Assembly (NCBI GenBank): GCA_021788365.1
Contig: JAJYKS010000005.1
Coordinates: 14,754-78,753 of the forward strand
Reading direction: 5' to 3'
Length of the DNA stretch: 64,000 bases
Source: a bacterium
Lineage (GTDB): Bacteria; Patescibacteriota; Microgenomatia; UBA1400; UBA12108
Shown: one piece after another, positions 1 to 64,000 of the stretch
Numbering within the stretch: position 1 is the first letter of the stretch
How the letters are laid out: the number at the start of each line of letters is the position of its first letter
Translations under genes and position numbers: made by a program
The notes under the pieces: model-generated
Database searches by the model: none
Told to the model about the DNA's origin: nothing
What the model saw: only the letters and a program-made list of their open reading frames with translations

Positions 1-1215
1 TACTGGTATGTACGACAACGCGGTTATCTGGGGTACGATGTCACGCCCGCGCGCGCGGATCGAAACTCCCGCTTCCTCGAAATGTGCTCTAATGTTTTCC
101 TCCCACGGTCCCCAGGGGGTAAGGGTCAGGAGGAAGCAGCCGGCAGCGACGGCCTCGTAGGCCATGTCTCCGCTCGGCTTGGTGACGAACCCGTCTGCCC
201 AGGGAAAAACATGTTTTAGCAGTAGCTCATTTGCGTCTACGATGTCAGTGCCCTTGAAAATGCGGAAGGGAGCATGGACATTATCTTCATGTCCCCGAGA
301 GATGTCGTGCTCACGCGCAAATTTGGTAAACATATGGAGGAAATCGTCGTGAACGCCTGCATAGGCAGCGACCGCCACGTGCCCGTTTTTTATTGATGGA
401 GCGAGGTGGTGGAGGAGCTCCTCTATTTCGCCTTTGTTTGTGCCGAGGCCGCCGGTCGTCACGGCAAGGCGCAGGGGGCGGTCGCGAAAAGCGGTTGTCG
501 ACCGGCGTTTTGCGATCGCTTCTAATCGAGGATCTACGGGGCACCCGACTACGGTAACTCGAGACTCGTCTAGTTTATGCCCTAAAATGTAGGCGAGCTC
601 CAGTAGCTCGGCTTTTGTTTTTTCGTCGAAGACTGCATATGACATATGGGGAGAATCGGCGTTGGTCACGTATTGGGGGCGGACGTGCGGGTCGGTCACT
701 ACTTGCAATACCGTTTTTCCGTTTTCCACGAGGATATTCCCCGCTTCGTAATGGAGGGAGATTATGGGGCGAGCGACGCGGCCGGTCACGTAGGAGAGGG
801 GCTCGCGAATGGCGGCGGTTAAGGGGAGCTGGTTCCGCACTCTGGTGTCCATCATGTCTTTGAGTTCTTTGAGGAGGGGATTCCGCGCAATAATGCGGCC
901 CATCTCTTCGGTAAAGAGTACTTTGGGCCAGGCAGCGGCGGATACGTAGTTGGTGGGGTCGATCATCCAGAATGATTTGCGCATGGCTCCGGCTGCTACC
1001 ACGATAGCGTTTGCCATGGAATAGTGGGCGCGGGAGAAGGTGACGTCCGGCGTCTCTTCCATAGGGTGCTCGCCAAATTCCTTTTCGACTTCTTCTTTAA
1101 ACGTGGCAGAGACGGTGACAACCGGTACCTCCACGGTCTCCATGAGGTGGCGTTCTTCGTGAGCCGTGCGGGCAAACGTGAGATCGGTGGGGGCGGGGAC
1201 GTGATCGACGGGCAT
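1..1215 (-). CDS. GT-B glycosyltransferase, UgtP/MGDG-synthase-like (GT28-type); 3' end runs off window start (partial)
   Basis: Uninterrupted minus-strand frame from ATG (revcomp of cat 1213-1215; MPVDHVPAPTDL...) to the window edge. It is absent from the ORF track, apparently because it has no stop inside the window. Translation ends ...LTLTPWGPWEENIRAHFEERG, matching the C-terminal P-x-P-G-Q-E-x-x-N-x-x-F-x-E-x-R-G motif of diacylglycerol glucosyltransferases. Confidence 0.5.
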   Translation of the reverse strand, partial: MPVDHVPAPTDLTFARTAHEERHLMETVEVPVVTVSATFKEEVEKEFGEHPMEETPDVTFSRAHYSMANAIVVAAGAMRKSFWMIDPTNYVSAAAWPKVLFTEEMGRIIARNPLLKELKDMMDTRVRNQLPLTAAIREPLSYVTGRVARPIISLHYEAGNILVENGKTVLQVVTDPHVRPQYVTNADSPHMSYAVFDEKTKAELLELAYILGHKLDESRVTVVGCPVDPRLEAIAKRRSTTAFRDRPLRLAVTTGGLGTNKGEIEELLHHLAPSIKNGHVAVAAYAGVHDDFLHMFTKFAREHDISRGHEDNVHAPFRIFKGTDIVDANELLLKHVFPWADGFVTKPSGDMAYEAVAAGCFLLTLTPWGPWEENIRAHFEEAGVSIRARGRDIVPQITALSYIPV

Positions 1216-1252
1216 GAGACTAGTGTAGTGGATGGCTCACGTTGGTTCAAGA

Positions 1253-3755
1253 CTACATGTGAAAATCTCGGGTTTGGGTCCAGAAGAGCATTCCCTCGTT
1301 ATCAATCGCGAACTCTGCGTCTTGGGGGTGACCCTGACGTTGGCTCAGGGTGCTTAACCCTCTAGCGATCGCGATGAGTTGCGGAATCCCAACGGTACTA
1401 CCTAGATGTTTAGGAAGCTCTTCTGCCGACAAGGGTTTCTCCTTTTTTTCACTGTCGATTAATAAAATTGCGATTTTGCCCTTTTTTGGTTTATCCCTTA
1501 ATACCTCAGTTTCAGGAACAATGACGCGGACAATTTCCTGCCCATCGTTTGCAACGATACCGCCAACACCTCTTTCCATTTCTACGACGATTTCATGTGG
1601 GTTGCCAGAGTATCTGTTGCCGTGCAAAACAACACCTGAGCACATGGCTTCGATCATGGGCATGACCAGGACAGGCATAATCCAATCCCGCAGAACCGCT
1701 TTACGATCGTTTGGTAACTTGCCTGCAATTGACCGTGCTAATTCCTCTGTAAAGGCACTTTTAATTACTTCAAGGATTCCTTCCTCCAGAGAAGGGGATG
1801 AGTCAAATACTACCCCTGTATCCTGCCGCAGCTTCAGATTTGGAACAGACGAAAAAGTGCCGGCGTAATTATTTTCATTTCCGTTATCTTCTAGGATAGC
1901 TGTTGATCTGGCGATGAGTCTAAGCTCTGGTTGGTTGGGGAATTGTCTTTCGATTATCCGGATAAGTAGCTCGGAGATATTTGGCGGTACTATCTTGAGT
2001 TTGTCGGAAATTTCTCGGAATATTTTGGGAATATCTTCTGCAGTAGCATCGGGTAAAGAGTCGTAGATGTCCTGTACTCCATTGGCGATGAGAATTTCGT
2101 AAAAGGCGTCTGCGGAAACGGAAAATGCCGGTGGTGTACGTAAGTCTGCTTTGGCTAAAACTTCGCGTATATTGTGAGCTTTTAGTCCTATTTTAGTGAC
2201 GGGTGGAGTTTCCGGAAGCAAAGTAAGCGCAAGTACGTTCCGGCCGTCACCGATCATTTCCAGATTTGAAAGCCAGAAAGAGCGCGTTTCCGGGCGATAT
2301 GTTAACGAGATCCTATCGCCAACTTGTATAGGGGGGAGTTTTGCGATAGGTTGCCGTTTGATAGAGCTAGGCAGATTATGCAGGGCATTTACGAGGCGGT
2401 GTGCAGCGCCACTTCCGGAGGGAACAAAGAGTATGTTTTCCCACCAATCTCGGTTTCTCCCTGCTGCTATTTTTGCTTTGATTATTCCCCCGAGCTTTTG
2501 GACAGTATCTGTTACTTCGGGCATGGAATAGGCACTCATTCCATCTGGGAAGAAGATGATTCCCGGCAACGTCTCGTCGATGTCGGCGCCTAGCAGTGTT
2601 TCGACGTCTTCCGGCTTAGAGATAATAGCTTGGGTGCGGTATTGGGGAGCTATGCTCTGTCGGTCAATTTCTGGAGGTGGGTCGTACTCGGTCAGCTGGT
2701 TAAAGTAGAATCCGCGAGTGCCCTTGGAGAACTCAACGCGACAGTCATGCTTTAGAGTATTTGTCGCCCCACAGTACGTGAAGGCGGCTATTTTACTCAA
2801 CTCTACGATATCTACTCCAATGGGTCCGGTCTGCATGTGCATCGGCAATTTTGCTTTTGGAATAACTCGACTATCTCTATCTAGGTAGATATATTCCCGT
2901 ATTCCTGACGCATGAGATATAGGATGTATCTGTGGTTTTCCGCCCGTATATTCTGGGGGTGTGACTTGGAATACCACAGTGTCACATATTTCCGGTATTT
3001 CCATTGCGGCTCGATTGTCCCCGTACGCGCATCGTACTGTGATAGTTTGGCCGTCGTCGCTTGTTTCTGCGTAACCGCCGATGGGGGGGGGAGCCATTGT
3101 CAAACACCGGTGCGTTTTGGCCTTCCTCTTTATAATTGAAGCTAAATGTGGATTGCGGATCAGTAAACTCTTGAAGGTTGAGACATACCTCAACTTGGTC
3201 GCGTATTCCGTCCTTGTCCCACGCCATTGTGTCGGCATAGTAGGTATATTGGCGTGTGATTGCGTCCATTACTTTATCTACCGTGTCTAGGCTATTTAAG
3301 GAGTCTCCTTGTGATTGCTTTAACCATGGGGCGGCAACCGCGTGTCGAAGCGATAATTTTTTTGTTTCTGAGTTTTGGAGCCTTATTTCGGCTAGTTCGC
3401 GGAGAGATTCTGTCTCTTTTTCAGTAAATCTTCTTCCTTTATTTAGCCAGTTGAGCCAGAGATTATGTGTGAGGGCGGTAACTTGTGGTGCGTATGTTAC
3501 CATCCCGAATACGTCGAGTGTCTCAATTCTATTTCTCTCGATATCTTTAAAGCCGATGATGCGGTCTGAGTTACCGGCGTACTGGTCGACTGACAAGGCG
3601 AGGCCATTTTCGAAGAGATAGCCTGGAATCTCATAGTCTGGATGCACCACCAATGTCTCTAAAGTCATATTTGCTCGTTCTAATTTTATCCTGATATCTA
3701 TGTGTAATTTGTACGCTTTGGAGCGGGCAAAATTGCACAAACGATAATTATACAA
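1253..3755 (-). pseudogene. Frameshifted or phase-variable gene (ORFs 2982-3755 + 1253-3238) for an ~835-aa protein with C-terminal PEP-utilising (PPDK_N-type) ATP-grasp domain
   Basis: The two ORFs overlap by 256 nt in different frames. The upstream ORF's tail (HRRLRRNKRRRPNYHS...) and the downstream ORF's head (...RKAKTHRCLTMAPPP) are low-complexity read-through. The frames join cleanly if one C is removed from the C9 run (minus strand of 3083-3091): ...NGSPP|IGGYAETSDDG.... The C-terminus (AEFAIDNEGMLFWTQTRDF) resembles the PPDK_N/PEP-synthase nucleotide-binding domain. Confidence 0.45.
3083..3091. repeat. G9/C9 homopolymer at the frameshift site
   Basis: Nine consecutive G in 'atgggggggggagcc', coinciding exactly with the frame change between the two ORFs. 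Confidence 0.9.
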
Positions 3756-3813
3756 TGCAATGCAAGTTATAGGGTTCTAGGAGGAATAAATGAGGGCGAA
3801 AATGGCTATTTAG

Positions 3814-3884
3814 CAGGGGTGGAAGGAATCGAACCTTCGTTACTTCTTTTGGAGAGAAGAGTCCTACCTCTGAACGACACCCCT
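3814..3884 (-). tRNA. trnW: tRNA-Trp (anticodon CCA)
   Basis: Minus-strand sequence AGGGGTGTCGTTCAGAGGTAGGACTCTTCTCTCCAAAAGAAGTAACGAAGGTTCGATTCCTTCCACCCCTG folds as a cloverleaf. Acceptor AGGGGTG/CACCCCT, D-stem GTTC/GGAC with a GG-containing loop, anticodon stem CTTCT/AGAAG with loop CTCCAAA (U33, CCA, A37), T-arm GAAGG-TTCGATT-CCTTC. No encoded CCA. Confidence 0.85.
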
Positions 3885-4616
3885 AAATTGTTCTCCGAAT
3901 GCATTATATATGGCTGTTAATTCTCTGGCAATTTTAACGTCGTAGTATCGAATGGTGATGCATCCCTTGTAATCATGCCGTTTTCTAATCGCTGTGTGCG
4001 GTTTGCAGTAGGGCTTAATGAACTGCACGCGGGGGATTTTGGTTGTCTTTGACCAAAATTCAATGACTTCGTTTGGATTGTGATATTCGTGTAGATGGAC
4101 GGATACGTGGAACTTGCTCTCATCCAGCGTGTAGGACGTGCGTAGTAGTCCAATAAACGTCTTTATCATCCCTGGATCGGAGTTGGTAAACGCGATGTGG
4201 TTGATTTTTTTGGATCCCTCTGCCCAAAATAACATGGAACAGATAATTTTGATAACATTTTGATTTCCCACCTGTTGATCCTGAACTATTAGTTTCGCAA
4301 TGTCGTGATAGTATTTCTTGATGGAAGTCCTCTTTTCCTGCCATCTCTGCGACATCTTGTATCGGTTCACTTCCTTATGTTTTTGCATTCGGACCCTGCC
4401 CGTTTTGGAAATAGGAACATTCCGAAGCCAAACAGAGGAGGAACTTTGAGAAATATTTAGTTTTCGAGCGATTTCTTTAATGGAAAATCCAGACTTACGT
4501 AACTTTAATGCTCGAGTTTTTATCGAAATACCATAAGACATTATGAGACCATAATATATGGTTCGATTAGTGGAATCAAACGGAGGCGTTGCCAACATAG
4601 CGTTGCGAACATGCAT
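3864..4616 (-). CDS. Hypothetical basic protein with N-terminal HTH (sigma-70 region-4/resolvase-like); possible LAGLIDADG-like homing endonuclease
   Basis: 250-aa ORF in a visibly AT-rich islet (~40% GC against ~50% flanks). HTH-like segment SIKEIARKLNISQSSVSVWLRNV. A single LAGLIDADG-like motif (MLFWAEGSKK) is a weak match. Its last 21 nt overlap the 5' end of tRNA-Trp on the same strand. Confidence 0.45.
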   Translation of the reverse strand: MHVRNAMLATPPFDSTNRTIYYGLIMSYGISIKTRALKLRKSGFSIKEIARKLNISQSSSSVWLRNVPISKTGRVRMQKHKEVNRYKMSQRWQEKRTSIKKYYHDIAKLIVQDQQVGNQNVIKIICSMLFWAEGSKKINHIAFTNSDPGMIKTFIGLLRTSYTLDESKFHVSVHLHEYHNPNEVIEFWSKTTKIPRVQFIKPYCKPHTAIRKRHDYKGCITIRYYDVKIARELTAIYNAFGEQFRGVVQR

Positions 4617-4987
4617 GGCGTGGGCGTAGTATGTGGATATGGTAGCGGCCGGAGATCGTATAGTTGTTGGTCAAGGCGGAGATAGCCTGGTTTGCGATAG
4701 AGACGCGATAGTACGCGAGCCTTCGTTCACCGACTACAAGGTATTAACTTTACTAATACCGAACCTTATTTTGTTTACAGGTCTATTTGTGGAGACACTC
4801 TCCCAGTCGGAGTTTGCCCTTCTTTGGCTCTTTGCAACTATCACGTACAACGCAATCCACAACGGTACCACGAACCTTCACAATCTGTGTGTGTCGCCTG
4901 GATCGGTACTATTTGAGGTGACGAAACAAAACGTAGATGCACCTGTTTTACCAGAGGAAAGCGCCGTTCGCGAAACAATCATTTTAC

Positions 4988-5599
4988 CTACAGTAGAAGC
5001 TTGAGGATTCCGCTAATTATCGGAGAAATGAGTGAGGCTATTGCGGAGCTGCCGCCAAACGGGAAGATTAGAAGTATAAGAATGATGGTTCCGTATTGTT
5101 GCATAATACCGGTAAATTCGACAGCTAGGTTGCCTGGTAGGAGACCAAGAAGGATTTTCTCACCGTCTAGAGGATAAACGGGGACGAAGTTGAAGACGGC
5201 GAGCATCACGTTCAGGGCAAGGATGGGGGTTGCGATGGCAAGGAGTAGAGGGTTTGGCACCAGGCGTACGAGCCCAGCCAGCGCTCCCGCTAAAATAAGA
5301 TTGCTTGCCGGCCCGGCAAGCGCTATCAAGGCGCCGTCCCGCTTGGGATTTTGTAGATTGTAGGGGTCGAAGGGTACTGGGCGTCCCCAGCCGAAACCGA
5401 CCAGGAGTAGGGTGAGGGTACCGAGGGGATCGAGATGGGCGAGGGGATTCACCGTGAGCCGTCCCATGGCACGGGCGGTGGGGTCGCCGAGGCGGTCTGC
5501 AACCCAGGCGTGAGCGAATTCATGAATCGATATGGCTACGACCAGTGCGAGGGCGTAGACCACGAAGACGAGGGGGTCGGAAAAAAGAGTAGAGAGCAT
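4988..5599 (-). CDS. Site-2 protease family (M50) zinc metalloprotease, SpoIVFB-like, no PDZ
   Basis: HEFAHA zinc motif in TM helix 1, multi-TM, LDG motif (VYPLDGEKIL). Start moved to ATG at 5599 (MLSTLF...), because the ORF-track N-terminus (to 5719) only translates the intergenic repeat element. Confidence 0.8.
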   Translation of the reverse strand: MLSTLFSDPLVFVVYALALVVAISIHEFAHAWVADRLGDPTARAMGRLTVNPLAHLDPLGTLTLLLVGFGWGRPVPFDPYNLQNPKRDGALIALAGPASNLILAGALAGLVRLVPNPLLLAIATPILALNVMLAVFNFVPVYPLDGEKILLGLLPGNLAVEFTGIMQQYGTIILILLIFPFGGSSAIASLISPIISGILKLLL

Positions 5600-5621
5600 G
5601 TTTCTAGTATAACCCACGGCT

Positions 5622-5723
5622 CGTCGTATTCCCAAGTGAAAAACCGGTCTGTCTGCGACTGGTGTCGCAGCGACCTTGTGCTCGGACCAGTCCTGCGCAA
5701 TATTTTTCTTTGTGAACACGACT
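5622..5723. repeat. Copy 1 of ~100-nt structured intergenic element (candidate ncRNA/cis-RNA)
   Basis: Near-identical to 57202-57303 and homologous to 26949-27078. Contains nested inverted repeats (GGTC..CTGCGAC-tggtg-GTCGCAG..GACC; GGACcaGTCC) enclosed by an outer helix GTCGTATTC/GAACACGAC. Lies 23 nt upstream of the M50 protease start. Confidence 0.75.
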
Positions 5724-5744
5724 TCGCCTCTTCTTTTAGTAGGC

Positions 5745-5766
5745 GGTGCTCATATATCGCAAAAAT
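5745..5766 (+). promoter_or_regulatory. Conserved 22-nt upstream motif GGTGCTCATATATCGCAAAAAT (copy A)
   Basis: Same 22-mer with 0-4 mismatches at 23225-23246 (upstream of mreB) and 58598-58619 (upstream of folD), all upstream of plus-strand genes. Confidence 0.5.
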
Positions 5767-5810
5767 TTATCGCGAACATATTTTCGTATCTAGTCTCTGA
5801 AAATTGAAAA

Positions 5811-5839
5811 TTGACAAATGAAAATTGAATTGGTATACT
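5811..5839 (+). promoter_or_regulatory. Sigma-70-type promoter (TTGACA-17nt-TATACT)
   Basis: Perfect -35 TTGACA (5811-5816), 17-nt spacer, -10 TATACT (5834-5839). The predicted TSS is ~2-3 nt before the ATG at 5849 (near-leaderless). Confidence 0.65.
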
Positions 5840-5848
5840 ATGGGCCAT

Positions 5849-6469
5849 ATGAAAAAACTCTGCGCCGCCTTGGCGGTTCTTTTCGTTAGCATGTTTGTTT
5901 CCACTAGCAAGGTCTCTGCTCACGAGGGTGACATCGCCATGAGTGGGGCAAATGTGTCCTGCACCGCAATATCCCTATGGCAGAGTGGTCAGTATCAGGT
6001 GACCGGCCGATGTGATGGGCTCGTTTATCCATATCAGACACAGTACGACCGCTATATGTTGTGGGCAAAAACTGCCGGAAGTGGTGACATTGTCCCTGTC
6101 GGAGAGATTGCCCGTGGCTATTTCCAAGGTTTTGTTGGCAATGCTTTTACTACGCTTTTCGTAACAGCCGAGACCTCTAGCAATCCACACCGTCCTAGTT
6201 CGTACCAGGTTGCTTCTGGTAGCGTCACACCTTTTACCTTTGAGAAGACAGCCGCTGCTACGCCCGCACCTGCCTCTACCGAAACTACCAATACAAGTAC
6301 GACCATGACCGTGCAGCAAGCGGCTAGTTCTACGAGTACTTCGGGGAGCACCGTAGGCGCAGTTGTGGGCAAGATTGTAACTTCTCTCCTCGTCATTATC
6401 CTCGTTATCGTAGGGGTCGCGATCGGCGCCTCCCTTATCTTCCGCAGCAGGGGTAGCGTTTCCGCCTAA
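5849..6469 (+). CDS. Secreted/membrane-anchored Thr/Ser-rich hypothetical protein
   Basis: N-terminal signal peptide (MKKLCAALAVLFVSMFVSTSKVSA), low-complexity T/S-rich linker, C-terminal TM helix plus basic tail. Start chosen at 5849 downstream of the promoter; the ORF track begins at a TTG at 5825. Confidence 0.6.
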   Translation: MKKLCAALAVLFVSMFVSTSKVSAHEGDIAMSGANVSCTAISLWQSGQYQVTGRCDGLVYPYQTQYDRYMLWAKTAGSGDIVPVGEIARGYFQGFVGNAFTTLFVTAETSSNPHRPSSYQVASGSVTPFTFEKTAAATPAPASTETTNTSTTMTVQQAASSTSTSGSTVGAVVGKIVTSLLVIILVIVGVAIGASLIFRSRGSVSA

Positions 6470-6484
6470 TCTCTGTTAGAATTC

Positions 6485-6700
6485 ATGCCTATGGCATATG
6501 CATGTGATCTTTGTGGTAAACATCGCGACGTGGGGCACAACGTCTCGCACGCCAAAAATCGTACCCGACGTGTTCGTAAACCCAATCTTCATGCTCATCG
6601 CATGAAGCTCGGTGAGTCGACTCTGCGCCTCCGTCTTTGCACCAAGTGCCTGCGCATGGTGAAGGGTAACGTGCGGAAGGTTGGCACTGTCCAACAGTAA
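6485..6700 (+). CDS. rpmB: 50S ribosomal protein L28
   Basis: [34 protein letters not shown]...LRLCTKCLR matches the L28 signature (C-x-x-C...NVSH...R-x-x-P-N-L...C-T-K-C). Confidence 0.85.
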
Positions 6701-6711
6701 GGGGCTTTTAA

Positions 6712-6894
6712 ATGGTTAGTGTCGTTGATCCAGAACATGATACTAGTAGGCCTGACTATATACAGCCAGCTGGTCTTGATCCTCAGTTGCCAAGATCAGA
6801 AATTCTTACCCCACAGATGAAGCGAGCCTTAATACTGGTAGGTGGTATTGCGGCAATACTTCTTGCTGGTGGGCATTTCGTCGGCTTATATTAA
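6712..6894 (+). CDS. Small single-TM membrane protein (hypothetical)
   Basis: 60-aa ORF with a C-terminal TM helix (ALILVGGIAAILLAGGHFVGL), directly upstream of the ATPase. Could supply the membrane anchor that the ATPase lacks. Confidence 0.35.
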   Translation: MVSVVDPEHDTSRPDYIQPAGLDPQLPRSEILTPQMKRALILVGGIAAILLAGGHFVGLY

Positions 6895-6922
6895 CTAGTT
6901 TTTTCCGTTATACTATGGCAGT

Positions 6923-9088
6923 ATGGCTGCCCTGAACTTAACAACACTCCTTGTAACTATTCCCCGCGATACGGAGGTGACGCCGGAGTCGGCCGCTACC
7001 TTCCTCTCGACATTTCCCACCATGCTTACCAAGAGCTGGTTCGACGTGTGGATCAAAGGAGAGCCGCGGCCCACGATCGCACTTGAGGTGGCGGCGACAG
7101 AGCAGCAGATACGATTTCTCGTGACCGTTTCTCCGTGGCTGGTGCAGTTTGTTACGGCCCAAATTAACTCGACTTACCCTCTGGCCATGATCTCACCCAT
7201 CGTTGACCCATTGCCCGCGCTTGCCCCGCACCTCCACGTCGCGGAGTTGCCGCTCTCGCATGCAGGCTTTTATCCCTTGAAGACATGGAGTGACTTTCGC
7301 GACACCGATCCTATGACGGCGTACCTCTCTGTGTTGTCGAAAGCCGAGGCGGGTGAAACCATGTGGGTGCAGTACGCACTTGCTCCGGCAAAGGCTGGCT
7401 GGCAACAGGCAGGCCAGCAGGCAATAGATGCGGGGCGGACAACTGGCTCTCACCAGACCTATATGGCTGGCGGGAAAACGGGATACACTACGCAGCGAGG
7501 GAGCCTCCCCGAGGCGCGGGGGATACAAGAGAAGATCGCCCACGCGGGGTTTGCCGTCACCGTACGTATTGCAGCGAGCCACAAAGCGAGGTTGAAGGAA
7601 CTAGCTGCTGTTTTTGGCGTCTATGGTAGACCGGACGGCAACAGCTTTACCATGCACACGTCGCTCCTCTCACCAAAGGGTTACCAAAAACAACTTGCCG
7701 CGCGTGCCGGGGCTGCTCGCAAAGTGATCAATGTGCCGGAGCTTTCTACCCTGTGGCACTTGCCATCTGACAAAGTAAAGATACCTGGGATCATCTGGGG
7801 TCAGAATGTCTTTTCCGAGCCGCCGGACAATCTACCTACGGCAGAGGGAAAAACCGATGAGGAAAAGGCGAGCATTAACTTTTTTGGCAGAGCCATTTTT
7901 AAGAACCGCGACCTCATTTTTGGGATAAAAGACGTAGACCGGCGGCGACATCTGTGGGCAATAGGTAAAACGGGCACTGGTAAAAGTACCCTCATCGCCA
8001 ACATGGCCATCGACGATCTTAAAAAAGGTCGAGGTGTGGCGATTATTGACCCGCACGGTGATCTATCGGATATTATCCTCAATTATGTGCCTGCCTCACG
8101 TATCAACGATGTCATTTACTTTAATCCGATAGACCATGACCGGCCCGTGCGTCTCAACGTGCTCGAAGTAAAAGACCCGGCGCAGCGGGAACTTGTCGTG
8201 TCTGGTATTGTCGCCATTTTCAACAAGTTATATGGTCACAGTTGGGGGCCGCGACTTGAATATATTCTTCGGAATACGCTTCTGGCTCTGTCAGAGCTAC
8301 CCGGGATGACCTTGGTAGACGTGCCGAGAATACTCACCGACCGGCAGTTTCGTGCCCAGGCAGTCGCGCAGCTAAAAGATCCCATTATCCAGCGATATTT
8401 CACCAATGAATTTGATAAGATGCCGGACAAACTTTTACAGGAATCTATCAGTCCAATCCTGAATAAAGTAGGCCAGTTTGTGTCCTCGCCTATGATCCGC
8501 GCCATTATCGAACGACCGGCCAGCTCTATCGATATGGAAGCCATCATGAACGAGGGAAAGATACTTATAGCCAATTTATCGCAGGGAAAATTGGGAGAGG
8601 ACAACGCGGCTCTCATTGGCGCCATGCTTATCACCAAGTTCCAGCTCGCGGCGATGAATCGGGTCGACCTGCAGGAAGCGTCCCGCCGCGATTTTTATCT
8701 TTATGTAGACGAGTTCCAGAATTTTGCCACGTCTAGCTTTATCAAGATTTTGTCGGAAGCGCGCAAGTACAAACTAAACCTTATGATGGCAAATCAATAT
8801 ATGGCACAGATACCACTCGAGGTGCAGAAAGCCATCCTTGGGAATGCGGGATCAATTGTCAGCTTTACCATAGGGGCAGAGGATGCTCGAATCATTATGA
8901 AAGAGTTTGGCGACGTGTTTACCGACAAGGATCTTGTAAACTTAGAGAATTACCAAATTGCTGTGCGACTCATGGTGGACGCAAAGAGCGGCAGGGCGTT
9001 CCTCGCGCGCACGTTGCCACTACCCTCGTCGTCGAATCAGAATAAAGATAAGGTAATACGCGTAAGTAGGGAGAGGTGGGGGCGCTAG
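6923..9088 (+). CDS. VirD4/TraD/TrwB-like (FtsK-HerA superfamily) P-loop ATPase, T4SS coupling-protein-like, no N-terminal TM
   Basis: Walker A GKTGTGKST followed by IIDPHGD, Walker B YLYVDEFQNF, C-terminal ARKYKLNLMMANQ typical of the TraG/TraD/VirD4 family. ~300-aa unrelated soluble N-terminal region. Confidence 0.6.
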   Translation: MAALNLTTLLVTIPRDTEVTPESAATFLSTFPTMLTKSWFDVWIKGEPRPTIALEVAATEQQIRFLVTVSPWLVQFVTAQINSTYPLAMISPIVDPLPALAPHLHVAELPLSHAGFYPLKTWSDFRDTDPMTAYLSVLSKAEAGETMWVQYALAPAKAGWQQAGQQAIDAGRTTGSHQTYMAGGKTGYTTQRGSLPEARGIQEKIAHAGFAVTVRIAASHKARLKELAAVFGVYGRPDGNSFTMHTSLLSPKGYQKQLAARAGAARKVINVPELSTLWHLPSDKVKIPGIIWGQNVFSEPPDNLPTAEGKTDEEKASINFFGRAIFKNRDLIFGIKDVDRRRHLWAIGKTGTGKSTLIANMAIDDLKKGRGVAIIDPHGDLSDIILNYVPASRINDVIYFNPIDHDRPVRLNVLEVKDPAQRELVVSGIVAIFNKLYGHSWGPRLEYILRNTLLALSELPGMTLVDVPRILTDRQFRAQAVAQLKDPIIQRYFTNEFDKMPDKLLQESISPILNKVGQFVSSPMIRAIIERPASSIDMEAIMNEGKILIANLSQGKLGEDNAALIGAMLITKFQLAAMNRVDLQEASRRDFYLYVDEFQNFATSSFIKILSEARKYKLNLMMANQYMAQIPLEVQKAILGNAGSIVSFTIGAEDARIIMKEFGDVFTDKDLVNLENYQIAVRLMVDAKSGRAFLARTLPLPSSSNQNKDKVIRVSRERWGR

Positions 9089-9318
9089 GCCAGCGTCGCG
9101 GTTGGCGGATGCGTTGTGTGATGCTCTAGGTGGTTTACGCGCTGATTGAGGTTGCCTTGGTTTTTGGTAACAACTTCGAGTAGCTTATCGAGTTTTGCGT
9201 TAATTTTTGTATCCATTGTTTTCAGGTCGCTACGAATGCCAACGACATCCTCTTGGAGCTGACTCACCTTGGTGTTTAGAATATCTGTATTGGAAACGAT
9301 CTTCTTTTTTGCCGGCAT
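9085..9318 (-). CDS. Small coiled-coil hypothetical protein
   Basis: 77-aa ORF, heptad-like hydrophilic sequence, co-directional with fmt. No recognisable domain. Confidence 0.3.
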   Translation of the reverse strand: MPAKKKIVSNTDILNTKVSQLQEDVVGIRSDLKTMDTKINAKLDKLLEVVTKNQGNLNQRVNHLEHHTTHPPTATLA

Positions 9319-9326
9319 AGCTGCAG

Positions 9327-10298
9327 TTAATCATTTAGATAATACTTTGTAAAGTCACCCCAAGTGATGGGTTTGGGTTTACCAGCGATAAGGATCTCGG
9401 GAGTTGCATACCTGGTATGTGATCTGGTGAGGACGAGGGTGAGGCGAAGGTTGCCTTTTTTGGTCGGGCAAATGGTCCAGACACCCGGCCACGGGGTTAG
9501 TGCCCGGCAGAGCCGGGCAATTTCCAATGACCAATTTTCAATTTTCAAGTGTTGTGTTTTTATTTTTGCTAATCGCAATTTGAGGAGCAGGTTGGTGGTT
9601 TCATCAGGGGCAATGGGTTGATTCGCAAGGAGTTTTTGGACAACGGGCCATTCAACATAACCGGAGTCGCGGGTAAAGCGTTTTGCATAGACTAGGACCT
9701 CTTTTTCCTGGTGTTGTGACTGCGCGCTGGGAACGGGTTTACCGCTAATGTAGTCTGCTACGAGCCCTGCACCTCGAGCAAAAAGCTCGGTGAGGAGGTC
9801 TGGAGCTCCTATTCCTGGTGGGGTGGGTATCTTTTCTTGCGCGACGACTTTACCGGTATCCACGCCTTCGTCGATCGTGAAAATGCTGACGCCAGTTGTT
9901 GTGTCGCCTAACGCAAGCGCATAGGGAACAGGTGCTACGCCGCGGTATTGGGGGAGGAGTGAGGGGTGAATGTTGAGAATACTTTTTAGGAATGTTTTGA
10001 TTAGCGGGGAGGGAAGAATGTGACCAAAAGAGGCGACCAAACCATACTCGTAATGATATGATTTGAGCATATCAATAAAATTGCTCATTTCTTCACTTTT
10101 TTCTGGATAATATATTACTTTTATATTTTGCGTGATGGCTAGTTTTTCAACGGGGTTGGGCTCTCGCTTTTGCTCGCGACCTTTGGGTTTCCCTCGGTCG
10201 GTCACCACAGCTAAAATCGCGATGTTTTGATCATCGATTATCCGCTGCAGCACTATCGCAGAATACTGATCGACGCCAAAAAAGATAAGAGAATGCAT
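9327..10298 (-). CDS. fmt: Methionyl-tRNA formyltransferase
   Basis: N-terminal formyltransferase core with NIHPSLLPQYRGVAPV (SLLP..RG motif), ~320 aa with a C-terminal Fmt-type domain. Contains an in-frame (AATTTTC)n stretch at 9533-9550. Confidence 0.85.
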   Translation of the reverse strand: MHSLIFFGVDQYSAIVLQRIIDDQNIAILAVVTDRGKPKGREQKREPNPVEKLAITQNIKVIYYPEKSEEMSNFIDMLKSYHYEYGLVASFGHILPSPLIKTFLKSILNIHPSLLPQYRGVAPVPYALALGDTTTGVSIFTIDEGVDTGKVVAQEKIPTPPGIGAPDLLTELFARGAGLVADYISGKPVPSAQSQHQEKEVLVYAKRFTRDSGYVEWPVVQKLLANQPIAPDETTNLLLKLRLAKIKTQHLKIENWSLEIARLCRALTPWPGVWTICPTKKGNLRLTLVLTRSHTRYATPEILIAGKPKPITWGDFTKYYLND

Positions 10299-10322
10299 AC
10301 TGTGATTATACTAGCCCGAGGA

Positions 10323-10517
10323 TTATTTACCCAATGTTTTCCAGTTCAAGTAAATAGGGGTGAGCGGGGTGCCGTCCTCGTTGACGATCAGCGTGCGACC
10401 GTCCGCGGTTTCGATCTCTTCTAACCCATATAGTTTGAGGAGCTCTGATAGCGTCAGCTCACTTTCGTCGCGACTATCTCCAGTTGCTTCATGATCGGTT
10501 GGGAGAGTTTCGAACAT
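10323..10517 (-). CDS. Small acidic hypothetical protein
   Basis: 64-aa ORF, co-directional with its neighbours. No domain recognised. Confidence 0.3.
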   Translation of the reverse strand: MFETLPTDHEATGDSRDESELTLSELLKLYGLEEIETADGRTLIVNEDGTPLTPIYLNWKTLGK

Positions 10518-10535
10518 ATTACTTGTATTTATATC

Positions 10536-11306
10536 TTATGTAGGATTATCGTGCATGATAGCGGAGTAGAAGAAGACTATTGGGTCTTTTTCTGCCTCTG
10601 GCCTTTGTATGACAAGTCCAAATTTAATTTCATCAAACTCTCGTAGTGAGGTTGCAACAAAATCTTCGTTTGCTGTGAAAACTACTGTTGTATCTGGGGG
10701 ATATGGAGGATGACGATAGGCGGCGATGGGATTTGGACCCTCTGTTTTCACTTGCGCAAGATTGCTATTGAATACCTCCTCATCTGCGACAATGTACACC
10801 TTATTGTTGCTTAGGTCTGTGGCTTGTGCTGGTATAACGCTAAGTAAATGACCGTTGTCATGTTCGTTGGCGATGGCAACACACACGCCTTCTGCGTCGT
10901 CGCGAAGTGACTCGATAACTTCGGTCATGGAATGGACAACCTTTGTTTCTCGACCGGCCATGCTGCTTATACTGCTAATAACAGCAAGCGCTTCGTTTGG
11001 ATTAACTGCCGATGTGTTCCAATCTGGGGGAAGGAAGTCTGGGCCGACAACAAGACTTGCGGCTAAGCCGACACACCCACCGACGACATCGTCCGTCGTA
11101 CTAACTTGTTCAACGTCTGAGGTATATCCTCGGAGATAGTTGTATAACGACGAGGAATTTTGATCGTTGCTTGGTCTACAAAGGTCGGGAATTATGTCTT
11201 TGATATGTTGGCCTTGTGCAAGTCCGAGAGTTGCGGCATCTTTTAGGTGTTGGGCGGCATGATGCGATGCAAAATGGTTTTTTTGATCGCTTTTAGCTTC
11301 TAACAT
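10536..11306 (-). CDS. Hypothetical protein (256 aa)
   Basis: Long clean ORF inside the minus-strand hypothetical block. No motif recognised. Confidence 0.5.
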   Translation of the reverse strand: MLEAKSDQKNHFASHHAAQHLKDAATLGLAQGQHIKDIIPDLCRPSNDQNSSSLYNYLRGYTSDVEQVSTTDDVVGGCVGLAASLVVGPDFLPPDWNTSAVNPNEALAVISSISSMAGRETKVVHSMTEVIESLRDDAEGVCVAIANEHDNGHLLSVIPAQATDLSNNKVYIVADEEVFNSNLAQVKTEGPNPIAAYRHPPYPPDTTVVFTANEDFVATSLREFDEIKFGLVIQRPEAEKDPIVFFYSAIMHDNPT

Positions 11307-11316
11307 AAATGCGACA

Positions 11317-11685
11317 TTATGTAGCTGGAATTAGATTTATTAGACCGATGATATCGTCATCTTCGAGCACTTGGAATTCGTTGCTTTTTCTGCCGTCTGG
11401 TCCAATATCTTCGGAAATGCCACTGGCCGCTATCCCGGCTGCGGCAAGGACTGCAAGGATATCTGTATCTCTGGACTCTGTGGTGAGGCGTATCGACACT
11501 AATTCACAGGAGCTCGCTGCGGCGTTGGGCACGTCGTATACTGCTGCAACGGCTTTGTGTGCAGCCTCCATGTCTACTGGTGGGAACCCTAGTGGGGCAG
11601 GAAGGAGGGGTGTCTCTCCAGGCGGGATGGGATCTGATAGTACAAATTCGCGACTTAGATGATAGTTCATAAGTCTATTATACAT
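11317..11685 (-). CDS. Hypothetical protein (122 aa)
   Basis: Chosen over the fully overlapping plus-strand ORF 11309-11662, whose translation is S/R-rich and low-complexity. Confidence 0.35.
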   Translation of the reverse strand: MYNRLMNYHLSREFVLSDPIPPGETPLLPAPLGFPPVDMEAAHKAVAAVYDVPNAAASSCELVSIRLTTESRDTDILAVLAAAGIAASGISEDIGPDGRKSNEFQVLEDDDIIGLINLIPAT

Positions 11686-11778
11686 CCTATAGCAAGTTTC
11701 TATGGATAATCGGTGATACAGTTTATATGAGATTGTCTATCTTGAACGAATGTTGGGTTTGGGCTTTTAATATTTTTC

Positions 11779-12288
11779 ATGGGGGTGGTGAGAGGCAACG
11801 AAATTCTCAAAGGAACTGCCATCTCTGACCCCCTAGAAGGTTTGGCTTTTCATTTGCTTAATGGGCTTTTTGACGGTGTGGTTATTGGCCACGAGACGGA
11901 ACGAGCTGATGGGCCGGGAGGACTGACGATACCCGATCTCACCTTTAGGGAACACGTTGAAGATGGGAATAGAGTATTAATCGAGGTGACAAAATCCTGG
12001 CTTCTGCCAGACAAAGACCCAAAGGAGGATCAGCGTCGCAAACTGCAGAGCTATGTTAAAGAAACCCCCGGGACGGCCGCGCTCGTATTATATCGACAAA
12101 ATTTTGGGACGGACGACGCCCAGCTAGACTCCCTGAAGCTCGTGGATATGCTCGCGATGGGGGAAATAGATATGATGGAGGCGCAGGCACGAGCTAACCA
12201 GATTGCGCTCGAAAATAGCGCTATGACGCCGCAGAGTGGGGACGACCACATCTGGAATGATATGGTGATGGCGCTTCTTGGCGGGTAG
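11779..12288 (+). CDS. Hypothetical protein (169 aa)
   Basis: Only plus-strand gene inside the otherwise minus-strand block. Followed 1 nt later by the convergent 148-aa gene. Confidence 0.45.
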   Translation: MGVVRGNEILKGTAISDPLEGLAFHLLNGLFDGVVIGHETERADGPGGLTIPDLTFREHVEDGNRVLIEVTKSWLLPDKDPKEDQRRKLQSYVKETPGTAALVLYRQNFGTDDAQLDSLKLVDMLAMGEIDMMEAQARANQIALENSAMTPQSGDDHIWNDMVMALLGG

Positions 12289-12735
12289 TTATTTGGTGAG
12301 GATGTCGCCGAGCATGGTGACGATGTTTATGGATTGATCTCCGGCGTTTATTGCTTCGTTTATCGATAAAGTCTCTTGCATATCAAGGGCCTCTCGGTGA
12401 TGTCTTCGACTATTTTCAGCTACTTCTTCTGGAGATGGGAAGGGTATGCCAAGTACGGCAAATTCGGCACGAGCGATTGGCTCGATGATTGCGTTTACAA
12501 TAAGGTCTAATCCTGGGTGATTTTCTATTGCTCTTGTGATCTGATCCATTACGAGGAGTGGTGGGTAGATGATTTTAGCTTCGGTAAGACCATGGCCGGT
12601 TAGCTCGGGCACAACAACGTGGTCGTGTTCCAGCGCTCTTCCGGTGTACCTAGCCCTAACAAAATCGCTCTCTGCTGCCTGTGCAGAAAGGCTTTGAGCT
12701 AGTGTCGTGGCTTTTTCATGAACGGCGGTATTCAT
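12289..12735 (-). CDS. Hypothetical protein (148 aa)
   Basis: Clean ORF, 9 nt downstream of the 557-aa gene. Confidence 0.45.
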   Translation of the reverse strand: MNTAVHEKATTLAQSLSAQAAESDFVRARYTGRALEHDHVVVPELTGHGLTEAKIIYPPLLVMDQITRAIENHPGLDLIVNAIIEPIARAEFAVLGIPFPSPEEVAENSRRHHREALDMQETLSINEAINAGDQSINIVTMLGDILTK

Positions 12736-12744
12736 AGTACCTGA

Positions 12745-14418
12745 TTAACCCATTGTCATAGCGTCACGCTTTATCCCGAGACCTTGGTCTTGGGCGGCTT
12801 GCATTTTTGTTTTTAACACTTCTAGTGAGTCCATTTTTCTTCCGAGGCTATTGATCACTCGTTTGTGAGCGCCGATTTTTGCCACTAGTTCTCTTTGTGA
12901 TGGGTTGTTAAGTGCTTTATTTTCGTCATATGAGGAACTTGCGGGATCAAAGGCAAATGGATTAATACCAACAGATTCGGCAAGTGCTAGACGACGCAGT
13001 AAACTTTCCATTTCACGGCGTTGAATGGTCCTAATCTCATTTTGTTGGTCGGCAATTTTTTCGAATGCTGGGCTGTAATCGAGGGGACCGGCTCCGCGGT
13101 TGTAGCGTTTCAATGGGTAAGCAGTGGCGCCAAGTGGAAGGAGGTCTATAACTTTGTTGGGACGAATAGGATCTTTATATGCTGGCTCGGAGGAAAAAAC
13201 GGCCGTATCGGCGTGGGATTTTGCAGTATCTGCGGATTTGGCGAGTATGCCAAGGTTACGCAAAAATTGAATGGTGAGTCCCGGGTCACGAACAGCAATC
13301 GTAATGGGATCGTTTGGCGCTTGTAGTTGACGCAATACAATTATACCACCCAGGCCATTTGCGGCCCACCAGTCGATGTTGGTTTCTATAAAACCAGGAC
13401 CTTTTCTACGTAGGTGGTCGATGTATTTGAGTGTGCCATCACTCATTAACGTGTCAGATGCACTTGTGGGAGCGACGGTGAGGGTGGAGAGCTGAATTTT
13501 TCGCGTATCTTCGCGGTCGTCAGCATTTATTATTCGCTTTACAACTAGCTCGCGGGGGGTGACATACCAGTACGTGCTAGCTAAATCTTTTCTTTCCTCG
13601 GGGGTCATCATGATGTGGGCAGTGACCCAGTCGGTGATGTATGCTTTGTCGGCTGGAGTCGCGGCAAGCCTTGCCAGGGAGGCGGTGATTTCGGGACGGT
13701 TTTGCGTCCACATATTACCTATCTGGGTGAGGGCGACGTCACTTGCTCGCCCGAATACATACCGGTACAACTCGCGCGCGATTACTTCTGGTGGAACCCT
13801 TCCAACCTTTAGCATGAGATCGTTTGCAACTTTGATTTCGTCTTCGGTAGGGCTGCCTCCATGCGAGCTGTCTTGTTCGCCCATATAAAGCTGCATTGCC
13901 TTTGTCCTGGCTTGTTGATCGAGGAGTGCGGCTGTTTGTTCTTCACCAACCAATCCATCTGACGAGAGTGACATATATTTGGCTAATATGCCTCGGTATG
14001 TTATGGCGATATGGTCGGGATTGGGTAAGTCTGGTTCGAGACCTCGAATGTCAAGGCGACGTTTTACCTTATGAAAACCTTTTAGAACCCCTTCCTGAAA
14101 GCTATCTGCGACTGGAGGGATATGAATTTCCTTCTTCTTAATGATTGGTATTTCTATTGGTAGGGGGATTCTTGTGTCGTGGGTAAGTGCTTTAGCGTAG
14201 AGAATGTGAGATATTGCGGTGGAAGTTGTTACCTTGTTTGCTCCAGGAGCCGGTAGCTGAGGGGTCTTTTGGTCTGGTGCTATAGTGGCACCCCACATCC
14301 GTGCGATGATCGCGAAATCGTCCTCTTCAACCTGTACGGGTGTATGTCCTTGCGGTGCACCTTCTGGGGATCTACTGCCGCCCCAAGCTAATCCGATATC
14401 TTGCCAAATATCTGCCAT
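12745..14418 (-). CDS. Hypothetical protein (557 aa), no P-loop
   Basis: Large clean ORF. No Walker A, TM or nuclease motifs recognised by eye. Confidence 0.55.
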   Translation of the reverse strand: MADIWQDIGLAWGGSRSPEGAPQGHTPVQVEEDDFAIIARMWGATIAPDQKTPQLPAPGANKVTTSTAISHILYAKALTHDTRIPLPIEIPIIKKKEIHIPPVADSFQEGVLKGFHKVKRRLDIRGLEPDLPNPDHIAITYRGILAKYMSLSSDGLVGEEQTAALLDQQARTKAMQLYMGEQDSSHGGSPTEDEIKVANDLMLKVGRVPPEVIARELYRYVFGRASDVALTQIGNMWTQNRPEITASLARLAATPADKAYITDWVTAHIMMTPEERKDLASTYWYVTPRELVVKRIINADDREDTRKIQLSTLTVAPTSASDTLMSDGTLKYIDHLRRKGPGFIETNIDWWAANGLGGIIVLRQLQAPNDPITIAVRDPGLTIQFLRNLGILAKSADTAKSHADTAVFSSEPAYKDPIRPNKVIDLLPLGATAYPLKRYNRGAGPLDYSPAFEKIADQQNEIRTIQRREMESLLRRLALAESVGINPFAFDPASSSYDENKALNNPSQRELVAKIGAHKRVINSLGRKMDSLEVLKTKMQAAQDQGLGIKRDAMTMG

Positions 14419-14436
14419 ATATATTCTTTCGAGAAA

Positions 14437-14718
14437 TCAATTCCCCCAAAGGGCGTTTAAGAAAAGCGCTTGGGCAGCAGCTTGGTCTGCTGGAAGTTTG
14501 AGGTTGGCGAGTTTTTCTTCATTCCATGCGACTGAGACTTCAAGCATAATGGGGGATATGTCAAGCAACTCTGACAACGTGGGTTGTACGGGAGTGGCCG
14601 GTTCTATGGTCCATGCTTTTGATAGATCTTCGAACGGGTTGGAGGTCATGTTATTTCCCCCCTCCCTCTTTGTTTCCAGAGAGTGCAGTGGTGACCATAG
14701 AAAGTGCTGTCTGGGCAA
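14437..14718 (-). CDS. Hypothetical protein (93 aa)
   Basis: ORF overlapping the upstream gene by 68 nt; the true start of one of the two is probably internal. Confidence 0.35.
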   Translation of the reverse strand: MPRQHFLWSPLHSLETKREGGNNMTSNPFEDLSKAWTIEPATPVQPTLSELLDISPIMLEVSVAWNEEKLANLKLPADQAAAQALFLNALWGN

Positions 14719-15127
14719 GTGCGTTGAGGACCTCTTTTCCCTTTTTAGCCCCGCGATCTACGACGTCTTCGCGATCCGCTTTCATAAAGTTAGGGATATG
14801 ATCTTCGTCGATATTAGTAAAGATATCTTGAAACGGTTCTGTTAAGAAGGCTACAGCTTGGGATTTGAAGGAATTCTCTTTCTCTTTTGCTGCAGCTTCG
14901 TGGGCAGCGGCTTGATCCATGACGCCTTTTTGGTAAGCAGCGGTTGCAGCTTGTACGCTGGCGCCATGTATTGCGAGCCGTGCCAGATCTTCTGGAATGG
15001 AGGGTGGAGCTACACGTTTTGGATCGATAACTTCTCCTTGAGCCGCTTGTGCCCCTTTTGAGCTTGGAGACCATGCGGCGCTAATTTCATCGAACAGTGA
15101 GGTTTCGGTAGCATTGCCTTTTGTCAT
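14651..15127 (-). CDS. Ala-rich hypothetical protein (158 aa)
   Basis: Clean ORF with an A/E/K-rich helical-looking sequence. Confidence 0.45.
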   Translation of the reverse strand: MTKGNATETSLFDEISAAWSPSSKGAQAAQGEVIDPKRVAPPSIPEDLARLAIHGASVQAATAAYQKGVMDQAAAHEAAAKEKENSFKSQAVAFLTEPFQDIFTNIDEDHIPNFMKADREDVVDRGAKKGKEVLNALAQTALSMVTTALSGNKEGGGK

Positions 15128-15326
15128 ATATTCCTTATTTTTATTATGTACGTAATGTGTATTTATTTTACCTTATAGGTCAAGATATGAGAAAGTGACC
15201 CAAAAACGCGCTACGTGTTCAGCCAAAATGGCTGAATTTTGCACGTAGCGCGTGTGGGGGTAAACGAACATGTTCCATGGCCGCCTTGAAGGGCAGGTTT
15301 GGTCGTGTGGGCGGCCATGGTTTTCA

Positions 15327-15995
15327 TTATGGGGCCTTCGTGAGTGCGCTCAGGTGCACACAGACACCAGTGGTGGTCAGACCTCGATTTCCCGCGATAT
15401 TGTGCGATGGCCAGGTTTGCGTGATGGTGACGCTCGTCCCGTAGGGGATCGAGTTGGGATTGGCCAAAGGGTCCGTGTCTGTGCAGATACCTCCCGTTGG
15501 TGTTCGGGCCGTGGCACCGTCGGTCATGCTGACCGTGTAATTTCCGGTAAGGCCGGTAGATGGGGCGGCGAGGGACTGGCCAGTCGTTGTGGGAGCGGGG
15601 GTGATTGTGGGGATGATGGGTCCGGGGGCCGCTTGGGTTGATTGGGGCACACCGATTCCAGGAGGAGGGACGGGAGTAATGCTATCCATTGAATCGCGTA
15701 GCGCACCAAACAGGCTGTTGCCATACTGTGGGACTAATCTGATTCCTATGGGAACTAGGATCAGGAGAACTGCCACAATCAAGGCGCCCCAGAAGGCGAC
15801 CTTTGCGGCCACTTTTGGTCCCATTTTCAGTAGCCCGCCGGCCGTGCGTAACGCCCATCGGAGCACCAGGAAGCCGACCACCGCTGCGATTATGAACCAG
15901 GAGTTGCTTGCGAGGGCCATTAGCCACTGCAGCGCATTTCCTATCCCACCAGCAAAGGTGGTAAAGTAACTTACGATTGTTTGAATAATAGGCAT
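15327..15995 (-). CDS. Membrane protein with N-terminal TM hairpins and Pro/Thr-rich extracellular C-terminal region
   Basis: Three predicted TM helices in the first 90 aa, then a P/T/G-rich region. VirB2/VirB3-like topology is possible but unproven. Confidence 0.5.
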   Translation of the reverse strand: MPIIQTIVSYFTTFAGGIGNALQWLMALASNSWFIIAAVVGFLVLRWALRTAGGLLKMGPKVAAKVAFWGALIVAVLLILVPIGIRLVPQYGNSLFGALRDSMDSITPVPPPGIGVPQSTQAAPGPIIPTITPAPTTTGQSLAAPSTGLTGNYTVSMTDGATARTPTGGICTDTDPLANPNSIPYGTSVTITQTWPSHNIAGNRGLTTTGVCVHLSALTKAP

Positions 15996-16145
15996 ATTTG
16001 CCTCCGTTTGAATTCGCGATTACCATTCGGCGTTGCCGTTTCTGGTTCTCCCTAGGCTCGCGTCTGCCTATACTGCAGGGCCGTCCTTGCTTGGTTGTGT
16101 GCCAAGCGTTAATCACCTCCTCTCATAGGTGAAGGTTATACATCC

Positions 16146-16439
16146 CTACGGTGATGGGATGGGCGATGGGGTAATGCTCTCGACTTGGAGTTGTAGCTCC
16201 CAGACCCTTTCGAGCCTGTATTCCTTGCCTTCATACACTACAATCGTGCCGTAGTTTTCGTTTTTTACTGGCAAGGAATCGTAACTGGAGTACTCCAGGT
16301 ACCATGTGGTTTTGGCGCTGTCTATGTAGACAGTCCAGGGAGTGGTTCCTTTTTCCAGCGTTACGGGAGCTAAAACTTTTGGTGCGAGTGCGTTACATCC
16401 CATGCATAGAATTAGGGATACTAGTAGTATCTTTTTCAT
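16146..16439 (-). CDS. Small secreted lipoprotein-like protein
   Basis: Signal peptide MKKILLVSLILCMGC with lipobox-like cysteines, 97 aa, immediately downstream of the hydrolase gene. Confidence 0.55.
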   Translation of the reverse strand: MKKILLVSLILCMGCNALAPKVLAPVTLEKGTTPWTVYIDSAKTTWYLEYSSYDSLPVKNENYGTIVVYEGKEYRLERVWELQLQVESITPSPIPSP

Positions 16440-16451
16440 CTATAAAATCCT

Positions 16452-19061
16452 TTATGGAGTGAGGTTGGGTATGGGGATGTTATTCCAGGGTGGAACTTGA
16501 AGACTTCGTACTGCTTGGTTGCAGAAGGAATCTCCTGGTTGCCTCCACGCTGAAATGGTTGGCGAACTTTGACCATTACTGGCTTTGAGTTCGTTATACG
16601 CGGGAACCGCAAGGCTCGCGTATTTCTGCGTTTCTGCAGGCCAACTGGACATAGGTCCGGAGACTCCTCCCATACCACCGTTGTAGCAGCCAAACGACCT
16701 TTGTAGGTCGCCTGGGAACGCGGCAAAGCACTGGTTGAGCCAGTCGTACGCTTTGCTAGCGTTTTGTTCAGGATCTTGCATGGTGGCAGTGGTCTGTTGG
16801 TCAGATGGCCAATGGGATGGCATGACCTGAAACAGGCCCTGTGCACCACTAACCGACTCAGCTGTCGGACGGCCGCACGACTCGAAAGTCATAACGACGG
16901 CGCCAACCAGCGGGTCGGTGGTAGCCCCTTTGCCGTACTGGACTGACCATTTGTTGATGTCAGGCAGCCAGTACTGGACGGTGGGTGGGAGCCCTTGGCC
17001 TTGGATAGCCAAAGGGTTGGGGGTAGGAGGGGGCGGCGTAGTCGCACGAGCCATGGTGAAGCCGACGCTTGCAAAAAGCGCCAGGACGAGGCTCGTAGCC
17101 ATAATCCCGTGCAGGATTTGCCCAAAGCAGCCACGCTGCTTTTTTTCCACAACCCAGTATCCACCCATGTCGCGCGTTTGTTTCACGTAAAACCATCGGT
17201 TTAGGAGGCCGTTGGCGACGAAAAATAGCGCGACAATGGTCATGGCCATATGGCTAATCGTTGACTCACCGCCCATCCAGGCTGCAAATCCATATATTCC
17301 TATATGGAAAAGCTCCGGCGTGACGAGAAATGCGAATGCCATGATGCCCAGCCACCAGCGTAATCCCCATTGTATGGACTCGCTCGCGACGCGCCACCAC
17401 ATGGGTAGCGAATCGGTAACCCACATCGTACCAAGCGCGATCCATCCCGGCCGAAGCCAAAGGATGAGAAGAAACACTAGCACCAACATGGCTATGGAAG
17501 CCCAGGTGGCGAATGTCCCATTGCTTGGGAGAATAGGTGCTTGTGGAGCGGGTGTGGCTACCACGGGTGTTCCCTGAGCGGGGACAGGAGTGGGAGCAAC
17601 GTGTGTCGGAGCGGCGATCATGCGCGTAACCCATAGGGTTAGCAAGTCGCCGTCGACCTTCCAGTGGAGCGTAACGGGTGTGGAGTACGTGTTACAAAAA
17701 CGCACGTCTTCGCCGTTCTTCTGGGTGGGATCCGCAACGTCATTTACCGTATTTACGGCAAACGAGAATTGTGGATTAACTCCCGGGATCTGTGTGTGAT
17801 GTCGGGTGGTCGACGTAAAGTCAACTTTGACGCCTGCGCCGTCGAGGGTCTCTGAGACCATCGAGGAAATATCGCAAGCGCCGGCACCTAACCGCACGTC
17901 ACCCACTTCGGCGACTCCCATACCGGCATCTGCCGTATAGGGGCCGAAGAAGCCATTTAACCACCAACACCCTGGTTGGATATCCAGCTGGCCGGAGAAA
18001 CTTGACGGTACCGTGAGGTACGCATCTTTTGTTTTCTTGCCAGGTGATACTGCCCAGAGTGTCGTTAACATGTTTTCTCTATACGTCGAGTAACTTCCGT
18101 AATTGAGTCGCATGTTATACGTGTTGGAAACCAACACATCTTCTCCTGGAGCGGGAGTCGAAGTAGGGGTTGGGCTGGTAACCGACGAATTAGGCTTTTG
18201 ACCTGAATCTACGGTGACCACCCTTTGGCCTGCCACATATTGGTATACGCGGGTGTAGACCTCCCATACGACGTTTGCCCAGTCCTGTGGCGAAGTTGGT
18301 AATGACGAGATGTTGGGGGTTTGGGTTGCTGCTGGTGCCGCACTTGGGGATGGGGGAGCAGAGGAGACGGAACTTGCTGGGGGAGGATTCTGACCGAGAA
18401 TGTCACGGGGATTTTCCCAGATTAGCATCCAGTCAGAAAGAACTTCTGCCTGCAAGTACGGATCTCTGGTTGGCCGCGGTTGCGCGAGGTGCTGCTCGAT
18501 GGCAACCGGGTCGTTGTTCGCGTCGAACAAACCCACGTGAACGTGGGGCTCCGTCCACCGAACACTATTGCCCTTAATAGGCGACATGTATCCGAGTGGC
18601 TGTCCTTGCTGTATCCATTCTCCCAAGTGAATTTCGCTAAATCTCGTCGTATCGAGATGGACGTAAATAAAGAACACCGTCCGACCACGATAGGTTGATT
18701 TAACGATAACTGCGTCACCCCAAGGAGCAGAGAGCCAACTGGGCCAGCTGCCGACGTGAACGATCTCTCCAGGGAGGATCGGATACACCGGTGTATCTGC
18801 TGGCGCGCAGATGTCTATACCCTCATGGCCAGAGCCGTCTCCTACGTTGTTCCCGGGTTTATTGACCTGGGGACTAAACTCGATCACACACGTGACGTGT
18901 GTATCGCTGGAGACGGGCCACTGGGGGGTGGGATCGCTTGTCGGCTGTTGAGCCTGCACTCGTGCCATAGGCACGAGAGATACTAGAAGCGCGATGAGGA
19001 GAATCCCCATCGCGAGCCGTGCTTGCGCGCGAGTACGCATGGGTTTTCTCCTTTCTCGCAA
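16452..19061 (-). CDS. Cell-wall hydrolase fusion: signal peptide + M23 (LytM) peptidase + polytopic TM region + C-terminal lytic transglycosylase (SLT) domain
   Basis: M23 motifs GHEGIDICAPADTPVYP...HLGEW...HVHVGL; Pro-rich linker; ~6 TM helices; SLT motif ESCGRPTAESVSGAQGLFQVMPSHW. SD AAGGAGA 8 nt upstream of the ATG at 19061. Confidence 0.8.
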   Translation of the reverse strand: MRERRKPMRTRAQARLAMGILLIALLVSLVPMARVQAQQPTSDPTPQWPVSSDTHVTCVIEFSPQVNKPGNNVGDGSGHEGIDICAPADTPVYPILPGEIVHVGSWPSWLSAPWGDAVIVKSTYRGRTVFFIYVHLDTTRFSEIHLGEWIQQGQPLGYMSPIKGNSVRWTEPHVHVGLFDANNDPVAIEQHLAQPRPTRDPYLQAEVLSDWMLIWENPRDILGQNPPPASSVSSAPPSPSAAPAATQTPNISSLPTSPQDWANVVWEVYTRVYQYVAGQRVVTVDSGQKPNSSVTSPTPTSTPAPGEDVLVSNTYNMRLNYGSYSTYRENMLTTLWAVSPGKKTKDAYLTVPSSFSGQLDIQPGCWWLNGFFGPYTADAGMGVAEVGDVRLGAGACDISSMVSETLDGAGVKVDFTSTTRHHTQIPGVNPQFSFAVNTVNDVADPTQKNGEDVRFCNTYSTPVTLHWKVDGDLLTLWVTRMIAAPTHVAPTPVPAQGTPVVATPAPQAPILPSNGTFATWASIAMLVLVFLLILWLRPGWIALGTMWVTDSLPMWWRVASESIQWGLRWWLGIMAFAFLVTPELFHIGIYGFAAWMGGESTISHMAMTIVALFFVANGLLNRWFYVKQTRDMGGYWVVEKKQRGCFGQILHGIMATSLVLALFASVGFTMARATTPPPPTPNPLAIQGQGLPPTVQYWLPDINKWSVQYGKGATTDPLVGAVVMTFESCGRPTAESVSGAQGLFQVMPSHWPSDQQTTATMQDPEQNASKAYDWLNQCFAAFPGDLQRSFGCYNGGMGGVSGPMSSWPAETQKYASLAVPAYNELKASNGQSSPTISAWRQPGDSFCNQAVRSLQVPPWNNIPIPNLTP

Positions 19062-19407
19062 AAATTTGGAACCAACTCAGGGGTAGCGACTATGTCGCGA
19101 CGCCGGTGTTGGCTCCAATTCGTACGAGGTGAGCGCTTCTTGTATTTGTAACAGAAATAAGTTTATAGGACTTTTATACCTATTATTGTTCGTTTACCCT
19201 TGTTAAGGTGCGCTGCTTCCACAACCTCAACCCCGCAATGGGGCAGGCTGACAAAGCAGACACTTGGGCAGGGCGTAGCTATGATGTAGCTGACATCGCG
19301 CAAAGCGACAGGCTACATGTGTAGCTAGTGCGTCATATTATACCCCTGATGGTCAAGTTATGGGCTGAATTTATGTGCTTTAAGTTGTAATAGTCTATTG
19401 AAAGCGC

Positions 19408-19704
19408 CTACGATTTGATTAAAAGCTGTTCGTCCACGTATGTAATTGCTGGAGTAGCCAAGAGTTCGCCAAGTTGGTTGGCCATATTTTCGAGCATGTG
19501 ACTTTGTATCGCGGTTGCGACACCGGCTCCGTCAACTGCACCCATGGGCGCAGCAAGTGGTCCGCCACCTAATCCAACGGTAAAACCTACGGCGGCTACC
19601 GCTAGGCGTGCAATACCAACGTTGCGCTGTAGCTCTTCAATTTGCTCGAGCGTAGCTTCTATTGCTGCTTCACGTGCTGGGTTGATCAGTACTATTTCTG
19701 GCAT
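19408..19704 (-). CDS. Gly/Ala-rich hypothetical protein (98 aa)
   Basis: Clean ORF with a G/A-rich central segment. Confidence 0.4.
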   Translation of the reverse strand: MPEIVLINPAREAAIEATLEQIEELQRNVGIARLAVAAVGFTVGLGGGPLAAPMGAVDGAGVATAIQSHMLENMANQLGELLATPAITYVDEQLLIKS

Positions 19705-19725
19705 GGTAATAGTATATCTTGTCGG

Positions 19726-19932
19726 TCAAGCATCGATAGTTTCATCGAACTGAATAATATCTAGCAACGAAAGTTCGTTCAGTGGGATGCCGGTGCGTTG
19801 CGAAATAAGCGTGGCCTTGAGCATGAGCGCGTCTAACCCGTTTGCGTCGACGCGCATGACTTCTTTGCCCGCAATCTCTTCGACGGTAGTGTTCTTTAGT
19901 TTTTCTGTGAGAACTACCTCAATTTTGACCAT
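19726..19932 (-). CDS. Small hypothetical protein (~68 aa from internal Met)
   Basis: ORF 19726-20034; start placed at MVKIEVVLTEK..., because the upstream part is C/R-rich read-through. Confidence 0.35.
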   Translation of the reverse strand: MVKIEVVLTEKLKNTTVEEIAGKEVMRVDANGLDALMLKATLISQRTGIPLNELSLLDIIQFDETIDA

Positions 19933-20238
19933 GTATGTATTGTATACGCTATGACAAGTGCCCTGCTTGTTGCGCCTTGGGCGTATACTACAGGTCGTGA
20001 GTGGAAATAAAAAGGAGTTGACGTTTACGGACATGGTAAACCCCTATTGTACCGAAGGCGGGGTGGGGTGGAGCGTAGCACGGATCGTCGAAGCGGGTCT
20101 ATTAACATTTTTGTTTATTCTGGGACTCGGACAAGTGGGGATAGAGAACCCCTTGCCTTATGTGGGCGGCGCGATATTTTTTCTTTCAACGATAGTCGTC
20201 CAGACTCGGCGTTTTCCCACACTGCATTAGTGACTACG

Positions 20239-20790
20239 CTACCATTTGATAACTGAGCCGGGGTCTTTGATCTCTATAAATTGGTCTTTTTCGCGGTCGA
20301 GGAAATAGAGAGGTAAGCTCTCTTTTTTGGTGTAGTCGGTGAAGAGCACTCCTTCGAGGTGGTCGTATTCGTGCTGGAACAGCCTGGCCGGGAAGCTCGT
20401 CAGAATTTTCGTGAACTCTTTGCCGTGCTCGTCTATGGCTCTCACCTTGATGCGTTTGCTCCGCCACACGGGGCCGTAGAGCCAGGGGATCGACAGGCAG
20501 CCTTCGAGTGTGGGCCGCTCTGGCTTGCCGCCAAGGGTGAGCGACTCGTCCATATCTAATACTTCGGGGTTGAGGTAGACCTTCATGCGTTCGTCGAGGT
20601 ACGTCACGAAGCCGCGGATGTTGTAGCCGATCTGGGGGAAGGAGAGGCCGACGCCCTCGGGATTCTTGGCGTCTTTCATGGAGGCTTTTAGCTCGTCGAC
20701 CTTTGCCTGTAGCTCGGTGTCCACGCGCATAATCCGCGCGGACTTGCGGCGGAGAGTGTCGTGTGGTACGGTCAAGATAGGTTTGTCCAT
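20239..20790 (-). CDS. def: Peptide deformylase
   Basis: The three PDF motifs are present: GVGLSFPQIG, EGCLSIP, HEYDHLEG. Confidence 0.9.
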   Translation of the reverse strand: MDKPILTVPHDTLRRKSARIMRVDTELQAKVDELKASMKDAKNPEGVGLSFPQIGYNIRGFVTYLDERMKVYLNPEVLDMDESLTLGGKPERPTLEGCLSIPWLYGPVWRSKRIKVRAIDEHGKEFTKILTSFPARLFQHEYDHLEGVLFTDYTKKESLPLYFLDREKDQFIEIKDPGSVIKW

Positions 20791-20816
20791 AGGAGAATTA
20801 TAACAAAAGGAGATGT

Positions 20817-21029
20817 ATGGCGATGTCGGATTGGCTAAATGAGTTAGGTAGACTCAGAGTTCTTATGAGTAAGGGTCATATTTCGTTTTCTGAATTTATT
20901 GCTAGAAAAGGAATAATAGAAGGGAATAATGCCACTAATAACATGGAAGGCTTAGATTCGAGCGGAAGACTTCATGCTATAGAAAGTGACTCAAGACGGG
21001 TTGAAACAATAAAGGGGCGACGGACTTAG
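20817..21029 (+). CDS. Small hypothetical protein (70 aa)
   Basis: SD AAAGGAG 5 nt upstream of the ATG. Confidence 0.35.
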   Translation: MAMSDWLNELGRLRVLMSKGHISFSEFIARKGIIEGNNATNNMEGLDSSGRLHAIESDSRRVETIKGRRT

Positions 21030-21030
21030 A

Positions 21031-23103
21031 TTATTTGAGGTATTTGTCTATCTTTTCTTTTAGTTGTCCAGAGTAGGTGGCGAGGTGGGACTTGGCGTCT
21101 TTGAGGAGCGCCGGGATTTTGTCCGCCTGTTTCGTCTGCTCGTAGAGGAGGGTGAGCGCATAGTATGGCTCTTCGTAATCCGGTTTTAGTGAGATGGCGT
21201 CTTGTAGCTGCCCTTCGGCACCAGTAAGGTTGCCGAGACGCGTATCTAAGAGTCCTAGATTATAGGCCAATTTTGGGTCGGTGGGGGCAAGCTCGCGGGC
21301 CTTTTTCAACTCGTCGTAGGCCTGATTGTTGTACGAGGGCTTATACGTGGCGAGCGTCAGGTATATTTTTGCCCGAGATTTGTAGTAGTTGAGGTGCCAG
21401 GGGTTTTCTTCTTTGGTCAGCAAGGCTTCTTGTAGCGCTAAGTCTTCATATTTTTGTGTGGTGGCCTTTACCAGGTCATTTTTGCTTTCGGCGGCGGCTA
21501 GGGCTACGGTGGCATAGGCTTCGCCCAAAGCACTATGGAATAGCGGCTCGGCGGGTCTATCGGCGACAGCACGCGAGAGCAGTGGTATAGCTGTGCCAAC
21601 AATGTTTGCATCTAGATAGGCTTTACCTTTGGCGTAGTCTAGGTCGGCGAGGTAAAGGCGGATCGGCCAGGAGAGAGCAACGGCGGAGAGGGTGAACAAT
21701 ATCGCATAATGGGTAAATGTATATGTACCTTCGGTGCTCAAATCGTTCGCGTCTAATTCTTTTGCAACAGTGGATCCGAGTGCGGCGAGCACCGTCATCA
21801 CAAAGTAGACGGGGATCACCGAAAATCCAAAAAAGTTGGTTACAAAAAACCCAATTATGGCTGCCAGGAGTATGGGGTAATAGGTACGACGTGCATCGCC
21901 ATCCTCCTGTCGTACTTTTTTCGATTTTGCGATTTTCGTAAAAGCAACTGCAGCGCAGGCGAGGTGCCACCACAAATAGGCAGCTAGTCCTACGAGCCCC
22001 GCGCCGGCGGCAATATTTAGATATTCGTTGTGGGCCTTGTTATACAGGAAATCCCACTCGCTCGTCAGATTGTGAGCAACGGGCCGTACCCAGTAGTAGG
22101 TGTACGCAAACGTCTCCGGTCCGGTGCCCAAAATGGGGTGTTCTTCTATGAGTTTGAGCGCTCCAGTCCACACGATTTTGCGGATGGTGCCTGACTCCGT
22201 GCCGCCCTCTTCGAGCGCTGTGTTGCCTGCTACGACAGCAGGGGGTGGGGGCGTGAGGTCTTTCTTTATGAGAGTAAAAAGTGACGGTGTCGCAACGGTG
22301 CCGGTCACTATGGGTACTATAACGATGAGCAACGTGTGGTGGATGATGTATGCACGCATGCTCTCCCAAGAAAAATTACGAATGAGGAGTGCTATATAGG
22401 CAACATAGGCTAATGCGAATCCGAGGAGACCCGAACGCGATTTGGAGAGATACAGCGCAGCAAGGAGAAGGGAATAGGAAATGGTATAGGGGAGATGGGA
22501 AGATTGATTTTTTTTATAGTTTGCCATAGAGAGGTACAGCACAAGAAAGAGGTTGGGGATCACATATGCGGCGAGCCAGTTAGGTTGGCCGAGGGTGCTG
22601 AAAGGGCGGTTGACCACGTCCTGTACCCACAGACTTTTGTCTATCCCAAAGCGCTCTGTAATGGCGTACATGCTAACGAGAAAAGCTGTTCCAATAGATA
22701 TTTTTATTATTTTATGGGTACTTTTTTTGTCCAGCCATTTTACCGCTGCAAAGTAGATGATCGTGTAGCAAATAGTGGTAAGGAGTCCTTGGTGGAAGCG
22801 AGAGTAATAGCCCCAAAATGAGGTATAGGGATTTATCGAAAAAATGGTGGCGAGTGTTTGGGTGGCGAGCACAGCGAGTATGCTCCAATGCATGAAACGA
22901 AGGGTGCTCGGCGTGTCACTTCTCCACACCTTCCAGTCGTGTGACACTGCGATATGGATAGCCCAGGCGATGGTGATCACGAGTGTGCCGGATAGGAGAA
23001 GAATAAACTTGGGGAACTCGAAGAGCTCGGAGTTATAAATGGTAAAGGTGAGGGGGATGAAAATGGAGAGCAAGTAGAGAGTCCAGACGATAATTTTCCG
23101 CAT
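21031..23103 (-). CDS. Polytopic membrane protein with O-antigen-ligase-like core and C-terminal TPR repeats
   Basis: ~12 TM helices in the N-terminal 450 aa, then TPR-like repeats (AYNLGLLDTRLGNLTGAEGQLQDAISLKPDYEEPYYAL). Confidence 0.55.
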   Translation of the reverse strand: MRKIIVWTLYLLSIFIPLTFTIYNSELFEFPKFILLLSGTLVITIAWAIHIAVSHDWKVWRSDTPSTLRFMHWSILAVLATQTLATIFSINPYTSFWGYYSRFHQGLLTTICYTIIYFAAVKWLDKKSTHKIIKISIGTAFLVSMYAITERFGIDKSLWVQDVVNRPFSTLGQPNWLAAYVIPNLFLVLYLSMANYKKNQSSHLPYTISYSLLLAALYLSKSRSGLLGFALAYVAYIALLIRNFSWESMRAYIIHHTLLIVIVPIVTGTVATPSLFTLIKKDLTPPPPAVVAGNTALEEGGTESGTIRKIVWTGALKLIEEHPILGTGPETFAYTYYWVRPVAHNLTSEWDFLYNKAHNEYLNIAAGAGLVGLAAYLWWHLACAAVAFTKIAKSKKVRQEDGDARRTYYPILLAAIIGFFVTNFFGFSVIPVYFVMTVLAALGSTVAKELDANDLSTEGTYTFTHYAILFTLSAVALSWPIRLYLADLDYAKGKAYLDANIVGTAIPLLSRAVADRPAEPLFHSALGEAYATVALAAAESKNDLVKATTQKYEDLALQEALLTKEENPWHLNYYKSRAKIYLTLATYKPSYNNQAYDELKKARELAPTDPKLAYNLGLLDTRLGNLTGAEGQLQDAISLKPDYEEPYYALTLLYEQTKQADKIPALLKDAKSHLATYSGQLKEKIDKYLK

Positions 23104-23164
23104 GGGTAGAGTATATCAGGATTATTTGTTGGGGATTGCTTGTACTATTTTTTACTAGGATTGC

Positions 23165-23246
23165 GCTCCTTTCAGGAAAAATATGCTTGCATGACAAGCG
23201 CGCTACGCATATTTTTCTTGAATAGGTGCTCGTATACGTAAAAAAT
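23165..23246 (+). promoter_or_regulatory. ~80-nt conserved upstream element (copy B): GCTCCTTTCAGGAAAAAT ...60 nt... GGTGCTCGTATACGTAAAAAAT
   Basis: Both sub-motifs, and the internal CG.ATTTTyCTTG, recur with the same ~59-60-nt spacing at 58539-58619 upstream of folD. Lies 89 nt upstream of the mreB start. Confidence 0.5.
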
Positions 23247-23334
23247 CCCACTCACAATCTCCCTGATATTCTTTGATGTTTTATGATTGGGTAAAATGAC
23301 GATAATTACCAGATATGTTATCATGCAAACGCTT

Positions 23335-24387
23335 ATGTTAAACACGCTTCTCGGCTTTTTTTCACAGGACATGGGGATCGATCTCGGCACAGCAAACACG
23401 CTCGTATTTGTAAAAGGTAAGGGTATCCTCATCCGTGAGCCATCGTACGTTGCGCGCCACAAGCGCAGTGGTTCGGTCTTGGCAATTGGCTCGGAAGCAA
23501 AGCTCATGGCTGGGAAGACACCGGAGGCGATCGAGGCGATACGCCCCCTACGCGACGGAGTGATCGCCGATTTCGACGCTGCGGAGGCAATGCTCGACTA
23601 CTATATCAAACTAGTTCATCAACACAGTCCATGGGTCTCCAGAGTACCGCGACCGCGAGTCATCGTGGGGATCCCATCGGGTGTGACGGAAGTGGAACGG
23701 CGAGCGGTACAAGAGGCCGCAATCGAGGCCGGGGCGCGGGAGGCATATCTCGTGGAGGAGCCTATGGCGGCTGCAATCGGCGCGGGACTCCCCATCGATG
23801 AGCCACAGGGGCAGATGATCATCGATATTGGTGGTGGCACCACGGAGATTGCGGTGTTGTCCTTGGGGGGAATTGTTCTCAACAAATCGCTGCGAATCGC
23901 GGGAGATGAGCTGACTGAAGCGATTATCCATTTTGCTCGGGTGAAATATGGCCTGCTTTTGGGGGATGCCTCGGCGGAAGAGGTAAAAATAGCCGTGGGG
24001 AGCGCGACCGCCGATCCCTCCCACAAAGAATTACAAACGGTGGTACGCGGTCGAGACCTTGGGTCTGGACTACCCAAATCGCTCAAGTTCTCGGCTTCGG
24101 AAGTGCGGGAGGCGCTCTCGCCGACCCTGCAATCTATAACTCGTGCAGTAATGGACGTTCTCGAGGAGACACCGCCAGAGCTTGTGGCCGATATTCTTCA
24201 ACACGGGATAACTATGGCGGGCGGCGGCTCACTCATTCGTGGTATAGACAAGATGATTGCGGAGGAAACAAAGATGCCGGTCTGGATTACCGACGAGCCA
24301 ATGGCCGCAGTCGTGCGTGGGTGTGGAAAGCTATTGTCTGATGATCGCTTGCTGCGGAAAGTGAAGGTTGGGGCTCGCCTGCGGTAG
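23335..24387 (+). CDS. mreB: Rod-shape-determining protein MreB
   Basis: MLNTLLGFFSQDMGIDLGTANTLV..., IGGGTTEIAV and C-terminal actin-fold motifs. Start at 23335 gives the same N-terminal spacing as E. coli MreB; the ORF track starts at a TTG at 23287. Confidence 0.9.
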   Translation: MLNTLLGFFSQDMGIDLGTANTLVFVKGKGILIREPSYVARHKRSGSVLAIGSEAKLMAGKTPEAIEAIRPLRDGVIADFDAAEAMLDYYIKLVHQHSPWVSRVPRPRVIVGIPSGVTEVERRAVQEAAIEAGAREAYLVEEPMAAAIGAGLPIDEPQGQMIIDIGGGTTEIAVLSLGGIVLNKSLRIAGDELTEAIIHFARVKYGLLLGDASAEEVKIAVGSATADPSHKELQTVVRGRDLGSGLPKSLKFSASEVREALSPTLQSITRAVMDVLEETPPELVADILQHGITMAGGGSLIRGIDKMIAEETKMPVWITDEPMAAVVRGCGKLLSDDRLLRKVKVGARLR

Positions 24388-25435
24388 AATAGTGCTTGTG
24401 AAAACGTTCCAAAAACTAAAACAAAATCCAGCGTTGTGGCGGCCGTATTTCGTGCGGGAACAGGTTATCGATGCCACGCGCGCCTATTTGAAGGGTCGCG
24501 GGTTTCATGAGGTGGAGACGCCGCTTCTTTTGCCAACGCCCTCTACCGAGCCATTCCTCGAAGTTTTCCGAACTGAGCTCAAGAATGATGTTGGCCGCAC
24601 GTGGCCGGCGTTCCTCCCTACGAGTCCGGAATATGCGCTAAAGAAACTTCTTGCTGCGGGATCAGGTTCGATATTCGAGATCACCAAAAGCTTTAGGAAT
24701 GGTGAGGGGAAGAGCAGCCGGCACAACCCCGAGTTCACCATTCTTGAATGGTATGAGGTCGGTGGGGATTATATGAGTGTTGCAAAAGACATGGAAGCGC
24801 TTCTTTTGTATATCAATAGAAAAGTGCATGGGCGAGATACCACAACACTCCAATACCAGGGTAAAAAATACTCACTTGCGGTACCGTGGGAGAAAATCTC
24901 GGTTGCTGAGGCGTTCCAGAAGTACGCGGGGATCGATACGGAGACGATGCTCGATGGCAAACGGCTTATGGCCTACGGCCTACAACATGGATATCAAGTG
25001 CGAGAAGATACAACGTGGGAGGAAATCTGGAACCAGATCATGGCGAACGAGATAGAGCCACACCTTGGAGTTGGTGGGCCGACTATTTTGTACGACTATC
25101 CAGTGGCACAGGCAGTACTCTCGAGACATGCGGCCGACTCACGATTTGCCGAGCGGTGGGAGCTGTACCTCGCGGGGCTCGAACTCGCCAATTGTTATGG
25201 CGAACTCACCGATTCGGCGGAAGTGGAGCGGCGCAGCTGGCGTGACCTCGCAGCGCGGAAGCAGCTTGGTAAAACAAACTTTCCTATAGATGAAGATTTT
25301 ATCGAGGCGCTCAAAATGGGCATGCCTTCTTCTGGTGGAGTGGCGGTGGGGATGGACAGGCTTGCGATGCTCTTTGCCGATGTGACAACTATTGGGGATG
25401 TGCGATTTTTTCCAGCAGCAGAACTTTTTACCTAG
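24368..25435 (+). CDS. epmA: EF-P--(R)-beta-lysine ligase (EpmA/PoxA/GenX; class II LysRS paralog lacking anticodon-binding domain)
   Basis: TSPEYALKKLLAAGSGSIFEITKSFRNGEGKSSRHNPEFTILEWY, ERWELYLAGLELANCYGELTD and IEALKMGMPSSGGVAVGMDRLAML align with E. coli EpmA motifs 1-3. Start uncertain; 24368 overlaps the mreB stop by 20 nt. Confidence 0.85.
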   Translation: MGLACGRIVLVKTFQKLKQNPALWRPYFVREQVIDATRAYLKGRGFHEVETPLLLPTPSTEPFLEVFRTELKNDVGRTWPAFLPTSPEYALKKLLAAGSGSIFEITKSFRNGEGKSSRHNPEFTILEWYEVGGDYMSVAKDMEALLLYINRKVHGRDTTTLQYQGKKYSLAVPWEKISVAEAFQKYAGIDTETMLDGKRLMAYGLQHGYQVREDTTWEEIWNQIMANEIEPHLGVGGPTILYDYPVAQAVLSRHAADSRFAERWELYLAGLELANCYGELTDSAEVERRSWRDLAARKQLGKTNFPIDEDFIEALKMGMPSSGGVAVGMDRLAMLFADVTTIGDVRFFPAAELFT

Positions 25436-26330
25436 TGTATGGCGGGTCCGAGAGACCGCAGAGAAAATCAGGTTCGACACATCCGAGGGTGGGTGAGTTT
25501 GGGTGTTTTGCCGCCCATTCTTCGAGGCGTGTGTAGAGCCCGTCGATCAAGTCCTGCGGGTTGGAGTGAATATCTCCCAAGGCGCGTATGCCCTCACAAC
25601 ACGCGTTCACCGAGCCGTCGCTCATCAAAGATAATTCGTAGCAACCAAGGCTGCGCGGCGGGAAGACGGCTTTGTTTTCGGCGAGAGATTTTACTTGCGC
25701 TTTTTGGGGGAAGTCGAAACCAGCAATCGTTCCCACTTGGTTGGAGATGGGATGGTTTTCGAGATATGTCATGGGCTTCCGAGGATGGTAGGTAATGTCG
25801 GGGAGCGCCCCCAGTTCTTTGGTAAGCAGTGCCTCAAAGGCGGGGATAAGGGGTATATTCTCGTGCGTTGCGATTGAGTAAACCTCGAGGTGGAAGCCGA
25901 GACTCTGTGCTTTTTTGAGAAAGGTGAGGCTTTTCTCAAAGTTGCCGGCGCCGCGATTCTTGTCGTGGTATTCGGGTAGCCCGTCGAGGGAGACGATGAT
26001 GTTGACACTGTTTGGCGTCGTAAACTCTGCTAGTCGGTCGGCGGTGCCGTTGGTTATAACTTGGATGAAAAGCCCTTGGTCTGTTAGCTTGTTCACGAGG
26101 TTCGGGAAAACGCGGAGAAGCATCACCTCGCCCCCGCAAAAAGTGATCGAGGAGAGGCGATGGACTTTCTGGTATCGGCTCACAAAGTCGAGGATCGCCT
26201 CTGGAGTCAAAATATCACTGCTCTTGACAGTGTAGCAAATTTTGCAGCAGAGGTTGCAGCGCTCGAGGGGGGTCACGTAGAGATGATCGAGGACGGCTTC
26301 GATGTGTGACTGTATTGTGGGTGCGAGCAT
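25428..26330 (-). CDS. Radical SAM enzyme (N-terminal CxxxCxxC at residues ~25-32, Cys-rich C-terminal region); not KamA/EpmB-like
   Basis: From ATG 26330: MLAPTIQSHIEAVLDHLYVTPLERCNLCCKICY...FCGGEVMLL (radical-SAM core) with C-terminal cysteines (CYELS...NACCEG...GCVEPDFLCG). The ATG lies 1 nt after the efp stop (TAA-C-ATG on the minus strand). The ORF track extends to 26384. Confidence 0.7.
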   Translation of the reverse strand: MLAPTIQSHIEAVLDHLYVTPLERCNLCCKICYTVKSSDILTPEAILDFVSRYQKVHRLSSITFCGGEVMLLRVFPNLVNKLTDQGLFIQVITNGTADRLAEFTTPNSVNIIVSLDGLPEYHDKNRGAGNFEKSLTFLKKAQSLGFHLEVYSIATHENIPLIPAFEALLTKELGALPDITYHPRKPMTYLENHPISNQVGTIAGFDFPQKAQVKSLAENKAVFPPRSLGCYELSLMSDGSVNACCEGIRALGDIHSNPQDLIDGLYTRLEEWAAKHPNSPTLGCVEPDFLCGLSDPPYTR

Positions 26331-26331
26331 G

Positions 26332-26895
26332 TTAGGCGCGGCCGACGTAGGTATCAGTCTCGGTGTCGACGATAATTGTCTCACCTTGTTTTACAAAGAG
26401 GGGGGCCAAAACTTCGACACCTCCTTCGACGACAACCGTCTTCTTTGGTGCGTTTACCGTGTTGCCAGCAACGGCTTCCTGGGCTTCGATGACCTTTACC
26501 GTCACTTTCGGGGGGAAACGTACGCCCATGGCCTCACCCTCGTAGAAACTGAAGAACATCTTTGCTTCGGGGAGTAGCCATTTTTGTTTGCCGTCGAAAA
26601 TGGATGCCGGGATCTCGAATTGATCGTAGGTGCGGGGGTCCATAAAGTAATAGATGTCGCCGTCGGCGTAGAGGTACTGCAGCTCGCGTGTCTCGACGTC
26701 GACTACCTCGACGCTGTCGCTACTCTTGTAGGTGTAGTCATAGACGTTGCCGGTTTTGACGTTCTTGAGACGGGTGCGGGCGAAAGCAGATCCCTTGCCG
26801 GGAAAGTAGAACTCGCACTTGAGGACGGCGTGAGGTTGGTTTTTGTACAGCACGAACATGTCGCGCTTTAGTTGGTTGGCTTTAATGCTTGGCAT
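26332..26895 (-). CDS. efp: Elongation factor P
   Basis: 187 aa with three OB-like domains. Modification loop FPGKGSAFARTRLKN carries the Lys of the PGKG motif, i.e. the EpmA-type lysylation target. Confidence 0.95.
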   Translation of the reverse strand: MPSIKANQLKRDMFVLYKNQPHAVLKCEFYFPGKGSAFARTRLKNVKTGNVYDYTYKSSDSVEVVDVETRELQYLYADGDIYYFMDPRTYDQFEIPASIFDGKQKWLLPEAKMFFSFYEGEAMGVRFPPKVTVKVIEAQEAVAGNTVNAPKKTVVVEGGVEVLAPLFVKQGETIIVDTETDTYVGRA

Positions 26896-26948
26896 ACTGC
26901 GAGATTATACCGCTGGTGTACGAGTTTCGGCAATATTATCTACTTATC

Positions 26949-27078
26949 ACGGTTTACCAAATTCCCAAGTGAAAAACCGGTCTGTCTGCGCCTGCTGGCG
27001 CAGCGACCTTATGCTCGCCCAGCCGTTCGCGAGCAGCTGGGCTGCGCAATATTTTTATTGTGAATATTGGTAAACCGT
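26949..27078. repeat. Copy 2 of structured intergenic element (with extra internal helix and perfect 12-bp outer stem)
   Basis: Shares TTCCCAAGTGAAAAACCGGTCTGTCTGCG...GCGCAATATTTTT with copies 1 and 3. Hairpin 1 is CTGCGCC-tgct-GGCGCAG (compensated). Hairpin 2 is replaced by GCCCAGC-cgttcgcgagca-GCTGGGC. Outer stem ACGGTTTACCAA/TTGGTAAACCGT. Lies ~70 nt upstream of efp and overlaps the stop of gene 27078-27653. Confidence 0.75.
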
Positions 27079-27653
27079 TATCTCTCAGCTGTGAGCGTGA
27101 GCCACGTGTCGGAAGTGGTGGAGCAGGCGGCGGGCTGCGTCTGGACTTTGAGGTAATCAAGACCGGAGACGGACTTTAACGTACCTGATCCGGAAATCTG
27201 GGTCTGGGCGATGACTTCCTCACCATTACTCTTCCAGGCCGTCACGTTAGCACTGTAGCCGTCTTTTAGCGAGTACTTGAGGGTGAGGGGTCCGGTTATA
27301 TCCTTAATTTCTGTCATGTAACTTTGTGAGCAGTCACTCGTTTTCACCAGGGTGAGAGTGAGGTGCGTTGTCGTGGTTGTTGTTGTCGTGACAGTACTTG
27401 TGGAGGCACCTTTAACGAGACCACCTTTGGTTGTAGGTACGTAGGTTCGTGCTGGGACATAGGGTGTTGCGGTGGGGGTAGGCGTGGGGGTGGGTGTTGG
27501 AGTTGGGGAGGGGGTCGCTGATACCATGGGCGACGGTGAGGGGGAAGTAAATCTGCTCACGAGTGAGGGGGCAAAGCGTACCGCACCGTAGAGCGCTATC
27601 GCAACAACGAGTACTCCAAAGAAGCCGACGAAGACATATTGTAGTGATTTCAT
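27078..27653 (-). CDS. N-terminally anchored protein with PT-repeat linker (hypothetical, extracellular)
   Basis: N-terminal TM/signal anchor, (PT)n linker, T-rich stretch, and a C-terminal ~110-aa domain with two Cys. Confidence 0.5.
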   Translation of the reverse strand: MKSLQYVFVGFFGVLVVAIALYGAVRFAPSLVSRFTSPSPSPMVSATPSPTPTPTPTPTPTATPYVPARTYVPTTKGGLVKGASTSTVTTTTTTTTHLTLTLVKTSDCSQSYMTEIKDITGPLTLKYSLKDGYSANVTAWKSNGEEVIAQTQISGSGTLKSVSGLDYLKVQTQPAACSTTSDTWLTLTAER

Positions 27654-27708
27654 GTCCTATATTATATACCGTATGGTCAAGTGCGCCAAACTATGCTACG
27701 GTTTATCT

Positions 27709-29136
27709 ATGCAAACTCCGTCGAAACAGTATCTCAAGAAACACTGGAGACCGCTCGCTCTTGTAGTGCTCCTCCTCGTGACGCTCCCGCTCTCACTTCC
27801 CCTGGCGCAGCACGCGTGGGAGTGGGTAACGGGTGCCAGCTATCAGGCGGCAGCGATTGTCGTCGATACCTCACACCAGAACGGGCCGGTGCGTCCTATA
27901 TGGATGGGTGTCGCGCAGGGATTTGAGAAAAAGGAAGGTGAAGATTTTCGTCTCACTGCTACGGTGCCCTATATGCGGGCTGTGGGGGTGAAGTATGTGC
28001 GCATTGACCACCTGTACGATGGGTACGGGGTGGTGTCGCGCGGCGCGGACGGGCGCCTTACCTACAATTGGACCAAGTTGGACGCGATGGTGTCCGATAT
28101 CGTTTCTGCGGGGGCAACGCCATACTTTTCCTTGTCCTACATGCCAGATGTCATATCCCATAGCGACATCCTGGACTATCCCAACAATTGGGGTGAGTGG
28201 GGGCAAGTAGTTGGTGCGACGGTTGCTCACTATAGTCGCGACTACCGTGGGGGATTGCCAAACGTCATCTATGAGGTGTGGAACGAACCGGACCTATTTG
28301 GCGGGTGGAAAGCCTCTTATACTGATAAAAACTATCAGCAACTCTATTCGGTGGCGTCGAATGCGGCAGTATCGGTTCGCGGAGCGAAGCCGTTCCAGAT
28401 AGGCGGCCCGGCTACCACGGGATTTTATACATCTTGGGTAGATGGGTTTTATAACAAACTCGACTCGACCGTTCGTATCGATTTCTTTAGCTGGCACCGC
28501 TACAGTACCGATGTACAGCAATTTGTGTCAGACGTACAGCAGGCACAGCAGCTCATTGCCCCGAAGATATCGAAGGCGCAGAGTATCTACATCTCCGAAT
28601 CGGGCGTGAGCTCGGATAAGGGTTCACAGTACGACGGGCGGTGGGCGGCAGCGCACTACCTGGCGGTAAACCTGGCACTTGAGAATTCTGTTGCGGATAT
28701 GGTAATGCCGTTTGAGGTGATGGATGATGCCAATGGCCAGGGTCAGTTCCACGGTGGGTGGGGTATGCTCACCAATCCGGCGTATGGCGCCGTTGTCCCC
28801 AAGCCGCGATACCGTGCTATGCAGCTACTGTCCCAGATGACGGGGATGCAGCTTCCCCACGTCGGAGATGGGACGTATGTGACGGCACTCGCCGCGCGTG
28901 ATCCATCTGGTGTTGTCCGTGTCCTAGCGGTCAATTATGACCCGTCCGGCACGCACCAGGAGATCTTTCCACTCGCGCTCGCTAATCTTGCGGATGGCGT
29001 CTATACGGTGCAAGAACAATACCTCTCTGGTAGGACAGTGTCGAATGATATATCGATAAGTAGTGGAGTAGCGCTGCAGCGGCAGATTGTCCTCACCCCG
29101 TCCGACGCGGTCCTCGTGACGGTCACCAAGCGATAG
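27709..29136 (+). CDS. Secreted glycoside hydrolase, clan GH-A (GH39/GH5-like)
   Basis: Signal/TM (LALVVLLLVTLPLSLPLA), acid/base motif EVWNEPDL, nucleophile-like ISESGV. Start at internal ATG 27709. Confidence 0.6.
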   Translation: MQTPSKQYLKKHWRPLALVVLLLVTLPLSLPLAQHAWEWVTGASYQAAAIVVDTSHQNGPVRPIWMGVAQGFEKKEGEDFRLTATVPYMRAVGVKYVRIDHLYDGYGVVSRGADGRLTYNWTKLDAMVSDIVSAGATPYFSLSYMPDVISHSDILDYPNNWGEWGQVVGATVAHYSRDYRGGLPNVIYEVWNEPDLFGGWKASYTDKNYQQLYSVASNAAVSVRGAKPFQIGGPATTGFYTSWVDGFYNKLDSTVRIDFFSWHRYSTDVQQFVSDVQQAQQLIAPKISKAQSIYISESGVSSDKGSQYDGRWAAAHYLAVNLALENSVADMVMPFEVMDDANGQGQFHGGWGMLTNPAYGAVVPKPRYRAMQLLSQMTGMQLPHVGDGTYVTALAARDPSGVVRVLAVNYDPSGTHQEIFPLALANLADGVYTVQEQYLSGRTVSNDISISSGVALQRQIVLTPSDAVLVTVTKR

Positions 29137-29150
29137 GCTATACTCAGCCC

Positions 29151-30263
29151 ATGCAACCGACAGATAAAGATTTTCAACTCGCGCGAATTTTTCTCACCCA
29201 TAGTGTGAAGGTGAAGCCAAAAGAGAAAATACTCATCTCTTTGTCGGACGAACAAGGTCTTCGTTTGGGTAAAGCGGTGTATATCGAGGCCTTGAAGCTG
29301 GGGGCGTGGCCGATGGTGGACTTTGACCTGGCCAACATGCAGGGTCGGTCGAATATCGGCGGACTGAACTACCAATTTTTCGCGCTTGCCAACGAATGGC
29401 AGCTCAATTACTTTCCAAAAGAGGTCTTGCAACCTAAGGTGGACTGGGCAGACGCGTTTATCCGGATCGTGACCCAGGATAATCCGCGTGAATTGTCGGG
29501 AATACCGAGCAAAAAGCTCACCGTGCGCAGCAAACAAATCATGCCGATTTTGGACCCCATGATCGATAAAAACCGGTGGGTGCTGACCTATTATCCCACG
29601 CAATCGATGGCGATAGACGCGGACATGAGCTATGACGAGCTTGTCGATTTTTACTACGACGCATGTATCGTGGATTACGGCAAAATGGAGCGGGAGCTGA
29701 AGGCTTTGGAAAAGCTCATGGACGAGGGGAGCGAGATCCACGTGGTGGGAAAGATGACGGATTTATACGTCAATATAAAAGGTCGCCTCGCGGAGGCGTG
29801 CTACGGCGAGGCAAACGTGCCGGACGGAGAATGCTTCCTCGCTCCTGTTACCGACGGCGTCGAAGGTGAAGTGTATTTTGACCTGCCAACACTCGCCAAT
29901 GGGAGAGTAGTGTCCGGTATTCACTTACAGTTTAAAAAAGGTAAGGTAATCTCGGCTCGCGCGGAAGTGGGGGACGAAGCGCTCCAAGCGATGCTCGCCA
30001 CCGACGACGGCGCACGGCACCTCGGCGAATTTGCTGTGGGCGCCAACTATCACGTGACGCGGGCGATGCTCAACACACTTTTCGACGAGAAGATCGGGGG
30101 GACTATTCATATGGCGCTTGGGCGTGCGTATAAATCGGAGCGAGGCGGGGGAGAAAATGAGAGCTCGATACACTGGGATATCGTGAAGGATATGCGACTG
30201 CCGGGGAGTACGCTGACCATCGATGACAAGGTAGTACTAAAGGACGGTATACTTTTGATGTGA
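29151..30263 (+). CDS. Aminopeptidase, M29 (AmpS/PepS) family
   Basis: 370 aa. ECFLAPV...GEVYFD...GGTIHMALGRAY resembles thermophilic-metalloprotease M29 motifs. Confidence 0.7.
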   Translation: MQPTDKDFQLARIFLTHSVKVKPKEKILISLSDEQGLRLGKAVYIEALKLGAWPMVDFDLANMQGRSNIGGLNYQFFALANEWQLNYFPKEVLQPKVDWADAFIRIVTQDNPRELSGIPSKKLTVRSKQIMPILDPMIDKNRWVLTYYPTQSMAIDADMSYDELVDFYYDACIVDYGKMERELKALEKLMDEGSEIHVVGKMTDLYVNIKGRLAEACYGEANVPDGECFLAPVTDGVEGEVYFDLPTLANGRVVSGIHLQFKKGKVISARAEVGDEALQAMLATDDGARHLGEFAVGANYHVTRAMLNTLFDEKIGGTIHMALGRAYKSERGGGENESSIHWDIVKDMRLPGSTLTIDDKVVLKDGILLM

Positions 30264-30283
30264 TATAGCCTATAATAGAAGTC

Positions 30284-30541
30284 ATGGGAGAGCATCAATT
30301 AAATGCAGCACAACAGGCCATAATAGAGAAAGCTCTGGCCCTGTCGCGTGAAGGAGGCGAGCAATGTATTGGCTGCCAGACCATGTATGCGCCTAGAGTA
30401 TGCCATGTATTGGCTATGCTGATTGAAAACAATGCGGCTGGAATGTGGGATCCGACTACGGAAAGGATGATTAAGAGTTGCGCACGCCCAGTTGCACAGG
30501 AACTTGCCCTTCTCTTTCTAGCTGCAGGAGACCAGATTTAA
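30284..30541 (+). CDS. Small Cys-containing hypothetical protein (85 aa)
   Basis: ORF in an otherwise intergenic gap. Its 3' end overlaps the convergent glycosylase gene by 70 nt. Confidence 0.3.
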   Translation: MGEHQLNAAQQAIIEKALALSREGGEQCIGCQTMYAPRVCHVLAMLIENNAAGMWDPTTERMIKSCARPVAQELALLFLAAGDQI

Positions 30542-31376
30542 TTTCCGTAATAAGTTGTTCTTTTTTTAGTTGGGTAATAATGAGATCTAGTTTTTTAGGT
30601 GAAGTATTTAGCTGCTTGTAGAGGATTGATGGGGTTAACGGAGCAGTAGCCAGGACGCGAAGGATTGCGCCGCGGAGCTGGCGCGTAGATCCCTCGAATT
30701 TTGACTGTTTCGCGTAGCTTTTACTTTGGCGGGTGAGGTTGCCGACTGTCGCTTTGAGGTAGGTACCGTAATCCATGAGCGCGCTATACCAGCGGCGCGG
30801 GTTATCGCGATCCATGGTTACTTCTACAAGTGAAAGTATATCTTTGTCCTTTACAGCCGACTTTGCCCCAAAAAAGTGGTGGATGTAGACGGTACGAATA
30901 TTTGTCTCTATGACGGGGAGGGGTAGGTTGTAGGCGAAGGCAAGGATGGCGGCGCCGGTGTACGGGCCGATGCCGGGGAGGGTGGTGATCTCCTCGAGTG
31001 TGCGAGGCAGCTCGCCACCATATTTGTCGACGATCTCGCGCGCGGCGAGGTGGAGGAAACGAGCGCGGCGGTTGTAACCCAGGCCCACCCAGTGGCGGAT
31101 AACGTCACTTTGCGGCGCCTTGGCAAGCGCGGCAGCTGTGGGATATGCGGCTACAAATTCGAGAAATTTGGGGATGACACGTTCTACCTGCGTCTGCTGC
31201 AGCATGATCTCGGAAACCATAATGTGGTAGGGAGAGGTGTCGTGGGTACGCCACGGCAGGGTGTGGCGGCCATGCTCGCGGTAAAAATCGAGAATGGTTT
31301 TTTGGAAATCGGCGACTTTAGTTGGTGAAAGACGCATGAGGGTATTGTAGGGTAGAATGTTTTTATGGCGCAACAT
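30471..31376 (-). CDS. HhH-GPD superfamily DNA glycosylase (MutY/Nth-like) lacking the 4Fe-4S cysteine cluster
   Basis: HhH-GPD motif LTTLPGIGPYTGAAILAFAYNLPLPVIETNIRTV. No C-x6-C-x2-C-x5-C downstream. Confidence 0.7.
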   Translation of the reverse strand: MLRHKNILPYNTLMRLSPTKVADFQKTILDFYREHGRHTLPWRTHDTSPYHIMVSEIMLQQTQVERVIPKFLEFVAAYPTAAALAKAPQSDVIRHWVGLGYNRRARFLHLAAREIVDKYGGELPRTLEEITTLPGIGPYTGAAILAFAYNLPLPVIETNIRTVYIHHFFGAKSAVKDKDILSLVEVTMDRDNPRRWYSALMDYGTYLKATVGNLTRQSKSYAKQSKFEGSTRQLRGAILRVLATAPLTPSILYKQLNTSPKKLDLIITQLKKEQLITEIKSGLLQLEREGQVPVQLGVRNS

Positions 31377-32303
31377 GTTCTACAAGATTTTATCGGGGAG
31401 TACAAAGGGAAAATAGACGCAGCAATTGCGGCGGAATTTAGCAATCGCGAAAAAGAGGTGGCGGCGATATCGACGGAACTCGTAAGCATTGTACAGGCCA
31501 TGCGAGAGCTGTCGGTTGGGGGGAAGCGGCTGCGGGGACTCCTCACTATTTTAGGGTATGAGATCGCCGGTGGAGAGAAAAGTAGTGAGATTGTGAAAGC
31601 TACCGTGGTTATGGAGCTATTTCACCTCGGACTCCTTATTCAAGATGATGTGATGGATCGAGATACCTTGCGCCGCGGTGTGGCGACTATTCACACTCGC
31701 TATACCGATCTTCATATTGGCGAATCGGTTGCGATGTGTGCAGGGGACTTTACGTACGGGTGGGGGATGGAGACCTTAGCAAAGCTCTCGGCCAAAGGCC
31801 GATCCGCCTATGGCGGAAATTTCTCCAATTTTCAAATAACACAAGCGATGGCTGTGTGGGCAAGGTATTTTTACCGAGTTGGCTATGGGCAAGTGCTTGA
31901 TGTAGTGAAGGTAGCTGACGACAAGACGCTGCTTACGATCCTTGCACTTAAGAGTGGTGAATACAGCTGCGCCTTACCACTCCAGTTTGGGGCAGCGCTT
32001 GCCGGAGCAGATGAGAAGACCTTGCAGTTCCTCTATGATTTTGGCATGGAGTTGGGGTGGGTATTCCAGCTGCGGGACGATTGGCTCGGGGAGTATGGGG
32101 ATAGCACTAAGACGGGGAAACCAGTGGGAAACGATTCCAGGGAGGGGAAGCACACCTACGCGACCATGTATGGACGGGAGAAAACGGAGATGGCGATTGC
32201 AGAACACATGGCAAAGGGAAAAGAATTGCTTAGGAGACGGACCTCTAAGTATGGGGAAATAATGAGTGAGTTGCTCACGTGGATGGCGACGAGGGAAGAT
32301 TGA
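31365..32303 (+). CDS. Polyprenyl diphosphate synthase (trans-isoprenyl diphosphate synthase family)
   Basis: First Asp-rich motif LLIQDDVMDRD and second FQLRDDWLGEYGD. Confidence 0.85.
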   Translation: MAQHVLQDFIGEYKGKIDAAIAAEFSNREKEVAAISTELVSIVQAMRELSVGGKRLRGLLTILGYEIAGGEKSSEIVKATVVMELFHLGLLIQDDVMDRDTLRRGVATIHTRYTDLHIGESVAMCAGDFTYGWGMETLAKLSAKGRSAYGGNFSNFQITQAMAVWARYFYRVGYGQVLDVVKVADDKTLLTILALKSGEYSCALPLQFGAALAGADEKTLQFLYDFGMELGWVFQLRDDWLGEYGDSTKTGKPVGNDSREGKHTYATMYGREKTEMAIAEHMAKGKELLRRRTSKYGEIMSELLTWMATRED

Positions 32304-32317
32304 CAAAGGGTACCCAT

Positions 32318-32367
32318 AGGGTCTGACCTGCCCTTCGGGTTGGGCACTTCCGTACAGGTCAGACCCT
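32318..32367 (+). terminator. Long perfect hairpin (13-bp stem) after polyprenyl synthase gene; putative terminator/RNA structure
   Basis: AGGGTCTGACCTG-(24 nt incl. CCCTTCGGG mini-hairpin)-CAGGTCAGACCCT, 15 nt after the stop. A T-rich tract follows 15 nt later, not an immediate U-run. Confidence 0.4.
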
Positions 32368-32535
32368 CTCACCGCTGTGCTATTTTCTCGATTGGGTATT
32401 GCACGTCTTCCGACCTATGTAGTAGAATCGTTTGGTTATGTCGAGAACTTATCGTTTTATCATTTCCGTCAGCCACCTCCTTATTTGGGAGGCAGCGGGT
32501 TTGGTGTAAACGTAAGTTACTTACAAAAGATACAC

Positions 32536-32563
32536 AAACCCGCAGAAGAAGCGGGTTTTTTTG
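32536..32563 (+). terminator. Rho-independent terminator
   Basis: AAACCCGC-agaagaa-GCGGGTTT followed by TTTTTT. Confidence 0.7.
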
Positions 32564-32582
32564 TGGAGAGGAGGTGAATGAA

Positions 32583-32729
32583 ATGACAGGAATGCAAGCT
32601 GAATCTGAACCAACGCAAATACCAAATGGTACCGATATGGACCCAACAGATCCGGGGACTTGGACTAAAGAGGGTTCTGATGGAGGATCTGTGGCGGTTG
32701 AATCCTTGATAGCTATGACAATGTGGTAA
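32583..32729 (+). CDS. Small acidic protein (48 aa), hypothetical
   Basis: Strong SD GGAGGTG 7 nt upstream of ATG 32583; flanked by a terminator upstream and a 12-bp hairpin downstream. MTGMQAESEPTQIPNGTDMDPTDPGTWTKEGSDGGSVAVESLIAMTMW. Confidence 0.4.
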   Translation: MTGMQAESEPTQIPNGTDMDPTDPGTWTKEGSDGGSVAVESLIAMTMW

Positions 32730-32736
32730 TTCTCAA

Positions 32737-32775
32737 ACACCCTCCTCCGAAACGCTTAGGCTTGGAGGAGGGTGT
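32737..32775 (+). terminator. Strong hairpin (12-bp stem) downstream of small ORF
   Basis: ACACCCTCCTCC-gaaacgcttaggctt-GGAGGAGGGTGT. No clean U-run, so function as a terminator is uncertain. Confidence 0.4.
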
Positions 32776-33398
32776 TGCCGCATATTATAAACTTCTTTCT
32801 ACTGTATGATAAATGTGTGAGTAATTTGTATTTGCTTGGTGATACCCAGTGCTTGCGGGAGAAGTGCATCGCGGTCGTGGGGACGCGGCGGGTGTCCGCG
32901 TACGGGGCGCGGGTGACAAAACAATTTACCGAGGGGCTGGTACGAAATGGCTGGTGTATAGTCTCTGGCTTGGCCCGCGGGGTGGATGGGATCGCGCACC
33001 GAACAGCGCTAGCGAATGGGGGTAAAACTATTGCGGTCCTCGCCCATGGGCTGGACTACTGCTACCCGCCGGAGCATGCAGGGCTGAAGGAAGAGATACT
33101 TGCAAAGGGTGGGCTACTGGTTTCGGAGTATGAGAACGGCGTGCGGCCCACGCCGGACAAATTCCGGGCGCGAAACCGAATACTGGTGGCACTGTCACGT
33201 GCGGTACTCGTGACGGCAGCGCCGCACAAGAGTGGGACGAAGATAACCGTGGGCTATGCGGCAGACGCGGGCAAAGATGTGTATGTGGTGCCGGGACCGG
33301 TGGACGATGTTACCTGCAATGGGGCAACGGAGATACTGCGAGACGGAGGAGTGCCGGTCGCGACGGCGAACGATCTAATCGATTTTTTGACTAATTAG
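32772..33398 (+). CDS. dprA: DNA processing protein DprA/Smf (Rossmann-fold core only, short form)
   Basis: IAVVGTRRVSAYGARV...IVSGLARGVDGIAHRTAL...IAVLAHGLDYCYPPEH matches the DprA core. The N-terminal SAM-like domain is absent. Confidence 0.75.
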   Translation: MLPHIINFFLLYDKCVSNLYLLGDTQCLREKCIAVVGTRRVSAYGARVTKQFTEGLVRNGWCIVSGLARGVDGIAHRTALANGGKTIAVLAHGLDYCYPPEHAGLKEEILAKGGLLVSEYENGVRPTPDKFRARNRILVALSRAVLVTAAPHKSGTKITVGYAADAGKDVYVVPGPVDDVTCNGATEILRDGGVPVATANDLIDFLTN

Positions 33399-33662
33399 TG
33401 GTAGTGGTATCGTCTTCCCCGTTTTCGCTTGTGAGTTTATCCATAGCAGTTTGGATTGCAGCGAATGTTGGCTGATTTTTTTTAGCTTTAAGTGGATCGG
33501 ATTCTAGTGACTGGAATAATCGTGCGAGATAACCAACCAATGACTGGGGTGTGGGCTCTCCGTCTGGATATACAAAACCGTCTTTAGATGTTGGCATACC
33601 TGAGGGTTTTATCACTTCGAGACAGAGAGGTCAAGTATAGGATTTGTATTATACTGTGCAGT

Positions 33663-34199
33663 ATGAAACTCATCGTTGGTCTCGGGAATCCGGGAGAGAA
33701 GTATCAAAATAATCGGCACAATGCAGGATTTATGGTCGTCGACGCGCTAGCAAAGCTGGCGCAATTTTCAATTTTCAATTTTCAATTTTCAAAAAAATTT
33801 GATTCAGAAGTGATGCAAACACCTGATATTTTGTTGGCGAAGCCACAGACATTTATGAACGACAGCGGAGTTGCGGTCGCGGCACTTTGCCACTTTTATA
33901 AAGTGAAGTATGAAGACCTCTATATTGTCCACGACGATCTTGATATACAGCTCGGTAACTACAAGATCCAGCATGGCAAGGGGCCAAAGGTACACAATGG
34001 GTTGCGATCGGTAGAAGAGAAGTTGGGTACGGAAAAATTTTGGAACGTACGGATAGGGGTAGAGAACCGAGCGGTGCGGGGGAACAAAGGGGTGCCGGGA
34101 GTGGTATATAGCTTGCAGGATTTTACGGAGGATGAGCGGGTTATATTGAACGGTGTTGTTCGAGATGCAGCTGGGGAGTTGTTGACACACCTTCGGTAG
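33663..34199 (+). CDS. pth: Peptidyl-tRNA hydrolase
   Basis: MKLIVGLGNPGEKYQNNRHNAGF...HNGLRS motifs. -10-like TATACT (33650-33655) sits 7 nt upstream of the ATG (leaderless candidate). Contains an in-frame (CAATTTT)4 insertion encoding FSIFNFQFS. Confidence 0.9.
   Translation: MKLIVGLGNPGEKYQNNRHNAGFMVVDALAKLAQFSIFNFQFSKKFDSEVMQTPDILLAKPQTFMNDSGVAVAALCHFYKVKYEDLYIVHDDLDIQLGNYKIQHGKGPKVHNGLRSVEEKLGTEKFWNVRIGVENRAVRGNKGVPGVVYSLQDFTEDERVILNGVVRDAAGELLTHLR
33762..33785. repeat. (CAATTTT)n tandem microsatellite inside pth
   Basis: caattttcaattttcaattttcaa. Related arrays occur at 9533-9550 (inside fmt) and, as the reverse complement tgaaaattgaaaattga, at 5798-5833 (promoter region). Confidence 0.8.
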
Positions 34200-34219
34200 A
34201 GCGCGTATTTTGGAACAAT

Positions 34220-36163
34220 ATGGATTTAGTCATTGTCGAGTCTCCTACTAAAGCAAAGACGCTGTCGCGGTTTTTGGGTAGCGGCTACAAGGTAGAGGCA
34301 TCTATGGGCCACGTGCGCGACCTGCCGGAAAAGGGCGGGGGGCTGGCTATAGACGTGGAGCACGATTTTGCACCGAACTATGTCGTACTCTCCAAGAAGA
34401 AAGACGTCATCACTAAGCTTAAAAAACTGGCTACCGACGCTAAAACTATCTATCTCGCGACCGACCCGGACCGGGAGGGTGAGGCGATTTCGTACCATAT
34501 CCAGTATCTTTTGGGTAAGCACGATTTCCGACGAGTGACGTTCCACGAAATTACGAAGAGTGCCATCGAAGAGTCACTGAAGCATCCGGGTCAGGTTGAT
34601 ATGCAGCTTGTGGACGCACAGACGGCGCGGCGAGTCCTCGACCGACTGGTTGGCTATACGCTCTCACCGGTTTTGTGGAAAAAAATACGGCGTGGGCTCT
34701 CGGCTGGCAGAGTGCAGAGTGTTGCAGTACGTTTAATCGTCGAGCGAGAAAAAGAAATAAAAGCGTTCGTACCGGAAGAGTACTGGGAAATATATGTTGA
34801 TTTGCAGAGTAAATCTCAAGATCTGCGGGTGGAACTCGTAAAGATTGACGGAAAGACTGCAAATGTAACGAACGGAGTGGACGCAGAGAGAATAGTCGGT
34901 AATCTCTTACGGGCAACCTACACCGTATCCGACGTTACGAAGGAAGAGCAAAAAAGCTCGCCGTACCCGCCGTTTACCACCTCGCTCCTGCAGCGGTCAG
35001 CCTCTAATATGTTTGGATGGAGCGCCAAGCAGACCATGAGCCTCGCCCAGTCCCTGTACGAGCATGGCTATATTACCTATCATCGTACCGACTCATACAA
35101 CCTCGCCGCTGAGGCAATTGCTGCAGGACGCGCGTATATTGCGAAGGCATATGGCGACATGTATGTACCTCCCGCTCCCCGCTACTACAAGACAAATGCA
35201 AAGAGTGCCCAAGAAGCGCACGAGGCGATCCGGCCTACTGATCCGGCACGCGCAGGTGGTGACTTGACTGGTGAAAAGATTACACCAAAACATGTGAAGT
35301 TGTACGAGCTTATTCGCAGTAGATTCCTGCAGTGTCAGATGTCTGACGCGCGGTTTGATAAGACGACCGTACTTGTTTCTGCCGACAAATATATATTGAA
35401 AGCGGACGGGAAGCGTATCATCTTCGATGGCTGGCTCAAACTCGGCAAGCCAGCAGAGGAAACATTTTTGCCGGAGCTATCAGCGGGAGAAACACTTTCT
35501 TTGATTAAAGTGGACCCGCAACAGAAGTTTACCCAGCCGCCAGCGAGGTATAGTGAAGCGGGACTTATCAAAGAGCTCGAGAAGCGGGGAATTGGTCGGC
35601 CCAGTACCTATGCGACCATCATTTCGACGATCCAGGACAGAGGATACGTGGTGAAGGAAGAGAAGCGCTTGCATCCCACGGCAATCGGGGACGCTGTGAC
35701 CGAGTTCCTTGTTGCCAACTTTCCCAAAGAGCTCGCCTATGAGTTTACCGCAGAAATGGAAAATGATCTCGACGAGATCGCAGAGGGCAAGCGGCAATGG
35801 GTGCCCACGGTCAGAGAATTCTGGAAACCGTTTAGTGAAAAAGTGAAGACGGTGGAGGAGACAGGGGCACGGGTGAAGGTGGCCGTTGAGTCGACGGGGG
35901 AGAAGTGTCCGGATTGTGGCGAGGGAGAGGTGGTTATACGTACCGGACGATTCGGTAAGTTCTACTCCTGCTCTACGTATCCCGAGTGTAAGTATACGAA
36001 GCAGTACAAGGAATATGCAGAGGGCTACACCTGTCCCGATTGTGGGGGCAAGGTAGTCATAAAGAAAAGCAAACGGGGCAAGTTTTATGGGTGCGAGAAC
36101 TATCCGAAGTGTAAGTGGGCGGCATGGAAACTACCGAAAAAAGAAACCCAAACGGGCGCATAG
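34220..36163 (+). CDS. topA: DNA topoisomerase I
   Basis: TOPRIM start MDLVIVESPTKAKTL, active-site region, C-terminal zinc ribbons (CPDCGEGEVVIRTGRFGKFYSCSTYPECKY; CPDCGGKVV...CENYPKC). Confidence 0.95.
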   Translation: MDLVIVESPTKAKTLSRFLGSGYKVEASMGHVRDLPEKGGGLAIDVEHDFAPNYVVLSKKKDVITKLKKLATDAKTIYLATDPDREGEAISYHIQYLLGKHDFRRVTFHEITKSAIEESLKHPGQVDMQLVDAQTARRVLDRLVGYTLSPVLWKKIRRGLSAGRVQSVAVRLIVEREKEIKAFVPEEYWEIYVDLQSKSQDLRVELVKIDGKTANVTNGVDAERIVGNLLRATYTVSDVTKEEQKSSPYPPFTTSLLQRSASNMFGWSAKQTMSLAQSLYEHGYITYHRTDSYNLAAEAIAAGRAYIAKAYGDMYVPPAPRYYKTNAKSAQEAHEAIRPTDPARAGGDLTGEKITPKHVKLYELIRSRFLQCQMSDARFDKTTVLVSADKYILKADGKRIIFDGWLKLGKPAEETFLPELSAGETLSLIKVDPQQKFTQPPARYSEAGLIKELEKRGIGRPSTYATIISTIQDRGYVVKEEKRLHPTAIGDAVTEFLVANFPKELAYEFTAEMENDLDEIAEGKRQWVPTVREFWKPFSEKVKTVEETGARVKVAVESTGEKCPDCGEGEVVIRTGRFGKFYSCSTYPECKYTKQYKEYAEGYTCPDCGGKVVIKKSKRGKFYGCENYPKCKWAAWKLPKKETQTGA

Positions 36164-36357
36164 ATATTTTGGACTCTTTTTACATTTTTCTTTCATGTTC
36201 GACGCGTTCGACCGCTTTGCTCGCTCGCTAACGTCTCACTTGAGCGAAAAATGTATATCGTCAAAATCTCCATGCGCCCGCATAATGCGATTCGTGTATT
36301 TGCTGTTCTAGTTTGCAGTATTCACAGGATAGTGAATTTTAGGTAGGATGGAGGGCG

Positions 36358-38544
36358 ATGAAGGAAAAGGTTTTACACGTACTAAAAAGGGATGAGAAAG
36401 ACGAAGTCTTGGATGTCGCCAAGATTGCGGACTCCATATTTCTTGCGGCGCAGGATGTTGGTGGGACGGATGACAAACTGGCACTCGAGATTGCTAAAGA
36501 AGTAGTGGAGCATATAAAGAAGCAATATGGCAGGATGGGGCGCGTGTCCTCGGCTGAGATTGGCGACATGGTAGAGCGAATCCTCCTTACGCGTACGCAC
36601 TACAAAACGGCAAAAGCGTACATTCTCAATCGTGAAAAGAAACGCCAGGTAGAGGCTAGCAAACGAGCACTCGGTGTCATGGACGACGTGGGTCTTTCGT
36701 ACAACGCCCTCGTGGTCGCCAAGGAGAAATATTTATTAAAAGACGTAGAGGGAGAGGCTACTGAGACCGTGGGGGGAATGTTCAATCGGGCCGCAAAGTT
36801 TTTAGCGAAGAGTGAAAAAGTGAACGAAAGAAAAAATTGGGAAGCCAAATTTGCAAAGGTAATGCGGGAACAACGTTTTATTCCTGGTGGGCGAACACTC
36901 GCCAATGCCGGCACACCCAACAATCAGCTCGCCAACTGTTTTGTGATGCCTATGCCGGACGATATCGAAGGGATATTCGAGAGCGTCAAGGAATCGTCTG
37001 TTCTCAAAAAATACGGTGGTGGAGTCGGCTTTACCTTTGGCCATATCCGGCCGAAGGGAGACCGTGTCGCGACGACGTCGGGCGCGGCCTCAGGGCCTGT
37101 TGCCCTCATGCAGCTCGTGAACGATGCCTCTGATATCTACCTCCAGGCGGGAAAGCGCCGATCCGGCAATATGGTGACACTGCCCGTGACCCATCCTGAT
37201 ATTATCGACTTTATCCACTGCAAAGAATCGGGGTACAACCTGCCGCACATCAACTACTCTATAGCCGCAACCCGCAAGTTTATGGAAGCAGCAAAGAAGG
37301 GGCAGGAGTGGGAATTGGTGAACCCGCGAAATGGGGCTGTCACGGCGCGTGTCTCGGCGCGGGGCATACTGGAAGAGGCGGCGCGCATGGCGTGGCGGAA
37401 CGGCGACCCGGGAATTATATTTGTCGACCGCATTAACGAAGATAATCCTACCCCGCACGTGGGCGTTCTCGAAACCGTGAACCTTTGTGGGGAGCAGCCG
37501 CTCCTCTCGTACGAGGCTTGCAACTTGGGATCGGTAAATTTGGCAGTACACGTTGCCGGCACCAATGGTGACTCGAAAGTGGACTGGAAGAAACTCAAGG
37601 AAACGGTGGAACTAGGAGTTAGGATGCTGGACGATGTGGTATCTGTGTGCGGCTATCCTTTACAGAAAGTTGCCGATACGGTGCACGGGAACCGGAAAAT
37701 AGGGCTCGGCGTCATGGGCTGGGCTGACATGCTGGTGAAATTACATGTGCCATACAATTCGCCGAAAGCGCTGAAGCTTGCCGAAGAAGTCATGAAGTTT
37801 GTCCAGGAGACGGGACACAAGGCGTCTGAGCAGCTCGGGAAAGAGAAGGGGAATTTCCCCACCTTTAAGGGCAGTAGTTGGCAGAAGAAGGGATATAAGC
37901 ACTTCCGGAACGCCACGGTGACGACTATCGCCCCGACCGGCAGCATCTCGATGATGGCTGGCGCCTCGTCGGGTATCGAGCCGCACTTTGCACTTGCCTA
38001 CTATCGCAAATCCATGGGGCAGTACAACCTACCCGAAGTGAATACTGACTTGGTGCGGGCGATAAAACACGTAAACGGCCTGTACTCCGCGGAGCTCATG
38101 GACGAGATAGCGCGCAAAGGTAGTATCCAGCACCTAGAGGCCATACCGAAAGCCATACGCGAGGTATTTGTGACCGCCATGGATATTACCCCCGAGACGC
38201 ATGTGCGGATGCTCGCCGCTTTCCAGAAATATACGGACAACGCTGTCAGTAAGACCATCAACCTTCCCGGGAGTGCGACAGTGGACGACGTCATCGCCGT
38301 GTTTTACCTTGCCAGCGAGCTTCGGTGCAAGGGGATCACCGTGTATCGAGATGGGAGCAGGGGCGAGCAAGTCTTGAATGTCGGCACGTCAGAAAAGCCA
38401 GAAAGTCAGAAGACGCAGGTCACTCGAAAGTCGGAAAAATCGGAGGGTCAGATAGGAAATACTTGCCCGAATTGCGGGGGGAAATTGGTCCGGGAAGAAG
38501 GCTGCCGTAAATGTTATTCGTGTGGTTTCGCAGTTTGTGGATAA
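36358..38544 (+). CDS. nrdJ: Adenosylcobalamin-dependent ribonucleotide reductase (class II, NrdJ) with N-terminal ATP-cone and C-terminal Zn-ribbon
   Basis: Class II signature CGEQPLLSYEACNLGSVNL, N-terminal ATP-cone, C-terminal CPNCGGKLV...CRKCYSCGF. Confidence 0.9.
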   Translation: MKEKVLHVLKRDEKDEVLDVAKIADSIFLAAQDVGGTDDKLALEIAKEVVEHIKKQYGRMGRVSSAEIGDMVERILLTRTHYKTAKAYILNREKKRQVEASKRALGVMDDVGLSYNALVVAKEKYLLKDVEGEATETVGGMFNRAAKFLAKSEKVNERKNWEAKFAKVMREQRFIPGGRTLANAGTPNNQLANCFVMPMPDDIEGIFESVKESSVLKKYGGGVGFTFGHIRPKGDRVATTSGAASGPVALMQLVNDASDIYLQAGKRRSGNMVTLPVTHPDIIDFIHCKESGYNLPHINYSIAATRKFMEAAKKGQEWELVNPRNGAVTARVSARGILEEAARMAWRNGDPGIIFVDRINEDNPTPHVGVLETVNLCGEQPLLSYEACNLGSVNLAVHVAGTNGDSKVDWKKLKETVELGVRMLDDVVSVCGYPLQKVADTVHGNRKIGLGVMGWADMLVKLHVPYNSPKALKLAEEVMKFVQETGHKASEQLGKEKGNFPTFKGSSWQKKGYKHFRNATVTTIAPTGSISMMAGASSGIEPHFALAYYRKSMGQYNLPEVNTDLVRAIKHVNGLYSAELMDEIARKGSIQHLEAIPKAIREVFVTAMDITPETHVRMLAAFQKYTDNAVSKTINLPGSATVDDVIAVFYLASELRCKGITVYRDGSRGEQVLNVGTSEKPESQKTQVTRKSEKSEGQIGNTCPNCGGKLVREEGCRKCYSCGFAVCG

Positions 38545-38635
38545 GGTTGCGGCCCACCTACGCTAAAGCTTCGGCGGGTAAATGTGTGGTTGACACTCTT
38601 TGATCCGCTAGGCGAAGACCTCCACCTTTGGTATC

Positions 38636-40231
38636 ATGGACGGCATGGCAAGCGCGAAAAAATCTGCACATGTGACTCCGATTGAGAACTGGCCAAAGCT
38701 CTATCACGATATATTAAAAGTAAAAGATCCCACCAATCATGTGGGGGTGTGTACTCTTTGGACGGAGCGAAATGTTGTCGAAAAAATGATCGGCGACCTG
38801 CCGTATAACGTCATTGGCAATCTGTACAGCGCACAGGGGATAAACGCGATGATGCGCAACGTCTTTGCCAATCCCAATATTCGCACGATCGTCATATGGG
38901 GCAGTGAAATGTCTTTGTCTGGCCACAGCCTCCTCATGTTTATGAAAAACGGGGTGGACGAGAACCGAAAAATCATCAAGGGTCGCGGAGAAATAGAGGC
39001 GGAGATACCGGACGCGGCGATCGCCATGTTTCGCGAGCAGGTCGAGATAGTTGATTTACGCGGACGCACCAAAGACGAGCTCGTGAAAAAACTCGAGGAG
39101 CTCTCCAAAATCCACAAAGAACCATTCCTCCCCGCGCCGCGCGAGTTTCCCAAAGCGGAGCCAAAAGTAAACGTCTATCCGTCGGAGCAGACGGGTTTTT
39201 ACGTGCATGGCAAGACGGTGGCGCAGACCTGGCTGAAACTATTGAACGAAATCTATAAATACGGGCGGCCCAAACACACCCGATATAGCAAAGATAATTC
39301 GCTCAAAGAAATCCTCAACCTCACCGCGGTCGTTGAGGAAGAAGATCCCACGAGCGTATATTTCCCCGAGTATCTGCCGTTTGAGCGGAGCGAGCTCGAG
39401 GCGTACTATGCCGAGATCATGACCAGCCGCGAGGTACCTGGTGTCGCCTATAACTACGGGCGGCGAATGCGCCTCCACTTTGGCGTGGACCAGATACAGC
39501 AGATGAAAGAACTCCTTAAAAATCGGCCGGATAGCAAGAAAATGCTCGCCATCACCACCGACCCCAAACTGGACTGGAGCCGGGCCAACAACGGCGACAC
39601 GCCATGTTTGGTTATGGTCCTCGGGTCGGTGCAGGACAGCAAATTTTTCTTGACAGCTCACTTTCGTTCGCAAGACATGGTTCATGGCTGGCCGCGGAAT
39701 ACCTTTGCTCTGCGCAAGTTGCAGAAAGATATTGCCGACAGTGCGGGGTACGGCATGGGGCCGCTAACCATGATCACCCACAGCGCGCACATGTACAGCG
39801 ACGACTGGGAGCTTGTCGAAAACCTGCTTATGGACTGGTACGAAAAGGAGTCCGGCTACACCCCGGCGGTGCACTTTGATTTCGATAAGCGCGCGAACTT
39901 TGTCGTGGAAGTCATAGACGTGCAGGATGCTCAGGTGTGGCCGACATGGAGCTTGCGATATAAGGGCCAGCCGGTGGGATTGGCGGTCGCGAGAGAGCTG
40001 AAGCGGATGCCTCGGGAGGTGAAAAAACTGATCAGGGTGACATTGGCGGATCCGGATGGCGGTGCACCCTTGAAAGTTTTTGAGGGCAGGACCGCACAAG
40101 AGGTGGCTTGGCAGATAACGGATTGGGAGTACGTGAAGATCCCTGCACATGCGATGTATGTGGGGACGGAACTGCAGCGGGCAGAGGAGGCGATTGCGCG
40201 CGGCGAGGGGTACTCGCAAGATCCGGCCTAG
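38636..40231 (+). CDS. thyA: Thymidylate synthase (ThyA-fold) with ~230-aa N-terminal extension of unknown function
   Basis: ThyA motifs YNYGRRMR...GVDQIQQMKELLKNRPDSKKMLAITTDP; DTPCLVMVLGSVQDSKFFLTAHFRSQDMVHGWPRNTFALRKL (catalytic Cys); MITHSAHMY. The N-terminal 230 aa is not DHFR-like. Confidence 0.65.
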   Translation: MDGMASAKKSAHVTPIENWPKLYHDILKVKDPTNHVGVCTLWTERNVVEKMIGDLPYNVIGNLYSAQGINAMMRNVFANPNIRTIVIWGSEMSLSGHSLLMFMKNGVDENRKIIKGRGEIEAEIPDAAIAMFREQVEIVDLRGRTKDELVKKLEELSKIHKEPFLPAPREFPKAEPKVNVYPSEQTGFYVHGKTVAQTWLKLLNEIYKYGRPKHTRYSKDNSLKEILNLTAVVEEEDPTSVYFPEYLPFERSELEAYYAEIMTSREVPGVAYNYGRRMRLHFGVDQIQQMKELLKNRPDSKKMLAITTDPKLDWSRANNGDTPCLVMVLGSVQDSKFFLTAHFRSQDMVHGWPRNTFALRKLQKDIADSAGYGMGPLTMITHSAHMYSDDWELVENLLMDWYEKESGYTPAVHFDFDKRANFVVEVIDVQDAQVWPTWSLRYKGQPVGLAVARELKRMPREVKKLIRVTLADPDGGAPLKVFEGRTAQEVAWQITDWEYVKIPAHAMYVGTELQRAEEAIARGEGYSQDPA

Positions 40232-40996
40232 TTTACAAGGATGATTCCTGTACCCTTTAAGGTGGCTACTCTAAGACTAAGTATTTATTGCCGGACTTTA
40301 GATCGAGCGGCTCCTCGACAAAATGTTGGTACGAATTCTTGGGATTCGTTTTCGAAAAGTATGTGAGGATGTTTTCGGGATGTACCCAGGGTTGATGTAT
40401 ATAGCCTAGGTAGTTTTTGTAGCTTGAATACGGATAACCGGCTAATTTACAGGGATCATCCTTGTAAGATGCCAGTTTTAGGGGGTTGCGGTGGATATAT
40501 TTTGTGAGCCATAGAAATTGGTTTTCTTGCTCTACCATTACTGCCTTGTAGATGCCTTGGAATAAATGCCCGACTCGGGAGTATTTTTTATTGAAATACA
40601 TGGAGTAGCGAGTTCCTAGTGAGCGCATAAAACGGTTCATGGAGTCCTTGTTTACTTGTCGTAACAGAAGATGAAAGTGGTTGGGCATGAGGCAGTAGGA
40701 GACGAGCTCGATAGTTTTTTCGTGGTTATTTGGTTGGCGAGAGGGGGCGTAGATTACTTTTTGGATATCTGACAGGGATGATCCTTGTAAAGTGCGGGCA
40801 AGGCGATGGTCTACTGGTTTTGATGGGGTAAGGTAGAGCTTAAGACACCCTAGGAAAGTAACGTAATCTTTTTCGTCGAGAAAAATATCGCGTTTCTCCA
40901 CCCCGCGGTTGTAGATGTGATAATAGGTGTGATCGACGTAGGTTTTTTGACTGTTCTTTGGTGGCATGATAGTTTACAGGGATCATCCCTGTAAAC
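40232..40996. mobile_element. RAYT (REP-associated tyrosine transposase) unit with flanking REP palindromes
   Basis: The Y1-HuH transposase gene is flanked by TTACAAGGATGATTCCTGTA (40233-40252) and the perfect palindrome TTTACAGGGATCATCCCTGTAAA (40974-40996). Further copies occur inside the gene (40447-40467, 40771-40792) and at 45734-45755. Confidence 0.7.
40266..40967 (-). CDS. IS200/IS605-family Y1 (HuH) transposase, RAYT-type
   Basis: YHIYNRG...YCLMPNHFHLL (HuH)...YIHRNP plus a C-terminal extension with the YPYSSY motif typical of REP-associated tyrosine transposases. 233 aa. Confidence 0.75.
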   Translation of the reverse strand: MPPKNSQKTYVDHTYYHIYNRGVEKRDIFLDEKDYVTFLGCLKLYLTPSKPVDHRLARTLQGSSLSDIQKVIYAPSRQPNNHEKTIELVSYCLMPNHFHLLLRQVNKDSMNRFMRSLGTRYSMYFNKKYSRVGHLFQGIYKAVMVEQENQFLWLTKYIHRNPLKLASYKDDPCKLAGYPYSSYKNYLGYIHQPWVHPENILTYFSKTNPKNSYQHFVEEPLDLKSGNKYLVLE

Positions 40997-41014
40997 TATG
41001 GTATAGTCTTTACG

Positions 41015-41674
41015 ATGAGTGATGTCAAACTACATAATAAATTTGCGAGTATAAAGGCGGTGGGGTTTGATGTGGACGGGACACTGTACCACTCCTCCGA
41101 AGAACTACAGTCGGCGGTGGGGATGGATATCATCGCCGAGGCGGCCAGGCGGCTGGGGAAGCAGCCCGACGATATCGTCGAGGAGTATCTTGCCAGGCGG
41201 GAGGAACTTCGCAGCAATACGATGACACTGAACAGTTTTGGCCTACCTGGGGAGGAGATATTTCAGAAGATTTGGGATGAGATACCTATTGAAAAGTACG
41301 TAAAGCGCGATGCGAAACTCGTCACGCTTATGGGCGGGCTGCGGAAGCAATACCGATTGTTTATTATATCGAACGGGAGGGGTGAGCAAATTGAGCGGAA
41401 ATTCCGGCATCTCGGGCTGCGGCCAGCGTGGTTTGACCCATTTATTTCTTGTTATGACCACGGGTGGGTGAAGCCGGAGCCGGCACCATTCCTCGCCGCG
41501 ATCGAAGCTCTGAAATTAAAACCAGAGGAGATTGTGTACGTCGGTGACCGGACGGATGTGGATGTGGATGCTGCAAAAGCCGTCGGCATGAGGACGATAT
41601 TCGTGGGTGGAGAATACGCAGGTGCGGACGCGTCTTGCGAGACGGTGTATGATGTGGGACTAATGCTCGAGTAG
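41015..41674 (+). CDS. HAD-superfamily hydrolase
   Basis: Motif I FDVDGTLY, motif III/IV region (VGDRTDVDVDAAKAVGM). Confidence 0.8.
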   Translation: MSDVKLHNKFASIKAVGFDVDGTLYHSSEELQSAVGMDIIAEAARRLGKQPDDIVEEYLARREELRSNTMTLNSFGLPGEEIFQKIWDEIPIEKYVKRDAKLVTLMGGLRKQYRLFIISNGRGEQIERKFRHLGLRPAWFDPFISCYDHGWVKPEPAPFLAAIEALKLKPEEIVYVGDRTDVDVDAAKAVGMRTIFVGGEYAGADASCETVYDVGLMLE

Positions 41675-41675
41675 T

Positions 41676-42806
41676 TTGGGTACGTGCAAAAAAATGGTAC
41701 TTGGACATGTAGAGACTTTGGTGAATGTCAACCCTGCTGAAATTCCCTCGACAGTGCAGTTTCCTCTTGAAGAAATACTGGTGAGATATCCTGATAGGTG
41801 GGGAGAGGTGAATGGGAAGTGGATGCGGCACGGGCGGGGTAGGTTGTGGGACATGGGCTTTGGGCCGGCGAGTGACGCAGAACGTCTCCATAACCTTGGT
41901 TTTACGATGGGTGGATACGAGATAAACCCACACGCTGTTGATGCAGCCCGCCGAAGAATGGATTTTTTTGGATCACAAGGCGATGTACGATTTTTTGGTC
42001 TGGGTGCCCCAGAAATAGCTTGGGATACTTTGACCTATTTAGAGGCTGTTGACGCTATACGATTTCAAGCGGTATTTCCGAGTCTGCTGGGAGATAGTTG
42101 GAAGATGGCACTTGAGGCTGCCGATATGATGCTAGTACCAGGGAAATATCTATTTATCGCAGACTTTATGCAGGCCGATCAAGTGTATACGGAGCTGTAT
42201 AGTCGGAAAGATTTATTGGTTGCTCAAGTCTGGGCAGAGTCATCTCGGCGTTGGAGAAGAAGGTATGAGGTAAATCAAGAAGCGTTTGGGGGTTTGGGGT
42301 TGCCGTGGGGAGCATTTGCCGTTGGGGCCGTTGGGCCACATAAGTTTGAGGTGGACTGGACGGAAGATGTGGAGCTTTTGAGAACGTTGTATAAGCTTCG
42401 GGAGGTGTTGCCGGAGGGTTTTGAGCGTTTTGCTGGACATCTTGATGTAAACGAACTTGTTTTACATCTGCTTGATCTGGGCTATGCGATAGAAGATCTC
42501 CAATTTGTCCCGCGAAGATCCAGGGCGACGACAAGAGAAAGAAGATGGACGGTGGCACCTGGATTCTGGTTGGTGGCACGGAAGGGTGAGGAATATAAAT
42601 ACGATCCGTTTAAGATCGGACTGTCCGCAAGAAACCCAAAAAGAGTCTACGAAATTTCTCAGGAAAGAAAAAGAAAATGCGAACGAGAAACAGGGAATTT
42701 GGCTGAGTATTGGCAAGCGTATTATCGAGGGCTACTTCCACGAGTACCTAAAAGCCAATTGCCGGTGTTTTTGGATCTGGCGCGTAAAGTTGGTGTTAAT
42801 GTTTGA
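41676..42806 (+). CDS. Hypothetical protein, possible class I SAM-dependent methyltransferase fold
   Basis: Starts 2 nt after the HAD stop. GRLWDMGFGPASDAERL...GYEINPHAVDAARRRM resembles methyltransferase motifs I/II (weak). Confidence 0.4.
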   Translation: MGTCKKMVLGHVETLVNVNPAEIPSTVQFPLEEILVRYPDRWGEVNGKWMRHGRGRLWDMGFGPASDAERLHNLGFTMGGYEINPHAVDAARRRMDFFGSQGDVRFFGLGAPEIAWDTLTYLEAVDAIRFQAVFPSLLGDSWKMALEAADMMLVPGKYLFIADFMQADQVYTELYSRKDLLVAQVWAESSRRWRRRYEVNQEAFGGLGLPWGAFAVGAVGPHKFEVDWTEDVELLRTLYKLREVLPEGFERFAGHLDVNELVLHLLDLGYAIEDLQFVPRRSRATTRERRWTVAPGFWLVARKGEEYKYDPFKIGLSARNPKRVYEISQERKRKCERETGNLAEYWQAYYRGLLPRVPKSQLPVFLDLARKVGVNV

Positions 42807-42849
42807 TCTGGTTGCTATTAAACTTCCGGAATAGTACTATAGGGAGGTT

Positions 42850-43956
42850 ATGAAGGTTTATTTTGGCGCGTCGTTTAGTTTAGACAGGTCATTGTTACCT
42901 GTGTATCAAGAGGTTGTGGCGTCGATAAAGAAACTAGGGCATACGATTATCTCGGAACAAGTTGTTGATCCCCTTACCCCTGTGGGGGATGGCCTTTCAC
43001 CACAAGAACTTTTTGAGCGAGAAGCCAAGAGGATAGATGAGGCAGACGCTATGGTTGCAGACGTGACACTGCCCTCGTGGGGCACAGCTTTCCTCATGGA
43101 GCAGGCACTGTCCAAGAACAAGCCAGTGCTCGCGCTTTACTATAAGGATGCGACAACACCAATACCAATCATGATTGCCGGGCATCCTGAACTATATGTG
43201 GCTCACTACACCAGGGGTAACGTGCGCACCGTCTTAAAGCAGAATCTCGACTACTTTGCCTCGATGAACCACCGGAAGGGGAAGCTCGTCGTTATAGACG
43301 GAACGGACGGCTCGGGCAAGGGGACGCAGACGGAGCTACTCCTCAAGTACCTCGATGAGCACAAGAAAAAGAATAAATACATCGACTTTCCCCGGTACTA
43401 CACCTCTTTCCACGGCCGCATGGTGGGGCGGTACCTGAAGGGGGAGTTCGGTGGGTTGAACGCTGCCTCGCCATACCTCACCTCGCTTTTCTACGCCATG
43501 GACCGGCTGACTGCCAGGGACGAGCTCATCGACTGGCTGGAAGAGGGAAACGTGGTTGTCGCCAACCGCTACACGACCTCTAGTATGGCCTTCCAGACTG
43601 CCCGGATGCCCAAGGATAAGCGGGAAGAATTCCTCAAGTGGCTGTACGAGATGGAGTACAAGGAGCACAAACTACCCAAAGAGGATGTGGTCATATTCCT
43701 CTACGTGCCGGTCGAGATAAGTCAGAAGCTCCTAGAAAAGAAGGCGGGACGTGGATATATGAAGGGGAAAGGGAAAGATATCAACGAGGCCGATGTAAGC
43801 TACCAAAAAGAGGTGCTGAGGCTCTATCTGTCGCTTGCTAAAAAATATCCTCACTGGGAAGTTATCAAGTGTACCGATGCTCGGGGGAAGCTCTTATCTA
43901 TAGAGAAGGTACAGGGGAAGATACTGGCGGCGCTGAAGAAACATAAAATTATTTGA
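42850..43956 (+). CDS. tmk: Fusion protein: nucleoside 2-deoxyribosyltransferase-like N-domain + thymidylate kinase
   Basis: C-terminal half has the dTMP-kinase P-loop VIDGTDGSGKGTQ, DRY-like DRLTARD and lid motifs. N-terminal ~150 aa (MKVYFGASFS...DEADAMVADVT...GTAFLMEQALSKNKPVLALY) resembles PF05014-type deoxyribosyltransferases. Confidence 0.7.
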   Translation: MKVYFGASFSLDRSLLPVYQEVVASIKKLGHTIISEQVVDPLTPVGDGLSPQELFEREAKRIDEADAMVADVTLPSWGTAFLMEQALSKNKPVLALYYKDATTPIPIMIAGHPELYVAHYTRGNVRTVLKQNLDYFASMNHRKGKLVVIDGTDGSGKGTQTELLLKYLDEHKKKNKYIDFPRYYTSFHGRMVGRYLKGEFGGLNAASPYLTSLFYAMDRLTARDELIDWLEEGNVVVANRYTTSSMAFQTARMPKDKREEFLKWLYEMEYKEHKLPKEDVVIFLYVPVEISQKLLEKKAGRGYMKGKGKDINEADVSYQKEVLRLYLSLAKKYPHWEVIKCTDARGKLLSIEKVQGKILAALKKHKII

Positions 43957-43962
43957 GGTTGT

Positions 43963-44049
43963 GCCGACAAGCGCCACAATTTTGCAGTGCTCACAGCTTA
44001 CTGGCGACCAGTTCGACGCTCCGCGCTGAAAATTGCTCTGCTTGTCGGC
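43963..44049. other. ~87-nt long imperfect hairpin (10-bp terminal arms GCCGACAAGC/GCTTGTCGGC) between tmk fusion and sortase
   Basis: Arms at 43963-43972 and 44040-44049, with further internal complementarity (CAATTTTGCAG / CTGAAAATTGC). Confidence 0.5.
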
Positions 44050-44166
44050 TTTCCCGGTACGACTTTTCTTAAAGCGTACGAAAAAATTGTTTCACACTCG
44101 CCTTAATACTTTTTGCAACTTGAGACACACCTCATCCGCTTTGTATTTCTACGCTACAATGGTCAT

Positions 44167-44883
44167 ATGAAATTCTTGGCGAAGTGGAAGCGGAAGATAG
44201 ATAAGAAATATCGCATCATCTACAAGCGGGGACCGTCGACGGTCGCGGCTGTATTCCTGGGCGTGGCGGTACTCGCGTGGGGGCTATTCCTGGTCATTAC
44301 CGGCTTCCCTGTGGCCGCGTACGCGTACTACACCGTGCGGCCGGCCACATCACAGATATTGTCACAAGCCTTGGCGGATACCGCCCTGCGCTCTAGCGAG
44401 CTTCGGAGCGGCACGGCGGGGCATGCCGCGATAGATGTACCAGTGTCGACGGACATTGGGCGGGATGTGTCCCTCCCTGAAGGCCACTACGTGACCATAC
44501 CCTCGATAGGGGTGGATACCGTTATATGGGAGGCGCCGTACAGTGACTATGAGACTGCTCTCAAAAAAGGTGTGTGGCGGGTACCGGACTTTGCTGCTCC
44601 GGGAGATGGGAGCGGCAAACCGGTGATCTTAGCAGCGCACCGGTTCGGATATCTCGATTGGAGCCAAGACTTTCGGGTAAAAAATTCGTTCTATAACCTG
44701 CCCAACGTGAAGGCAGGGGATAAGATCCGCGTGATTTGGGATCAGCACCAATATGTCTACGAAGTGCAGGCACTAACAGAGGGGACGGAGATAACTGATT
44801 ACTCTGCCGATCTTATTCTCTACACCTGTAAATTCCTGGTCTCGCCGGTGCGGTACTTTGTGTACGCAAAGCTCTTAAACTAA
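44167..44883 (+). CDS. Sortase-family transpeptidase
   Basis: N-terminal TM anchor, His-containing motif (LAAHRFGY) and TLxTC-type active site LILYTCKF. TACAAT at 44155-44160 lies 6 nt upstream of the ATG (leaderless candidate). Confidence 0.8.
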   Translation: MKFLAKWKRKIDKKYRIIYKRGPSTVAAVFLGVAVLAWGLFLVITGFPVAAYAYYTVRPATSQILSQALADTALRSSELRSGTAGHAAIDVPVSTDIGRDVSLPEGHYVTIPSIGVDTVIWEAPYSDYETALKKGVWRVPDFAAPGDGSGKPVILAAHRFGYLDWSQDFRVKNSFYNLPNVKAGDKIRVIWDQHQYVYEVQALTEGTEITDYSADLILYTCKFLVSPVRYFVYAKLLN

Positions 44884-44934
44884 TATTATCCTATAACACT
44901 TGACAAATCTCCCTGGATTGCTATAATCCGCAGC

Positions 44935-45204
44935 ATGAAACGACTTATAGCGATGTCACTTTTGGTTGCCGGCCTCGTTGCCGCAACTCCCGTTCACGCA
45001 GAGACTGTATCGACTTGCACTACCGTATACGGTGGCGGGTCTGTTTGTGGCGAGACCACGACAACCGTGACGGTCGAGCACCAGCCCGTAAACACTGCTG
45101 TAGATCCGGTACTATTTTGGAAAGTCGTACTAATCGTCGGTGGCGTGGCTGCGGTCGCTACCATCCTCTATAAATTTTCGTACCGCTGGTATATTCTCGG
45201 CTAA
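44935..45204 (+). CDS. Small secreted protein with signal peptide and C-terminal TM helix
   Basis: MKRLIAMSLLVAGLVAATPVHA signal peptide, T-rich middle, C-terminal TM (VVLIVGGVAAVATIL) plus basic tail. No LPXTG. Confidence 0.5.
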   Translation: MKRLIAMSLLVAGLVAATPVHAETVSTCTTVYGGGSVCGETTTTVTVEHQPVNTAVDPVLFWKVVLIVGGVAAVATILYKFSYRWYILG

Positions 45205-45329
45205 TTTTTCTCGACCACTTGGAGGCTTTGCCCTGGGCCCACTTACAACATTCCCACTCAGCGCAAAACCCCTGAGCACTTGGCTGTGCTTAACAATTGA
45301 ATAGCTATAGGCTATTGGCACCTTGAAAA

Positions 45330-45620
45330 TTAAAGAGCTGGTTGCGGAATGTCTAGAACACCGTAAAGATGTTTTAGCTGGCGTTGCAATTTCGGTACGT
45401 CTTCACCTAGATCGTGGTGGAGCTGCGAATGGGCAGCATCATCCTCGGCCTTTTTGTTAATGGCAGCTAGTAACTCTAGTTTGTCTGCAACCATTTCTTC
45501 TTTTGAAGGTAGTTGTTTGACTAAATCTGCGATTGCCTGACCAAGTTCTTCTTTGGTGACGAAAACTTCTTTCATCTCTTCAACCAACCTTGTGCGATCA
45601 GATTTGGTGAGCGTCATAGC
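45330..45620 (-). CDS. Hypothetical protein (~96 aa from internal Met)
   Basis: ORF 45330-45761. The N-terminal part only translates the REP palindrome at 45734-45755, so the start was placed at MTLTKSDRTRL. Confidence 0.35.
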   Translation of the reverse strand, partial: AMTLTKSDRTRLVEEMKEVFVTKEELGQAIADLVKQLPSKEEMVADKLELLAAINKKAEDDAAHSQLHHDLGEDVPKLQRQLKHLYGVLDIPQPAL

Positions 45621-45733
45621 TGTAGTAAAGCATTTTAAATAGGCGTTTGCAACGCGGCAAACGGTATCAGATACCCGCCTACGAGGACAGTCCTCGCAGG
45701 CTCGGATACCTGCTACCTGATTAGCGGCACATC

Positions 45734-45755
45734 TTACAGGGATGATCCCTGTAAA
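45734..45755. repeat. REP palindrome TTACAGGGATGATCCCTGTAAA (orphan copy)
   Basis: Same palindrome family as the RAYT-flanking REPs 4.7 kb upstream. Confidence 0.75.
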
Positions 45756-45809
45756 GTGCAAGCCTCTTGACCTTGGAAATCTGGGCTACACGAGGGCAGG
45801 TTGTAACCC

Positions 45810-47795
45810 TTATTTTTGGGAACTAATTAAAAGAATATCTCCAGGGTAATTGGCGGCCTTTAGTGTTTGAACGTCTTCTGAGCTTTTTACGATAATCGGT
45901 GCGGTACTTTGGACGATCACTCCGGTGAAGTGGAGTACTGGAGTCAAATAAGGCTGGGCAGCATTTACAATAGCCGATAGGTAGCTGTCGGTATCGGTAG
46001 CGGTTGTTATTACTGCCCCGGTAAAGCCGAGGTCGGCAAGCGCTTTAGATTTCTCTTGCGTGGCGGCTGCGGCTTCGCCTGCCGACTTGAAAAACTCGCG
46101 GGTAGGAGCAAGTACCCAGGGGATGGTATTGCCCGTACCTCCGTCTTGGAAAGTAATTATAAGTGTATGGGGAAGTGACGACCTGAGTTTTTGGAGCAAT
46201 GATTGTAGATCTTTTGAATTTTGGAAGTTCTCCTTGGTTACTAGTACTGCATATGGATGGCTAGCAGCTAATTTCGTGAGGAAGGCTGGATCGTTGGTGT
46301 CGAAAGTAAGGACTGATTTTACGGATCCTATAGTGTCATTGCCAAGGTAATACAGACTAAGGTATTCGTTTGTATAAGGCGGAACTATCTCTCCTGGCGA
46401 TAACTGACGGCCAAACGTTTGTGGTTTGGCTTTTTCCGGTATAAGGCTTTGTAAGTAAGGTAATTCACCGCCAGCGAGCGAGCGAGAGAATTGCTCATCT
46501 ACGAGGATGTGGGTGATTGGGGGCATGTTGGAGCGGACAGTTTGATCAGACTCGACTTTTTGGTACCACTCAATCGTCCTCTTTGGATTATTTAAGTACG
46601 TGTCAAGATATACATATTCAGGGGCGACGATTGCAGAACTTGCGGGTAGTTCTTTGAGTGCTACAAGGCTCTGTAGCTGGGGTGCGGTAGCATTGGTAGT
46701 AAAGATATATGTGGCCGTCGCGCCGTTGTAGGTAAGCAGAGAGGCAAGAAGAAGATAGGGAATTGCGGGGAGGTTGGTTTTTTGTGCGAGGCCCTTTACT
46801 GCAAGGGTTATGTCTAAAGCTAGGAGTGGTAAGAGCGGGATCACATAGAAGTCGTAGATTTGGCCGCCGCGGGCGAGGAAGACAAGGAAAAAAGGGGTAA
46901 ATAGGGATAGGATTTTGTATTTTAGTTCAGTTTGAGGTAGACATAGCCAGATTGTGGCGATAACTCCAAGAATAGGTAGGAACGGGTCGATTCCGAGCCA
47001 TATGGGGAGCATAGTGCGAAACTGAGAACCGACCTGCCAGAAGAATTTACCTGTCCCCCTGCTTGCCTGAAACGCGATAGTTCCTAGGAGGGATACCTGG
47101 CCTGTGTGCGGAACAAGTTCGCCTTTTAAGAGTGCGAGAAGGGGGAAGAAGGCGAGAAGAAAGGAGGCAGTTAATAAGCTTATCATGAGAGCGTATCGAC
47201 GATTGAAGTTGTCTTTGTTGAGGGTCCAAACCAACAGTAAATAGGGGGGGAGGTAAAAAAGTAGCGATTCTTTTGTCAAAACTGCGACGGCCATGGATAG
47301 GGCGGAAAAAGAAATATACTTGATCCGTTGTGGATCTTTGACGAGAAGTAACAGGCTAAGGAGCAGCCAGAAAACGGCGAGATTGTCGAGAAGTACCATC
47401 CGACCAAAGGTCAAGGTGAGAGGGCTTGTTATAAAAAGCGTGGTGGCAATGAGTCCGTACTTAACTGAGTGAGTAAATTGACGAGTAAGTGAGTAGAGCA
47501 ATGTGGCTGTACCTGCAAGCGCTAGGCCCGTAAAAACCCGCACAGAGAGGACGCTACTTCCGAAGAATGTTGCTACGCTGGCGAGGCGCTCCCAGAGACC
47601 GATTTGCAACCAACCAAGGGGAAAGTGGTCGTACCAATAGGTATAGGGGCCGAGCTTGCCAAGGAACGTGAGCCAGTAGGCTTGGGAAACGTAGATACCC
47701 TCGTCGCCCACCATTTTGGGAAAATGAGCAATGTTATAGAGCGCGAGCGCGGAGGCTGTGACAAAAACCACTAAGACGAGAAGCCACTTTTTCAT
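45810..47795 (-). CDS. Polytopic membrane glycosyltransferase, GT39/PMT-ArnT-like (GT-C fold)
   Basis: ~11 N-terminal TM helices with an early DE-containing loop (MVGDEGIYVSQAYW), and a large C-terminal extracytoplasmic domain. Confidence 0.65.
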   Translation of the reverse strand: MKKWLLVLVVFVTASALALYNIAHFPKMVGDEGIYVSQAYWLTFLGKLGPYTYWYDHFPLGWLQIGLWERLASVATFFGSSVLSVRVFTGLALAGTATLLYSLTRQFTHSVKYGLIATTLFITSPLTLTFGRMVLLDNLAVFWLLLSLLLLVKDPQRIKYISFSALSMAVAVLTKESLLFYLPPYLLLVWTLNKDNFNRRYALMISLLTASFLLAFFPLLALLKGELVPHTGQVSLLGTIAFQASRGTGKFFWQVGSQFRTMLPIWLGIDPFLPILGVIATIWLCLPQTELKYKILSLFTPFFLVFLARGGQIYDFYVIPLLPLLALDITLAVKGLAQKTNLPAIPYLLLASLLTYNGATATYIFTTNATAPQLQSLVALKELPASSAIVAPEYVYLDTYLNNPKRTIEWYQKVESDQTVRSNMPPITHILVDEQFSRSLAGGELPYLQSLIPEKAKPQTFGRQLSPGEIVPPYTNEYLSLYYLGNDTIGSVKSVLTFDTNDPAFLTKLAASHPYAVLVTKENFQNSKDLQSLLQKLRSSLPHTLIITFQDGGTGNTIPWVLAPTREFFKSAGEAAAATQEKSKALADLGFTGAVITTATDTDSYLSAIVNAAQPYLTPVLHFTGVIVQSTAPIIVKSSEDVQTLKAANYPGDILLISSQK

Positions 47796-50305
47796 GCTTC
47801 TAGTATAGCAAGGGGGCGGTGAGCGTTAACGTGTTCTGTTTTGTCCCAGTTTCTGTCGCCAAGTACTGATTTGCCGACGGCGCGAGTAGTCCCTAATGCT
47901 AGGAGTGCTTGATAGGGAATGAAGCCAATGATCAGGGCTAGATATCGCCATATCGAGAGATGGAGGTGGTGCAGTTTGGCGAGGTCGCTAAGGCCAAGGA
48001 GATAGAGGCCGAATTGCATAAGGAGAAAGTAGCTCGGTAAGAAAGAAATAAGTGCAACCCAGAGGGGGATATACCCCAGACTCGCAAGAAGCGGGCAAAG
48101 CACCATATTGAGGAAGCTTAGGTGGCGAAAGATGGGTTGGGTAAGAGTGTAGAGTGCGTAAAGCTTGCCGTTTCCGTCCAGTGTTTCCCAGTTCCCTTTT
48201 TCTACCACCTGGAGATACCCTTGGTCCCAACGGGCACGCTGACGGATAACACCAACCTCGCTTTCCGGAGTTTCCTCTTTTGTTGCGAGCGCCGGGTCAT
48301 CGATCACCGCAACCGGGATTTTGGCAGCAGCTAGACGGATACCGAGGTCAGCATCCTCGGTGAGGCAGTTTTCGTCGTATCCGCCGAGTTCTTGGATGGT
48401 CGTTTTTTTGATGAAGACGGTGTTTCCACCCAGGGGGACGGCGCCTTTTTGGGAAAGATATGGCAAGACGGAGCGGAACCAGAAGTAGTACTCGACTGCG
48501 TTTAGCCCGGAGAACCACGAGCCATTGAGGTTTACTAGGTGTACTGGCGCTTGGATAACCTTTGCCTGGGGATTGGCCAGGAGTTGGCTATTCACCGCTC
48601 GAAGGATGGCGGGTGAGGGTTCGTCTTCGGCGTCAAAGATGCCGATAACCTCATTTTTGGCAAAATGAGCCCCAAGGTTCAGAGAATAGGCTTTGTTGTT
48701 GGCGTCGCCGTCTATAGCTACAATGCGGATGTTGCCTGCACCACTTCTTTTGATGGCCTGTGCAGCTACCTCGTGGGTCGTATGGTCATCGGCACGGATC
48801 ATAACCAGGACTTCATATAGGTTGTGGGGGTAGTCAAGGTGGGAGAGCGAGGCAATTGTGTTACCGATGACGCTCTCTTCGTTCCTGGCCGGCACAATGA
48901 GCGAAAAGGTTTTTTGTGGCTCTCGCGGGGGGATCGCTTTCGTTTTGCGAGAACTAAAACCATAAAGCATAGCACGGGTGACGAGATATCCCTGTAGAGC
49001 TAGAAAAATGGTAATTGCCAAGATAGTCCCAGGGACTATTCCAAGCCAGAGAGTGATACCGATTAAAGCTATGCCGCAGACAAGACCAGTGAGCGCCAAT
49101 AAAAGTGGCCTTAGGTTATTGCGACGCATGGTGGCAACTATTGCGCGTAGAGCCATGGGCAGAGCGCACGCGGCTGTCGCTATGAGGGGAATGAGAGCAG
49201 GTAGGAGATAACGATTCCAGCCGACAGAAAGATAGCTTAGCGTAATAGCCAAATTCCCAATTGTAAAAATGGCCCAAAGACTGCGTTTTTTATCTAGGAG
49301 CAGCAGGAGCAATCCCATCACTATGAGCCCGGCAAACCAAGGAGCAAGGACGGTTTGCTGGTTCCACGATCCTGCGAGTTCGTGGTAGCTATAGACGAGG
49401 CGCGAGGTAAGGGTGGGGAGTGCGGCAGACGGATTGGCCGCAATTTCTTGCTGGGACTGGGAGAGCCGCCAGGACATCATACTCTCCAGGCGAGTGACTG
49501 GGTTTGGCCACAGGTACGGGTTTAGCACTACAAAAATGGTGAGGGCAAGCACGCCGCTTGCGAATAATTTGCCAAGAGTATGGCGGTTTTGGAGAAACGA
49601 GAGGGCGAAGATGAGGAACACGACGGGGGCGGCGCTTAGCTTGGTGGCGAGTGCGAGGCCGGCGCTAAGCGTGAGAAGTGCGAAAGTAGCGAGGTTGCCA
49701 CGACCGCGCCACAAGCGCAGCGCGGCAAGGAGCATAAGGTTTGTAAACAGCAAGAGGATTTGATCCATCATGGTCATAGTGCTTAGGTTCTTGAAAAATG
49801 AGTACCAACCGAGCATGAGGGCGGCGAGAACGCCGGCTACTGGCCCGGCGAGCGCAAGACCGATGAGATAGGTGGTGGCGATGACGAGTGACGAGATGCC
49901 AAGGGCAAGGGCACGGGCACGAATGACCATAGTCTTTAGTGGGGAAGAATCCCAGGAAGACAGAGGTTTGCCGTCGAGGCACGACCAGGTGTTGTAAAAC
50001 GAAGTACCAGAGTCATTGCATGGTGAGTTCTGGGGGGATAGCAGGGAGCGGTCGCCGGGGACGGCGGCGTAAATATAGTTCGTGAGTTGGGGCTGGTCGT
50101 AGGCGCCCCACTCGGACCAGATAGGATTCTTGAAGTCGCCGTGGACGAAGGCATCCCAGTAGACCGAGCGGGAGAGGTAGATGAGTTCGTCGCTGTTGAA
50201 GTTGTAGTCACTGGTTATGCGAGGGATACTCCAGACAAAAAACGCCCCTGCGAGTACCAGGGGAAGAATGAGGTATTTGGTAATGCTCCACATTGTTTGT
50301 TTCAT
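47792..50305 (-). CDS. Membrane glycosyltransferase fusion: GT-C-like polytopic N-terminal region + GT2 (DXD) catalytic domain + C-terminal TMs
   Basis: GT2 motifs FSLIVPARNEESVIGNTIASL...VIGIFDAEDEP, flanked by many TM helices. Stop overlaps the start of the downstream GT39-like gene by 4 nt. Confidence 0.65.
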   Translation of the reverse strand: MKQTMWSITKYLILPLVLAGAFFVWSIPRITSDYNFNSDELIYLSRSVYWDAFVHGDFKNPIWSEWGAYDQPQLTNYIYAAVPGDRSLLSPQNSPCNDSGTSFYNTWSCLDGKPLSSWDSSPLKTMVIRARALALGISSLVIATTYLIGLALAGPVAGVLAALMLGWYSFFKNLSTMTMMDQILLLFTNLMLLAALRLWRGRGNLATFALLTLSAGLALATKLSAAPVVFLIFALSFLQNRHTLGKLFASGVLALTIFVVLNPYLWPNPVTRLESMMSWRLSQSQQEIAANPSAALPTLTSRLVYSYHELAGSWNQQTVLAPWFAGLIVMGLLLLLLDKKRSLWAIFTIGNLAITLSYLSVGWNRYLLPALIPLIATAACALPMALRAIVATMRRNNLRPLLLALTGLVCGIALIGITLWLGIVPGTILAITIFLALQGYLVTRAMLYGFSSRKTKAIPPREPQKTFSLIVPARNEESVIGNTIASLSHLDYPHNLYEVLVMIRADDHTTHEVAAQAIKRSGAGNIRIVAIDGDANNKAYSLNLGAHFAKNEVIGIFDAEDEPSPAILRAVNSQLLANPQAKVIQAPVHLVNLNGSWFSGLNAVEYYFWFRSVLPYLSQKGAVPLGGNTVFIKKTTIQELGGYDENCLTEDADLGIRLAAAKIPVAVIDDPALATKEETPESEVGVIRQRARWDQGYLQVVEKGNWETLDGNGKLYALYTLTQPIFRHLSFLNMVLCPLLASLGYIPLWVALISFLPSYFLLMQFGLYLLGLSDLAKLHHLHLSIWRYLALIIGFIPYQALLALGTTRAVGKSVLGDRNWDKTEHVNAHRPLAILEA

Positions 50306-50423
50306 TGTTTGTAAGCTTATAAAACTTATTTATAAACTTGCAAACAAAAGCGAGATACGGTACGTGACCCATGGGGTCAGCGTAGCATTCGCTACACTGA
50401 CCCTCCGGGCCGCTTTTGTTTGT

Positions 50424-51242
50424 TTACTTTTTGGTGAAAATCTGATGAATTTCGAGGTTTTGGCTTAGCGATACTTGCGGAGCGACTGAGATCAAGTCTT
50501 GAAGGACATTGAAATCAGCGGTCATATCCGCAGGAATGTTGTATGCCGAAACTTCAGTAAATGTCACCATTTCTCCACCAGGGGTTCCCAGCCAACTTCC
50601 TGGATCACCAGAATCGTTTTGCCAGCCCGTTATGCCGTTTGAATCTCCTTGGATATAACTCGTCAGCATGAATTGCTGTCGAGACGCAAGGAAATAATGC
50701 CAAACGCCATACGAATCTGGGCAAGCGACGATTTGGCTACCGCCACCATCATTGAGGGCTTCCCAATCTGCGGGAATTTTGTAGGTATGCCCATTGATGG
50801 TGATGGAATTCTTTCCAGTCATATTGACCTGGCTCCAGAATTCTTGGAGAGGCATCCCTTTCTCCAACGCAGCTGCGTCATAATAGCCGCCCAGCTCGAT
50901 GCCAACATTACCGGTAAGCATGCGGCCACCAACAAAGGCGCAAACGGGGAGCTGAGAATTGGAGGGGAAGCTTTTTGGCTGGTCTTGCTGTGGTTGGACG
51001 TTATCGTTGGGGGCGGCGTTGGATGAGTTGCTTGGCGCGACCGGTGCGACTGAGAGGGGATTAGCCGTCTCGAAGTGCATCAGAGCGTTCAGCTTGGGTG
51101 ACAGGTACCAAAGTGCGGTACCAGCGGCTCCGCAAAAGCAGCAAAGAATAACTGCAATTGTGATGCCGATAAGGATCCACCGTCCGTTGTGGTTGGTGGT
51201 TTGCGCCTGGGGCGCGGAAATGGGGGTTGATGTGTCGTTCAT
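50424..51242 (-). CDS. N-terminally anchored hypothetical protein (272 aa)
   Basis: Single N-terminal TM (ILIGITIAVILCCFCGAAGTALWY), then a soluble domain. Confidence 0.5.
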   Translation of the reverse strand: MNDTSTPISAPQAQTTNHNGRWILIGITIAVILCCFCGAAGTALWYLSPKLNALMHFETANPLSVAPVAPSNSSNAAPNDNVQPQQDQPKSFPSNSQLPVCAFVGGRMLTGNVGIELGGYYDAAALEKGMPLQEFWSQVNMTGKNSITINGHTYKIPADWEALNDGGGSQIVACPDSYGVWHYFLASRQQFMLTSYIQGDSNGITGWQNDSGDPGSWLGTPGGEMVTFTEVSAYNIPADMTADFNVLQDLISVAPQVSLSQNLEIHQIFTKK

Positions 51243-51679
51243 TTCAAACTCCTTAGGGGGATACGGGCTAACCGTGGGGAGCAGAGCTCCTTAAACAGGG
51301 GACAAAATTTATCCACTATTTGGGGAGCTCTCTCCCGGAGGGAGAGTTCCATGAACTATTTAGTACCCTCACCAAAACTAGTGCTCTGGTGAGTAGCAGC
51401 ACATTACTGTACTGCTGTATCTCGCTTGTTAAGGTGCTATGCACTGGGTGACAACACTTGACGCAGTGTCAAAGTGTCACTTTGTACATATCCGCTTTTG
51501 TGAGCGGAGTTAAAGGGGCGTAAGCAAAAATTGCTTTAACAGGCCGCCCCTTTAACTCCTGCCCGCTACTGCGGTAGGTCTTTAACAGGTACTTTCTAAG
51601 AAAAATTTGTGTGTAGTGACTATGCCTGTTAAAGCGCACGAATCATAACACGCTATAGGCTAGATGTCAAGTTATAGGA
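51243..51679. other. 437-nt hairpin-dense intergenic region (candidate structured RNA or regulatory region)
   Basis: Many inverted repeats: AAAGGGGCG-(24 nt containing GCAAAAATTGC)-CGCCCCTTT; CTTTAACAGG x2 facing CCTGTTAAAG; CTCACCA..TGGTGAG; CAGCA..TGCTG; CTCTCCC-gga-GGGAGAG. Confidence 0.3.
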
Positions 51680-53092
51680 CTACTTTTGAAAATAAACATT
51701 GCTGAGGGATAACGGGGTGGGATCTGGTATCGTGCCTTTGGTTTCGATGAGTATGCCGGAAATGGAGGCGAGGTTGATCGCGGAAGTGGGAACGGTGTTC
51801 TCGCTATTTTTGAGGTCAAAGGTATTTGACAGCTGATTATCGTAGGATTTGAACCGCAAGGTGAAGAGTTCAGGATGGGGAGTATCCAGCGTGAGATGGA
51901 AAGTTTGATAATCGGTAGGGACAATACGGCGGGAGGTATTGAAGTAAAGCCCGGCGTCATTGTGAAAGTTGGTGGTCACCGTACTTCCTAGGCTAAGTGA
52001 GAGCCCCCAGGAGTAGTCGGCAAATCCCGATTCGAGAAAATGGGAGTAGACATAGAGCTTGCTGGGATCGTTATTAAACGTAGGCTGGGGGTATGGATAC
52101 GTCGTGCCGGCAAGCGCGGCTTTGACAACTTGACCATAGGCAGAGGGGGTAAAGCTGCTTTCGTTCGAGAGCAGACATGGGCAGCCGGTGGCCGTAAAGT
52201 GCCAGGCAGTCCAGCTAAGATGAAGATCGTTTGCGTACCCTAAGAGGTTTTTGACGTCGGGGAGTGTCATGCTGAGGTCGTTTTCGGTACCGAACTCACC
52301 GATAAAAACGGGATACTTTTCTGCAATACGGCCAAAGTAACTCTCGAACTCGCCGGTTTTGTTGTAGGGATTGGTGCGATAGACGATGTTCTCAAACGGC
52401 AGAGGGTTGGCGAGCCAGGCGTTTACGTCGCGACCCCAATCGAGACCTGTGACCATGATGAGGGAATTGGGGGCGACCGCGCGGATCTTGGGGATGAGCC
52501 GCATATATTCGTCGCGTAGTTGCTGAAACGTAGCATCGCGGGGTTCGGCCAGGAGATCATAGATGATGTGGGGATCACTCTCGTAGCGCTTGGCGACAGC
52601 GAGCCACATGGCTTCGCCATTTTTGTCGGGGAAGGAATCGTTTTGCCCGAACCATGGGTGGATAACTACGTACATTCCATTTTGACGGGCTGGGGCGAGA
52701 ATTTCACGTTCAAGATCGAGGAAGAACTGGCCGTAGCCAGCGGAATATTCACTTTCGTAAATCCTGGTACGGATGACGTTGACATGCCAGTCCTGGGCGG
52801 CTGTGGCCATCGCTTGCGGATTCCAGGTGGCGTACTTACTACCCCAGTTGGTGCTGATTAGGTTGACGCCGCGGAGAAGAACAGGCTTGCCGTTACTATC
52901 GACAATGTTCGTACCCTCTGTATGGAGCGGTGAAAGTGTTGGGTATTGTGCATTTCGGTGAGCATAATCGTATTGAGCAAGAGCTATTTCTGGAGAAAAG
53001 TGCTTGAACCCTAGATATAAAAGCGGAGAAAAGACGAGAAGAACAATCAAAAGGATTTCGAGACGCACAAGGAACACTTTCATACGTTCCAT
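51680..53092 (-). CDS. Secreted glycoside hydrolase, clan GH-A (cellulase-like, GH5-type) with C-terminal extra domain
   Basis: Signal anchor, catalytic nucleophile motif IGEFGTEND, acid/base-region LLAEPRD (N-to-A variant of NEP), Trp-rich substrate-binding motifs. Confidence 0.55.
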   Translation of the reverse strand: MERMKVFLVRLEILLIVLLVFSPLLYLGFKHFSPEIALAQYDYAHRNAQYPTLSPLHTEGTNIVDSNGKPVLLRGVNLISTNWGSKYATWNPQAMATAAQDWHVNVIRTRIYESEYSAGYGQFFLDLEREILAPARQNGMYVVIHPWFGQNDSFPDKNGEAMWLAVAKRYESDPHIIYDLLAEPRDATFQQLRDEYMRLIPKIRAVAPNSLIMVTGLDWGRDVNAWLANPLPFENIVYRTNPYNKTGEFESYFGRIAEKYPVFIGEFGTENDLSMTLPDVKNLLGYANDLHLSWTAWHFTATGCPCLLSNESSFTPSAYGQVVKAALAGTTYPYPQPTFNNDPSKLYVYSHFLESGFADYSWGLSLSLGSTVTTNFHNDAGLYFNTSRRIVPTDYQTFHLTLDTPHPELFTLRFKSYDNQLSNTFDLKNSENTVPTSAINLASISGILIETKGTIPDPTPLSLSNVYFQK

Positions 53093-53180
53093 GATAGCAG
53101 AGTTCGATAAAATTTTGCCCTAGTTTGAGTGGGAAAGTTGGCTTGCGCGAGAAAACCTATTTGCGGTACGGTAGGGAGGT

Positions 53181-53750
53181 ATGGCAAAGCGAGGGAAGCT
53201 GACGGTTGTATATGGGCCGATGTTTGCGGGGAAGACGACGTGGCTGGTGCGGCATACGGAGAAATTGCAGAAAGCCGGAAAACAGGTATCGGTGTTTAGT
53301 CCGAAATTGGACGACCGATATGGGAAGGACGCTCATCTCCACGCCCACAGCGGACTCTCGACTGCGGCTACTCTAGTGGATGAAAAGCATGTGGGAGCGA
53401 TGCGTGACGAATTTGCGAGACTGGGAGCGGGGGCGACGGCAATATTCGACGAGGCAATGTTTTTTGCGACGGATATTGTGGATACGGTTACGAGTCTACT
53501 GGAGCAAGGGGTGGATGTCGTGGCCGCTGGACTCGATCTCGACTATCGTAGGCAACCATTTGGCGTGATGCCAACCCTCATGGCTATGGCTGACGAAGCG
53601 GTGCCGCTCACTGCGCAATGCTACAAGTGTGGGGAAACTGCTGCCTATACGGAGCGGCTTGCCGGCGGTGAAGGGGAGATAGTTGTGGGTGCAGCAGATA
53701 AATATCAGCCGGCGTGCGAGCGCTGTCACCAGGTGTATGCAGAGGCATAG
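53181..53750 (+). CDS. tdk: Thymidine kinase (TK1 type)
   Basis: P-loop GPMFAGKTT, FDEAMFF, C-terminal zinc ribbon CYKCGETA...CERCHQ. Confidence 0.85.
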   Translation: MAKRGKLTVVYGPMFAGKTTWLVRHTEKLQKAGKQVSVFSPKLDDRYGKDAHLHAHSGLSTAATLVDEKHVGAMRDEFARLGAGATAIFDEAMFFATDIVDTVTSLLEQGVDVVAAGLDLDYRRQPFGVMPTLMAMADEAVPLTAQCYKCGETAAYTERLAGGEGEIVVGAADKYQPACERCHQVYAEA

Positions 53751-54417
53751 CGATTTCCCGTATTTGCGTAGGCGACGGCAGGGGGCGGGGCTGCGTATTG
53801 AAATAGCCGCAGACTCTATGCGAGTGGGGAAGACCACGGCGGTGAAAGTGCTGGCGGAGGGACTACAAAAGCTAGGACATGAGGTCACCGAGAGCTACGA
53901 GGACTGGGCACACAACCCGTACCTAAAGGGTAGCTATAGCGACCCGGCGAAGAATTTCTTGGAAAGCCAAAAATGGTTTGTCCACCGGAAATGGGAACAG
54001 ATACGGGATGGAGGAGGTAACGGAATCTTTATTCAGGACGTGGCGCCGGAGATGGACTATTGCTACGCCGAAACGAACCGGCGACTTGCGCGAATGAGCG
54101 AGGAGCACTTTGGCGAGTATCGAAAATTCTTCTATGAGCTGGATTGGGGCGCGGCGCCGGCGCCCCACCTCCTCGTGTATCTGACCGCGAGCGACGACGT
54201 GCTCCTCGCGCGCGCGATGAGTGCGCGGCGCGAGTTCGAGACAGTGGACGAAGCGTATTTCCTCACGATGAAACGGGTGAACAGGGAGTGGGTGGAGGGA
54301 GCAAGGGAGCGGTATAGGGTACTTATGGTGGACACAGATGCACTCGATTATGCTCATAACCAGATGGCAAAAAATAAACTCGTCGAAAAAGTAGCTAGTA
54401 CTCTGGAAATGACCTAG
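53737..54417 (+). CDS. Deoxynucleoside kinase (dAK/dGK/dCK family)
   Basis: P-loop IEIAADSMRVGKTT, ERE/DRY-like region, lid Arg motifs. Start set at ATG 53737; it overlaps the tdk 3' end. Confidence 0.65.
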   Translation: MQRHSDFPYLRRRRQGAGLRIEIAADSMRVGKTTAVKVLAEGLQKLGHEVTESYEDWAHNPYLKGSYSDPAKNFLESQKWFVHRKWEQIRDGGGNGIFIQDVAPEMDYCYAETNRRLARMSEEHFGEYRKFFYELDWGAAPAPHLLVYLTASDDVLLARAMSARREFETVDEAYFLTMKRVNREWVEGARERYRVLMVDTDALDYAHNQMAKNKLVEKVASTLEMT

Positions 54418-54456
54418 TTTGATACATTCACAAAATATGTAATAAGTGAGTATAAT

Positions 54457-54496
54457 GAGCTCTCAATGAGAGACGAAAGTAGCTCGTTGTTTTTTT
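54457..54496 (+). terminator. Hairpin + T7 run after the tdk/dNK operon
   Basis: GAGCTCTCAATGAGAGACGAAAGTAGCTC then GTTGTTTTTTT. Promoter-like TTCACA-17-TATAAT (54428-54456) lies immediately upstream. Confidence 0.5.
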
Positions 54497-54578
54497 GTAA
54501 CGAAATTATGCCTTATTACGGCCGCCTTGCGGTCGTTTTTGTAGATGAAGGAGGACCCCGCTAGGCGGGGTTTCTTGT

Positions 54579-55667
54579 ATGGTGCTCGCGGCATATATTG
54601 AAACTCCTACTGAAATGTTTTTGGCACAACCGTTGTACTTTACCGGCACGCCGTGGAAGGCAACGAGGGCGGATCAAAATATAAGTAGATTGTGGAAATC
54701 GCATAAATCTAGGTTTTCGACTAGATTTCAACGAGGAATCGGTTTTCCTGACAGTGTAAAAATGCTTCCTTTCTCTGTAAAAGAGGCTGATACGATGATA
54801 GCTCAACATGATTTGCTGGGAGATAAAGCTGCAAAGCAAATTGCTGCCATGTGGTTGCAGCTTTCTGGTGTGCCTCTCAGTGATACAGCTGATGAAGTTT
54901 ATATGCCAGAGGAAGTCGTGAGTGCTGTCCTTAGTGGTTCAGTCTTGGCAGCCCTTTCCGGTGACACTGCTGTGAGTGAGATAGCAGAGGGCCATAATGG
55001 CAACACGTTGAGACGGCTCAACGTGTATTTCCCTGAAATCAAGAGGGGTACGACTGCGAGTGATCGCAAAAGTGACTTAAGAGATTTTGTTCTAGATAAG
55101 TGGGAAGTTTTGTTTGGGGGATTGGGTGAGAATGAACCGGTAACTCGTGCTATTGTCTCTGGGTTTGCATTGAGTACATTTAGGTTTGAACCTGTTGCAG
55201 CTGTAACAGCCCGTTGTAAAGTAGCAAAAATTAAGCAACGCGAGCCAGAAATATACACAGGTACAACTGCAGCTGGTGTACACATGAATCGACACCCCTT
55301 AGCTACGGAAAAAGGTAGAAAAGAGATGCTAAATTTTGTCATCCGTTCCCGTAAAGAGGAGTCGGGTATGTCGGCGGAGGAAGCACTGCAAGATTTGCAT
55401 GGTAGACCTGATGCGTTGAAATTTGGAGACTTTTTGGCATTTTTGGGGTGGGTAGGAATAAAGCATGAGACATTACTTGATGTTCCAAATGGGATGACGG
55501 AGCGGGCTGCAATCGAAGAGATTGGTGAGAATGGCAATTATGACTTGTTTAGGGATTTCTTGCTGGCAATACATACTCGAGCGAAGAATGGTTCGTTAGT
55601 CCCAGGTGCTGTTATACGTTCATATCCGAATCATTCAGACGCGAGGAAATATTTGCCGGCATGTTGA
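54579..55667 (+). CDS. Hypothetical protein (362 aa; start uncertain)
   Basis: Clean ORF. SD-like GAAGGAGGA at 54547-54555 is separated from the ATG by a GC hairpin (ACCCCGC-tag-GCGGGGT). Alternative starts at 54615 or 54762. Confidence 0.45.
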   Translation: MVLAAYIETPTEMFLAQPLYFTGTPWKATRADQNISRLWKSHKSRFSTRFQRGIGFPDSVKMLPFSVKEADTMIAQHDLLGDKAAKQIAAMWLQLSGVPLSDTADEVYMPEEVVSAVLSGSVLAALSGDTAVSEIAEGHNGNTLRRLNVYFPEIKRGTTASDRKSDLRDFVLDKWEVLFGGLGENEPVTRAIVSGFALSTFRFEPVAAVTARCKVAKIKQREPEIYTGTTAAGVHMNRHPLATEKGRKEMLNFVIRSRKEESGMSAEEALQDLHGRPDALKFGDFLAFLGWVGIKHETLLDVPNGMTERAAIEEIGENGNYDLFRDFLLAIHTRAKNGSLVPGAVIRSYPNHSDARKYLPAC

Positions 55668-55697
55668 TTTTTGGCTGAAAGGAGATAGAATCCTCAC

Positions 55698-55928
55698 ATG
55701 ATTACAATTGAAGAGGCTATATCAAGGGGGGCGTTGGTAGATCCACCAGGTGAAACTCCCTATGACCAAATCCCGGCTGAATTTCGTTTGCTAACACCAA
55801 TCGGGAGAGGTCTTTTTCAAGTTGTGGATATTCGTTATTGTCAGAACGGAGCGATGGAGCACGGCCATATGGTGCAATGCGATAACGTTCAGGCTCAGGA
55901 AGATTTAGAAGACCACATACACGGCTAA
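55698..55928 (+). CDS. Small hypothetical protein (76 aa)
   Basis: ORF between the hypothetical gene and the convergent glyA; SD-like GAAAGGAGA upstream. Confidence 0.35.
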   Translation: MITIEEAISRGALVDPPGETPYDQIPAEFRLLTPIGRGLFQVVDIRYCQNGAMEHGHMVQCDNVQAQEDLEDHIHG

Positions 55929-55936
55929 GTAAGTTG

Positions 55937-57154
55937 TCAATTTTTCGCTAGTATTTCTGCAATTTTTCTTGCAACTTCAAGGAAGTCATTCTCTTTGTAA
56001 CCGCGGGTGGTGAGGAATGGGGAGCCGAGGCGGAGGCCGGAAGGGTTCCACGGCTTGCCGGACTCGAGGGGGACGGTATTTTTGTTCGCAATGATCTCGA
56101 CTTTTTCCAACGCGTTTTGGGCGTCTTTGCCGGTCCAGCCGCGGGAGCGGAGGTCGACGAGCACGAGATGTTTATCCGTGCCGCCGGAGACCACGTCGAA
56201 GCCGAGCTTCATGAGCTCGTCGGCTAGGGCCTGTGCGTTTTTGACGCACTGAGCTGCGTACCGCTTGAACTCCGGTTGCATGGCTTCGTGGAGCGCCACG
56301 CCGATGCCGGCAATTGAGTGGTTTTGTGGGCCGCCCTGCAGGCCAGGGAAAACGGCAAAGTCGATCTTGTCGGCGATGTCGTCACCAAGGAGTTTTTTAC
56401 TGGCGAAAATCATGGCGCCCACTGGGCCGCGGAGCGTTTTCCTGGTGGTCATCGTGACGAGGTGGGCGTAGGGGAAGGGACTACTGTTTGCGCCGCCCGC
56501 CACGAGGCCGGCTTCGTGGGCAATGTCGGCCATGTAGAGGGCACCGACCGTGTCGGCGATCTCGCGCATTTTTTTATGATCGATCTCTCGGGGGTAGGCG
56601 GTGCCGCCGGAGATGAGGATCTTGGGCTGTACCGCTTTGGCACGCGCCAGCACTTCGCCGTAATCAAAAACACGGGTTTCTTTGTTTACCGTATAAAAAT
56701 GGGTGTCATAGAGGCGGGAGGTGAAGCTAATAGGCTTACCTGTATCCGGCAGCTTCCAGCCGTGGGAGAGGTGGCCGCCGTCGTAAAGATTCATGCCCAG
56801 CATGCGATCACCGGGATTCATGACCGCCGTATAGGTGGCAAAGTTGGCGATCGCGCCGGTCGGGGGCTGCACGTTCACGTGCCACTCCGTATCTGCCAGG
56901 CCGAAAGCCTGCAAGGCACGGGACTCGGTTAAGCTTTCGATTTGATCGATGAACTGGTTGCCGGGATAGTAGCGCTTGTACGGCTGACCCTCGCTGTATT
57001 TGTTCATGAGCACAGAGCCGACCGCTTCTCGTACCGCGTCGGAGACCACGTTCTCGGAGGGGATGAGCTCGAGATCTTTTTCTTGGCGAGCCTCTTCGGA
57101 CTGTATGAGATTGTAGATTTCGGGGTCGGTTTTTTGCAGTGCGGAGTTGGTCAT
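55937..57154 (-). CDS. glyA: Serine hydroxymethyltransferase
   Basis: Full-length SHMT including the PLP-lysine region VTMTTRKTLRGP (cf. canonical TTTHKTLRGPRGG). Confidence 0.95.
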   Translation of the reverse strand: MTNSALQKTDPEIYNLIQSEEARQEKDLELIPSENVVSDAVREAVGSVLMNKYSEGQPYKRYYPGNQFIDQIESLTESRALQAFGLADTEWHVNVQPPTGAIANFATYTAVMNPGDRMLGMNLYDGGHLSHGWKLPDTGKPISFTSRLYDTHFYTVNKETRVFDYGEVLARAKAVQPKILISGGTAYPREIDHKKMREIADTVGALYMADIAHEAGLVAGGANSSPFPYAHLVTMTTRKTLRGPVGAMIFASKKLLGDDIADKIDFAVFPGLQGGPQNHSIAGIGVALHEAMQPEFKRYAAQCVKNAQALADELMKLGFDVVSGGTDKHLVLVDLRSRGWTGKDAQNALEKVEIIANKNTVPLESGKPWNPSGLRLGSPFLTTRGYKENDFLEVARKIAEILAKN

Positions 57155-57201
57155 GATGATTATTATACCTCGTGATATTTTGCTTTCACGCTACAAAAGC
57201 T

Positions 57202-57303
57202 CGCCGTATTCCCAAGTGAAAAACCGATCTGTCTGCGGCTGGTGCCGCAGCGATCTTGTGCTCGGATCAATCCTGCGCAATATTTTTCTTTGTGAACACG
57301 GCT
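57202..57303. repeat. Copy 3 of structured intergenic element
   Basis: ~90% identical to copy 1, with compensated changes in every helix: outer GCCGTATTC/GAACACGGC, GATC/GATC, CTGCGGC/GCCGCAG, GGATcaATCC. Lies ~50 nt upstream of the glyA start and is followed on the plus strand by CTTTTTT. Confidence 0.75.
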
Positions 57304-57387
57304 TCGCTTTTTTAACGCTACCGTTGCGAGACATACCAACATGTTTCAGGAATGTGTATTGGGGCAGGGCGTACAATAACTCATAGT

Positions 57388-58494
57388 ATGAACGATCAAG
57401 TTTTGCCAGTACCAAAGTGGAATATCCCCATAGATTCTCCATTTCTTGGGAAGCGGGATTTCTTGCGGGACGACGGGCAGCCGTTTTGGGAATATCTTTC
57501 GGCGCATGAGATACCCTTTGATAAAGACGATTTTCCTTTCCTCACCAACCACAAGGTGCCCAAGGTAAAGGAACTCTTTGATTTTTCCCAATTTATGGCG
57601 CTTACGGGTAAGGGTGAAGCACTTTCACGTCTCTATGGCTCGATGGGTAGAGCGTGGGACTATGTGGGACCTGTCCTCGATTCTGAGTTTAAGCATGGGT
57701 TTAACGATCATACCGATCGGCACACATTGTGGGTAACGCAAAATACGGTGGAGCTCTTACAACGCGCGGGTCATAGTTGGGGCAACCACGGGGGTAAGTA
57801 CGACGCAGAGACGGAAGTCTTGGCAACGCTCGTGGGGATGACCCATGACCTTGGTAATTTTGTATCGCGAAAAGTACACTCCATGTACTCTGCGTGGCTC
57901 CTGACGCGGCTTTTTTACAACACCGCAGCGCGGCAGCAAGAGTGGAACGCTGCGATGTTTACTATTCTCTTTCACGAAGAGCCAATGCTTGCGGACCTCC
58001 ACGTAAATCTCTCAGACGGTTTGCCCTTGCAATGGGCCCTCGTGGCTGCAGACAAGATGCATGTCGGGCGAGACCGCATAGGCGACAGGTCGTATGAGTC
58101 GGGGGTACGGAACCATGCTTTGGAGGAAGATGTTCACATTCTTCTCAACGCGCTTGTTGCCCGTAGTGCGTGGGTACTGTCGGCCTCGGCCTTTGTATGG
58201 CACCTGGACTTTGAGGTAGAGCAACTTGAGGAAAAGTTTGCAAGCTTTACCCGGAACGGCAAAATCTGGATGCCGCCTGACTTTTACGACAAATATCGCG
58301 CCGGGCAGCCGTATCGTGAGATTTTTGCAGAACTCTTTCTATCAGTGTACGAAGCGCGGATACGGATGGCAGCGACGTCTATTTTTCTTTTATTTCCCTA
58401 TATTAACAAGTTTCAAGTGTTCTTGTCGGACGCAAAACGAAGTCCAGGGACGACGCCACCTGGGGAAATGTTGGTTTGTGAAGTCGTAAGATAA
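57388..58494 (+). CDS. HD-domain phosphohydrolase-like protein
   Basis: H...HD pattern (DHTDRHTLWV ... THDLGN). Start at internal ATG 57388. Confidence 0.45.
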   Translation: MNDQVLPVPKWNIPIDSPFLGKRDFLRDDGQPFWEYLSAHEIPFDKDDFPFLTNHKVPKVKELFDFSQFMALTGKGEALSRLYGSMGRAWDYVGPVLDSEFKHGFNDHTDRHTLWVTQNTVELLQRAGHSWGNHGGKYDAETEVLATLVGMTHDLGNFVSRKVHSMYSAWLLTRLFYNTAARQQEWNAAMFTILFHEEPMLADLHVNLSDGLPLQWALVAADKMHVGRDRIGDRSYESGVRNHALEEDVHILLNALVARSAWVLSASAFVWHLDFEVEQLEEKFASFTRNGKIWMPPDFYDKYRAGQPYREIFAELFLSVYEARIRMAATSIFLLFPYINKFQVFLSDAKRSPGTTPPGEMLVCEVVR

Positions 58495-58538
58495 GTGATT
58501 TGCCTGTTAATATTGCGTATATTTTTGCTAACGACTCC

Positions 58539-58619
58539 GCTCCTTTCAGGGAAAATCTTCCTTACTCGCTTTGCTTGTGCGTCGATTTTCCTTGGGCGGT
58601 GCTCATATATCGCAAAAAT
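58539..58619 (+). promoter_or_regulatory. ~80-nt conserved upstream element (copy C) ending 34 nt before folD
   Basis: GCTCCTTTCAGGGAAAAT ...59 nt... GGTGCTCATATATCGCAAAAAT, co-linear with 23165-23246. TATAAT at 58641-58646 lies 6 nt before the folD ATG (leaderless candidate). Confidence 0.5.
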
Positions 58620-58652
58620 ACATGCAATATTACATGGCGATATAATGGAGGT

Positions 58653-59438
58653 ATGTTATTTGATGGGAAACAGTTTGCACGTGAGATAGAAGAACAGGTG
58701 GGTGCGCACGTAACCAGTCTTGTACGGGCACCGAAGGTGGTAAGTATTCTTGTGGGAGACGACCCAGCGAGCGAACTCTATACACGACTCAAGAAACAGG
58801 CAGCGGAGCGAGTGGGGGTAGACTTTGCAGTAAAAAAATACACCACTGAAAAAGTGAAAAATTTGGAAGCAGAGATCGCGGAATTGGGGGCGCGGGAGGA
58901 TGTGACTGGCGTGATGGTGCAACTGCCGCTGCCAGAGCCACTTAGGGGTTTCTCCTCTAAGTATATCAAAATGATACCACTTACAAAAGACGTCGACGGA
59001 TTACGATGGGAAGAATCCAAGATTATGCCGGCGACGGTGCGCGCAATTCTTTCCGTTCTGGAAAGAATTGCTAAGGATTCTAGAAGAGAGATACTAGATT
59101 CTAGATTTGTCGTCGTGGGAGCAAGAGGCTCTGTGGGGAGACCGCTGGCGCACTACTTGCGAGAGCGGAGGATAGAGGTTGCGGAGGTGGAGTGGGACAC
59201 GCCGGATCCGGCGAAGATAACGCGAGGGGGCGATGTTGTTATTTCTTGTACAGGGAAGGCGGGGATAGTTACGGGGGGAATGGTAAAAAACGGTGTTGTA
59301 GCTCTCGATGTTGGCTCGCCAAAGGGAGATATGACACAAGAAGTGTATGAGAAGGCGTCGGTTGCTGTACCTGTGCCTGGTGGGGTGGGGCCGGTGACGA
59401 TCGCTTGCCTTATGGCAAATGCTTTAGATCTATTTTGA
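58653..59438 (+). CDS. folD: Bifunctional methylenetetrahydrofolate dehydrogenase/cyclohydrolase
   Basis: ASELYTRLKKQAAERVG, MVQLPLPEP, VVGARGSVGRPLA Rossmann motif, PVPGGVGPVT. Confidence 0.9.
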   Translation: MLFDGKQFAREIEEQVGAHVTSLVRAPKVVSILVGDDPASELYTRLKKQAAERVGVDFAVKKYTTEKVKNLEAEIAELGAREDVTGVMVQLPLPEPLRGFSSKYIKMIPLTKDVDGLRWEESKIMPATVRAILSVLERIAKDSRREILDSRFVVVGARGSVGRPLAHYLRERRIEVAEVEWDTPDPAKITRGGDVVISCTGKAGIVTGGMVKNGVVALDVGSPKGDMTQEVYEKASVAVPVPGGVGPVTIACLMANALDLF

Positions 59439-59462
59439 TTTCTTTTGATATTTTTGTAACTA

Positions 59463-59491
59463 TTGACCGATGTGTATTTATTACGCATAAT
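59463..59491 (+). promoter_or_regulatory. Sigma-70-type promoter TTGACC-17-CATAAT
   Basis: -35 at 59463-59468, 17-nt spacer, -10 at 59486-59491. Drives the small ORF at 59528. Confidence 0.5.
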
Positions 59492-59527
59492 TCTGTTTCG
59501 TCACATGTCTAGTGAAAGGAGTTTTTT

Positions 59528-59764
59528 ATGTTATTTGCAGTGGAATTTCAACATTTAGCGAACACGTACCAGGATCCTAATACCCAACCGGGTAGCGCTA
59601 ATGATGGTGGCGGGATTGGTAGAGCTGGTGGCTATAGAGATCACGGCCCAAAAGATAAGTTCTGTAGTTTCTTTTTGGAGCCAATCGCTCCAGCGTTAAT
59701 ATGGGCTTTATCCCCGATCGCGGAAAATTTGCACCTTCCACCCATGAACCCACGGACATTGTGA
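59528..59764 (+). CDS. Small Gly-rich hypothetical protein (78 aa)
   Basis: SD AAAGGAG 7 nt upstream of the ATG, with its own promoter upstream. No known domain. Confidence 0.4.
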   Translation: MLFAVEFQHLANTYQDPNTQPGSANDGGGIGRAGGYRDHGPKDKFCSFFLEPIAPALIWALSPIAENLHLPPMNPRTL

Positions 59765-59769
59765 TATAA
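59761..59769 (+). promoter_or_regulatory. Extended -10 promoter element (TGaTATAAT) for rpsB, followed by structured ~85-nt leader
   Basis: TGATATAAT at 59761-59769. The leader contains hairpin GTCCTCC-caa-GGAGGAC (59829-59845) just 5' of SD AAGGAGA (59849-59855). Confidence 0.45.
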
Positions 59770-59859
59770 TTCCAGGGTTATTTATTTCGCATCTAGAGAT
59801 GATCTCCTGACAAAGAATCTCTAGAGAGGGTCCTCCCAAGGAGGACAGAAGGAGACACT

Positions 59860-60717
59860 ATGCCAGCAAAGAAAGCTGCTGTAAAACCGAAGGCCGAGAA
59901 GGTCACCAAACCGAAAGTTGAGAAAGCTGTAAAGACCGTTGTCGAAGTGAAGAAGGATGGGGAAGCGGAAGTAGCCAAGGTTGCCAAACAGGAAGCTCCA
60001 AAGAAAGTGTCGTACGATGTTGCCGACTTGCCCAGTCTCAAGGATATGCTTGAGGCAGGGGTACATTTTGGGCACTCTGTGAAGCGTCGTAACCCCAGAA
60101 TGGACGAGTATGTGTACGCGGTGAAAAACGGTGTACAGATTTTTGATCTCATAAAGACTCGTGACATGCTTGCCGAGGCGTGCGGATATCTCATGCAGAC
60201 GGTAGCAGACGGGGGGCAAGTCCTCTTGGTAGGTACCAAGGGTCAGGCTGCTGAAACGGTGAAATCTGAGGCGGAACGCTTGGGAATACCGTTTATTACT
60301 ACCCGTTGGGTTGGTGGGCTTTTTACCAATTGGGATCAGCTTAAGAATCGTATAACCAGGCTTGTAGATATGCGTAAGAAAATGGAAGCGGGTGACTATA
60401 AAAAATACACGAAAAAGGAGCAAGTGCTCCTCAAACGTGAGATAGACCGTCTTACTCGCATGTATGGTGGCCTCGTTCCCATGGAAAAGCTACCGGCGGC
60501 AATATTTATTGTAGATCCCAACCGTGAGATAACGGCTGTGCGTGAGTCTATTGCCCGTGGTGTACCTATTGTGGCCATTGCCGATTCTAACGCTAACCCC
60601 CAGCCTCTGACGCGCGTTATCCCTGCAAATGACGACGCCTTAAAATCGGTCGTCATGCTCGTGAAAGCGGTGACCGGCGCAATCGAGCGGGGGCAGAAAG
60701 CACAGAAAAAAGCATAA
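59860..60717 (+). CDS. rpsB: 30S ribosomal protein S2 with ~50-aa Lys/Ala-rich N-terminal extension
   Basis: MLEAGVHFGH, RWVGGLFTNW, IADSNANP. The N-terminal PAKKAAVKPKAEKVTKPKVEKAVK extension is histone-H1-like. Confidence 0.95.
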   Translation: MPAKKAAVKPKAEKVTKPKVEKAVKTVVEVKKDGEAEVAKVAKQEAPKKVSYDVADLPSLKDMLEAGVHFGHSVKRRNPRMDEYVYAVKNGVQIFDLIKTRDMLAEACGYLMQTVADGGQVLLVGTKGQAAETVKSEAERLGIPFITTRWVGGLFTNWDQLKNRITRLVDMRKKMEAGDYKKYTKKEQVLLKREIDRLTRMYGGLVPMEKLPAAIFIVDPNREITAVRESIARGVPIVAIADSNANPQPLTRVIPANDDALKSVVMLVKAVTGAIERGQKAQKKA

Positions 60718-60760
60718 TAGATTTCTCGGGGAGAGAATCTAGAAAATAGGAGAACAAGAT

Positions 60761-61207
60761 ATGCAGATAACCATGGAACAGATAAAGAAACTTCGTGAAG
60801 AGACAGGCGCTGGTGTCATGGACGTGCGAAAAGCCCTGACCGAGAGTAAAGGCGACGAGGCGAAAGCTCGCGAGTGGATCAAACAAAAAGCGATGGTGCG
60901 TGCAGAGGAGAAGTCCGAGCGCGAGACCGCCGAGGGCTACGTCTTTTCCTATGTGCACTTTAACGGCAAGGTGGGTGCACTGATTAAGCTTGCGTGCGAG
61001 ACAGACTTTGTAGCCAAGACCGAGGACTTTCAGCACCTGGGCAAAGAACTTGCGATGCAAGTTGCTTCGATGAAACCCAAAGATGTTACAGAACTTCTTT
61101 CACAAGACTATCTCCGCAACCCTGGCGAGACCGTGGAGCAGCTTGTGAAAGCCGTTTCCGGTAAAACGGGTGAGAACGTAAAAATCCTCGCCATCTCGAT
61201 GTTATAA
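60761..61207 (+). CDS. tsf: Elongation factor Ts (short form)
   Basis: N-terminal UBA-like LREETGAGVMDVRKALTES and C-terminal dimerisation-core remnant. 148 aa. Confidence 0.9.
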   Translation: MQITMEQIKKLREETGAGVMDVRKALTESKGDEAKAREWIKQKAMVRAEEKSERETAEGYVFSYVHFNGKVGALIKLACETDFVAKTEDFQHLGKELAMQVASMKPKDVTELLSQDYLRNPGETVEQLVKAVSGKTGENVKILAISML

Positions 61208-61243
61208 CGAGTAGACGCAGGGGTTCATGGTATTATTGGTGAC

Positions 61244-62323
61244 ATGATCGTCACGATTATTGTTTTATCCCTGTTGGTATTGTTGCATGAGCTGGGTCAT
61301 TTTCTTATCGCGAAGCTGTTTGGCATAAAGGTAGAAGAGTTTGGTATAGGTTTACCTCCAAAAGCCATGACGATTACCAGGCTTGGTGAAACCGAGTATA
61401 CCCTCAACTGGCTCCCCATCGGTGGGTTTGTGCGGCTTATGGGGGAGACAGAGGACCCTACACTCTTCCAACGACTTAATCCTGCAACTCGATCGCGCGC
61501 TTTTTTCGCAAAACCGGCGTGGCAGCGTACCTTGGTTCTTTTGGCTGGCGTCACGATGAATATCCTTATCGGGATCGTTCTTTTTTCCGTCATTTATGCG
61601 CGCCTGGGGGTTCCGCAGTACGCCGGGAGCCAAGTCGTTGTGGCGGATGTTGTTAGGGGAACTCCGGCGGATCTTGCAGGTCTTAAGCAAGGCGATGTTG
61701 TGACCGGGATCGCCGACGGGGCAGCTACGACGGCTGATCAATTTGTGCGATACGTGAACGCACATAAAGGACAGCTGACTACCTTTTATGTCGCCCCCTT
61801 GCTTGCAGACGGGACCGTATCTCCTTCGTCTAAACAAGTCCAAGTAATACCGAGAGAGAATCCACCGGCGGGGCAGGGAGCCCTTGGAGTCTCCGTAGAG
61901 AGTCTCCCGATTGTGACGTACAAACATTTTCCTTGGTACCAGGCGCCGTTTTACGGTACCGTGGAGGGACTTAAAGAGACGTATGGGTGGACAGTAATGT
62001 TTATCGGTATCCTTTCACATCCTAAAGAACTACTGTCGAATGTGGGTGGGCCGGTAAAGGTAGTTCAGGTGGGATCACAGGCCGTTGCCGAGGGATGGGT
62101 CGCTCTTTTGCGATTTGCCGCTATCATCTCGCTCAACCTTGGTATTTTTAATTTGCTCCCCATTCCAGCCTTGGATGGTGGGCGGGTCGCGATGGTCATT
62201 CTAGAAAAGTTTATCGGTCGCAAACGTGTCGCGAAGGTTGAGGGCTATGTGAATGCTGTGGGGATGGGCTTCCTTATACTGCTCCTCGTCGCGGTTACGG
62301 TGAAAGATGTGTTTTTTGGGTAG
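61244..62323 (+). CDS. rseP: RIP metalloprotease RseP (M50 with PDZ)
   Basis: HELGH in TM1, PDZ domain (GDVVTGIADG), C-terminal NLLPIPALDGG. Confidence 0.9.
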   Translation: MIVTIIVLSLLVLLHELGHFLIAKLFGIKVEEFGIGLPPKAMTITRLGETEYTLNWLPIGGFVRLMGETEDPTLFQRLNPATRSRAFFAKPAWQRTLVLLAGVTMNILIGIVLFSVIYARLGVPQYAGSQVVVADVVRGTPADLAGLKQGDVVTGIADGAATTADQFVRYVNAHKGQLTTFYVAPLLADGTVSPSSKQVQVIPRENPPAGQGALGVSVESLPIVTYKHFPWYQAPFYGTVEGLKETYGWTVMFIGILSHPKELLSNVGGPVKVVQVGSQAVAEGWVALLRFAAIISLNLGIFNLLPIPALDGGRVAMVILEKFIGRKRVAKVEGYVNAVGMGFLILLLVAVTVKDVFFG

Positions 62324-62335
62324 TAAAATAAACGT

Positions 62336-63178
62336 ATGTCTAAGACGATAGTGACCCACCAACATCCAGATCTAGACGCTATCATGAGCGCGTGGATACT
62401 CTTTCGATTTGATCAGCCTACGTATGGCGACGCGGAGTTTGCGTTTATCCCAGCTTCGACTACGTATAAAAACGAACCAGTGGATAGTAATCCTGACGTT
62501 GTGCATGTGGATGTCGGCTTTGGGCGCTACGACCATCACCAACCAGGTGCACCAACTAAAACCTGTGCGAGCGAGCTGGTGTGGAAAGACCTTGTTTTGC
62601 AGGGAAAGGTTTCGTCGGTTGATGTGTCACTCTCAGAGATGGTGCACCACGCTTTGGAGATAGATTTGTTTCATGACTGTTTTTGGCCCGAAGCGGCGGA
62701 GCCCCGTTTTGCCTTTACTTTGTCCGAGATTATCCCGGCCTTGCACCGACTACAACTCCATGACAATGAAGCGGTTCTCCGGATGGCGTTTGTCATGCTC
62801 GACGGGGTGTATCAACGTCTTAAAGACATTCACAAGGGTACCGAGGCTATTGCTGCAGGGCGGGAGTTAGCGACTGCCTGGGGCAAGACGCTCGTGGTTG
62901 AAACAGGTGCGGATGATGTCTCAAAAATTGCTCAGAAAATGGGATATGCGATGGTTGTGATACACGACTCTGAAAAGGGATATCTCAAGATCAAGTTACG
63001 GCCGGACGTATCGCGAAATTTAGACCCAATCTATGATAAAATACAGCAATTGGAACCGGAGCGATGGTTTTATCATAACTCTGGTCTCATGCTCTTTTCT
63101 GGGTCAGATAAGGGTGCGGCGAGGAAGCCGACTCAGCTTACTATTGAAGACCTAGTGAAGATAATCGAGGGGGTGTAG
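62336..63178 (+). CDS. DHH-family phosphoesterase (NrnA-like)
   Basis: HQHPDLDAIMSAW (motif I/II), VDVGFGRYDHHQ (DHH motif III). Confidence 0.5.
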   Translation: MSKTIVTHQHPDLDAIMSAWILFRFDQPTYGDAEFAFIPASTTYKNEPVDSNPDVVHVDVGFGRYDHHQPGAPTKTCASELVWKDLVLQGKVSSVDVSLSEMVHHALEIDLFHDCFWPEAAEPRFAFTLSEIIPALHRLQLHDNEAVLRMAFVMLDGVYQRLKDIHKGTEAIAAGRELATAWGKTLVVETGADDVSKIAQKMGYAMVVIHDSEKGYLKIKLRPDVSRNLDPIYDKIQQLEPERWFYHNSGLMLFSGSDKGAARKPTQLTIEDLVKIIEGV

Positions 63179-63185
63179 TTAGTTT

Positions 63186-63401
63186 ATGCCAATCGTGGTT
63201 AAAGCAAAAAAAGACGATAGTACTGATGCTGTTATCCGCCGTTTTAAGAAAAAAGTTTTGGCGGAGGATGTCCTCGGGGAGGTGCGTAAGCGTGAATTCC
63301 ACGTGACCGCTGCCATGAAGCGCAAAGAAAAGAACAACGAGATCAAGCGCAAAAAATACATCGAGCGTATGCAAAAGCTGTCGCAATCGAGGAAAAAATG
63401 A
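63186..63401 (+). CDS. rpsU: 30S ribosomal protein S21
   Basis: MPIVVKAKKDDSTDAVIRRFKKKVLAEDVLGEVRKREFH matches the S21 N-terminal consensus. 71 aa, basic. Confidence 0.85.
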   Translation: MPIVVKAKKDDSTDAVIRRFKKKVLAEDVLGEVRKREFHVTAAMKRKEKNNEIKRKKYIERMQKLSQSRKK

Positions 63402-63829
63402 GCGTTTTAGATACCTTGCAAGCTGACATGAAGACCGCGATGAAGGCTGGTGACGCGAAGCGTCTCTCGGCTATCCGTATGCTTATCTCCGCTGTGCGGT
63501 ATGTAACTATAGACAAGCCAGACATGACCGATGCGGATATGCTTGACGTATTGCGACGTGAAGCTAAAAAGCGACGTGAGAGTGTTCAAGCCTATACGGA
63601 TGCGGGACGTACGGAGCAGGCCGAGGCGGAGCAATTTGAGCTCGCGCTTATCGAGAGCTATTTGCCCGCTCAAATGGATGAGCGTGTGGTGCGCACGAAG
63701 GTGCAAGAGGTGCTCGGTGCCACCCACTACGACAATTTTGGATTGGCTATGCAAGCTGTCATGAAGGAGCTCAAGGGTAAAGCGGATGGCGGATTGGTTT
63801 CGCGAATTGTAAAAGAGCTTTATACGTAG
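63398..63829 (+). CDS. yqeY: GatB/YqeY-domain protein
   Basis: Overlaps the rpsU stop by 4 nt, the conserved rpsU-yqeY arrangement. 143 aa with YqeY-like helical sequence. Confidence 0.8.
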   Translation: MSVLDTLQADMKTAMKAGDAKRLSAIRMLISAVRYVTIDKPDMTDADMLDVLRREAKKRRESVQAYTDAGRTEQAEAEQFELALIESYLPAQMDERVVRTKVQEVLGATHYDNFGLAMQAVMKELKGKADGGLVSRIVKELYT

Positions 63830-63842
63830 TCATCTGGTTGCT

Positions 63843-64000
63843 ATGATAACGATCAATATTTTGGCTGATGCAAAATTTCCTCTGGATCGTGCTGCGCTTC
63901 GTAACCATCTCACTAGCGTGCTCGCCAAGTACCGTCTTACCGATGGGGTAGAGATGGCGGTGTCGGTGGTTGGGAAGCGAAAGATGACGGAGCTGCACAT
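63843..64000 (+). CDS. ybeY: rRNA maturation endoribonuclease YbeY (N-terminal fragment; continues past window end)
   Basis: MITINILADAKFPLDRAALRNHLTSVLAKYRLTDGVEMAVSVVGKRKMTEL resembles the YbeY N-terminus (...I.fvd...i..LN..YRgkd.pTDVLSF). Truncated by the window end. Confidence 0.55.
   Translation, partial: MITINILADAKFPLDRAALRNHLTSVLAKYRLTDGVEMAVSVVGKRKMTELH

What the first reader, a model, noticed from the sequence alone, without database searches (positions are those of the whole stretch)
5622..5723. Three-copy structured intergenic element with helix-preserving covariation, always directly upstream of a minus-strand gene (M50 protease, efp, glyA)
Copies at 5622-5723, 26949-27078 and 57202-57303 share TTCCCAAGTGAAAAACCG(G/A)TCTGTCTGCG...GCGCAATATTTTT(C/A)TTTGTGAA in the same orientation. 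Every predicted helix carries compensatory substitutions between copies. Hairpin 1: CTGCGAC/GTCGCAG (copy 1), CTGCGCC/GGCGCAG (copy 2), CTGCGGC/GCCGCAG (copy 3). Its extension: GGTC/GACC versus GATC/GATC. Hairpin 2: GGACcaGTCC versus GGATcaATCC; copy 2 has it replaced by a longer helix. Outer closing stem: GTCGTATTC/GAACACGAC versus GCCGTATTC/GAACACGGC, and a perfect 12-bp ACGGTTTACCAA/TTGGTAAACCGT in copy 2. Selection on pairing rather than on sequence points to a functional RNA (or at least a structure-dependent element), not an ordinary repeat. Read in the sense of the downstream genes, hairpin 1 is followed by GGTTTTTCAC (terminator/attenuator-like), 23-70 nt before the start codons of three functionally unrelated genes. 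It could be an sRNA gene, a cis-regulatory leader, or a structured REP/MITE-like element. I do not recognise it as any riboswitch or RNA family I know.
Basis: seen in the sequence. Interest (0 to 1): 0.8.

Follow-up and report, generated by a model that had tools for sequence, protein, structure and literature searches.

The report
Structured palindromic intergenic repeat, probably mobile DNA
The three copies are real and keep a Y-shaped hairpin fold through paired substitutions, but they sit upstream of promoters and are missing from close relatives, so they look like a strain-specific palindromic, probably mobile, repeat rather than a gene-regulating RNA leader.

Summary
Three same-orientation copies (5618-5728, 26949-27078, 57198-57308) fold into a long closing stem, an A5/T5 helix and two apical hairpins. 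Copies 1 and 3 differ at 10 of 111 positions, and these form exactly 5 complementary pairs.

- The three adjacent genes appear leaderless, with a TATAAT-like box 6-8 nt before the ATG, between element and start codon.
- Two sister strains (92-98% nt identity) lack the element upstream of glyA and efp.
- The efp slot in a sister strain holds a different structured repeat ("family 2").
- There is no Rfam hit and no copy in about 0.86 Mb of related CPR (Microgenomates-like) DNA, GTDB species representatives, JGI metagenomes, phages or plasmids.

Context:
- Family 2 has three copies in the window plus a half copy beside copy 1. It shares the design of a conserved core with a locus-specific outer stem.
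- All copies of both families share one chromosomal orientation, whatever the gene direction.
- The window encodes a single-copy RAYT-like HUH tyrosine transposase flanked by a third palindrome family.

Best reading (about 50%): a lineage-specific palindromic repeat of the REP/REPIN/MITE kind, probably mobile through single-stranded DNA. A functional RNA is not excluded.

The parts
5618..5728 (.). Copy 1 (family 1, subtype A). It has an outer stem GGC..GTCGTATTC/GAACACGAC..GCC, an A5/T5 helix and two apical hairpins. It lies in a divergent intergenic region, 18 nt from the M50 peptidase ATG (5599).
   Evidence: (126.9 bits)
26949..27078 (.). Copy 2 (family 1, subtype B). It has the same core, a perfect 12-bp outer stem ACGGTTTACCAA/TTGGTAAACCGT and an enlarged hairpin 2. 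It starts at the stop codon of the upstream 191-aa gene. It is flanked by the direct repeat TATC (26945-26948 and 27079-27082).
   Evidence: (92.6 bits); flanks read directly
57198..57308 (.). Copy 3 (family 1, subtype A). It lies in a divergent intergenic region between glyA (ATG 57154) and a + strand gene (ATG 57388).
   Evidence: (127.6 bits)
5606..5611 (-). -10 box TATACT of the M50 gene, 6 nt before the ATG. The matching -35 (TTGGGA, 5630-5635) lies inside copy 1.
26904..26909 (-). -10 box TATAAT of efp, 8 nt before the ATG. The -35 TTGCCG (26928-26933) lies outside copy 2.
57162..57167 (-). -10 box TATAAT of glyA, 7 nt before the ATG, between copy 3 and the gene.
23131..23262 (+). Family 2 structured repeat X1, a rod-like hairpin between the Wzy-like gene and mreB. 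An orthologous copy is present in sister strains.
   Evidence: (125.7 bits)
58508..58632 (+). Family 2 structured repeat X2, upstream of folD. An orthologous copy is present in a sister strain.
   Evidence: (121.4 bits)
36153..36280 (+). X3, a distant family 2-like long hairpin between topA and the ribonucleotide reductase gene.
   Evidence: z -6.2/-8.6; 28.7 bits, E 7e-5
5742..5766 (+). Half copy of family 2, 25 nt identical to 58595-58619 (the 3' part of X2). It lies 14 nt from copy 1. This suggests copy 1 replaced the other half of a family 2 element.
40266..40967 (-). Single-copy RAYT-like HUH tyrosine (Y1) transposase gene. The motifs HFH and YIHRNP are present. It is a candidate mobilising enzyme; the link to family 1 is inferred only.
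   Evidence: PF01797, E 3.8e-11; NF047646, 42.9 bits, below the cutoff of 80
40969..40999 (.). Perfect 15+15 palindrome ATAGTTTACAGGGAT-C-ATCCCTGTAAACTAT directly upstream of the Y1 gene (family 3). Further copies lie at 40232-40256, 40446-40468, 40769-40791 and 45733-45755.

Best explanation
Family 1 is a young, strain-specific family of small (111-130 bp) dispersed palindromic DNA repeats. It belongs to the same general kind as REP/REPIN elements, IS200/IS605-derived palindromic elements and MITEs.

What matters to the element is a folded single strand: a long closing stem, an A5/T5 helix and two apical hairpins. That would explain why substitutions arrive as complementary pairs. Two routes could produce this. 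One is selection for a foldable single-stranded transposition substrate. The other is arm-to-arm templated correction during replication.

Copies are gained, lost or swapped in intergenic slots. A second family with the same design occupies the same kind of slot, and in one case the very same slot in a sister strain.

The most likely mobilising activity is a single-strand-specific HUH tyrosine transposase such as the RAYT-like protein at 40266-40967. This would also explain why all copies point the same way along one replichore.

Shown: the repeat, the fold, the paired substitutions, the strain polymorphism, the position upstream of promoters, the co-orientation and the presence of a Y1 transposase gene.

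Inferred: mobility itself, the single-stranded DNA route, and the link to that enzyme.

Any host-level effect would be secondary. Examples are a hairpin that ends or insulates transcription ahead of leaderless genes, or the -35 box donated to the M50 gene.
For: 1. Sharp-edged dispersed repeat with unrelated flanks.
2. The fold is equally significant as DNA on both strands.
3. About 82 of 111 nt are paired. There are almost no conserved unpaired residues of the kind a ligand- or catalysis-type RNA would need.
4. All 10 differences between copies 1 and 3 form 5 complementary pairs. One pair closes a 2-nt loop, which is unusual for RNA and unproblematic for a DNA hairpin.
5. Presence/absence polymorphism. 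In strain GCA_021839925.1, flanks are 98% and 92% identical, but 180 bp holding copy 3 are replaced by 90 unrelated bp. About 37 kb of sister-strain DNA holds no family 1 copy.
6. In strain GCA_021842825.1 the efp slot holds a family 2 element at the same place, directly after the same stop codon.
7. A half family 2 element abuts copy 1.
8. Four independent ENA assemblies break at the same base, which lies inside the family 2 element in a fifth, longer contig. This is typical of repeats.
9. Copy 2 has 12-bp perfect terminal inverted repeats flanked by TATC/TATC. Removing it would restore the same TAA stop.
10. All 3 family 1 copies and all 4 family 2 copies or fragments lie in one orientation in a window with uniformly positive GC skew. 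Their neighbouring genes run both ways.
11. A RAYT-like Y1 transposase is present with intact HUH and Tyr motifs. It is 100% identical and syntenic in a sister strain.
12. Compensatory changes are described as common in REPINs (PMC3116915). Replication template switching can create and maintain hairpin complementarity without RNA-level selection (PMC8794818).
13. The family is absent elsewhere, as is usual for lineage-specific repeats.
Against: - No transposition event, excision footprint or clean empty site was seen. At the glyA site the whole segment is replaced, not cleanly inserted.
- Subtype A copies have no target-site duplication and no shared flanking tetranucleotide.
- The termini are the least conserved part: the core is about 93% identical between subtypes and the outer stems are unrelated. 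This is the opposite of a classical MITE.
- The palindromes that flank the Y1 gene (family 3) are not the hairpins of family 1.
- The two apical hairpins are not inverted copies of each other, so it is not a REPIN doublet.
- G-U versus A-C asymmetry mildly favours the minus strand (3 versus 6 broken cells; about 3 kcal/mol). The strand exposed at the fork should be the plus strand.
- Only three copies were available. The co-orientation p-value is only about 0.03.
Confidence: 0.5

Rival explanations
1. A multi-copy structured non-coding RNA, either a small RNA or a 3'UTR-derived RNA, read from the minus strand. Its Y-shaped fold is maintained by selection on the RNA.
For: - Five of 38 modelled pairs covary, and all changes between copies 1 and 3 are transition pairs of the A-U to G-C type.
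- The minus strand has three G-U positions that would be A-C on the plus strand, and folds about 3 kcal/mol better.
- Unpaired positions are invariant between copies 1 and 3.
- Copy 2 follows a minus-strand gene directly, so it should be transcribed as its 3' end.
- The pattern of a conserved core with a freely varying closing stem is common in RNA families.
Against: - No sigma-70-like promoter is predicted upstream of copies 1 and 3 on either strand.
- Nearly every base is paired, which leaves little for recognition.
- The element is absent from close relatives and from 0.86 Mb of related genomes.
- Orientation follows the chromosome, not the neighbouring genes. Family 2 shows this clearly.
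- There is no Rfam match.
- The same covariation pattern is known from non-coding mobile DNA.
Confidence: 0.2
2. A hairpin cassette that works as a bidirectional transcription terminator or insulator, or as a 3'-end stabiliser. It would protect leaderless genes from read-through, which would bury their 5'-terminal AUG.
For: - Hairpin 1 is followed by GGTTTTTCAC on the minus strand. Hairpin 2 is followed by TATTTTTCTTT on the plus strand. Copy 2 gives a plus-strand terminator-like hit.
- Copy 2 and family 2 copies X2, X3 and X4 sit directly after stop codons and ahead of promoters.
- Leaderless starts are common in this window.
- Two different families fill the same slot in two strains, as if the slot needs a hairpin.
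Against: - Copies 1 and 3, and X1, lie between divergent genes, where nothing needs terminating.
- The U tracts are only 5 nt long and are themselves paired in the full fold.
- The simple terminator scan does not call copies 1 and 3.
- The glyA upstream region of a sister strain has other hairpins without U tracts.
- This reading explains a possible use, not the origin, the dispersal or the orientation bias.
Confidence: 0.15
3. A cis-regulatory 5' leader, attenuator or riboswitch of the downstream genes (M50 peptidase, efp, glyA), as first proposed.
For: - The element has the same orientation and lies 18-53 nt from the ATG of a minus-strand gene in all three cases.
- On the minus strand there is a hairpin followed by a short U run.
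Against: - -10 boxes lie between the element and the ATG, at 6-8 nt from it, so the transcripts are probably leaderless.
- The element is missing upstream of glyA and efp in sister strains and upstream of glyA in 80 related loci.
- The three genes are functionally unrelated.
- There is no Rfam hit.
Confidence: 0.03
4. A small cysteine-containing protein gene on the plus strand (VKNRSVCDWCRSDLVLGPVLRNIFLCEH...).
For: One plus-strand frame is open through all three copies, and copies 1 and 3 carry CxxC...CxH.
Against: - There is no ATG start, ribosome-binding site or promoter.
- Copy 2 breaks the CxxC motif and changes frame.
- A search with all frames against 5.8 billion proteins gave no hit.
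- Complementary paired substitutions are not explained by coding.
Confidence: 0.02

Closest known systems
REPINs / REP sequences with RAYT (REP-associated tyrosine transposases)
   Same: - Short non-coding intergenic repeats that fold into a long hairpin as single-stranded DNA or RNA.
- Compensatory changes on the two sides of the hairpin are common (PMC3116915).
- They are lineage-specific.
- They come with a single-copy, vertically inherited Y1 (HUH) transposase. A RAYT-like gene is present in this window and is identical and syntenic in a sister strain.
   Different: - The two halves are not inverted copies of one REP unit; the apical hairpins are unrelated.
- Family 1 does not flank the RAYT-like gene. 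A different 23-31 nt palindrome does.
- Copy number is low.
- The core is conserved and the outer stem is locus-specific.
- The host is a CPR bacterium.
IS200/IS605-derived palindrome-associated transposable elements (PATEs)
   Same: - No conserved terminal inverted repeats.
- No target duplication in copies 1 and 3.
- Internal hairpins.
- Orientation tied to the replication direction, as expected for transposition through the single-stranded lagging-strand template.
   Different: - No shared target tetranucleotide is found next to the copies.
- The hairpins do not resemble those next to the Y1 gene.
- The whole element closes into one long stem.
MITEs and structured enterobacterial/neisserial repeats (ERIC, Correia, BOX/RUP)
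   Same: - Size of 100-150 bp.
- Intergenic location, strain polymorphism and a strong predicted fold.
- Can donate promoter or terminator signals.
- Copy 2 has 12-bp terminal inverted repeats and a 4-bp direct repeat.
   Different: - The termini differ between subtypes while the interior is conserved.
- No related DDE transposase or parent insertion sequence is seen.
- Copies 1 and 3 have no target duplication.
Rickettsia palindromic elements (RPE)
   Same: Several palindromic repeat families coexist in a small genome. The companion family 3 palindrome is found in frame inside coding genes: the Y1 gene itself and an EpmA-like gene of a sister strain.
   Different: Family 1 itself is only seen between genes. 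There is no sequence similarity.

Membership tests
Any Rfam RNA family (riboswitch, ribozyme, sRNA, leader) | Covariance-model match at or near the gathering score | tested here: not met
   The whole window at gathering threshold gives only tRNA-Trp. The copy 1 region at E up to 10 gives only a chance 11.8-bit DUF805b hit outside the element.
Cis-regulatory 5' leader / attenuator | Lies within the 5'UTR, between the transcription start and the start codon | tested here: not met
   Predicted -10 boxes lie between element and ATG, 6-8 nt from the ATG. This is a sequence inference, not an experimental transcription start.
Cis-regulatory 5' leader / attenuator | Conserved upstream of orthologous genes in relatives | tested here: not met
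   Absent upstream of glyA and efp in sister strains. There are 0 hits in 80 glyA loci.
Intrinsic terminator | GC-rich hairpin immediately followed by a U tract, downstream of a gene | tested here: inconclusive
   Hairpin plus 5 U is present on both strands, but only copy 2 is downstream of a gene. The scan calls only copy 2, on the plus strand.
MITE | Terminal inverted repeats conserved across copies | tested here: not met
   The outer stems of subtypes A and B are unrelated, while the core is about 93% identical.
MITE | Target-site duplication flanking each copy | tested here: inconclusive
   Copy 2 has TATC/TATC. Copies 1 and 3 have none.
MITE | Related autonomous insertion sequence with the same ends | tested here: not met
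   There is no DDE transposase in the window, only an HTH-only protein at 3864-4616. The rest of the genome was not available.
REPIN / REP-RAYT system | Two inverted copies of one REP unit separated by a spacer | tested here: not met
   The outer parts pair, but hairpin 1 and the reverse complement of hairpin 2 are no more alike than shuffles (144 and 276 of 1000).
REPIN / REP-RAYT system | Cognate repeats flank the RAYT gene | tested here: not met
   The flanks of 40266-40967 carry the family 3 palindrome, not family 1.
REPIN / REP-RAYT system | Single-copy RAYT gene with HUH and Tyr motifs in the genome | tested here: met
   PF01797 at E 3.8e-11. NF047646 scores 42.9 bits, below the curated cutoff of 80. 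HFH and YIHRNP are present. The gene is identical and syntenic in a sister strain.
REPIN / REP-RAYT system | Hairpin fold kept by compensatory changes | tested here: met
   The literature basis is.
IS200/IS605-type PATE | Same tetra- or pentanucleotide target 5' of every copy | tested here: not met
   The 5' flanks are CCAC, CAAA and TATC (family 1) and TGTT, CTGT, AAAC and TGAC (family 2), read.
IS200/IS605-type PATE | Orientation bias relative to replication | tested here: inconclusive
   7 of 7 copies or fragments are co-oriented in a window of uniform GC skew. The sample is small, about p 0.03.
Integron attC site | Conserved outer R''/R' core sites (RYYYAAC...GTTRRRY), cassette array, integron integrase | tested here: not met
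   No such motifs are at the ends. The copies are 21-30 kb apart. No integrase is found in the window.

The most novel reading that the evidence does not exclude
Families 1 and 2 may represent a so far undescribed kind of structured element in CPR bacteria. It would have a sequence-constrained apical core carried on a freely evolving, locus-specific closing stem, and it would compete for the same intergenic slots just upstream of leaderless promoters. It could be either a new class of non-coding RNA or a new type of single-stranded-DNA mobile element handled by a RAYT-like enzyme.
Probability: 0.2. Interest if true: 0.65.

Novelty: new variant of a known kind. Interest (0 to 1): 0.45.

Why it matters
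CPR bacteria have tiny genomes, and dispersed repeats in them are little described; one literature search found no report. This window shows three palindromic repeat families and a RAYT-like transposase gene in one Microgenomates-like lineage, with turnover between strains that are 92-98% identical.

If the link to the transposase holds, REP/RAYT-like biology would extend to this radiation.

The finding is also a caution. Perfectly helix-preserving substitutions in a handful of repeat copies do not by themselves show a functional RNA. Foldable mobile DNA and replication template switching give the same signature.

Tried and rejected
1. Rfam, on the whole window and on the copy 1 region at a permissive threshold: nothing.
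2. Exact-pattern scans:
- The 18-mer in GTDB species genomes gave 14 hits in unrelated phyla, none with the second conserved block. About 17 are expected by my own estimate, so these are chance.
- A 20-mer in JGI metagenomes gave 0 hits.
- The same 20-mer in viral contigs gave 0 hits.
3. blastn against phages and plasmids: no match.
4. All open frames of the three copies, joined into one query against 5.8 billion proteins, to catch copies mis-called as genes: no hit. This also weakens the small-protein idea.
5. Covariance model R1 on 864 kb of related CPR glyA loci and on all sister-strain loci: no copy.
6. Attempts to extend beyond the window or reach the copy 1 site in relatives by exact protein look-ups failed or returned the same strain.
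7. Search for 'empty' outer hairpins of either subtype in the window: none. The idea that the core inserted into a pre-existing repeated hairpin is therefore unsupported.
8. REPIN-type inverted doublet: rejected.
9. The enlarged hairpin 2 of copy 2 as a nested copy of another repeat: it is unique in the window.
10. ZTP/THF riboswitch idea for glyA/folD: there are no Rfam hits.
11. The Y1 protein has no sequence match in the PDB.

Full report
**1. The observation**

- The window holds three copies of a 111-130 nt element at 5618-5728, 26949-27078 and 57198-57308, all in one orientation.
- The shared 18-mer occurs 3 times against 0.1 expected.
- A covariance model built from the copies finds only these three in the window, at 93-128 bits; the next hit scores 12 bits.
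- The fold has four parts:
  - a short CAA/UUG helix;
  - a GAAAAA/UUUUUC helix;
  - two apical hairpins at a three-way junction.
- Stability exceeds shuffles as RNA (z -3.2 to -7.4) and as DNA (z -4.3 to -8.9), on both strands.

**2. The covariation**

- Copies 1 and 3 differ at 10 of 111 positions. These are exactly five complementary pairs, all transitions. There are no one-sided changes and no changes at unpaired positions.
- One hairpin 1 position is A-U, C-G and G-C in the three copies.
- Across the three copies, 96.5% of cells pair. Five pairs have double changes, against 0-1 in slid controls. Only 2-4 of 500 shuffles reach the observed values.
- The signal is real, but it rests on three sequences.
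- One of the five 'pairs' closes a 2-nt loop at the tip of hairpin 2. This is rare in RNA and unproblematic in a DNA hairpin.
- Strand-asymmetric positions (G-U versus A-C) mildly favour the minus strand: three against six broken cells, about 3 kcal/mol.

**3. Organism and gene context**

- The best named GlyA relatives are Microgenomates-group CPR bacteria.
- Copies 1 and 3 lie between divergent genes.
- Copy 2 lies between two minus-strand genes and begins at the stop codon of the upstream one.
- In all three cases a sigma-70-like promoter is predicted whose -10 box sits between the element and the ATG, 6-8 nt from the ATG.
- The same layout occurs at 17 or more of 53 genes in the window, and other genes carry GGAGG-type sites.
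- The adjacent genes are therefore most likely leaderless, and the element lies upstream of their promoters, not in a 5'UTR.
- Only in copy 1 does the element supply the -35 box.

**4. Relatives**

Two sister MAGs are available through exact-protein look-ups: GCA_021839925.1 and GCA_021842825.1.

- *The glyA site.* One sister aligns at 98% identity on one side of copy 3 and 92% on the other. The 180 bp between them, which contain copy 3, are replaced by 90 unrelated bp.
- *The efp site.* Identity runs from efp through its promoter and stops 14 nt before copy 2. In the sister strain a different structured repeat follows and ends at the same stop codon of the upstream gene.
- *Assembly breaks.* Four independent ENA assemblies break at the same base upstream of efp. 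A fifth, longer contig (L110) shows this point lies inside that other repeat.
- *No family 1 copy* is found in about 37 kb of sister-strain DNA, nor in 864 kb around glyA of 80 related CPR contigs.
- *Pattern scans* of GTDB species genomes, JGI metagenomes and viral contigs, and blastn against phages and plasmids, gave only chance hits or none.
- *Translated search.* All open frames of the three copies found nothing among 5.8 billion proteins.

The element is strain-specific and is not a conserved regulator.

**5. A second family with the same design**

- The repeat in the sister's efp slot (X4) belongs to a family with members in the window at 23131-23262, 58508-58632 and, more distantly, 36153-36280.
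- A 25-nt identical half copy lies at 5742-5766, 14 nt from copy 1.
- These are rod-like hairpins with z about -6. Sixteen of 44 pairs show double changes.
- As in family 1, the core is conserved while each copy has its own outer stem.
- Family 2 is present at orthologous sites in the sister strains and is absent from the more distant relatives.
- All family 1 and family 2 copies and fragments in the window have the same chromosomal orientation. Their neighbouring genes run both ways. GC skew is positive throughout.
- X4, between minus-strand genes, has the same chromosomal orientation as X2 and X3, between plus-strand genes.
- Orientation therefore tracks the chromosome strand and not transcription. 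The chance probability is about 0.03, and the sample is small.

**6. A candidate enzyme**

- The gene at 40266-40967 encodes a 233-aa protein. It matches Pfam Y1_Tnp (E 3.8e-11) and the NCBIfam REP-associated tyrosine transposase model (42.9 bits, below the curated cutoff of 80).
- It carries HFH and YIHRNP motifs.
- It is single-copy in the window, and is identical and syntenic in a sister strain.
- It is flanked by, and contains, a third palindrome, TTTACAGGGATSATCCCTGTAAA. A further copy lies at 45733.
- In a sister strain this palindrome sits in frame inside an EpmA-like gene.
- This shows that HUH, single-strand-type palindrome biology exists in this lineage.
- It does not show that the enzyme moves family 1, whose hairpins are different.

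**7. Interpretation**

The facts that count most for the best reading are:
- sharp repeat edges;
- an almost fully paired fold;
- equal foldability as DNA;
- strain polymorphism, slot sharing and nesting with another repeat family;
- co-orientation along the chromosome;
- terminal inverted repeats with a 4-bp direct repeat in copy 2;
- a Y1 transposase gene in the window.

Together they fit a young family of palindromic, probably mobile DNA of the REP/REPIN/PATE/MITE kind. Helix-preserving substitutions are documented for REPINs (PMC3116915). They can also arise mutationally by template switching between hairpin arms (PMC8794818). They therefore do not single out an RNA function.

The element fails the defining tests of each named family:
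- its termini are not conserved (MITE);
- its halves are not inverted REP units, and it does not flank the RAYT gene (REPIN);
- no common target motif is found (PATE).

I therefore file it as a new variant of this general kind, not as a member of any one family.

A functional RNA remains possible (about 0.2). A hairpin with a terminator or insulator role is a plausible secondary use (about 0.15), particularly for copy 2 and the family 2 copies that follow stop codons. The leader/attenuator reading and the small-protein reading are unlikely.

**8. Verdict**

This is a real and well-observed feature. Interest is moderate. The broader pattern deserves a genome-wide follow-up: three palindromic repeat families, a RAYT-like gene and slot swapping between near-identical CPR strains.

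Noticed in passing
window 23131-23262, 58508-58632, 36153-36280; L110:12772-12896: A second family of 125-132 nt rod-like intergenic repeats, with a conserved core, locus-specific outer stems and 16 of 44 pairs showing double changes. It is present in sister strains too. One copy fills the efp slot that family 1 occupies in the window strain.
   Followed up: yes
window 40266-40967 (-), palindromes at 40232, 40446, 40769, 40969, 45733; L110:11523-11570: A RAYT-like Y1 transposase gene flanked by a 23-31 nt palindrome that also lies in frame inside the gene itself (peptides TLQGSSLS and YKDDPCKL). In a sister strain the palindrome lies in frame inside an EpmA-like gene (YKDDPCKLQGSSL). This resembles Rickettsia palindromic elements.
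   Followed up: partly
whole window, e.g. 9327-10298, 20239-20790, 21031-23103, 29151-30263, 45810-47795: Many first genes carry a TATAAT-like box 6-8 nt before the ATG and no Shine-Dalgarno site. Internal genes have GGAGG. Leaderless mRNAs seem to be the rule for operon-first genes.
   Followed up: partly
window 5742-5766 and 58595-58619: A 25-nt exact duplicate, GGCGGTGCTCATATATCGCAAAAAT. One copy is next to copy 1 and the other is inside the family 2 element upstream of folD.
   Followed up: partly
window 3813-19061: tRNA-Trp overlaps the end of an HTH-only protein (3864-4616, weak IS3/IS21 N-terminal similarity). It is followed by a TraG/VirD4-like ATPase (6923-9088), many proteins with no known family, and an SLT+M23 lytic enzyme (16452-19061). 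This may be an integrated conjugative or type IV secretion-like island. Copy 1 sits at its edge.
   Followed up: no
window 5794-5830, 9517-9548, 33761-33792: Tandem heptamers GAAAATT / AATTTTC (3-4 units) in promoter-proximal intergenic DNA.
   Followed up: no
window 53-62 kb versus L016; 25-27 kb versus L022/L110: Strain mosaicism. Identity to a sister strain steps from 98% to 92% to 82% across neighbouring genes. A 362-aa gene is replaced by a non-homologous 400-aa gene. The radical SAM (EpmB-like) gene next to efp is absent or displaced in sister strains. The break points coincide with the structured repeats.
   Followed up: partly
window 51506-51559, 51283-51331, 43963-44049, 15198-15261, 32736-32776: Further long or perfect intergenic inverted repeats, for example 15-bp perfect arms at 51506/51545 and 13-bp arms at 32736/32764. 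None was assigned to a family.
   Followed up: no
window 38636-40231: A 531-aa protein combines MtrA-like, thymidylate synthase-like and pterin-binding (DUF4346) domains. This is an unusual fusion, located next to the Y1 transposase gene.
   Followed up: no
L022-L025, L112 (ENA assemblies ERZ272375xx): All five contigs (from four assemblies) end at exactly the same base, 82 nt upstream of efp, inside the family 2 element. This is an assembly signature of a multi-copy repeat.
   Followed up: yes

What the first reader, a model, noticed from the sequence alone, without database searches (positions are those of the whole stretch)
9085..19061. ~10-kb minus-strand block of 12 uncharacterised proteins headed by an M23+SLT cell-wall hydrolase, next to a VirD4-like ATPase
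From 19061 down to 9085 nearly every gene is on the minus strand and none matches a family I recognise apart from the first. The ORFs are 869 aa (hydrolase), then 97 aa (lipoprotein), 222 (polytopic membrane/Pro-Thr-rich), 158, 93, 557, 148, 122, 256, 64 and 77 aa, with one 169-aa plus-strand exception. Polytopic PG-hydrolase fusions, small lipoproteins and small membrane proteins are typical components of monoderm conjugation/T4SS-like or surface-attachment machines, and a VirD4/TraD-like coupling ATPase sits just upstream (6923-9088). No VirB4-like ATPase, relaxase, integrase, terminase or capsid gene is evident. The region is not an obvious conjugative element or prophage; it could be a lineage-specific envelope or host-interaction system. 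Hypothetical-protein density of this kind is where novel systems in CPR genomes tend to be.
Basis: inference. Interest (0 to 1): 0.55.

Follow-up and report, generated by a model that had tools for sequence, protein, structure and literature searches.

The report
Swappable cell-wall hydrolase cassette between def and fmt
In this small-genome candidate-phyla-radiation (Microgenomates) bacterium, the interval between the housekeeping genes def and fmt holds a fast-evolving cassette built around a membrane-embedded cell-wall-cutting enzyme and proteins of unknown fold. A sister strain of about 92-99% DNA identity carries a completely different cassette at the same place, so this looks like a strain-variable cell-surface locus, not a secretion system or mobile element.

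Summary
The listed ORFs are real and code like native genes. Peptide deformylase lies at 20239-20790, so the block is really the def-fmt interval (10506-20240).

Four genes form a conserved core:
- an M23 + 4-TM + SLT hydrolase
- a TM/Pro-Thr/SH3b protein (222 aa)
- a ~150-aa protein
- a ~540-aa cytoplasmic protein

This core recurs in Microgenomates relatives. In some it sits between def and fmt; in Gottesmanbacteria it sits elsewhere with no ATPase nearby. The 557-aa family is rare (33 clusters among 1.84 billion proteins) and matches no Pfam family. Its confident AF2 model has no significant fold match in the solved-structure or viral libraries.

Near-conspecific genomes (flanks 92-99% nt) replace the whole 9.7-kb interval with a non-homologous cassette of weakly M23-like and membrane proteins. 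Only a promoter and 5' stem-loop are kept.

There is no VirB4, relaxase, integrase, phage gene or flanking repeat. The VirD4-like ATPase is a highly conserved orphan whose linkage to the module is not conserved.

Best reading: a lineage-specific, diversifying, wall-spanning peptidoglycan-cleaving module. Its mechanism is inferred, not shown.

The parts
20239..20790 (-). def (peptide deformylase); conserved right-hand flank of the variable interval
   Evidence: Pfam Pep_deformylase 1e-35. It is 95.6% aa identical in the sister strain L016. Nucleotide homology stops at 20241, the def stop codon.
19726..20034 (-). 102-aa ORF (possibly 68 aa from an internal ATG); variable small gene
   Evidence: Coding score +0.26/+0.47. 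No family hit. No counterpart in L016 or L005.
19408..19704 (-). 98-aa ORF with one weak hydrophobic segment; variable small gene
   Evidence: Coding score +0.29. No family hits.
19329..19372 (-). Conserved promoter-like block (…CTTGAC…TATAAT…) that heads the cassette
   Evidence: This is the only similarity inside the replaced interval between the window and the type-B strain: 59 nt at 83% (window 19316-19372, overlapping the start of the stem-loop below). The motif TATAAT-N8-12-TAGCTACAC is also found in L005, L008 and L012.
19270..19328 (-). 5'-terminal three-tier stem-loop of the cassette transcript, closed by TAGCTA/TAGCTA
   Evidence: It folds to the same shape in the window, L005, L008 and type-B L016 (-20.6 to -22.1 kcal/mol, z -3.1 to -4.9). 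The inner stems differ in sequence.
19041..19269 (-). Remainder of a long structured leader, including a hairpin just upstream of the ribosome-binding site
   Evidence: The whole 290-nt leader has MFE -104.2 kcal/mol, z -6.25. The pre-SD hairpin is present in four type-A leaders, with 5 of 20 pairs showing compensatory change. There is no Rfam match.
16452..19061 (-). Core gene 1: bifunctional membrane-embedded peptidoglycan hydrolase. Order of parts: signal/anchor, M23 endopeptidase, Pro/Thr-rich linker, central domain, four TM segments, SLT lytic transglycosylase. The likely true start is the ATG at 19040.
   Evidence: Pfam, PHROG endolysin/lytic-tail hits on the two catalytic domains only, LytM PDB hits, motifs and linkers, TM segments. 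Orthologues occur in L005-L008, L010 and L020.
16146..16439 (-). 97-aa probable lipoprotein or secreted protein; accessory, not found in relatives
   Evidence: N-terminal hydrophobic segment ending …LCMGC. No homologue in the related loci.
15327..15995 (-). Core gene 2: 222-aa membrane protein with N-terminal TM segments, a Pro/Thr linker and a C-terminal SH3b-like domain
   Evidence: TM and linker. It is 36-38% identical to orthologues. Two of six family members hit Pfam SH3_3 (best 1e-8). hhalign to the Gottesmanbacteria SH3_3 protein gives probability 98.2%.
14651..15127 (-). Core gene 3: 158-aa acidic soluble protein. It is conserved in position and evolves very fast.
   Evidence: 37% identity to L003 only. 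A gene of about 150 aa sits at this position in every type-A locus. Homology to the most distant ones is not demonstrable.
14437..14649 (-).
   Evidence: Its ATG overlaps the stop of the 158-aa gene. Coding score +0.30. It carries the same N-terminal …[SK]AW[ST] motif as the 158-aa protein; the same motif recurs at the N-terminus of the 557-aa family.
12745..14418 (-). Core gene 4: 557-aa cytoplasmic protein of a rare Microgenomates-only family. It has a disordered N-terminus, an alpha/beta body with a PH-like subdomain, and a C-terminal coiled coil.
   Evidence: 33 clusters among 1.84e9 representatives. No Pfam hit in 28 members except C-terminal Zn-ribbons in about one or two of them. AF2 model pLDDT 80.8, pTM 0.65. 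No Foldseek hit with E<0.05 in PDB or BFVD; only partial PH-domain matches. No PDB profile hit.
12289..12735 (-). 148-aa acidic soluble protein; accessory
   Evidence: Coding score +0.18. No hits. No homologue in the loci.
11779..12288 (+). 169-aa plus-strand accessory gene
   Evidence: Coding score +0.29. No family hit. By eye it has a PD…E-x-K-like motif (IPDL…IEVTK), which was not tested.
11317..11685 (-). 122-aa acidic accessory protein
   Evidence: Weak homologue in L003 (29% identity, E about 1e-7).
10536..11306 (-). 256-aa acidic accessory protein; last gene of the variable interval
   Evidence: Coding score +0.13. No family or locus homologue.
10323..10517 (-). 64-aa gene belonging to the conserved left flank (the 64-aa gene and fmt form an operon)
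   Evidence: 84% aa identical in type-B strains. Nucleotide homology resumes at 10505.
   Evidence: Pfam Formyl_trans_N 9.7e-34 and Formyl_trans_C. 95.6% identical in L014-L016.
9085..9318 (-). 77-aa basic coiled-coil protein after fmt. It is present in genomes with the type-A cassette and absent in the type-B sister strains.
   Evidence: Only coiled-coil-type weak Pfam hits. Window 9088-9336 has no counterpart in L014-L016. Genes at this position in L003, L005 and L008 are not demonstrably homologous.
6923..9088 (+). Neighbouring soluble FtsK/HerA-superfamily ATPase (T4CP/VirD4-like motor with an N-terminal DUF8128 domain). It is probably not part of the module.
   Evidence: Pfam and NCBIfam hits, with the NCBIfam hits all far below their cut-offs. 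DUF8128. TrwB is the only PDB relative. Best PADLOC hit mad8/HerA, 4e-17. No TM segment. 75-99% identity in relatives. Not linked to the module in L004, L010 or L020.

Best explanation
SHOWN. The def-fmt interval of this Microgenomates (CPR) chromosome is a replacement-type hypervariable locus.
- In this genome it carries a 'type-A' cassette with a four-gene core. The core is a bifunctional hydrolase (M23 endopeptidase and SLT lytic transglycosylase joined through a four-helix membrane domain), a membrane-anchored SH3b protein on a Pro/Thr linker, a ~150-aa protein, and a ~540-aa protein with no detectable fold relative.
- A set of genome-specific small acidic proteins accompanies the core.
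- A conserved promoter and a structured leader head the cassette.

INFERRED mechanism.
- The hydrolase sits in the membrane with both catalytic domains outside, on Pro/Thr linkers long enough to span the cell's own wall.
- The SH3b protein gives it a grip on peptidoglycan.
- Together they open the sacculus locally: M23 cuts peptide cross-links and SLT cuts glycan strands.
- The two soluble proteins have no signal peptide, and some family members carry Zn-ribbons. They are proposed to dock on the cytoplasmic face of the four-helix bundle and gate or position the enzyme, in the way FtsEX or SteAB control wall hydrolases.
- The cassette evolves much faster than its flanks and is exchanged wholesale between near-conspecific strains. 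Its target is therefore most likely something under diversifying selection at the cell surface. The candidates are the contact zone with a partner or host cell wall, or a surface structure that phages exploit. A purely housekeeping wall target is less likely.
For: Composition and motifs:
- Domains, catalytic motifs, TM segments and linkers are documented.
- SH3b is assigned by family.

Core conserved as a unit in different contexts:
- Between def and fmt in L005-L008 and L012.
- Next to fmt in L003.
- Alone in L010.
- Flanked by HEPN/MNT toxin-antitoxin pairs in Candidatus Gottesmanbacteria, L020/L021.

Fast evolution:
- Against L005/L008, the flanks are MreB 84%, ATPase 75%, Def 61-66%, Wzy 55% and M50 55-60% identical.
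- The core is far lower: hydrolase 31-40%, the 222-aa protein 37%, the 557-aa protein 28%, and the 158-aa protein undetectable.

Cassette replacement:
- L014-L018 come from five separate assemblies. The type-B M23-like gene was seen on 10 contigs in all.
- They share 92-99% nt identity in the flanks.
- Homology stops exactly at window 10505 and 20241.
- The 9.0 kb between encodes 257 (weak M23, E 0.0017), 568 (polytopic), 238, 820, 416 and 133-aa proteins with no similarity to type A.
- Logan contigs of the source sample break at 10454-10483 and at 20383. This fits co-existing variants.

Native origin and shared control:
- Codon usage is native and there are no flanking repeats.
- The promoter and 5' stem-loop are conserved across both cassette types.
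- Cytoplasmic location of the 557-aa family is supported by the absence of TM or signal segments and by Zn-ribbon tails in about one or two members.
Against: - No experiment or expression data exists, and every functional step is inference.
- The hydrolase structure could not be modelled (pLDDT 31). The topology rests on hydropathy alone.
- No interaction between the soluble proteins and the hydrolase has been tested.
- The ~150-aa gene is conserved in position, but homology across the whole family is unproven.
- The host or partner of this organism is unknown.
- Membrane anchoring could equally mean the enzyme works only on the cell's own wall.
- The type-B cassette's M23 assignment is below the Pfam threshold. 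My reading of a 3D/DPBB-like domain in its 238-aa protein found no support.
Confidence: 0.45

Rival explanations
1. Housekeeping autolysin module. The four genes remodel only the cell's own sacculus, for growth, septum splitting, or insertion of pili or other trans-wall structures. The strain variation is neutral turnover in a permissive intergenic site.
For: - The hydrolase is anchored by four TM segments, so it stays on the producer.
- The locus lies among housekeeping genes including mreB and a Wzy-like/TPR membrane protein.
- Codon usage is native.
- The type-B cassette also starts with a weakly M23-like gene, as if a wall peptidase must sit at this locus.
Against: - Identity is far lower than in the flanks.
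- A complete non-homologous replacement between strains of about 95% ANI is unusual for an indispensable housekeeping complex.
- The module moves between genomic contexts and sits next to toxin-antitoxin pairs in Gottesmanbacteria.
- Long Pro/Thr linkers suggest reach beyond the producer's own wall.
Confidence: 0.25
2. Minimal T4SS-like or DNA/protein translocation machine. The hydrolase would supply VirB1 and VirB6-like functions, and the neighbouring VirD4-like ATPase would be the motor.
For: - The ATPase has TrwB, TraD, CedD and VirD4-like similarities.
- SLT + peptidase hydrolases and polytopic proteins are typical of monoderm T4SS (PMC12102498).
- The type-B module in a Levybacteria genome also lies about 6 kb from a DUF8128 ATPase.
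- VirB6 homologues are reported as scarce in Microgenomatia, which the authors suggest reflects extreme sequence divergence (PMC12102498).
Against: - There is no VirB4, and the 721-aa protein is the only large P-loop ORF in the 64 kb.
- No relaxase, VirB3/PrgI, TrsD or pilin hit was found among the block proteins.
- The ATPase is convergent, separated by fmt, and soluble.
- It is absent near the module in L004, L010 and L020/L021.
- The Patescibacteria T4SS is centred on virB4, often near dnaA, and most T4CP homologues are orphans (PMC12102498).
Confidence: 0.1
3. Contact-dependent or bacteriocin-like antagonism locus. A lysostaphin-type M23 enzyme with SH3b targeting kills competitors, and the small acidic variable proteins serve as immunity or accessory factors.
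For: - M23 plus SH3b is the lysostaphin/ALE-1 combination.
- Strain-specific small acidic ORFs follow the core, as in effector-immunity arrays.
- The cassette is replaced between strains.
Against: - The enzyme is membrane-embedded, not secreted.
- SH3b is on a separate membrane protein.
- No recognisable immunity family or export system is present.
- The accessory proteins lack signal peptides, whereas immunity to a wall hydrolase would have to act outside the membrane.
Confidence: 0.1
4. Remnant of a prophage or other mobile element, such as a tail-lysin or tape-measure-like hydrolase with orphan phage genes, inserted between def and fmt.
For: - The hydrolase domains hit PHROG endolysin, lytic tail protein and tape-measure families.
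- The block has a high density of orphan genes.
- The locus is variable.
Against: - PHROG hits are confined to the M23 and SLT domains, and the nine other block proteins scanned have none.
- No relatives were found in IMG/VR contigs, GenBank phages or plasmids.
- No integrase, terminase, capsid, att-like repeats or adjacent tRNA is present.
- Codon usage is native.
- The core is syntenic across genomes whose flanking proteins are only about 50-85% identical.
Confidence: 0.05

Closest known systems
VirB1-type two-domain wall hydrolases of monoderm conjugation systems (PrgK of pCF10, TraG of pIP501, CwlT of ICEBs1) and the Patescibacteria VirB1 homologues with added Peptidase_M23 domains (PMC12102498)
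   Same: Both are membrane-anchored enzymes that combine a lytic transglycosylase with a peptidase to punch a local hole in peptidoglycan. Both are encoded with polytopic and small membrane proteins.
   Different: - Here the peptidase is M23, not CHAP or NlpC/P60.
- The two domains are separated by a four-TM bundle.
- There is no VirB4, VirB3 or VirB8 set and no relaxase.
- The partners (SH3b protein and the 150- and 540-aa proteins) have no T4SS counterpart.
- The module is not linked to the ATPase outside this clade.
Lysostaphin / ALE-1 / LytM family (M23 endopeptidase targeted by an SH3b domain)
   Same: The M23 zinc-site motifs are intact, and an SH3b-type wall-binding domain is present in the same system.
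   Different: - SH3b is on a separate membrane protein.
- The enzyme is polytopic and also carries an SLT domain.
- It is not a secreted bacteriocin or autolysin.
Cytoplasmically controlled wall hydrolase systems (FtsEX-EnvC/PcsB/RipC; SteA-SteB of Corynebacterineae). This comparison comes from my own knowledge and was not tested here.
   Same: The concept is shared: extracellular hydrolase activity is governed through a membrane domain by cytoplasmic proteins encoded alongside.
   Different: - There is no ABC ATPase and no FtsX.
- There is no sequence or fold similarity.
- The control step is hypothetical here.
Replacement-type hypervariable surface loci (O-antigen clusters between galF and gnd; pneumococcal cps between dexB and aliA). 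This comparison comes from my own knowledge.
   Same: Conserved housekeeping flanks hold alternative, mutually non-homologous multi-gene cassettes in strains of one species. There are no integrase or att sites.
   Different: - The cargo is wall hydrolases and membrane or cytoplasmic proteins of unknown fold, not sugar-pathway genes.
- Only two alternatives have been seen so far.
- A shared promoter and 5' stem-loop is retained.

Membership tests
Type IV secretion system (monoderm MPF-FATA / Patescibacteria type) | VirB4 signature ATPase encoded with the other components | tested here: not met
   The 721-aa protein is the only large Walker-A ORF in the 64 kb, and it classifies as T4CP/HerA-like, not VirB4. 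In Microgenomatia, virB4 is abundantly found near dnaA/dnaN (PMC12102498).
Type IV secretion system (monoderm MPF-FATA / Patescibacteria type) | Coupling protein (VirD4/T4CP) functionally linked to the cluster | tested here: inconclusive
   Weak TrwB, TraG-D_C and TraD hits, the NCBIfam ones far below their cut-offs. There is no N-terminal TM. Linkage to the module is lost in L004, L010 and L020/L021.
Type IV secretion system (monoderm MPF-FATA / Patescibacteria type) | VirB6/PrgH-like polytopic channel protein, VirB3/PrgI, VirB8-like | tested here: inconclusive
   No Pfam or NCBIfam hit for any block protein. The four-TM segment inside the hydrolase could be an analogue, but the structure model failed.
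Type IV secretion system (monoderm MPF-FATA / Patescibacteria type) | VirB1-like peptidoglycan hydrolase | tested here: met
   SLT 4.7e-12 and M23 5.9e-11 in the 869-aa protein.
Conjugative or integrative mobile element | Relaxase, integrase/recombinase, flanking direct repeats or tRNA target | tested here: not met
   No such Pfam or NCBIfam hits. No significant flanking repeats. The only tRNA is 6 kb outside the interval. Codon usage is native.
Prophage or phage-derived module | Capsid, portal, terminase or tail genes, or relatives in phage genomes | tested here: not met
   PHROG hits fall only on the M23 and SLT domains. There are no IMG/VR loci and no tblastn hits in 50,697 phage records.
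Peptidase M23 (LytM/lysostaphin type) | H-x3-D and H-x-H zinc/catalytic motifs | tested here: met
   H79EGID83 and H173VH175. Pfam score is above the gathering threshold. LytM and zoocin PDB hits.
Lysostaphin-type targeted lysins | SH3b targeting domain fused to a secreted catalytic domain | tested here: not met
   SH3b-like domain is on the separate 222-aa membrane protein. The hydrolase has four internal TM segments.
Family-1 lytic transglycosylase (SLT) | Catalytic Glu-Ser and downstream GLxQ motif | tested here: met
   FE727S and GLFQVM. Pfam SLT scores 45.9 bits against a cut-off of 21.3.
Replacement-type hypervariable locus | Conserved flanks with non-homologous cassettes in conspecific strains | tested here: met
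   Flanks are 92-99% nt identical. The interval 10506-20240 has no similarity to L016 6554-15593 except 59 nt. The type-B cassette was seen in five separate assemblies, with its M23-like gene on 10 contigs.
Replacement-type hypervariable locus | Many alternative cassettes in the population, with recombination in the flanks | not tested
   Only two types were seen.
Known anti-phage defence systems | Match to a PADLOC model | tested here: not met
   No hits for nine of the block's uncharacterised proteins. Only the ATPase hits mad8/HerA.

The most novel reading that the evidence does not exclude
The def-fmt locus of Levybacteria-like Microgenomates may encode interchangeable 'contact cassettes'. 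These would be previously undescribed trans-envelope machines that breach a partner cell's wall and set host or partner specificity. Type A would be built on a bifunctional four-TM hydrolase, an SH3b anchor and a 540-aa cytoplasmic protein with no detectable fold relative. All cassette types would be driven from one conserved promoter and a new cis-regulatory leader RNA.
Probability: 0.2. Interest if true: 0.8.

Novelty: new variant of a known kind. Interest (0 to 1): 0.55.

Why it matters
CPR/Patescibacteria are thought to live attached to other cells. Outside Saccharibacteria, almost nothing is known about the molecules at that interface.

- A locus whose content is swapped between near-identical strains, and which always leads with wall-cutting enzymes, is a concrete candidate for the determinants of partner specificity or phage exposure in Microgenomates.
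- It can be tested in existing metagenomes (which cassette type goes with which co-occurring host) and with purified domains.
- It also yields a protein family with a confident model but no fold match in the two structure libraries available here.
- It yields two candidate regulatory RNA motifs.
- It is a warning that 'VirD4-like' ATPases in these genomes should not be read as markers of a secretion system.

Tried and rejected
Searches that found little or nothing:
- The word-index homology search with the 557-aa protein found nothing, apparently because its 90% cluster is represented by a 55-aa fragment. The exhaustive phmmer search then found 33 clusters.
- The same index search with the hydrolase returned only itself.
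- An Fmt query against GTDB species genomes found nothing. The 28-sequence alignment was too divergent to use as a pattern query. A 5-sequence alignment gave 1 GTDB and 3 metagenome loci.
- Flanking direct or inverted repeats that could mark an insertion: only chance-level matches.

Structure work:
- The hydrolase structure with a 2-sequence MSA failed (pLDDT 31).

Ideas tested and dropped:
- A riboswitch upstream of the hydrolase: no Rfam hit even at E<=1.
- A 3D/DPBB domain in the type-B 238-aa protein, which I read by eye: no Pfam or PDB support, so it was dropped.
- The 77-aa post-fmt proteins of different genomes are not demonstrably homologous.
- The idea that fmt travels with the cassette. 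The high ATPase identity in L003 covers only the conserved C-terminal 128 residues, so that locus is not necessarily a close relative.
- The record title 'uncultured Pseudomonadales' for L008, taken as a mislabel. Gene content matches the Microgenomates loci, and named relatives are Levybacteria and Gottesmanbacteria.


Full report
**1. The observation**

The 869-aa product carries Peptidase_M23 (residues 78-180) and SLT (721-801), both above Pfam thresholds. Its catalytic motifs are intact: HEGID, HVH, FES and GLFQVM. Hydropathy shows an N-terminal signal/anchor and four hydrophobic segments between residues 514 and 671. The even number puts both catalytic domains on the same, outer side. Pro/Thr/Ser-rich linkers lie at 216-266 and 479-519.

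This is Fmt (Formyl_trans_N, 9.7e-34). Def lies at 20239-20790. The 'block' is therefore the interval between def and fmt, two genes that usually form one operon (from my own knowledge).

All block ORFs have positive in-frame coding scores with the codon preferences of the window's housekeeping genes. GC is unremarkable. These are real, native-looking genes.

**2. Family searches**

Apart from the hydrolase, none of the block proteins scanned in each library hits Pfam, PHROGs, NCBIfam or PADLOC. PHROG hits of the hydrolase are confined to its two catalytic domains.

The 557-aa protein belongs to a rare family. An exhaustive phmmer search of 1.84 billion representatives gave 33 clusters, the best at 38% identity. 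Named members come from Candidatus Gottesmanbacteria. A relative of the alternative cassette is named Candidatus Levybacteria. A member of the ATPase's 90%-identity cluster from relative L005 lies on a 965-kb contig. Together these indicate a Microgenomates (CPR) organism, probably with a small genome.

An AF2 model built on a 28-sequence alignment is confident (pLDDT 80.8, pTM 0.65). It shows:
- a disordered N-terminus of about 60 residues
- an alpha/beta body
- a beta-rich subdomain
- long C-terminal helices

Foldseek finds nothing below E 0.05 in PDB or in BFVD. There are only partial PH-domain matches, with probability up to 0.9 and TM up to 0.46 on the target. A profile search of PDB sequences is empty. 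About one or two family members end in zinc ribbons, and none has a signal peptide, so the family is cytoplasmic.

**3. Synteny**

Contigs encoding family members show a conserved four-gene core: M23(+SLT) hydrolase of about 790-870 aa, a TM/SH3b protein of about 200-230 aa, a gene of about 150 aa, and a gene of about 500-560 aa.
- L005-L007, L008, L011 and L012 are collinear with the window over the whole neighbourhood. The order is MreB, Wzy/TPR, Def, core, Fmt, a small gene, ATPase, L28, a 214-aa protein and the M50 protease.
- L003 has the core next to fmt, with different accessory genes.
- L010 has the core alone.
- L004 has it next to unrelated genes.
- In Gottesmanbacteria (L020/L021) it sits between HEPN/MNT toxin-antitoxin pairs, with no def, fmt or ATPase nearby.

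The 222-aa family is SH3b-bearing. Two of six members hit SH3_3 (1e-8), and hhalign to the Gottesmanbacteria protein gives probability 98%.

Several window genes have no detectable counterpart elsewhere: those of 97, 148, 169, 256, 98 and 102 aa. The 122-aa gene has one weak counterpart.

Against L005/L008 the flanking proteins are 51-84% identical. The core proteins are only 28-40% identical, and the 158-aa protein is undetectable. The module evolves fast.

**4. Cassette replacement**

Two NCBI MAGs and three other assemblies (L014-L018) are nearly conspecific with the window's genome:
- ATPase 99.4% aa
- MreB 99.7% aa
- Wzy 96% aa
- Def and Fmt 95.6% aa
- flanking DNA 92-99% identical

.

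Nucleotide homology stops at window 10505, which is the start of the 64-aa gene, and at 20241, which is the def stop codon. The 9.0 kb between them encodes a different set of proteins:
- a signal-anchored protein with a sub-threshold M23 match (257 aa, E 0.0017)
- a Pro-rich polytopic membrane protein (568 aa)
- single-pass membrane proteins of 238, 820 and 416 aa
- a soluble 133-aa protein

None resembles any type-A protein.

A collinear five-gene version of this 'type B' set occurs in a Levybacteria MAG in another context.

The only similarity inside the interval is a 59-nt block upstream of the first cassette gene. This block is a promoter-like TATAAT element followed by a stem-loop closed by two TAGCTA hexamers. 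The stem-loop folds identically in type-A and type-B loci, with different inner-stem sequences.

The full 290-nt type-A leader is strongly structured (z -6.25). It has a second conserved hairpin before the ribosome-binding site. Rfam has no match.

Logan contigs from the source sample break at 10454-10483 and at 20383, near the homology breakpoints. This fits co-existing variants.

There are no flanking repeats, integrase or adjacent tRNA.

**5. The neighbouring ATPase**

The ATPase has a DUF8128 N-domain and a FtsK/HerA-type motor. Its hits to TrwB, TraD, CedD and VirD4 models are weak, and the NCBIfam ones fall far below their cut-offs. Its best score in any library is to the HerA-like Mad8. 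It has no TM segment.

It is convergent to the fmt operon. It is extremely conserved. It is not linked to the module outside this clade.

A 2025 survey found 5,713 T4CP homologues in Patescibacteria, of which only 148 are near virB4. That survey places virB4 near dnaA in Microgenomatia (PMC12102498). The window holds no other large P-loop ORF. Membership in a T4SS is therefore not supported.

**6. Interpretation**

Shown:
- a Microgenomates-specific four-gene module centred on an intact, membrane-embedded, bifunctional peptidoglycan hydrolase with an SH3b partner
- its residence, in this lineage, in a replacement-type hypervariable locus under a conserved promoter and leader

Inferred:
- the enzyme and the SH3b protein reach through the wall on Pro/Thr linkers and open peptidoglycan locally
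- the two cytoplasmic proteins control or position the enzyme through the four-helix bundle
- the target is a surface under diversifying selection (a partner cell wall or a phage-exposed structure)

A housekeeping autolysin role is the main rival. Bacteriocin-like, T4SS-like and phage-remnant readings are less likely, for the reasons given under each rival.

**7. Novelty**

The enzymatic domains are ordinary. Several things are not described in anything I could find:
- the fusion architecture
- the partner proteins, one with a confident model and no fold match in the two libraries I could search
- the wholesale cassette exchange between def and fmt
- the shared leader RNA

I rate it a new variant of a known kind, namely a wall-hydrolase envelope module in a replacement locus. 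There is a modest chance that it is something categorically new.

Noticed in passing
window 5619-5727, 26961-27017, 57199-57307: Three copies (89-93% identical) of a 57-109-nt element. Each lies just upstream, on the minus strand, of a minus-strand gene: the M50 protease, EF-P and SHMT. The element contains a hairpin GCG[A/G/C]CTG[G/C]TG[T/C/G]CGC with compensatory changes between copies. It is also present in relative L014. There is no Rfam match. It is a candidate shared promoter or 5'-leader motif.
   Followed up: partly
window 1229-4986: A second strain-variable segment. It holds a PPDK_N-like 661-aa gene, a 257-aa ORF, tRNA-Trp (3813-3884) and a 250-aa HTH protein. In the near-conspecific L014 it is replaced by other genes, with only about 245 nt of 71% similarity.
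   Followed up: no
window 19041-19330 (-): The 290-nt leader of the hydrolase gene is unusually structured (MFE -104 kcal/mol, z -6.25). It has a 5' TAGCTA-closed stem-loop shared by both cassette types, and a pre-SD hairpin followed by a U-run, which may be an attenuator. No Rfam family matches.
   Followed up: partly
window 14651-15127, 14437-14649, 12745-14418; L004, L010, L020 downstream genes: Two short linear motifs recur. First, an N-terminal [FL]xx[IL][SA]xAW[GSTN] motif occurs in the 158-aa protein, the 70-aa ORF and, twice, the 557-aa protein (W42 is invariant in the 9- and 5-sequence family alignments). Second, D[VL]PPFL repeats occur at the C-termini of the fifth gene in distant loci, with an [IV]PxxF motif in the 158-aa family. 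These may be docking peptides.
   Followed up: partly
window 15198-15261: A 20-nt inverted repeat (85% complementary, 24-nt loop) lies in the 199-nt spacer between the 222-aa and 158-aa genes. It may be an internal terminator or processing site.
   Followed up: no
window 38636-40231: A 531-aa protein combines an MtrA-like domain, a thymidylate-synthase domain and a PterinBD-DUF4346 domain. This is an unusual fusion.
   Followed up: no
window 9085-9318: The 77-aa coiled-coil gene between fmt and the ATPase is missing from the type-B sister strains. A small gene sits at this position in all type-A loci, but the sequences are not demonstrably homologous.
   Followed up: partly
L008 (CAZSVV010000008.1): The GTDB/ENA record is titled 'uncultured Pseudomonadales bacterium'. 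Its gene order and proteins match the Microgenomates loci (MreB 84% and ATPase 75% identical to the window). The label is probably wrong.
   Followed up: no
window 11779-12288 (+): The lone plus-strand 169-aa gene has, by eye, a PD-(D/E)xK-like motif (TIPDL…LIEVTK). No library supports this.
   Followed up: no

What the first reader, a model, noticed from the sequence alone, without database searches (positions are those of the whole stretch)
24368..26895. efp translationally coupled to a non-KamA radical-SAM enzyme, with epmA convergent next door: candidate non-canonical EF-P modification pathway
The EF-P here has the PGKG loop lysine (FPGKGSAF), and a clear EpmA (beta-lysine ligase) is encoded adjacent. 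In the known pathway beta-lysine is made by EpmB, a KamA-family lysine 2,3-aminomutase whose CxxxCxxC lies ~120 residues in and is followed by C-R-x-C-x-R-R. Instead, the gene immediately downstream of efp (stop TAA, 1 nt, ATG; 26334-26328 on the minus strand) is a ~300-aa radical SAM protein. Its cluster motif sits at residues 25-32 (CNLCCKIC) after a short N-terminus. It has a GGE-type SAM motif (FCGGEVML) and a Cys-rich C-terminal region (CYELS..NACCEG..GCVEPDFLCG) reminiscent of auxiliary-cluster (SPASM/twitch-like) enzymes. Near-zero-spacer coupling strongly implies co-function with EF-P. This enzyme may replace EpmB, or may install a different modification such as C-hydroxylation or a crosslink. 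The structured element (copy 2) forms the operon leader.
Basis: partly seen in the sequence, partly recalled or inferred. Interest (0 to 1): 0.75.

Follow-up and report, generated by a model that had tools for sequence, protein, structure and literature searches.

The report
Radical SAM partner of EF-P ligase
A small iron-sulfur radical enzyme of unknown function, found only in one group of ultra-small uncultured bacteria, is almost always encoded next to the enzyme that decorates translation factor EF-P, so these bacteria probably modify EF-P in a way not yet described.

Summary
The genes are efp (26332-26895, -), a 300-aa radical SAM gene (25428-26330, -) starting 1 nt after the efp stop, and a convergent epmA (24398-25435, +). 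The radical SAM protein is not a KamA/EpmB aminomutase; by fold it is a compact SPASM/twitch-class enzyme. The conserved signal is different and stronger. In 116 of 137 informative loci from Microgenomates (CPR), the homolog sits directly upstream of an EpmA-family ligase on the same strand. efp is the only other recurrent functional neighbour. These coupled ligases nearly all carry Gly at the position that sets alpha- versus beta-lysine choice in E. coli EpmA (A298). The window's clade instead keeps a canonical Ala-type EpmA. True KamA-like aminomutases coexist with the module in at least three genomes, once directly adjacent, so "replaces EpmB" is disfavoured. Best reading: an extra radical tailoring enzyme in EpmA-dependent Lys34 modification, chemistry unknown. 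No paper describing it was found. The "structured leader" is a three-copy repeat lying upstream of the likely efp promoter. Interest 0.7.

The parts
26332..26895 (-). efp, elongation factor P, 187 aa, Lys34 at the tip of the PGKGSAF loop
   Evidence: TIGR00038 203 bits, above the cutoff of 186; Pfam EFP_N, EFP and Elong-fact-P_C. Alignment with E. coli EF-P places K34 in PGKG.
25428..26330 (-). 300-aa radical SAM enzyme of the SPASM/twitch structural class. CxxxCxxC at 25-32, GGE at 66-68, invariant YHPRKP at 181-186, invariant Cys at 65, 230, 244, 245, 284 and 291.
24398..25435 (+). epmA, EF-P lysine ligase of the canonical Ala-gate type, 345 aa. The longest ORF starts at TTG 24368 and would overlap mreB.
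   Evidence: TIGR00462 318 bits, above the cutoff of 287. Ala at the position of E. coli A298. Start chosen by homology to L084 and L085. 120 close homologs, all with Ala.
26328..26334 (-). efp stop / radical SAM start junction: TAA, C, ATG
   Evidence: Read directly. No Shine-Dalgarno-like sequence upstream, which fits termination-reinitiation. L092 has TAA + 6 nt + ATG.
25428..25435 (.). 8-nt overlap of the convergent 3' ends of the radical SAM gene and epmA
   Evidence: The same convergent overlap occurs in L084 (19 nt) and L085 (4 nt).
26904..26933 (-). sigma-70-like promoter candidate TTGCCG-18-TATAAT, whose -10 box ends 8 nt before the efp ATG, implying a leaderless or near-leaderless efp-rSAM transcript
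   Evidence: Consensus scan, 10 of 12 matches. Prediction only.

Best explanation
The gene downstream of efp encodes a compact radical SAM enzyme of the SPASM/twitch structural class. It is a dedicated partner of EpmA-family ligases in Microgenomates (CPR/Patescibacteria).

[quoted passage not shown] The proposed sequence is as follows. [quoted passage not shown] The radical SAM enzyme reductively cleaves SAM, abstracts a hydrogen atom, and introduces one further change.

I favour action on the protein-bound lysyl-Lys34 side chain, after ligation, over action on the free amino acid before ligation, at roughly 55:45. This would make it an oxygen-independent counterpart of the EpmC step.

Shown here: the identities of the three genes; the non-KamA, twitch-like nature of the enzyme; the tight conserved rSAM-epmA operon; the recurrent efp neighbourhood; and the coexistence of KamA-like genes.

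Inferred: that EF-P is the target, the order of steps, and the chemistry. Candidates include dehydrogenation, crosslinking, epimerisation or another H-abstraction-initiated change.
For: (1) Operon linkage. In 86 loci, an EpmA-like ORF is present in 72, with a median distance of 2 nt, and 69 of 74 are on the same strand. No other neighbour is conserved except efp. Pooling GTDB and JGI loci, 116 of 137 loci with room downstream have EpmA adjacent.

(2) efp neighbourhood. efp is an immediate neighbour in at least five different arrangements:
- efp>rSAM> <epmA
- <efp rSAM> <epmA
- <efp rSAM> epmA>
- rSAM>epmA>efp>
- the same with one gene intervening

(3) Persistence at one locus. At the conserved mreB-epmA-efp locus, relatives show three states: epmA_A-efp; epmA_A-rSAM-efp; and epmA_G-rSAM-efp. 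The enzyme therefore persists beside efp with either ligase type.

(5) KamA-like genes coexist with the module. They are adjacent in L014/L104, 5-10 kb away in L051 and L070, and on another contig of the same MAG, GCA_003176165.1.

(6) Most of the best structural neighbours modify proteins or peptides.

(7) The same rSAM clade works with an Ala-gate ligase (window clade) and a Gly-gate ligase (L086). This argues that its chemistry does not depend on the backbone of the donor amino acid.
Against: - No biochemical data exist.
- Genome-wide co-occurrence of the rSAM, KamA-like, Ala-type and Gly-type genes could not be computed. KamA coexistence rests on three genomes, and only one adjacency is beyond chance expectation.
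- 114 of 116 coupled ligases have Gly at the alpha/beta gate. That correlation would be natural if the enzyme changed the donor amino acid before ligation, or if alpha-lysine were used.
- The gene order rSAM then ligase, with translational coupling, also fits a 'make the donor, then ligate it' logic.
- The protein has no recognisable protein-binding domain.
- BlsE, viperin and MoaA, which act on small molecules, are equally good structural neighbours.
- About 15% of homologs are not next to epmA.
Confidence: 0.55

Rival explanations
1. EpmB replacement. The radical SAM enzyme makes the acyl donor itself, from lysine, for EpmA to load onto EF-P. The donor would be beta-lysine or another lysine isomer or derivative. 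The module rSAM + EpmA would then be a self-sufficient alternative to EpmB + EpmA.
Against: KamA-like genes coexist with the module in three genomes, once directly adjacent. KamA-like proteins are widespread in Microgenomates. A 2,3-amino shift without PLP has no precedent, and the fold is not LAM-like. The window clade pairs the enzyme with an unchanged Ala-gate EpmA that is 65-77% identical to those of relatives with no rSAM at the locus.
Confidence: 0.2
2. The rSAM + Gly-type EpmA-like pair acts on something other than EF-P, such as another protein or a lysine-derived metabolite. The efp neighbourhood in the window clade would then be secondary.
For: Gly-type ligases score below the TIGR00462 trusted cutoff (216-270 against 287 bits). 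They have a LysRS-like motif 3. efp is absent from about 90% of loci. Many Microgenomates also have a canonical Ala-type EpmA next to efp, so the Gly-type could be a paralog with another job.
Against: EpmA is still the best-scoring family for every Gly-type protein tested. ATP- and lysine-binding residues are conserved. efp is the only other recurrent functional neighbour (the more frequent glycosyltransferase-like and other groups sit kilobases away and look like local synteny). It occurs in several independent arrangements, including rSAM-epmA_G-efp operons, where the Gly-type occupies the place the Ala-type has in relatives. No locus held both ligase types.
Confidence: 0.12
3. No functional link. 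A housekeeping or orphan radical SAM gene merely sits beside translation genes in small, compact genomes.
For: CPR genomes are gene-dense. About 15% of homologs, including a uppP-linked subclade, are not next to epmA.
Against: 85% adjacency to one gene family across lineages whose other neighbours are all different. Adjacency is retained through inversions and ligase replacement. The family is narrow and strongly conserved, with 50 invariant columns in 116 sequences.
Confidence: 0.05

Closest known systems
EpmA/EpmB/EpmC pathway of E. coli and Salmonella (beta-lysylation and hydroxylation of EF-P Lys34)
   Same: Same target loop (PGKG, Lys34). Same ligase family: the window EpmA passes TIGR00462 and has the Ala298 gate. 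A KamA-family gene is present in at least some of these organisms. There is a third enzyme that probably adds a further change, as EpmC does.
   Different: The third enzyme is a radical SAM protein, not a YfcM-type hydroxylase. It is tightly operonic with the ligase, whereas EpmC is unlinked. Most coupled ligases carry Gly instead of Ala at the alpha/beta gate. The local KamA-like proteins score below every curated cutoff, including EpmB (154-158 against 369 bits).
SPASM/twitch radical SAM enzymes (SuiB, SkfB, anSME, BlsE, MoaA, viperin)
   Different: No RRE or leader-binding domain, and only 300 aa. The SPASM Pfam model does not recognise it (1 of 20 members, E 0.017). All NCBIfam family hits cover only the core and are far below cutoff. 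It has its own invariant YHPRKP and HPxSN motifs.
Bacillus subtilis 5-aminopentanolylation of EF-P Lys32 (YmfI, GsaB, YnbB; YaaO, YfkA, YwlG)
   Same: The modification is assembled stepwise on or for EF-P by several enzymes. The yfkA product, a radical SAM-type protein by my knowledge, influences modification level (PMC5885033).
   Different: No EpmA-type ligase is involved in Bacillus. YfkA was judged non-essential and probably acts in precursor supply. No YfkAB-family model is among the 25 best NCBIfam hits of the present enzyme.
PylB/PylC of pyrrolysine biosynthesis
   Same: A radical SAM enzyme acting on lysine followed by ATP-dependent ligation to the N-epsilon of a lysine. This is a chemical precedent for the 'make the donor' rival.

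Membership tests
KamA/EpmB lysine 2,3-aminomutase (for the 25428-26330 product) | Full-length match to KamA-family models (TIGR00238, TIGR03821) | tested here: not met
   None among the 25 best of 63 matched NCBIfam families shown. E. coli EpmB scores 534 and 528 bits on these models, and Microgenomates KamA-like proteins 146-158 bits. BLASTP against E. coli EpmB gives no alignment, best E 6.3.
KamA/EpmB lysine 2,3-aminomutase (for the 25428-26330 product) | Cluster motif CxxxCRxCxR about 120 residues from the N-terminus | tested here: not met
   The motif is CNLCCKIC at residues 25-32. The genuine KamA-like proteins of L014 and L051 have CAAYCRFCTRG and CATYCRFCTRG.
KamA/EpmB lysine 2,3-aminomutase (for the 25428-26330 product) | LAM-like fold | tested here: not met
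KamA/EpmB lysine 2,3-aminomutase (for the 25428-26330 product) | PLP-binding lysine | not testable with these tools
   There is no meaningful alignment to place the residue.
SPASM/twitch radical SAM enzymes | Radical SAM core with CxxxCxxC and a GGE SAM motif | tested here: met
   PF04055 at 50 bits; C25, C29, C32 and G66-G67-E68 are invariant in 116 sequences.
SPASM/twitch radical SAM enzymes | C-terminal Cys-rich extension with a CX9-15GX4C-type hairpin and further Cys ligands | tested here: inconclusive
   C230-x8-G239-x4-C244, then C245, C284 and C291, all invariant. This is close to, but not exactly, the published spacing (my knowledge). There are enough Cys for one auxiliary cluster (twitch-like), not two.
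SPASM/twitch radical SAM enzymes | Recognition by the SPASM domain model PF13186 | tested here: not met
   1 of 20 members at E 0.017; the window protein has no hit.
SPASM/twitch radical SAM enzymes | Closest folds are SPASM/twitch enzymes, including the C-terminal domain | tested here: met
SPASM/twitch radical SAM enzymes | Binds an auxiliary [4Fe-4S] cluster | not testable with these tools
   Requires spectroscopy or a crystal structure.
EpmA (EF-P lysine ligase), for 24398-25435 | Score above the curated cutoff of TIGR00462 | tested here: met
   318 bits against 287. L085 scores 329. Gly-type coupled ligases score 216-270 and do not pass.
EpmA (EF-P lysine ligase), for 24398-25435 | LysRS catalytic domain only, no anticodon-binding domain | tested here: met
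   345 aa, aligning to LysRS model positions 162-484 only.
EpmA (EF-P lysine ligase), for 24398-25435 | Ala at the backbone-selectivity gate (E. coli A298) | tested here: met
   The motif is GGVAVGMDRL. All 120 close homologs have Ala. The role of A298 is taken from bioRxiv 10.64898/2026.07.07.736966.
EpmA (EF-P lysine ligase), for 24398-25435 | Transfers (R)-beta-lysine to EF-P Lys34 | not testable with these tools
   Needs an enzyme assay.
EF-P, for 26332-26895 | Three-domain EF-P above the TIGR00038 cutoff, with Lys at the loop tip | tested here: met
   203 bits against 186; three Pfam domains; K34 in PGKG.

The most novel reading that the evidence does not exclude
Microgenomates install a chemically new modification on EF-P Lys34. 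A Gly-gate EpmA loads an alpha-type (or otherwise non-(R)-beta) lysine. The coupled twitch radical SAM enzyme then remodels the protein-bound adduct by, for example, epimerisation, dehydrogenation or a carbon-carbon or carbon-nitrogen crosslink. This would be a further class of EF-P activation, and the first radical SAM enzyme shown to act directly on a bacterial translation elongation factor.
Probability: 0.3. Interest if true: 0.85.

Novelty: new variant of a known kind. Interest (0 to 1): 0.7.

Why it matters
EF-P must usually be modified at one loop residue to rescue ribosomes stalled on polyproline. Only a few chemistries are known: beta-lysylation, rhamnosylation and 5-aminopentanolylation (PMC12856214, PMC11388002).

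A radical SAM enzyme hard-wired to the EpmA ligase in CPR bacteria would matter in four ways:
- It points to an undescribed, oxygen-independent step or a new adduct.
- It supplies a natural set of EpmA variants with the LysRS-like Gly gate. That residue is now being engineered to switch between alpha and beta amino acids (bioRxiv 10.64898/2026.07.07.736966).
- It assigns a testable function to an orphan radical SAM family.
- It shows how organisms with minimal genomes still invest three or four genes in tuning one translation factor.

Tried and rejected
(1) KamA/EpmB membership of the rSAM was rejected by HMMs, BLASTP and fold comparison.

(2) 'EpmB is absent from these organisms' was rejected. 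tblastn with E. coli EpmB found KamA-like genes in L014, L051 and L070. A database search showed many in Patescibacteria. None lies in the 64-kb window.

(3) I tried to prove genome-level co-occurrence by matching contig lengths between the hit lists for the rSAM, KamA-like and Ala-type EpmA proteins. No matches were found. This is uninformative, because each list is cut at 120 entries.

(4) A search for gene fusions of the rSAM with EpmA or EF-P found none. The longer homologs have upstream read-through or internal insertions only.

(5) Isoelectric points of the rSAM, EF-P and EpmA were not informative.

(6) I compared EF-P sequences from rSAM-containing loci and from relatives without the rSAM at this locus, looking for a second target residue. 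Nothing obvious emerged, and the loop is identical.

(7) Clade-specific substitutions in the window-type EpmA number six, and none is at the gate. They were judged lineage noise.

(8) Foldseek against AFDB was unavailable.

(9) An Rfam scan of the window found only one tRNA.

(10) Eight literature searches found no paper linking a radical SAM enzyme to EpmA or to EF-P in CPR (one further search failed with an error).
Full report
**1. What is in the window**

On the minus strand, efp (26332-26895) ends with TAA at 26334-26332. One base later (C, 26331), an ATG at 26330 opens a 300-codon ORF that runs to 25428.

EF-P is canonical. It scores 203 bits on TIGR00038 against a cutoff of 186, has all three Pfam domains, and carries Lys34 in FPGKGSAF.

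On the plus strand, a convergent epmA overlaps the 3' end of the ORF by 8 nt.
- It scores 318 bits on TIGR00462 against a cutoff of 287.
- It covers only the catalytic domain of LysRS.
- It has Ala at the position of E. coli A298.
- Its probable start is GTG 24398, by homology with L084 and L085.

The 300-aa product hits only the generic Radical_SAM Pfam model. It has CNLCCKIC at residues 25-32 and FCGGE at 64-68.

The surrounding genes are Wzy_C/TPR, MreB, a GH39-like protein and an M29 peptidase. Together with all the homologs, they place the organism in the Microgenomates group of Patescibacteria (CPR).

**2. The radical SAM protein is not an EpmB**

- BLASTP against E. coli EpmB gives no alignment.
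- No KamA-family model is among its best NCBIfam hits. E. coli EpmB scores 534 bits on TIGR03821.
- An AlphaFold2 model built on 116 homologs is confident, with pLDDT 94.5 and pTM 0.91.

In 116 homologs the following are invariant:
- the three cluster cysteines;
- C65;
- a C230-x8-G-x4-C244 hairpin motif, plus C245, C284 and C291;
- a family-specific YHPRKP motif at 181-186.

That is enough cysteine for one auxiliary cluster, so the protein is twitch-like. The SPASM Pfam model, however, does not recognise the domain: only 1 of 20 members hits, at E 0.017.

The family is narrow. In a library of 1.84 billion representative proteins, only 41 score at or below 1e-30. All named members are Microgenomates such as Gottesman-, Woese-, Roizman-, Pace-, Cerri- and Shapirobacteria.

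**3. The conserved partner is epmA, not efp**

I fetched 80 loci from GTDB species genomes and 80 from JGI metagenomes, plus several by exact protein look-up.

In the first 86 loci, an EpmA-like ORF is present in 72. The median distance from the radical SAM gene is 2 nt, and 69 of 74 are on the same strand. Apart from efp (9 loci), the other recurrent neighbours, e.g. a glycosyltransferase-like group in 16 loci, lie kilobases away and look like lineage-specific synteny.

Pooled over both collections, which share some contigs, 116 of 137 loci with at least 1 kb downstream have EpmA adjacent. efp lies in 16 loci.

efp appears in several arrangements:
- efp>rSAM> <epmA (window, and L092 with a 6-nt spacer)
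- <efp rSAM> <epmA (L085, L093)
- efp> <orf rSAM> <epmA (L084)
- <efp rSAM> epmA> (L086, L010, L013, L026, L034)
- rSAM>epmA>efp> (L042, L142, L145, L158)
- rSAM>epmA>, one gene, efp> (L099, L153)

The enzyme is nonetheless firmly tied to the EF-P modification machinery through the ligase. About 15% of homologs, mainly a subclade downstream of uppP, are not next to epmA.

**4. Two kinds of ligase**

In E. coli EpmA, residue A298 is a backbone-selectivity gate. Ala gives (R)-beta-lysine, and A298G switches the enzyme to alpha-lysine (bioRxiv 10.64898/2026.07.07.736966, read).

Of 71 EpmA-family sequences (the window's own plus those collected from the rSAM loci), 67 have Gly there, in a LysRS-like (Y/F)AG(I/V)G(L/I/M)G(I/V)DRL motif; two of these are the full-length LysRS of L042 and L074. 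ATP- and side-chain-binding residues are conserved. These Gly-type proteins still match EpmA best, but they fall below the trusted cutoff, at 216-270 bits.

The window, L084 and L085 carry an Ala-type EpmA.
- It is 70-77% identical within that group.
- It is only 30-40% identical to the Gly-type, and 33-36% identical to E. coli EpmA.
- It is widespread and highly conserved in Microgenomates: 120 database clusters are at least 65% identical, and all have Ala.

Relatives share the block Wzy-MreB-EpmA(Ala)-EF-P-x191-GH39-M29 with no radical SAM gene (L088-L090). The window clade has the radical SAM gene inserted between epmA(Ala) and efp. L086 instead has rSAM-epmA(Gly) in place of epmA(Ala) at the same locus. 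Its radical SAM protein is 70% identical to the window's, and its MreB is 86% identical.

A neighbour-joining tree, without support values, puts L086 at the base of the window clade.

The simplest history has two steps. First, an rSAM-epmA(Gly) cassette landed beside efp. Then one of the two ligases was lost. This implies that the radical SAM enzyme can work with either ligase type.

**5. KamA-like genes exist in these bacteria**

tblastn with E. coli EpmB against all fetched DNA found genuine KamA-family genes bearing the CxxxCRFCTRG motif:
- directly beside rSAM-epmA(Gly) in L014 (Gottesmanbacteria RBG_13_45_10; the same contig as L104);
- 5 kb away in L051;
- 10 kb away in L070.

A database search shows many more in Patescibacteria. 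One is in the Cerribacteria MAG GCA_003176165.1, whose rSAM-epmA(Gly)-efp cluster lies on another contig (L010 and L172).

No KamA-like gene lies in the 64-kb window. The rest of that genome could not be searched.

Elsewhere the KamA-like gene is unlinked, as in L087, the P0196 locus (gene table only, no DNA) and L172. The two non-adjacent cases are about what chance would give, so only the L014 adjacency carries weight. Even so, coexistence in three genomes argues against the idea that the enzyme generally replaces EpmB.

**6. Mechanism**

I conclude, with about 75% confidence, that the enzyme functions in EpmA-dependent modification of EF-P Lys34. With about 55% confidence, I conclude that it is an additional tailoring enzyme rather than the source of the acyl donor.

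Within that reading, I lean to action on the protein-bound adduct, for three reasons:
- The same enzyme clade serves ligases with opposite gate residues.
- Most of its nearest folds modify proteins or peptides.
- An oxygen-independent analogue of the EpmC step is plausible in these largely anaerobic organisms.

Three things weigh against this lean:
- The near-perfect correlation between coupling and a Gly gate.
- The rSAM-then-ligase gene order.
- Equally close small-molecule enzymes among the fold matches (BlsE, viperin, MoaA).

The chemistry is not determinable from sequence. The rivals are EpmB replacement (0.2), a non-EF-P target for the rSAM + Gly-type pair (0.12) and no functional link (0.05).

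**7. Comparison with what is known**

The system works like the EpmABC pathway, but with a different third enzyme and usually a different ligase gate. The enzyme is a structural member of the SPASM/twitch group but belongs to no curated family.

In B. subtilis, the yfkA product influences 5-aminopentanolylation levels but is not essential (PMC5885033). That is the only earlier hint I know of that a radical SAM-type gene is involved in EF-P modification, and it is not a close relative.

Reviews and surveys of EF-P modification mention neither this enzyme nor CPR bacteria (PMC12856214, PMC11388002). Eight completed full-text searches found nothing. I therefore rate it a new variant of a known kind.

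**8. The 'operon leader'**

The element upstream of efp (26961-27050) is one of three copies of a structured repeat of about 95 nt. The others are at 5628-5716 and 57208-57296. The copies show compensatory stem changes.

Each copy lies upstream of a minus-strand gene: an M50-like peptidase, efp and glyA. For efp, a promoter-like TTGCCG-18-TATAAT whose -10 box ends 8 nt before the ATG lies between the element and the gene. The element is therefore probably not in the mRNA, and the transcript may be leaderless. This rests on a consensus scan only.

**9. Limits**

- There are no experiments.
- Genome-wide co-occurrence could not be computed with the capped tools.
- The locus counts include related genomes and a few duplicates between collections.
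- The gate-residue inference transfers an E. coli result to proteins about 30% identical.

Noticed in passing
window 5628-5716, 26961-27050, 57208-57296: Three same-orientation copies of a structured repeat of about 95 nt. The hairpin CTGCG-N-CTGGTG-N-CGCAG has a different compensating pair in each copy, and a second stem changes from GGTC/GACC to GATC/GATC. Folding z-scores run from -2.7 to -4.5. Each copy lies 55-110 nt upstream of a minus-strand gene: an M50-like peptidase, efp and SHMT/glyA. No Rfam family matches.
   Followed up: partly
window 26896-26933: The sigma-70-like -10 box TATAAT ends 8 nt before the efp ATG, and no Shine-Dalgarno sequence is visible. efp, and with it the coupled radical SAM gene, may be expressed from a leaderless mRNA.
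   Followed up: no
L014 10809-11990; L051 4319-5410; L070 3-419; L087 6001-7092; L172 10001-11098: Microgenomates carry a divergent KamA-family radical SAM protein with a CxxxCRFCTRG motif. It scores below every curated cutoff (TIGR00238, EpmB, AblA) and slightly better on AblA-type than on EpmB models, so its product, (R)- or (S)-beta-lysine or something else, is open. In L087 it sits next to a SufBD gene.
   Followed up: partly
L091 1272-2153 (protein P0373) and P0371-P0397: A sister radical SAM family of about 290 aa. It shares the CCEG and C-terminal CxxC motifs but lacks YHPRKP and has WCGTGE instead of FCGGE. The one member whose context could be read is immediately downstream of a dCTP deaminase/dUTPase-family gene.
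   Followed up: partly
proteins P0361 (450 aa) and P0083 (351 aa), homologs of the radical SAM enzyme: These homologs carry one to three in-frame insertions of 40-60 low-complexity residues at loop positions of an otherwise conserved sequence. They may be intervening elements or assembly artefacts in CPR genes.
   Followed up: no
L033 887-2611: A single 574-codon ORF joins an undecaprenyl-diphosphatase (UppP)-like N-terminal part to the radical SAM homolog. It could be a real fusion or a frameshift. In that subclade uppP always precedes the radical SAM gene, and epmA is not adjacent.
   Followed up: no
L084 1114-2241: A 375-aa ORF with no Pfam match is inserted on the opposite strand between efp and the radical SAM gene, in the closest relative that has a long contig.
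   Followed up: no
window 24368-24397: The longest epmA ORF (TTG 24368) would overlap the end of mreB (24387) by 20 nt. Homologs start at the position of GTG 24398, which leaves a 10-nt gap.
   Followed up: yes
window 3814-3884: The only Rfam match in the 64-kb window at gathering threshold is a single tRNA gene on the minus strand.
   Followed up: no
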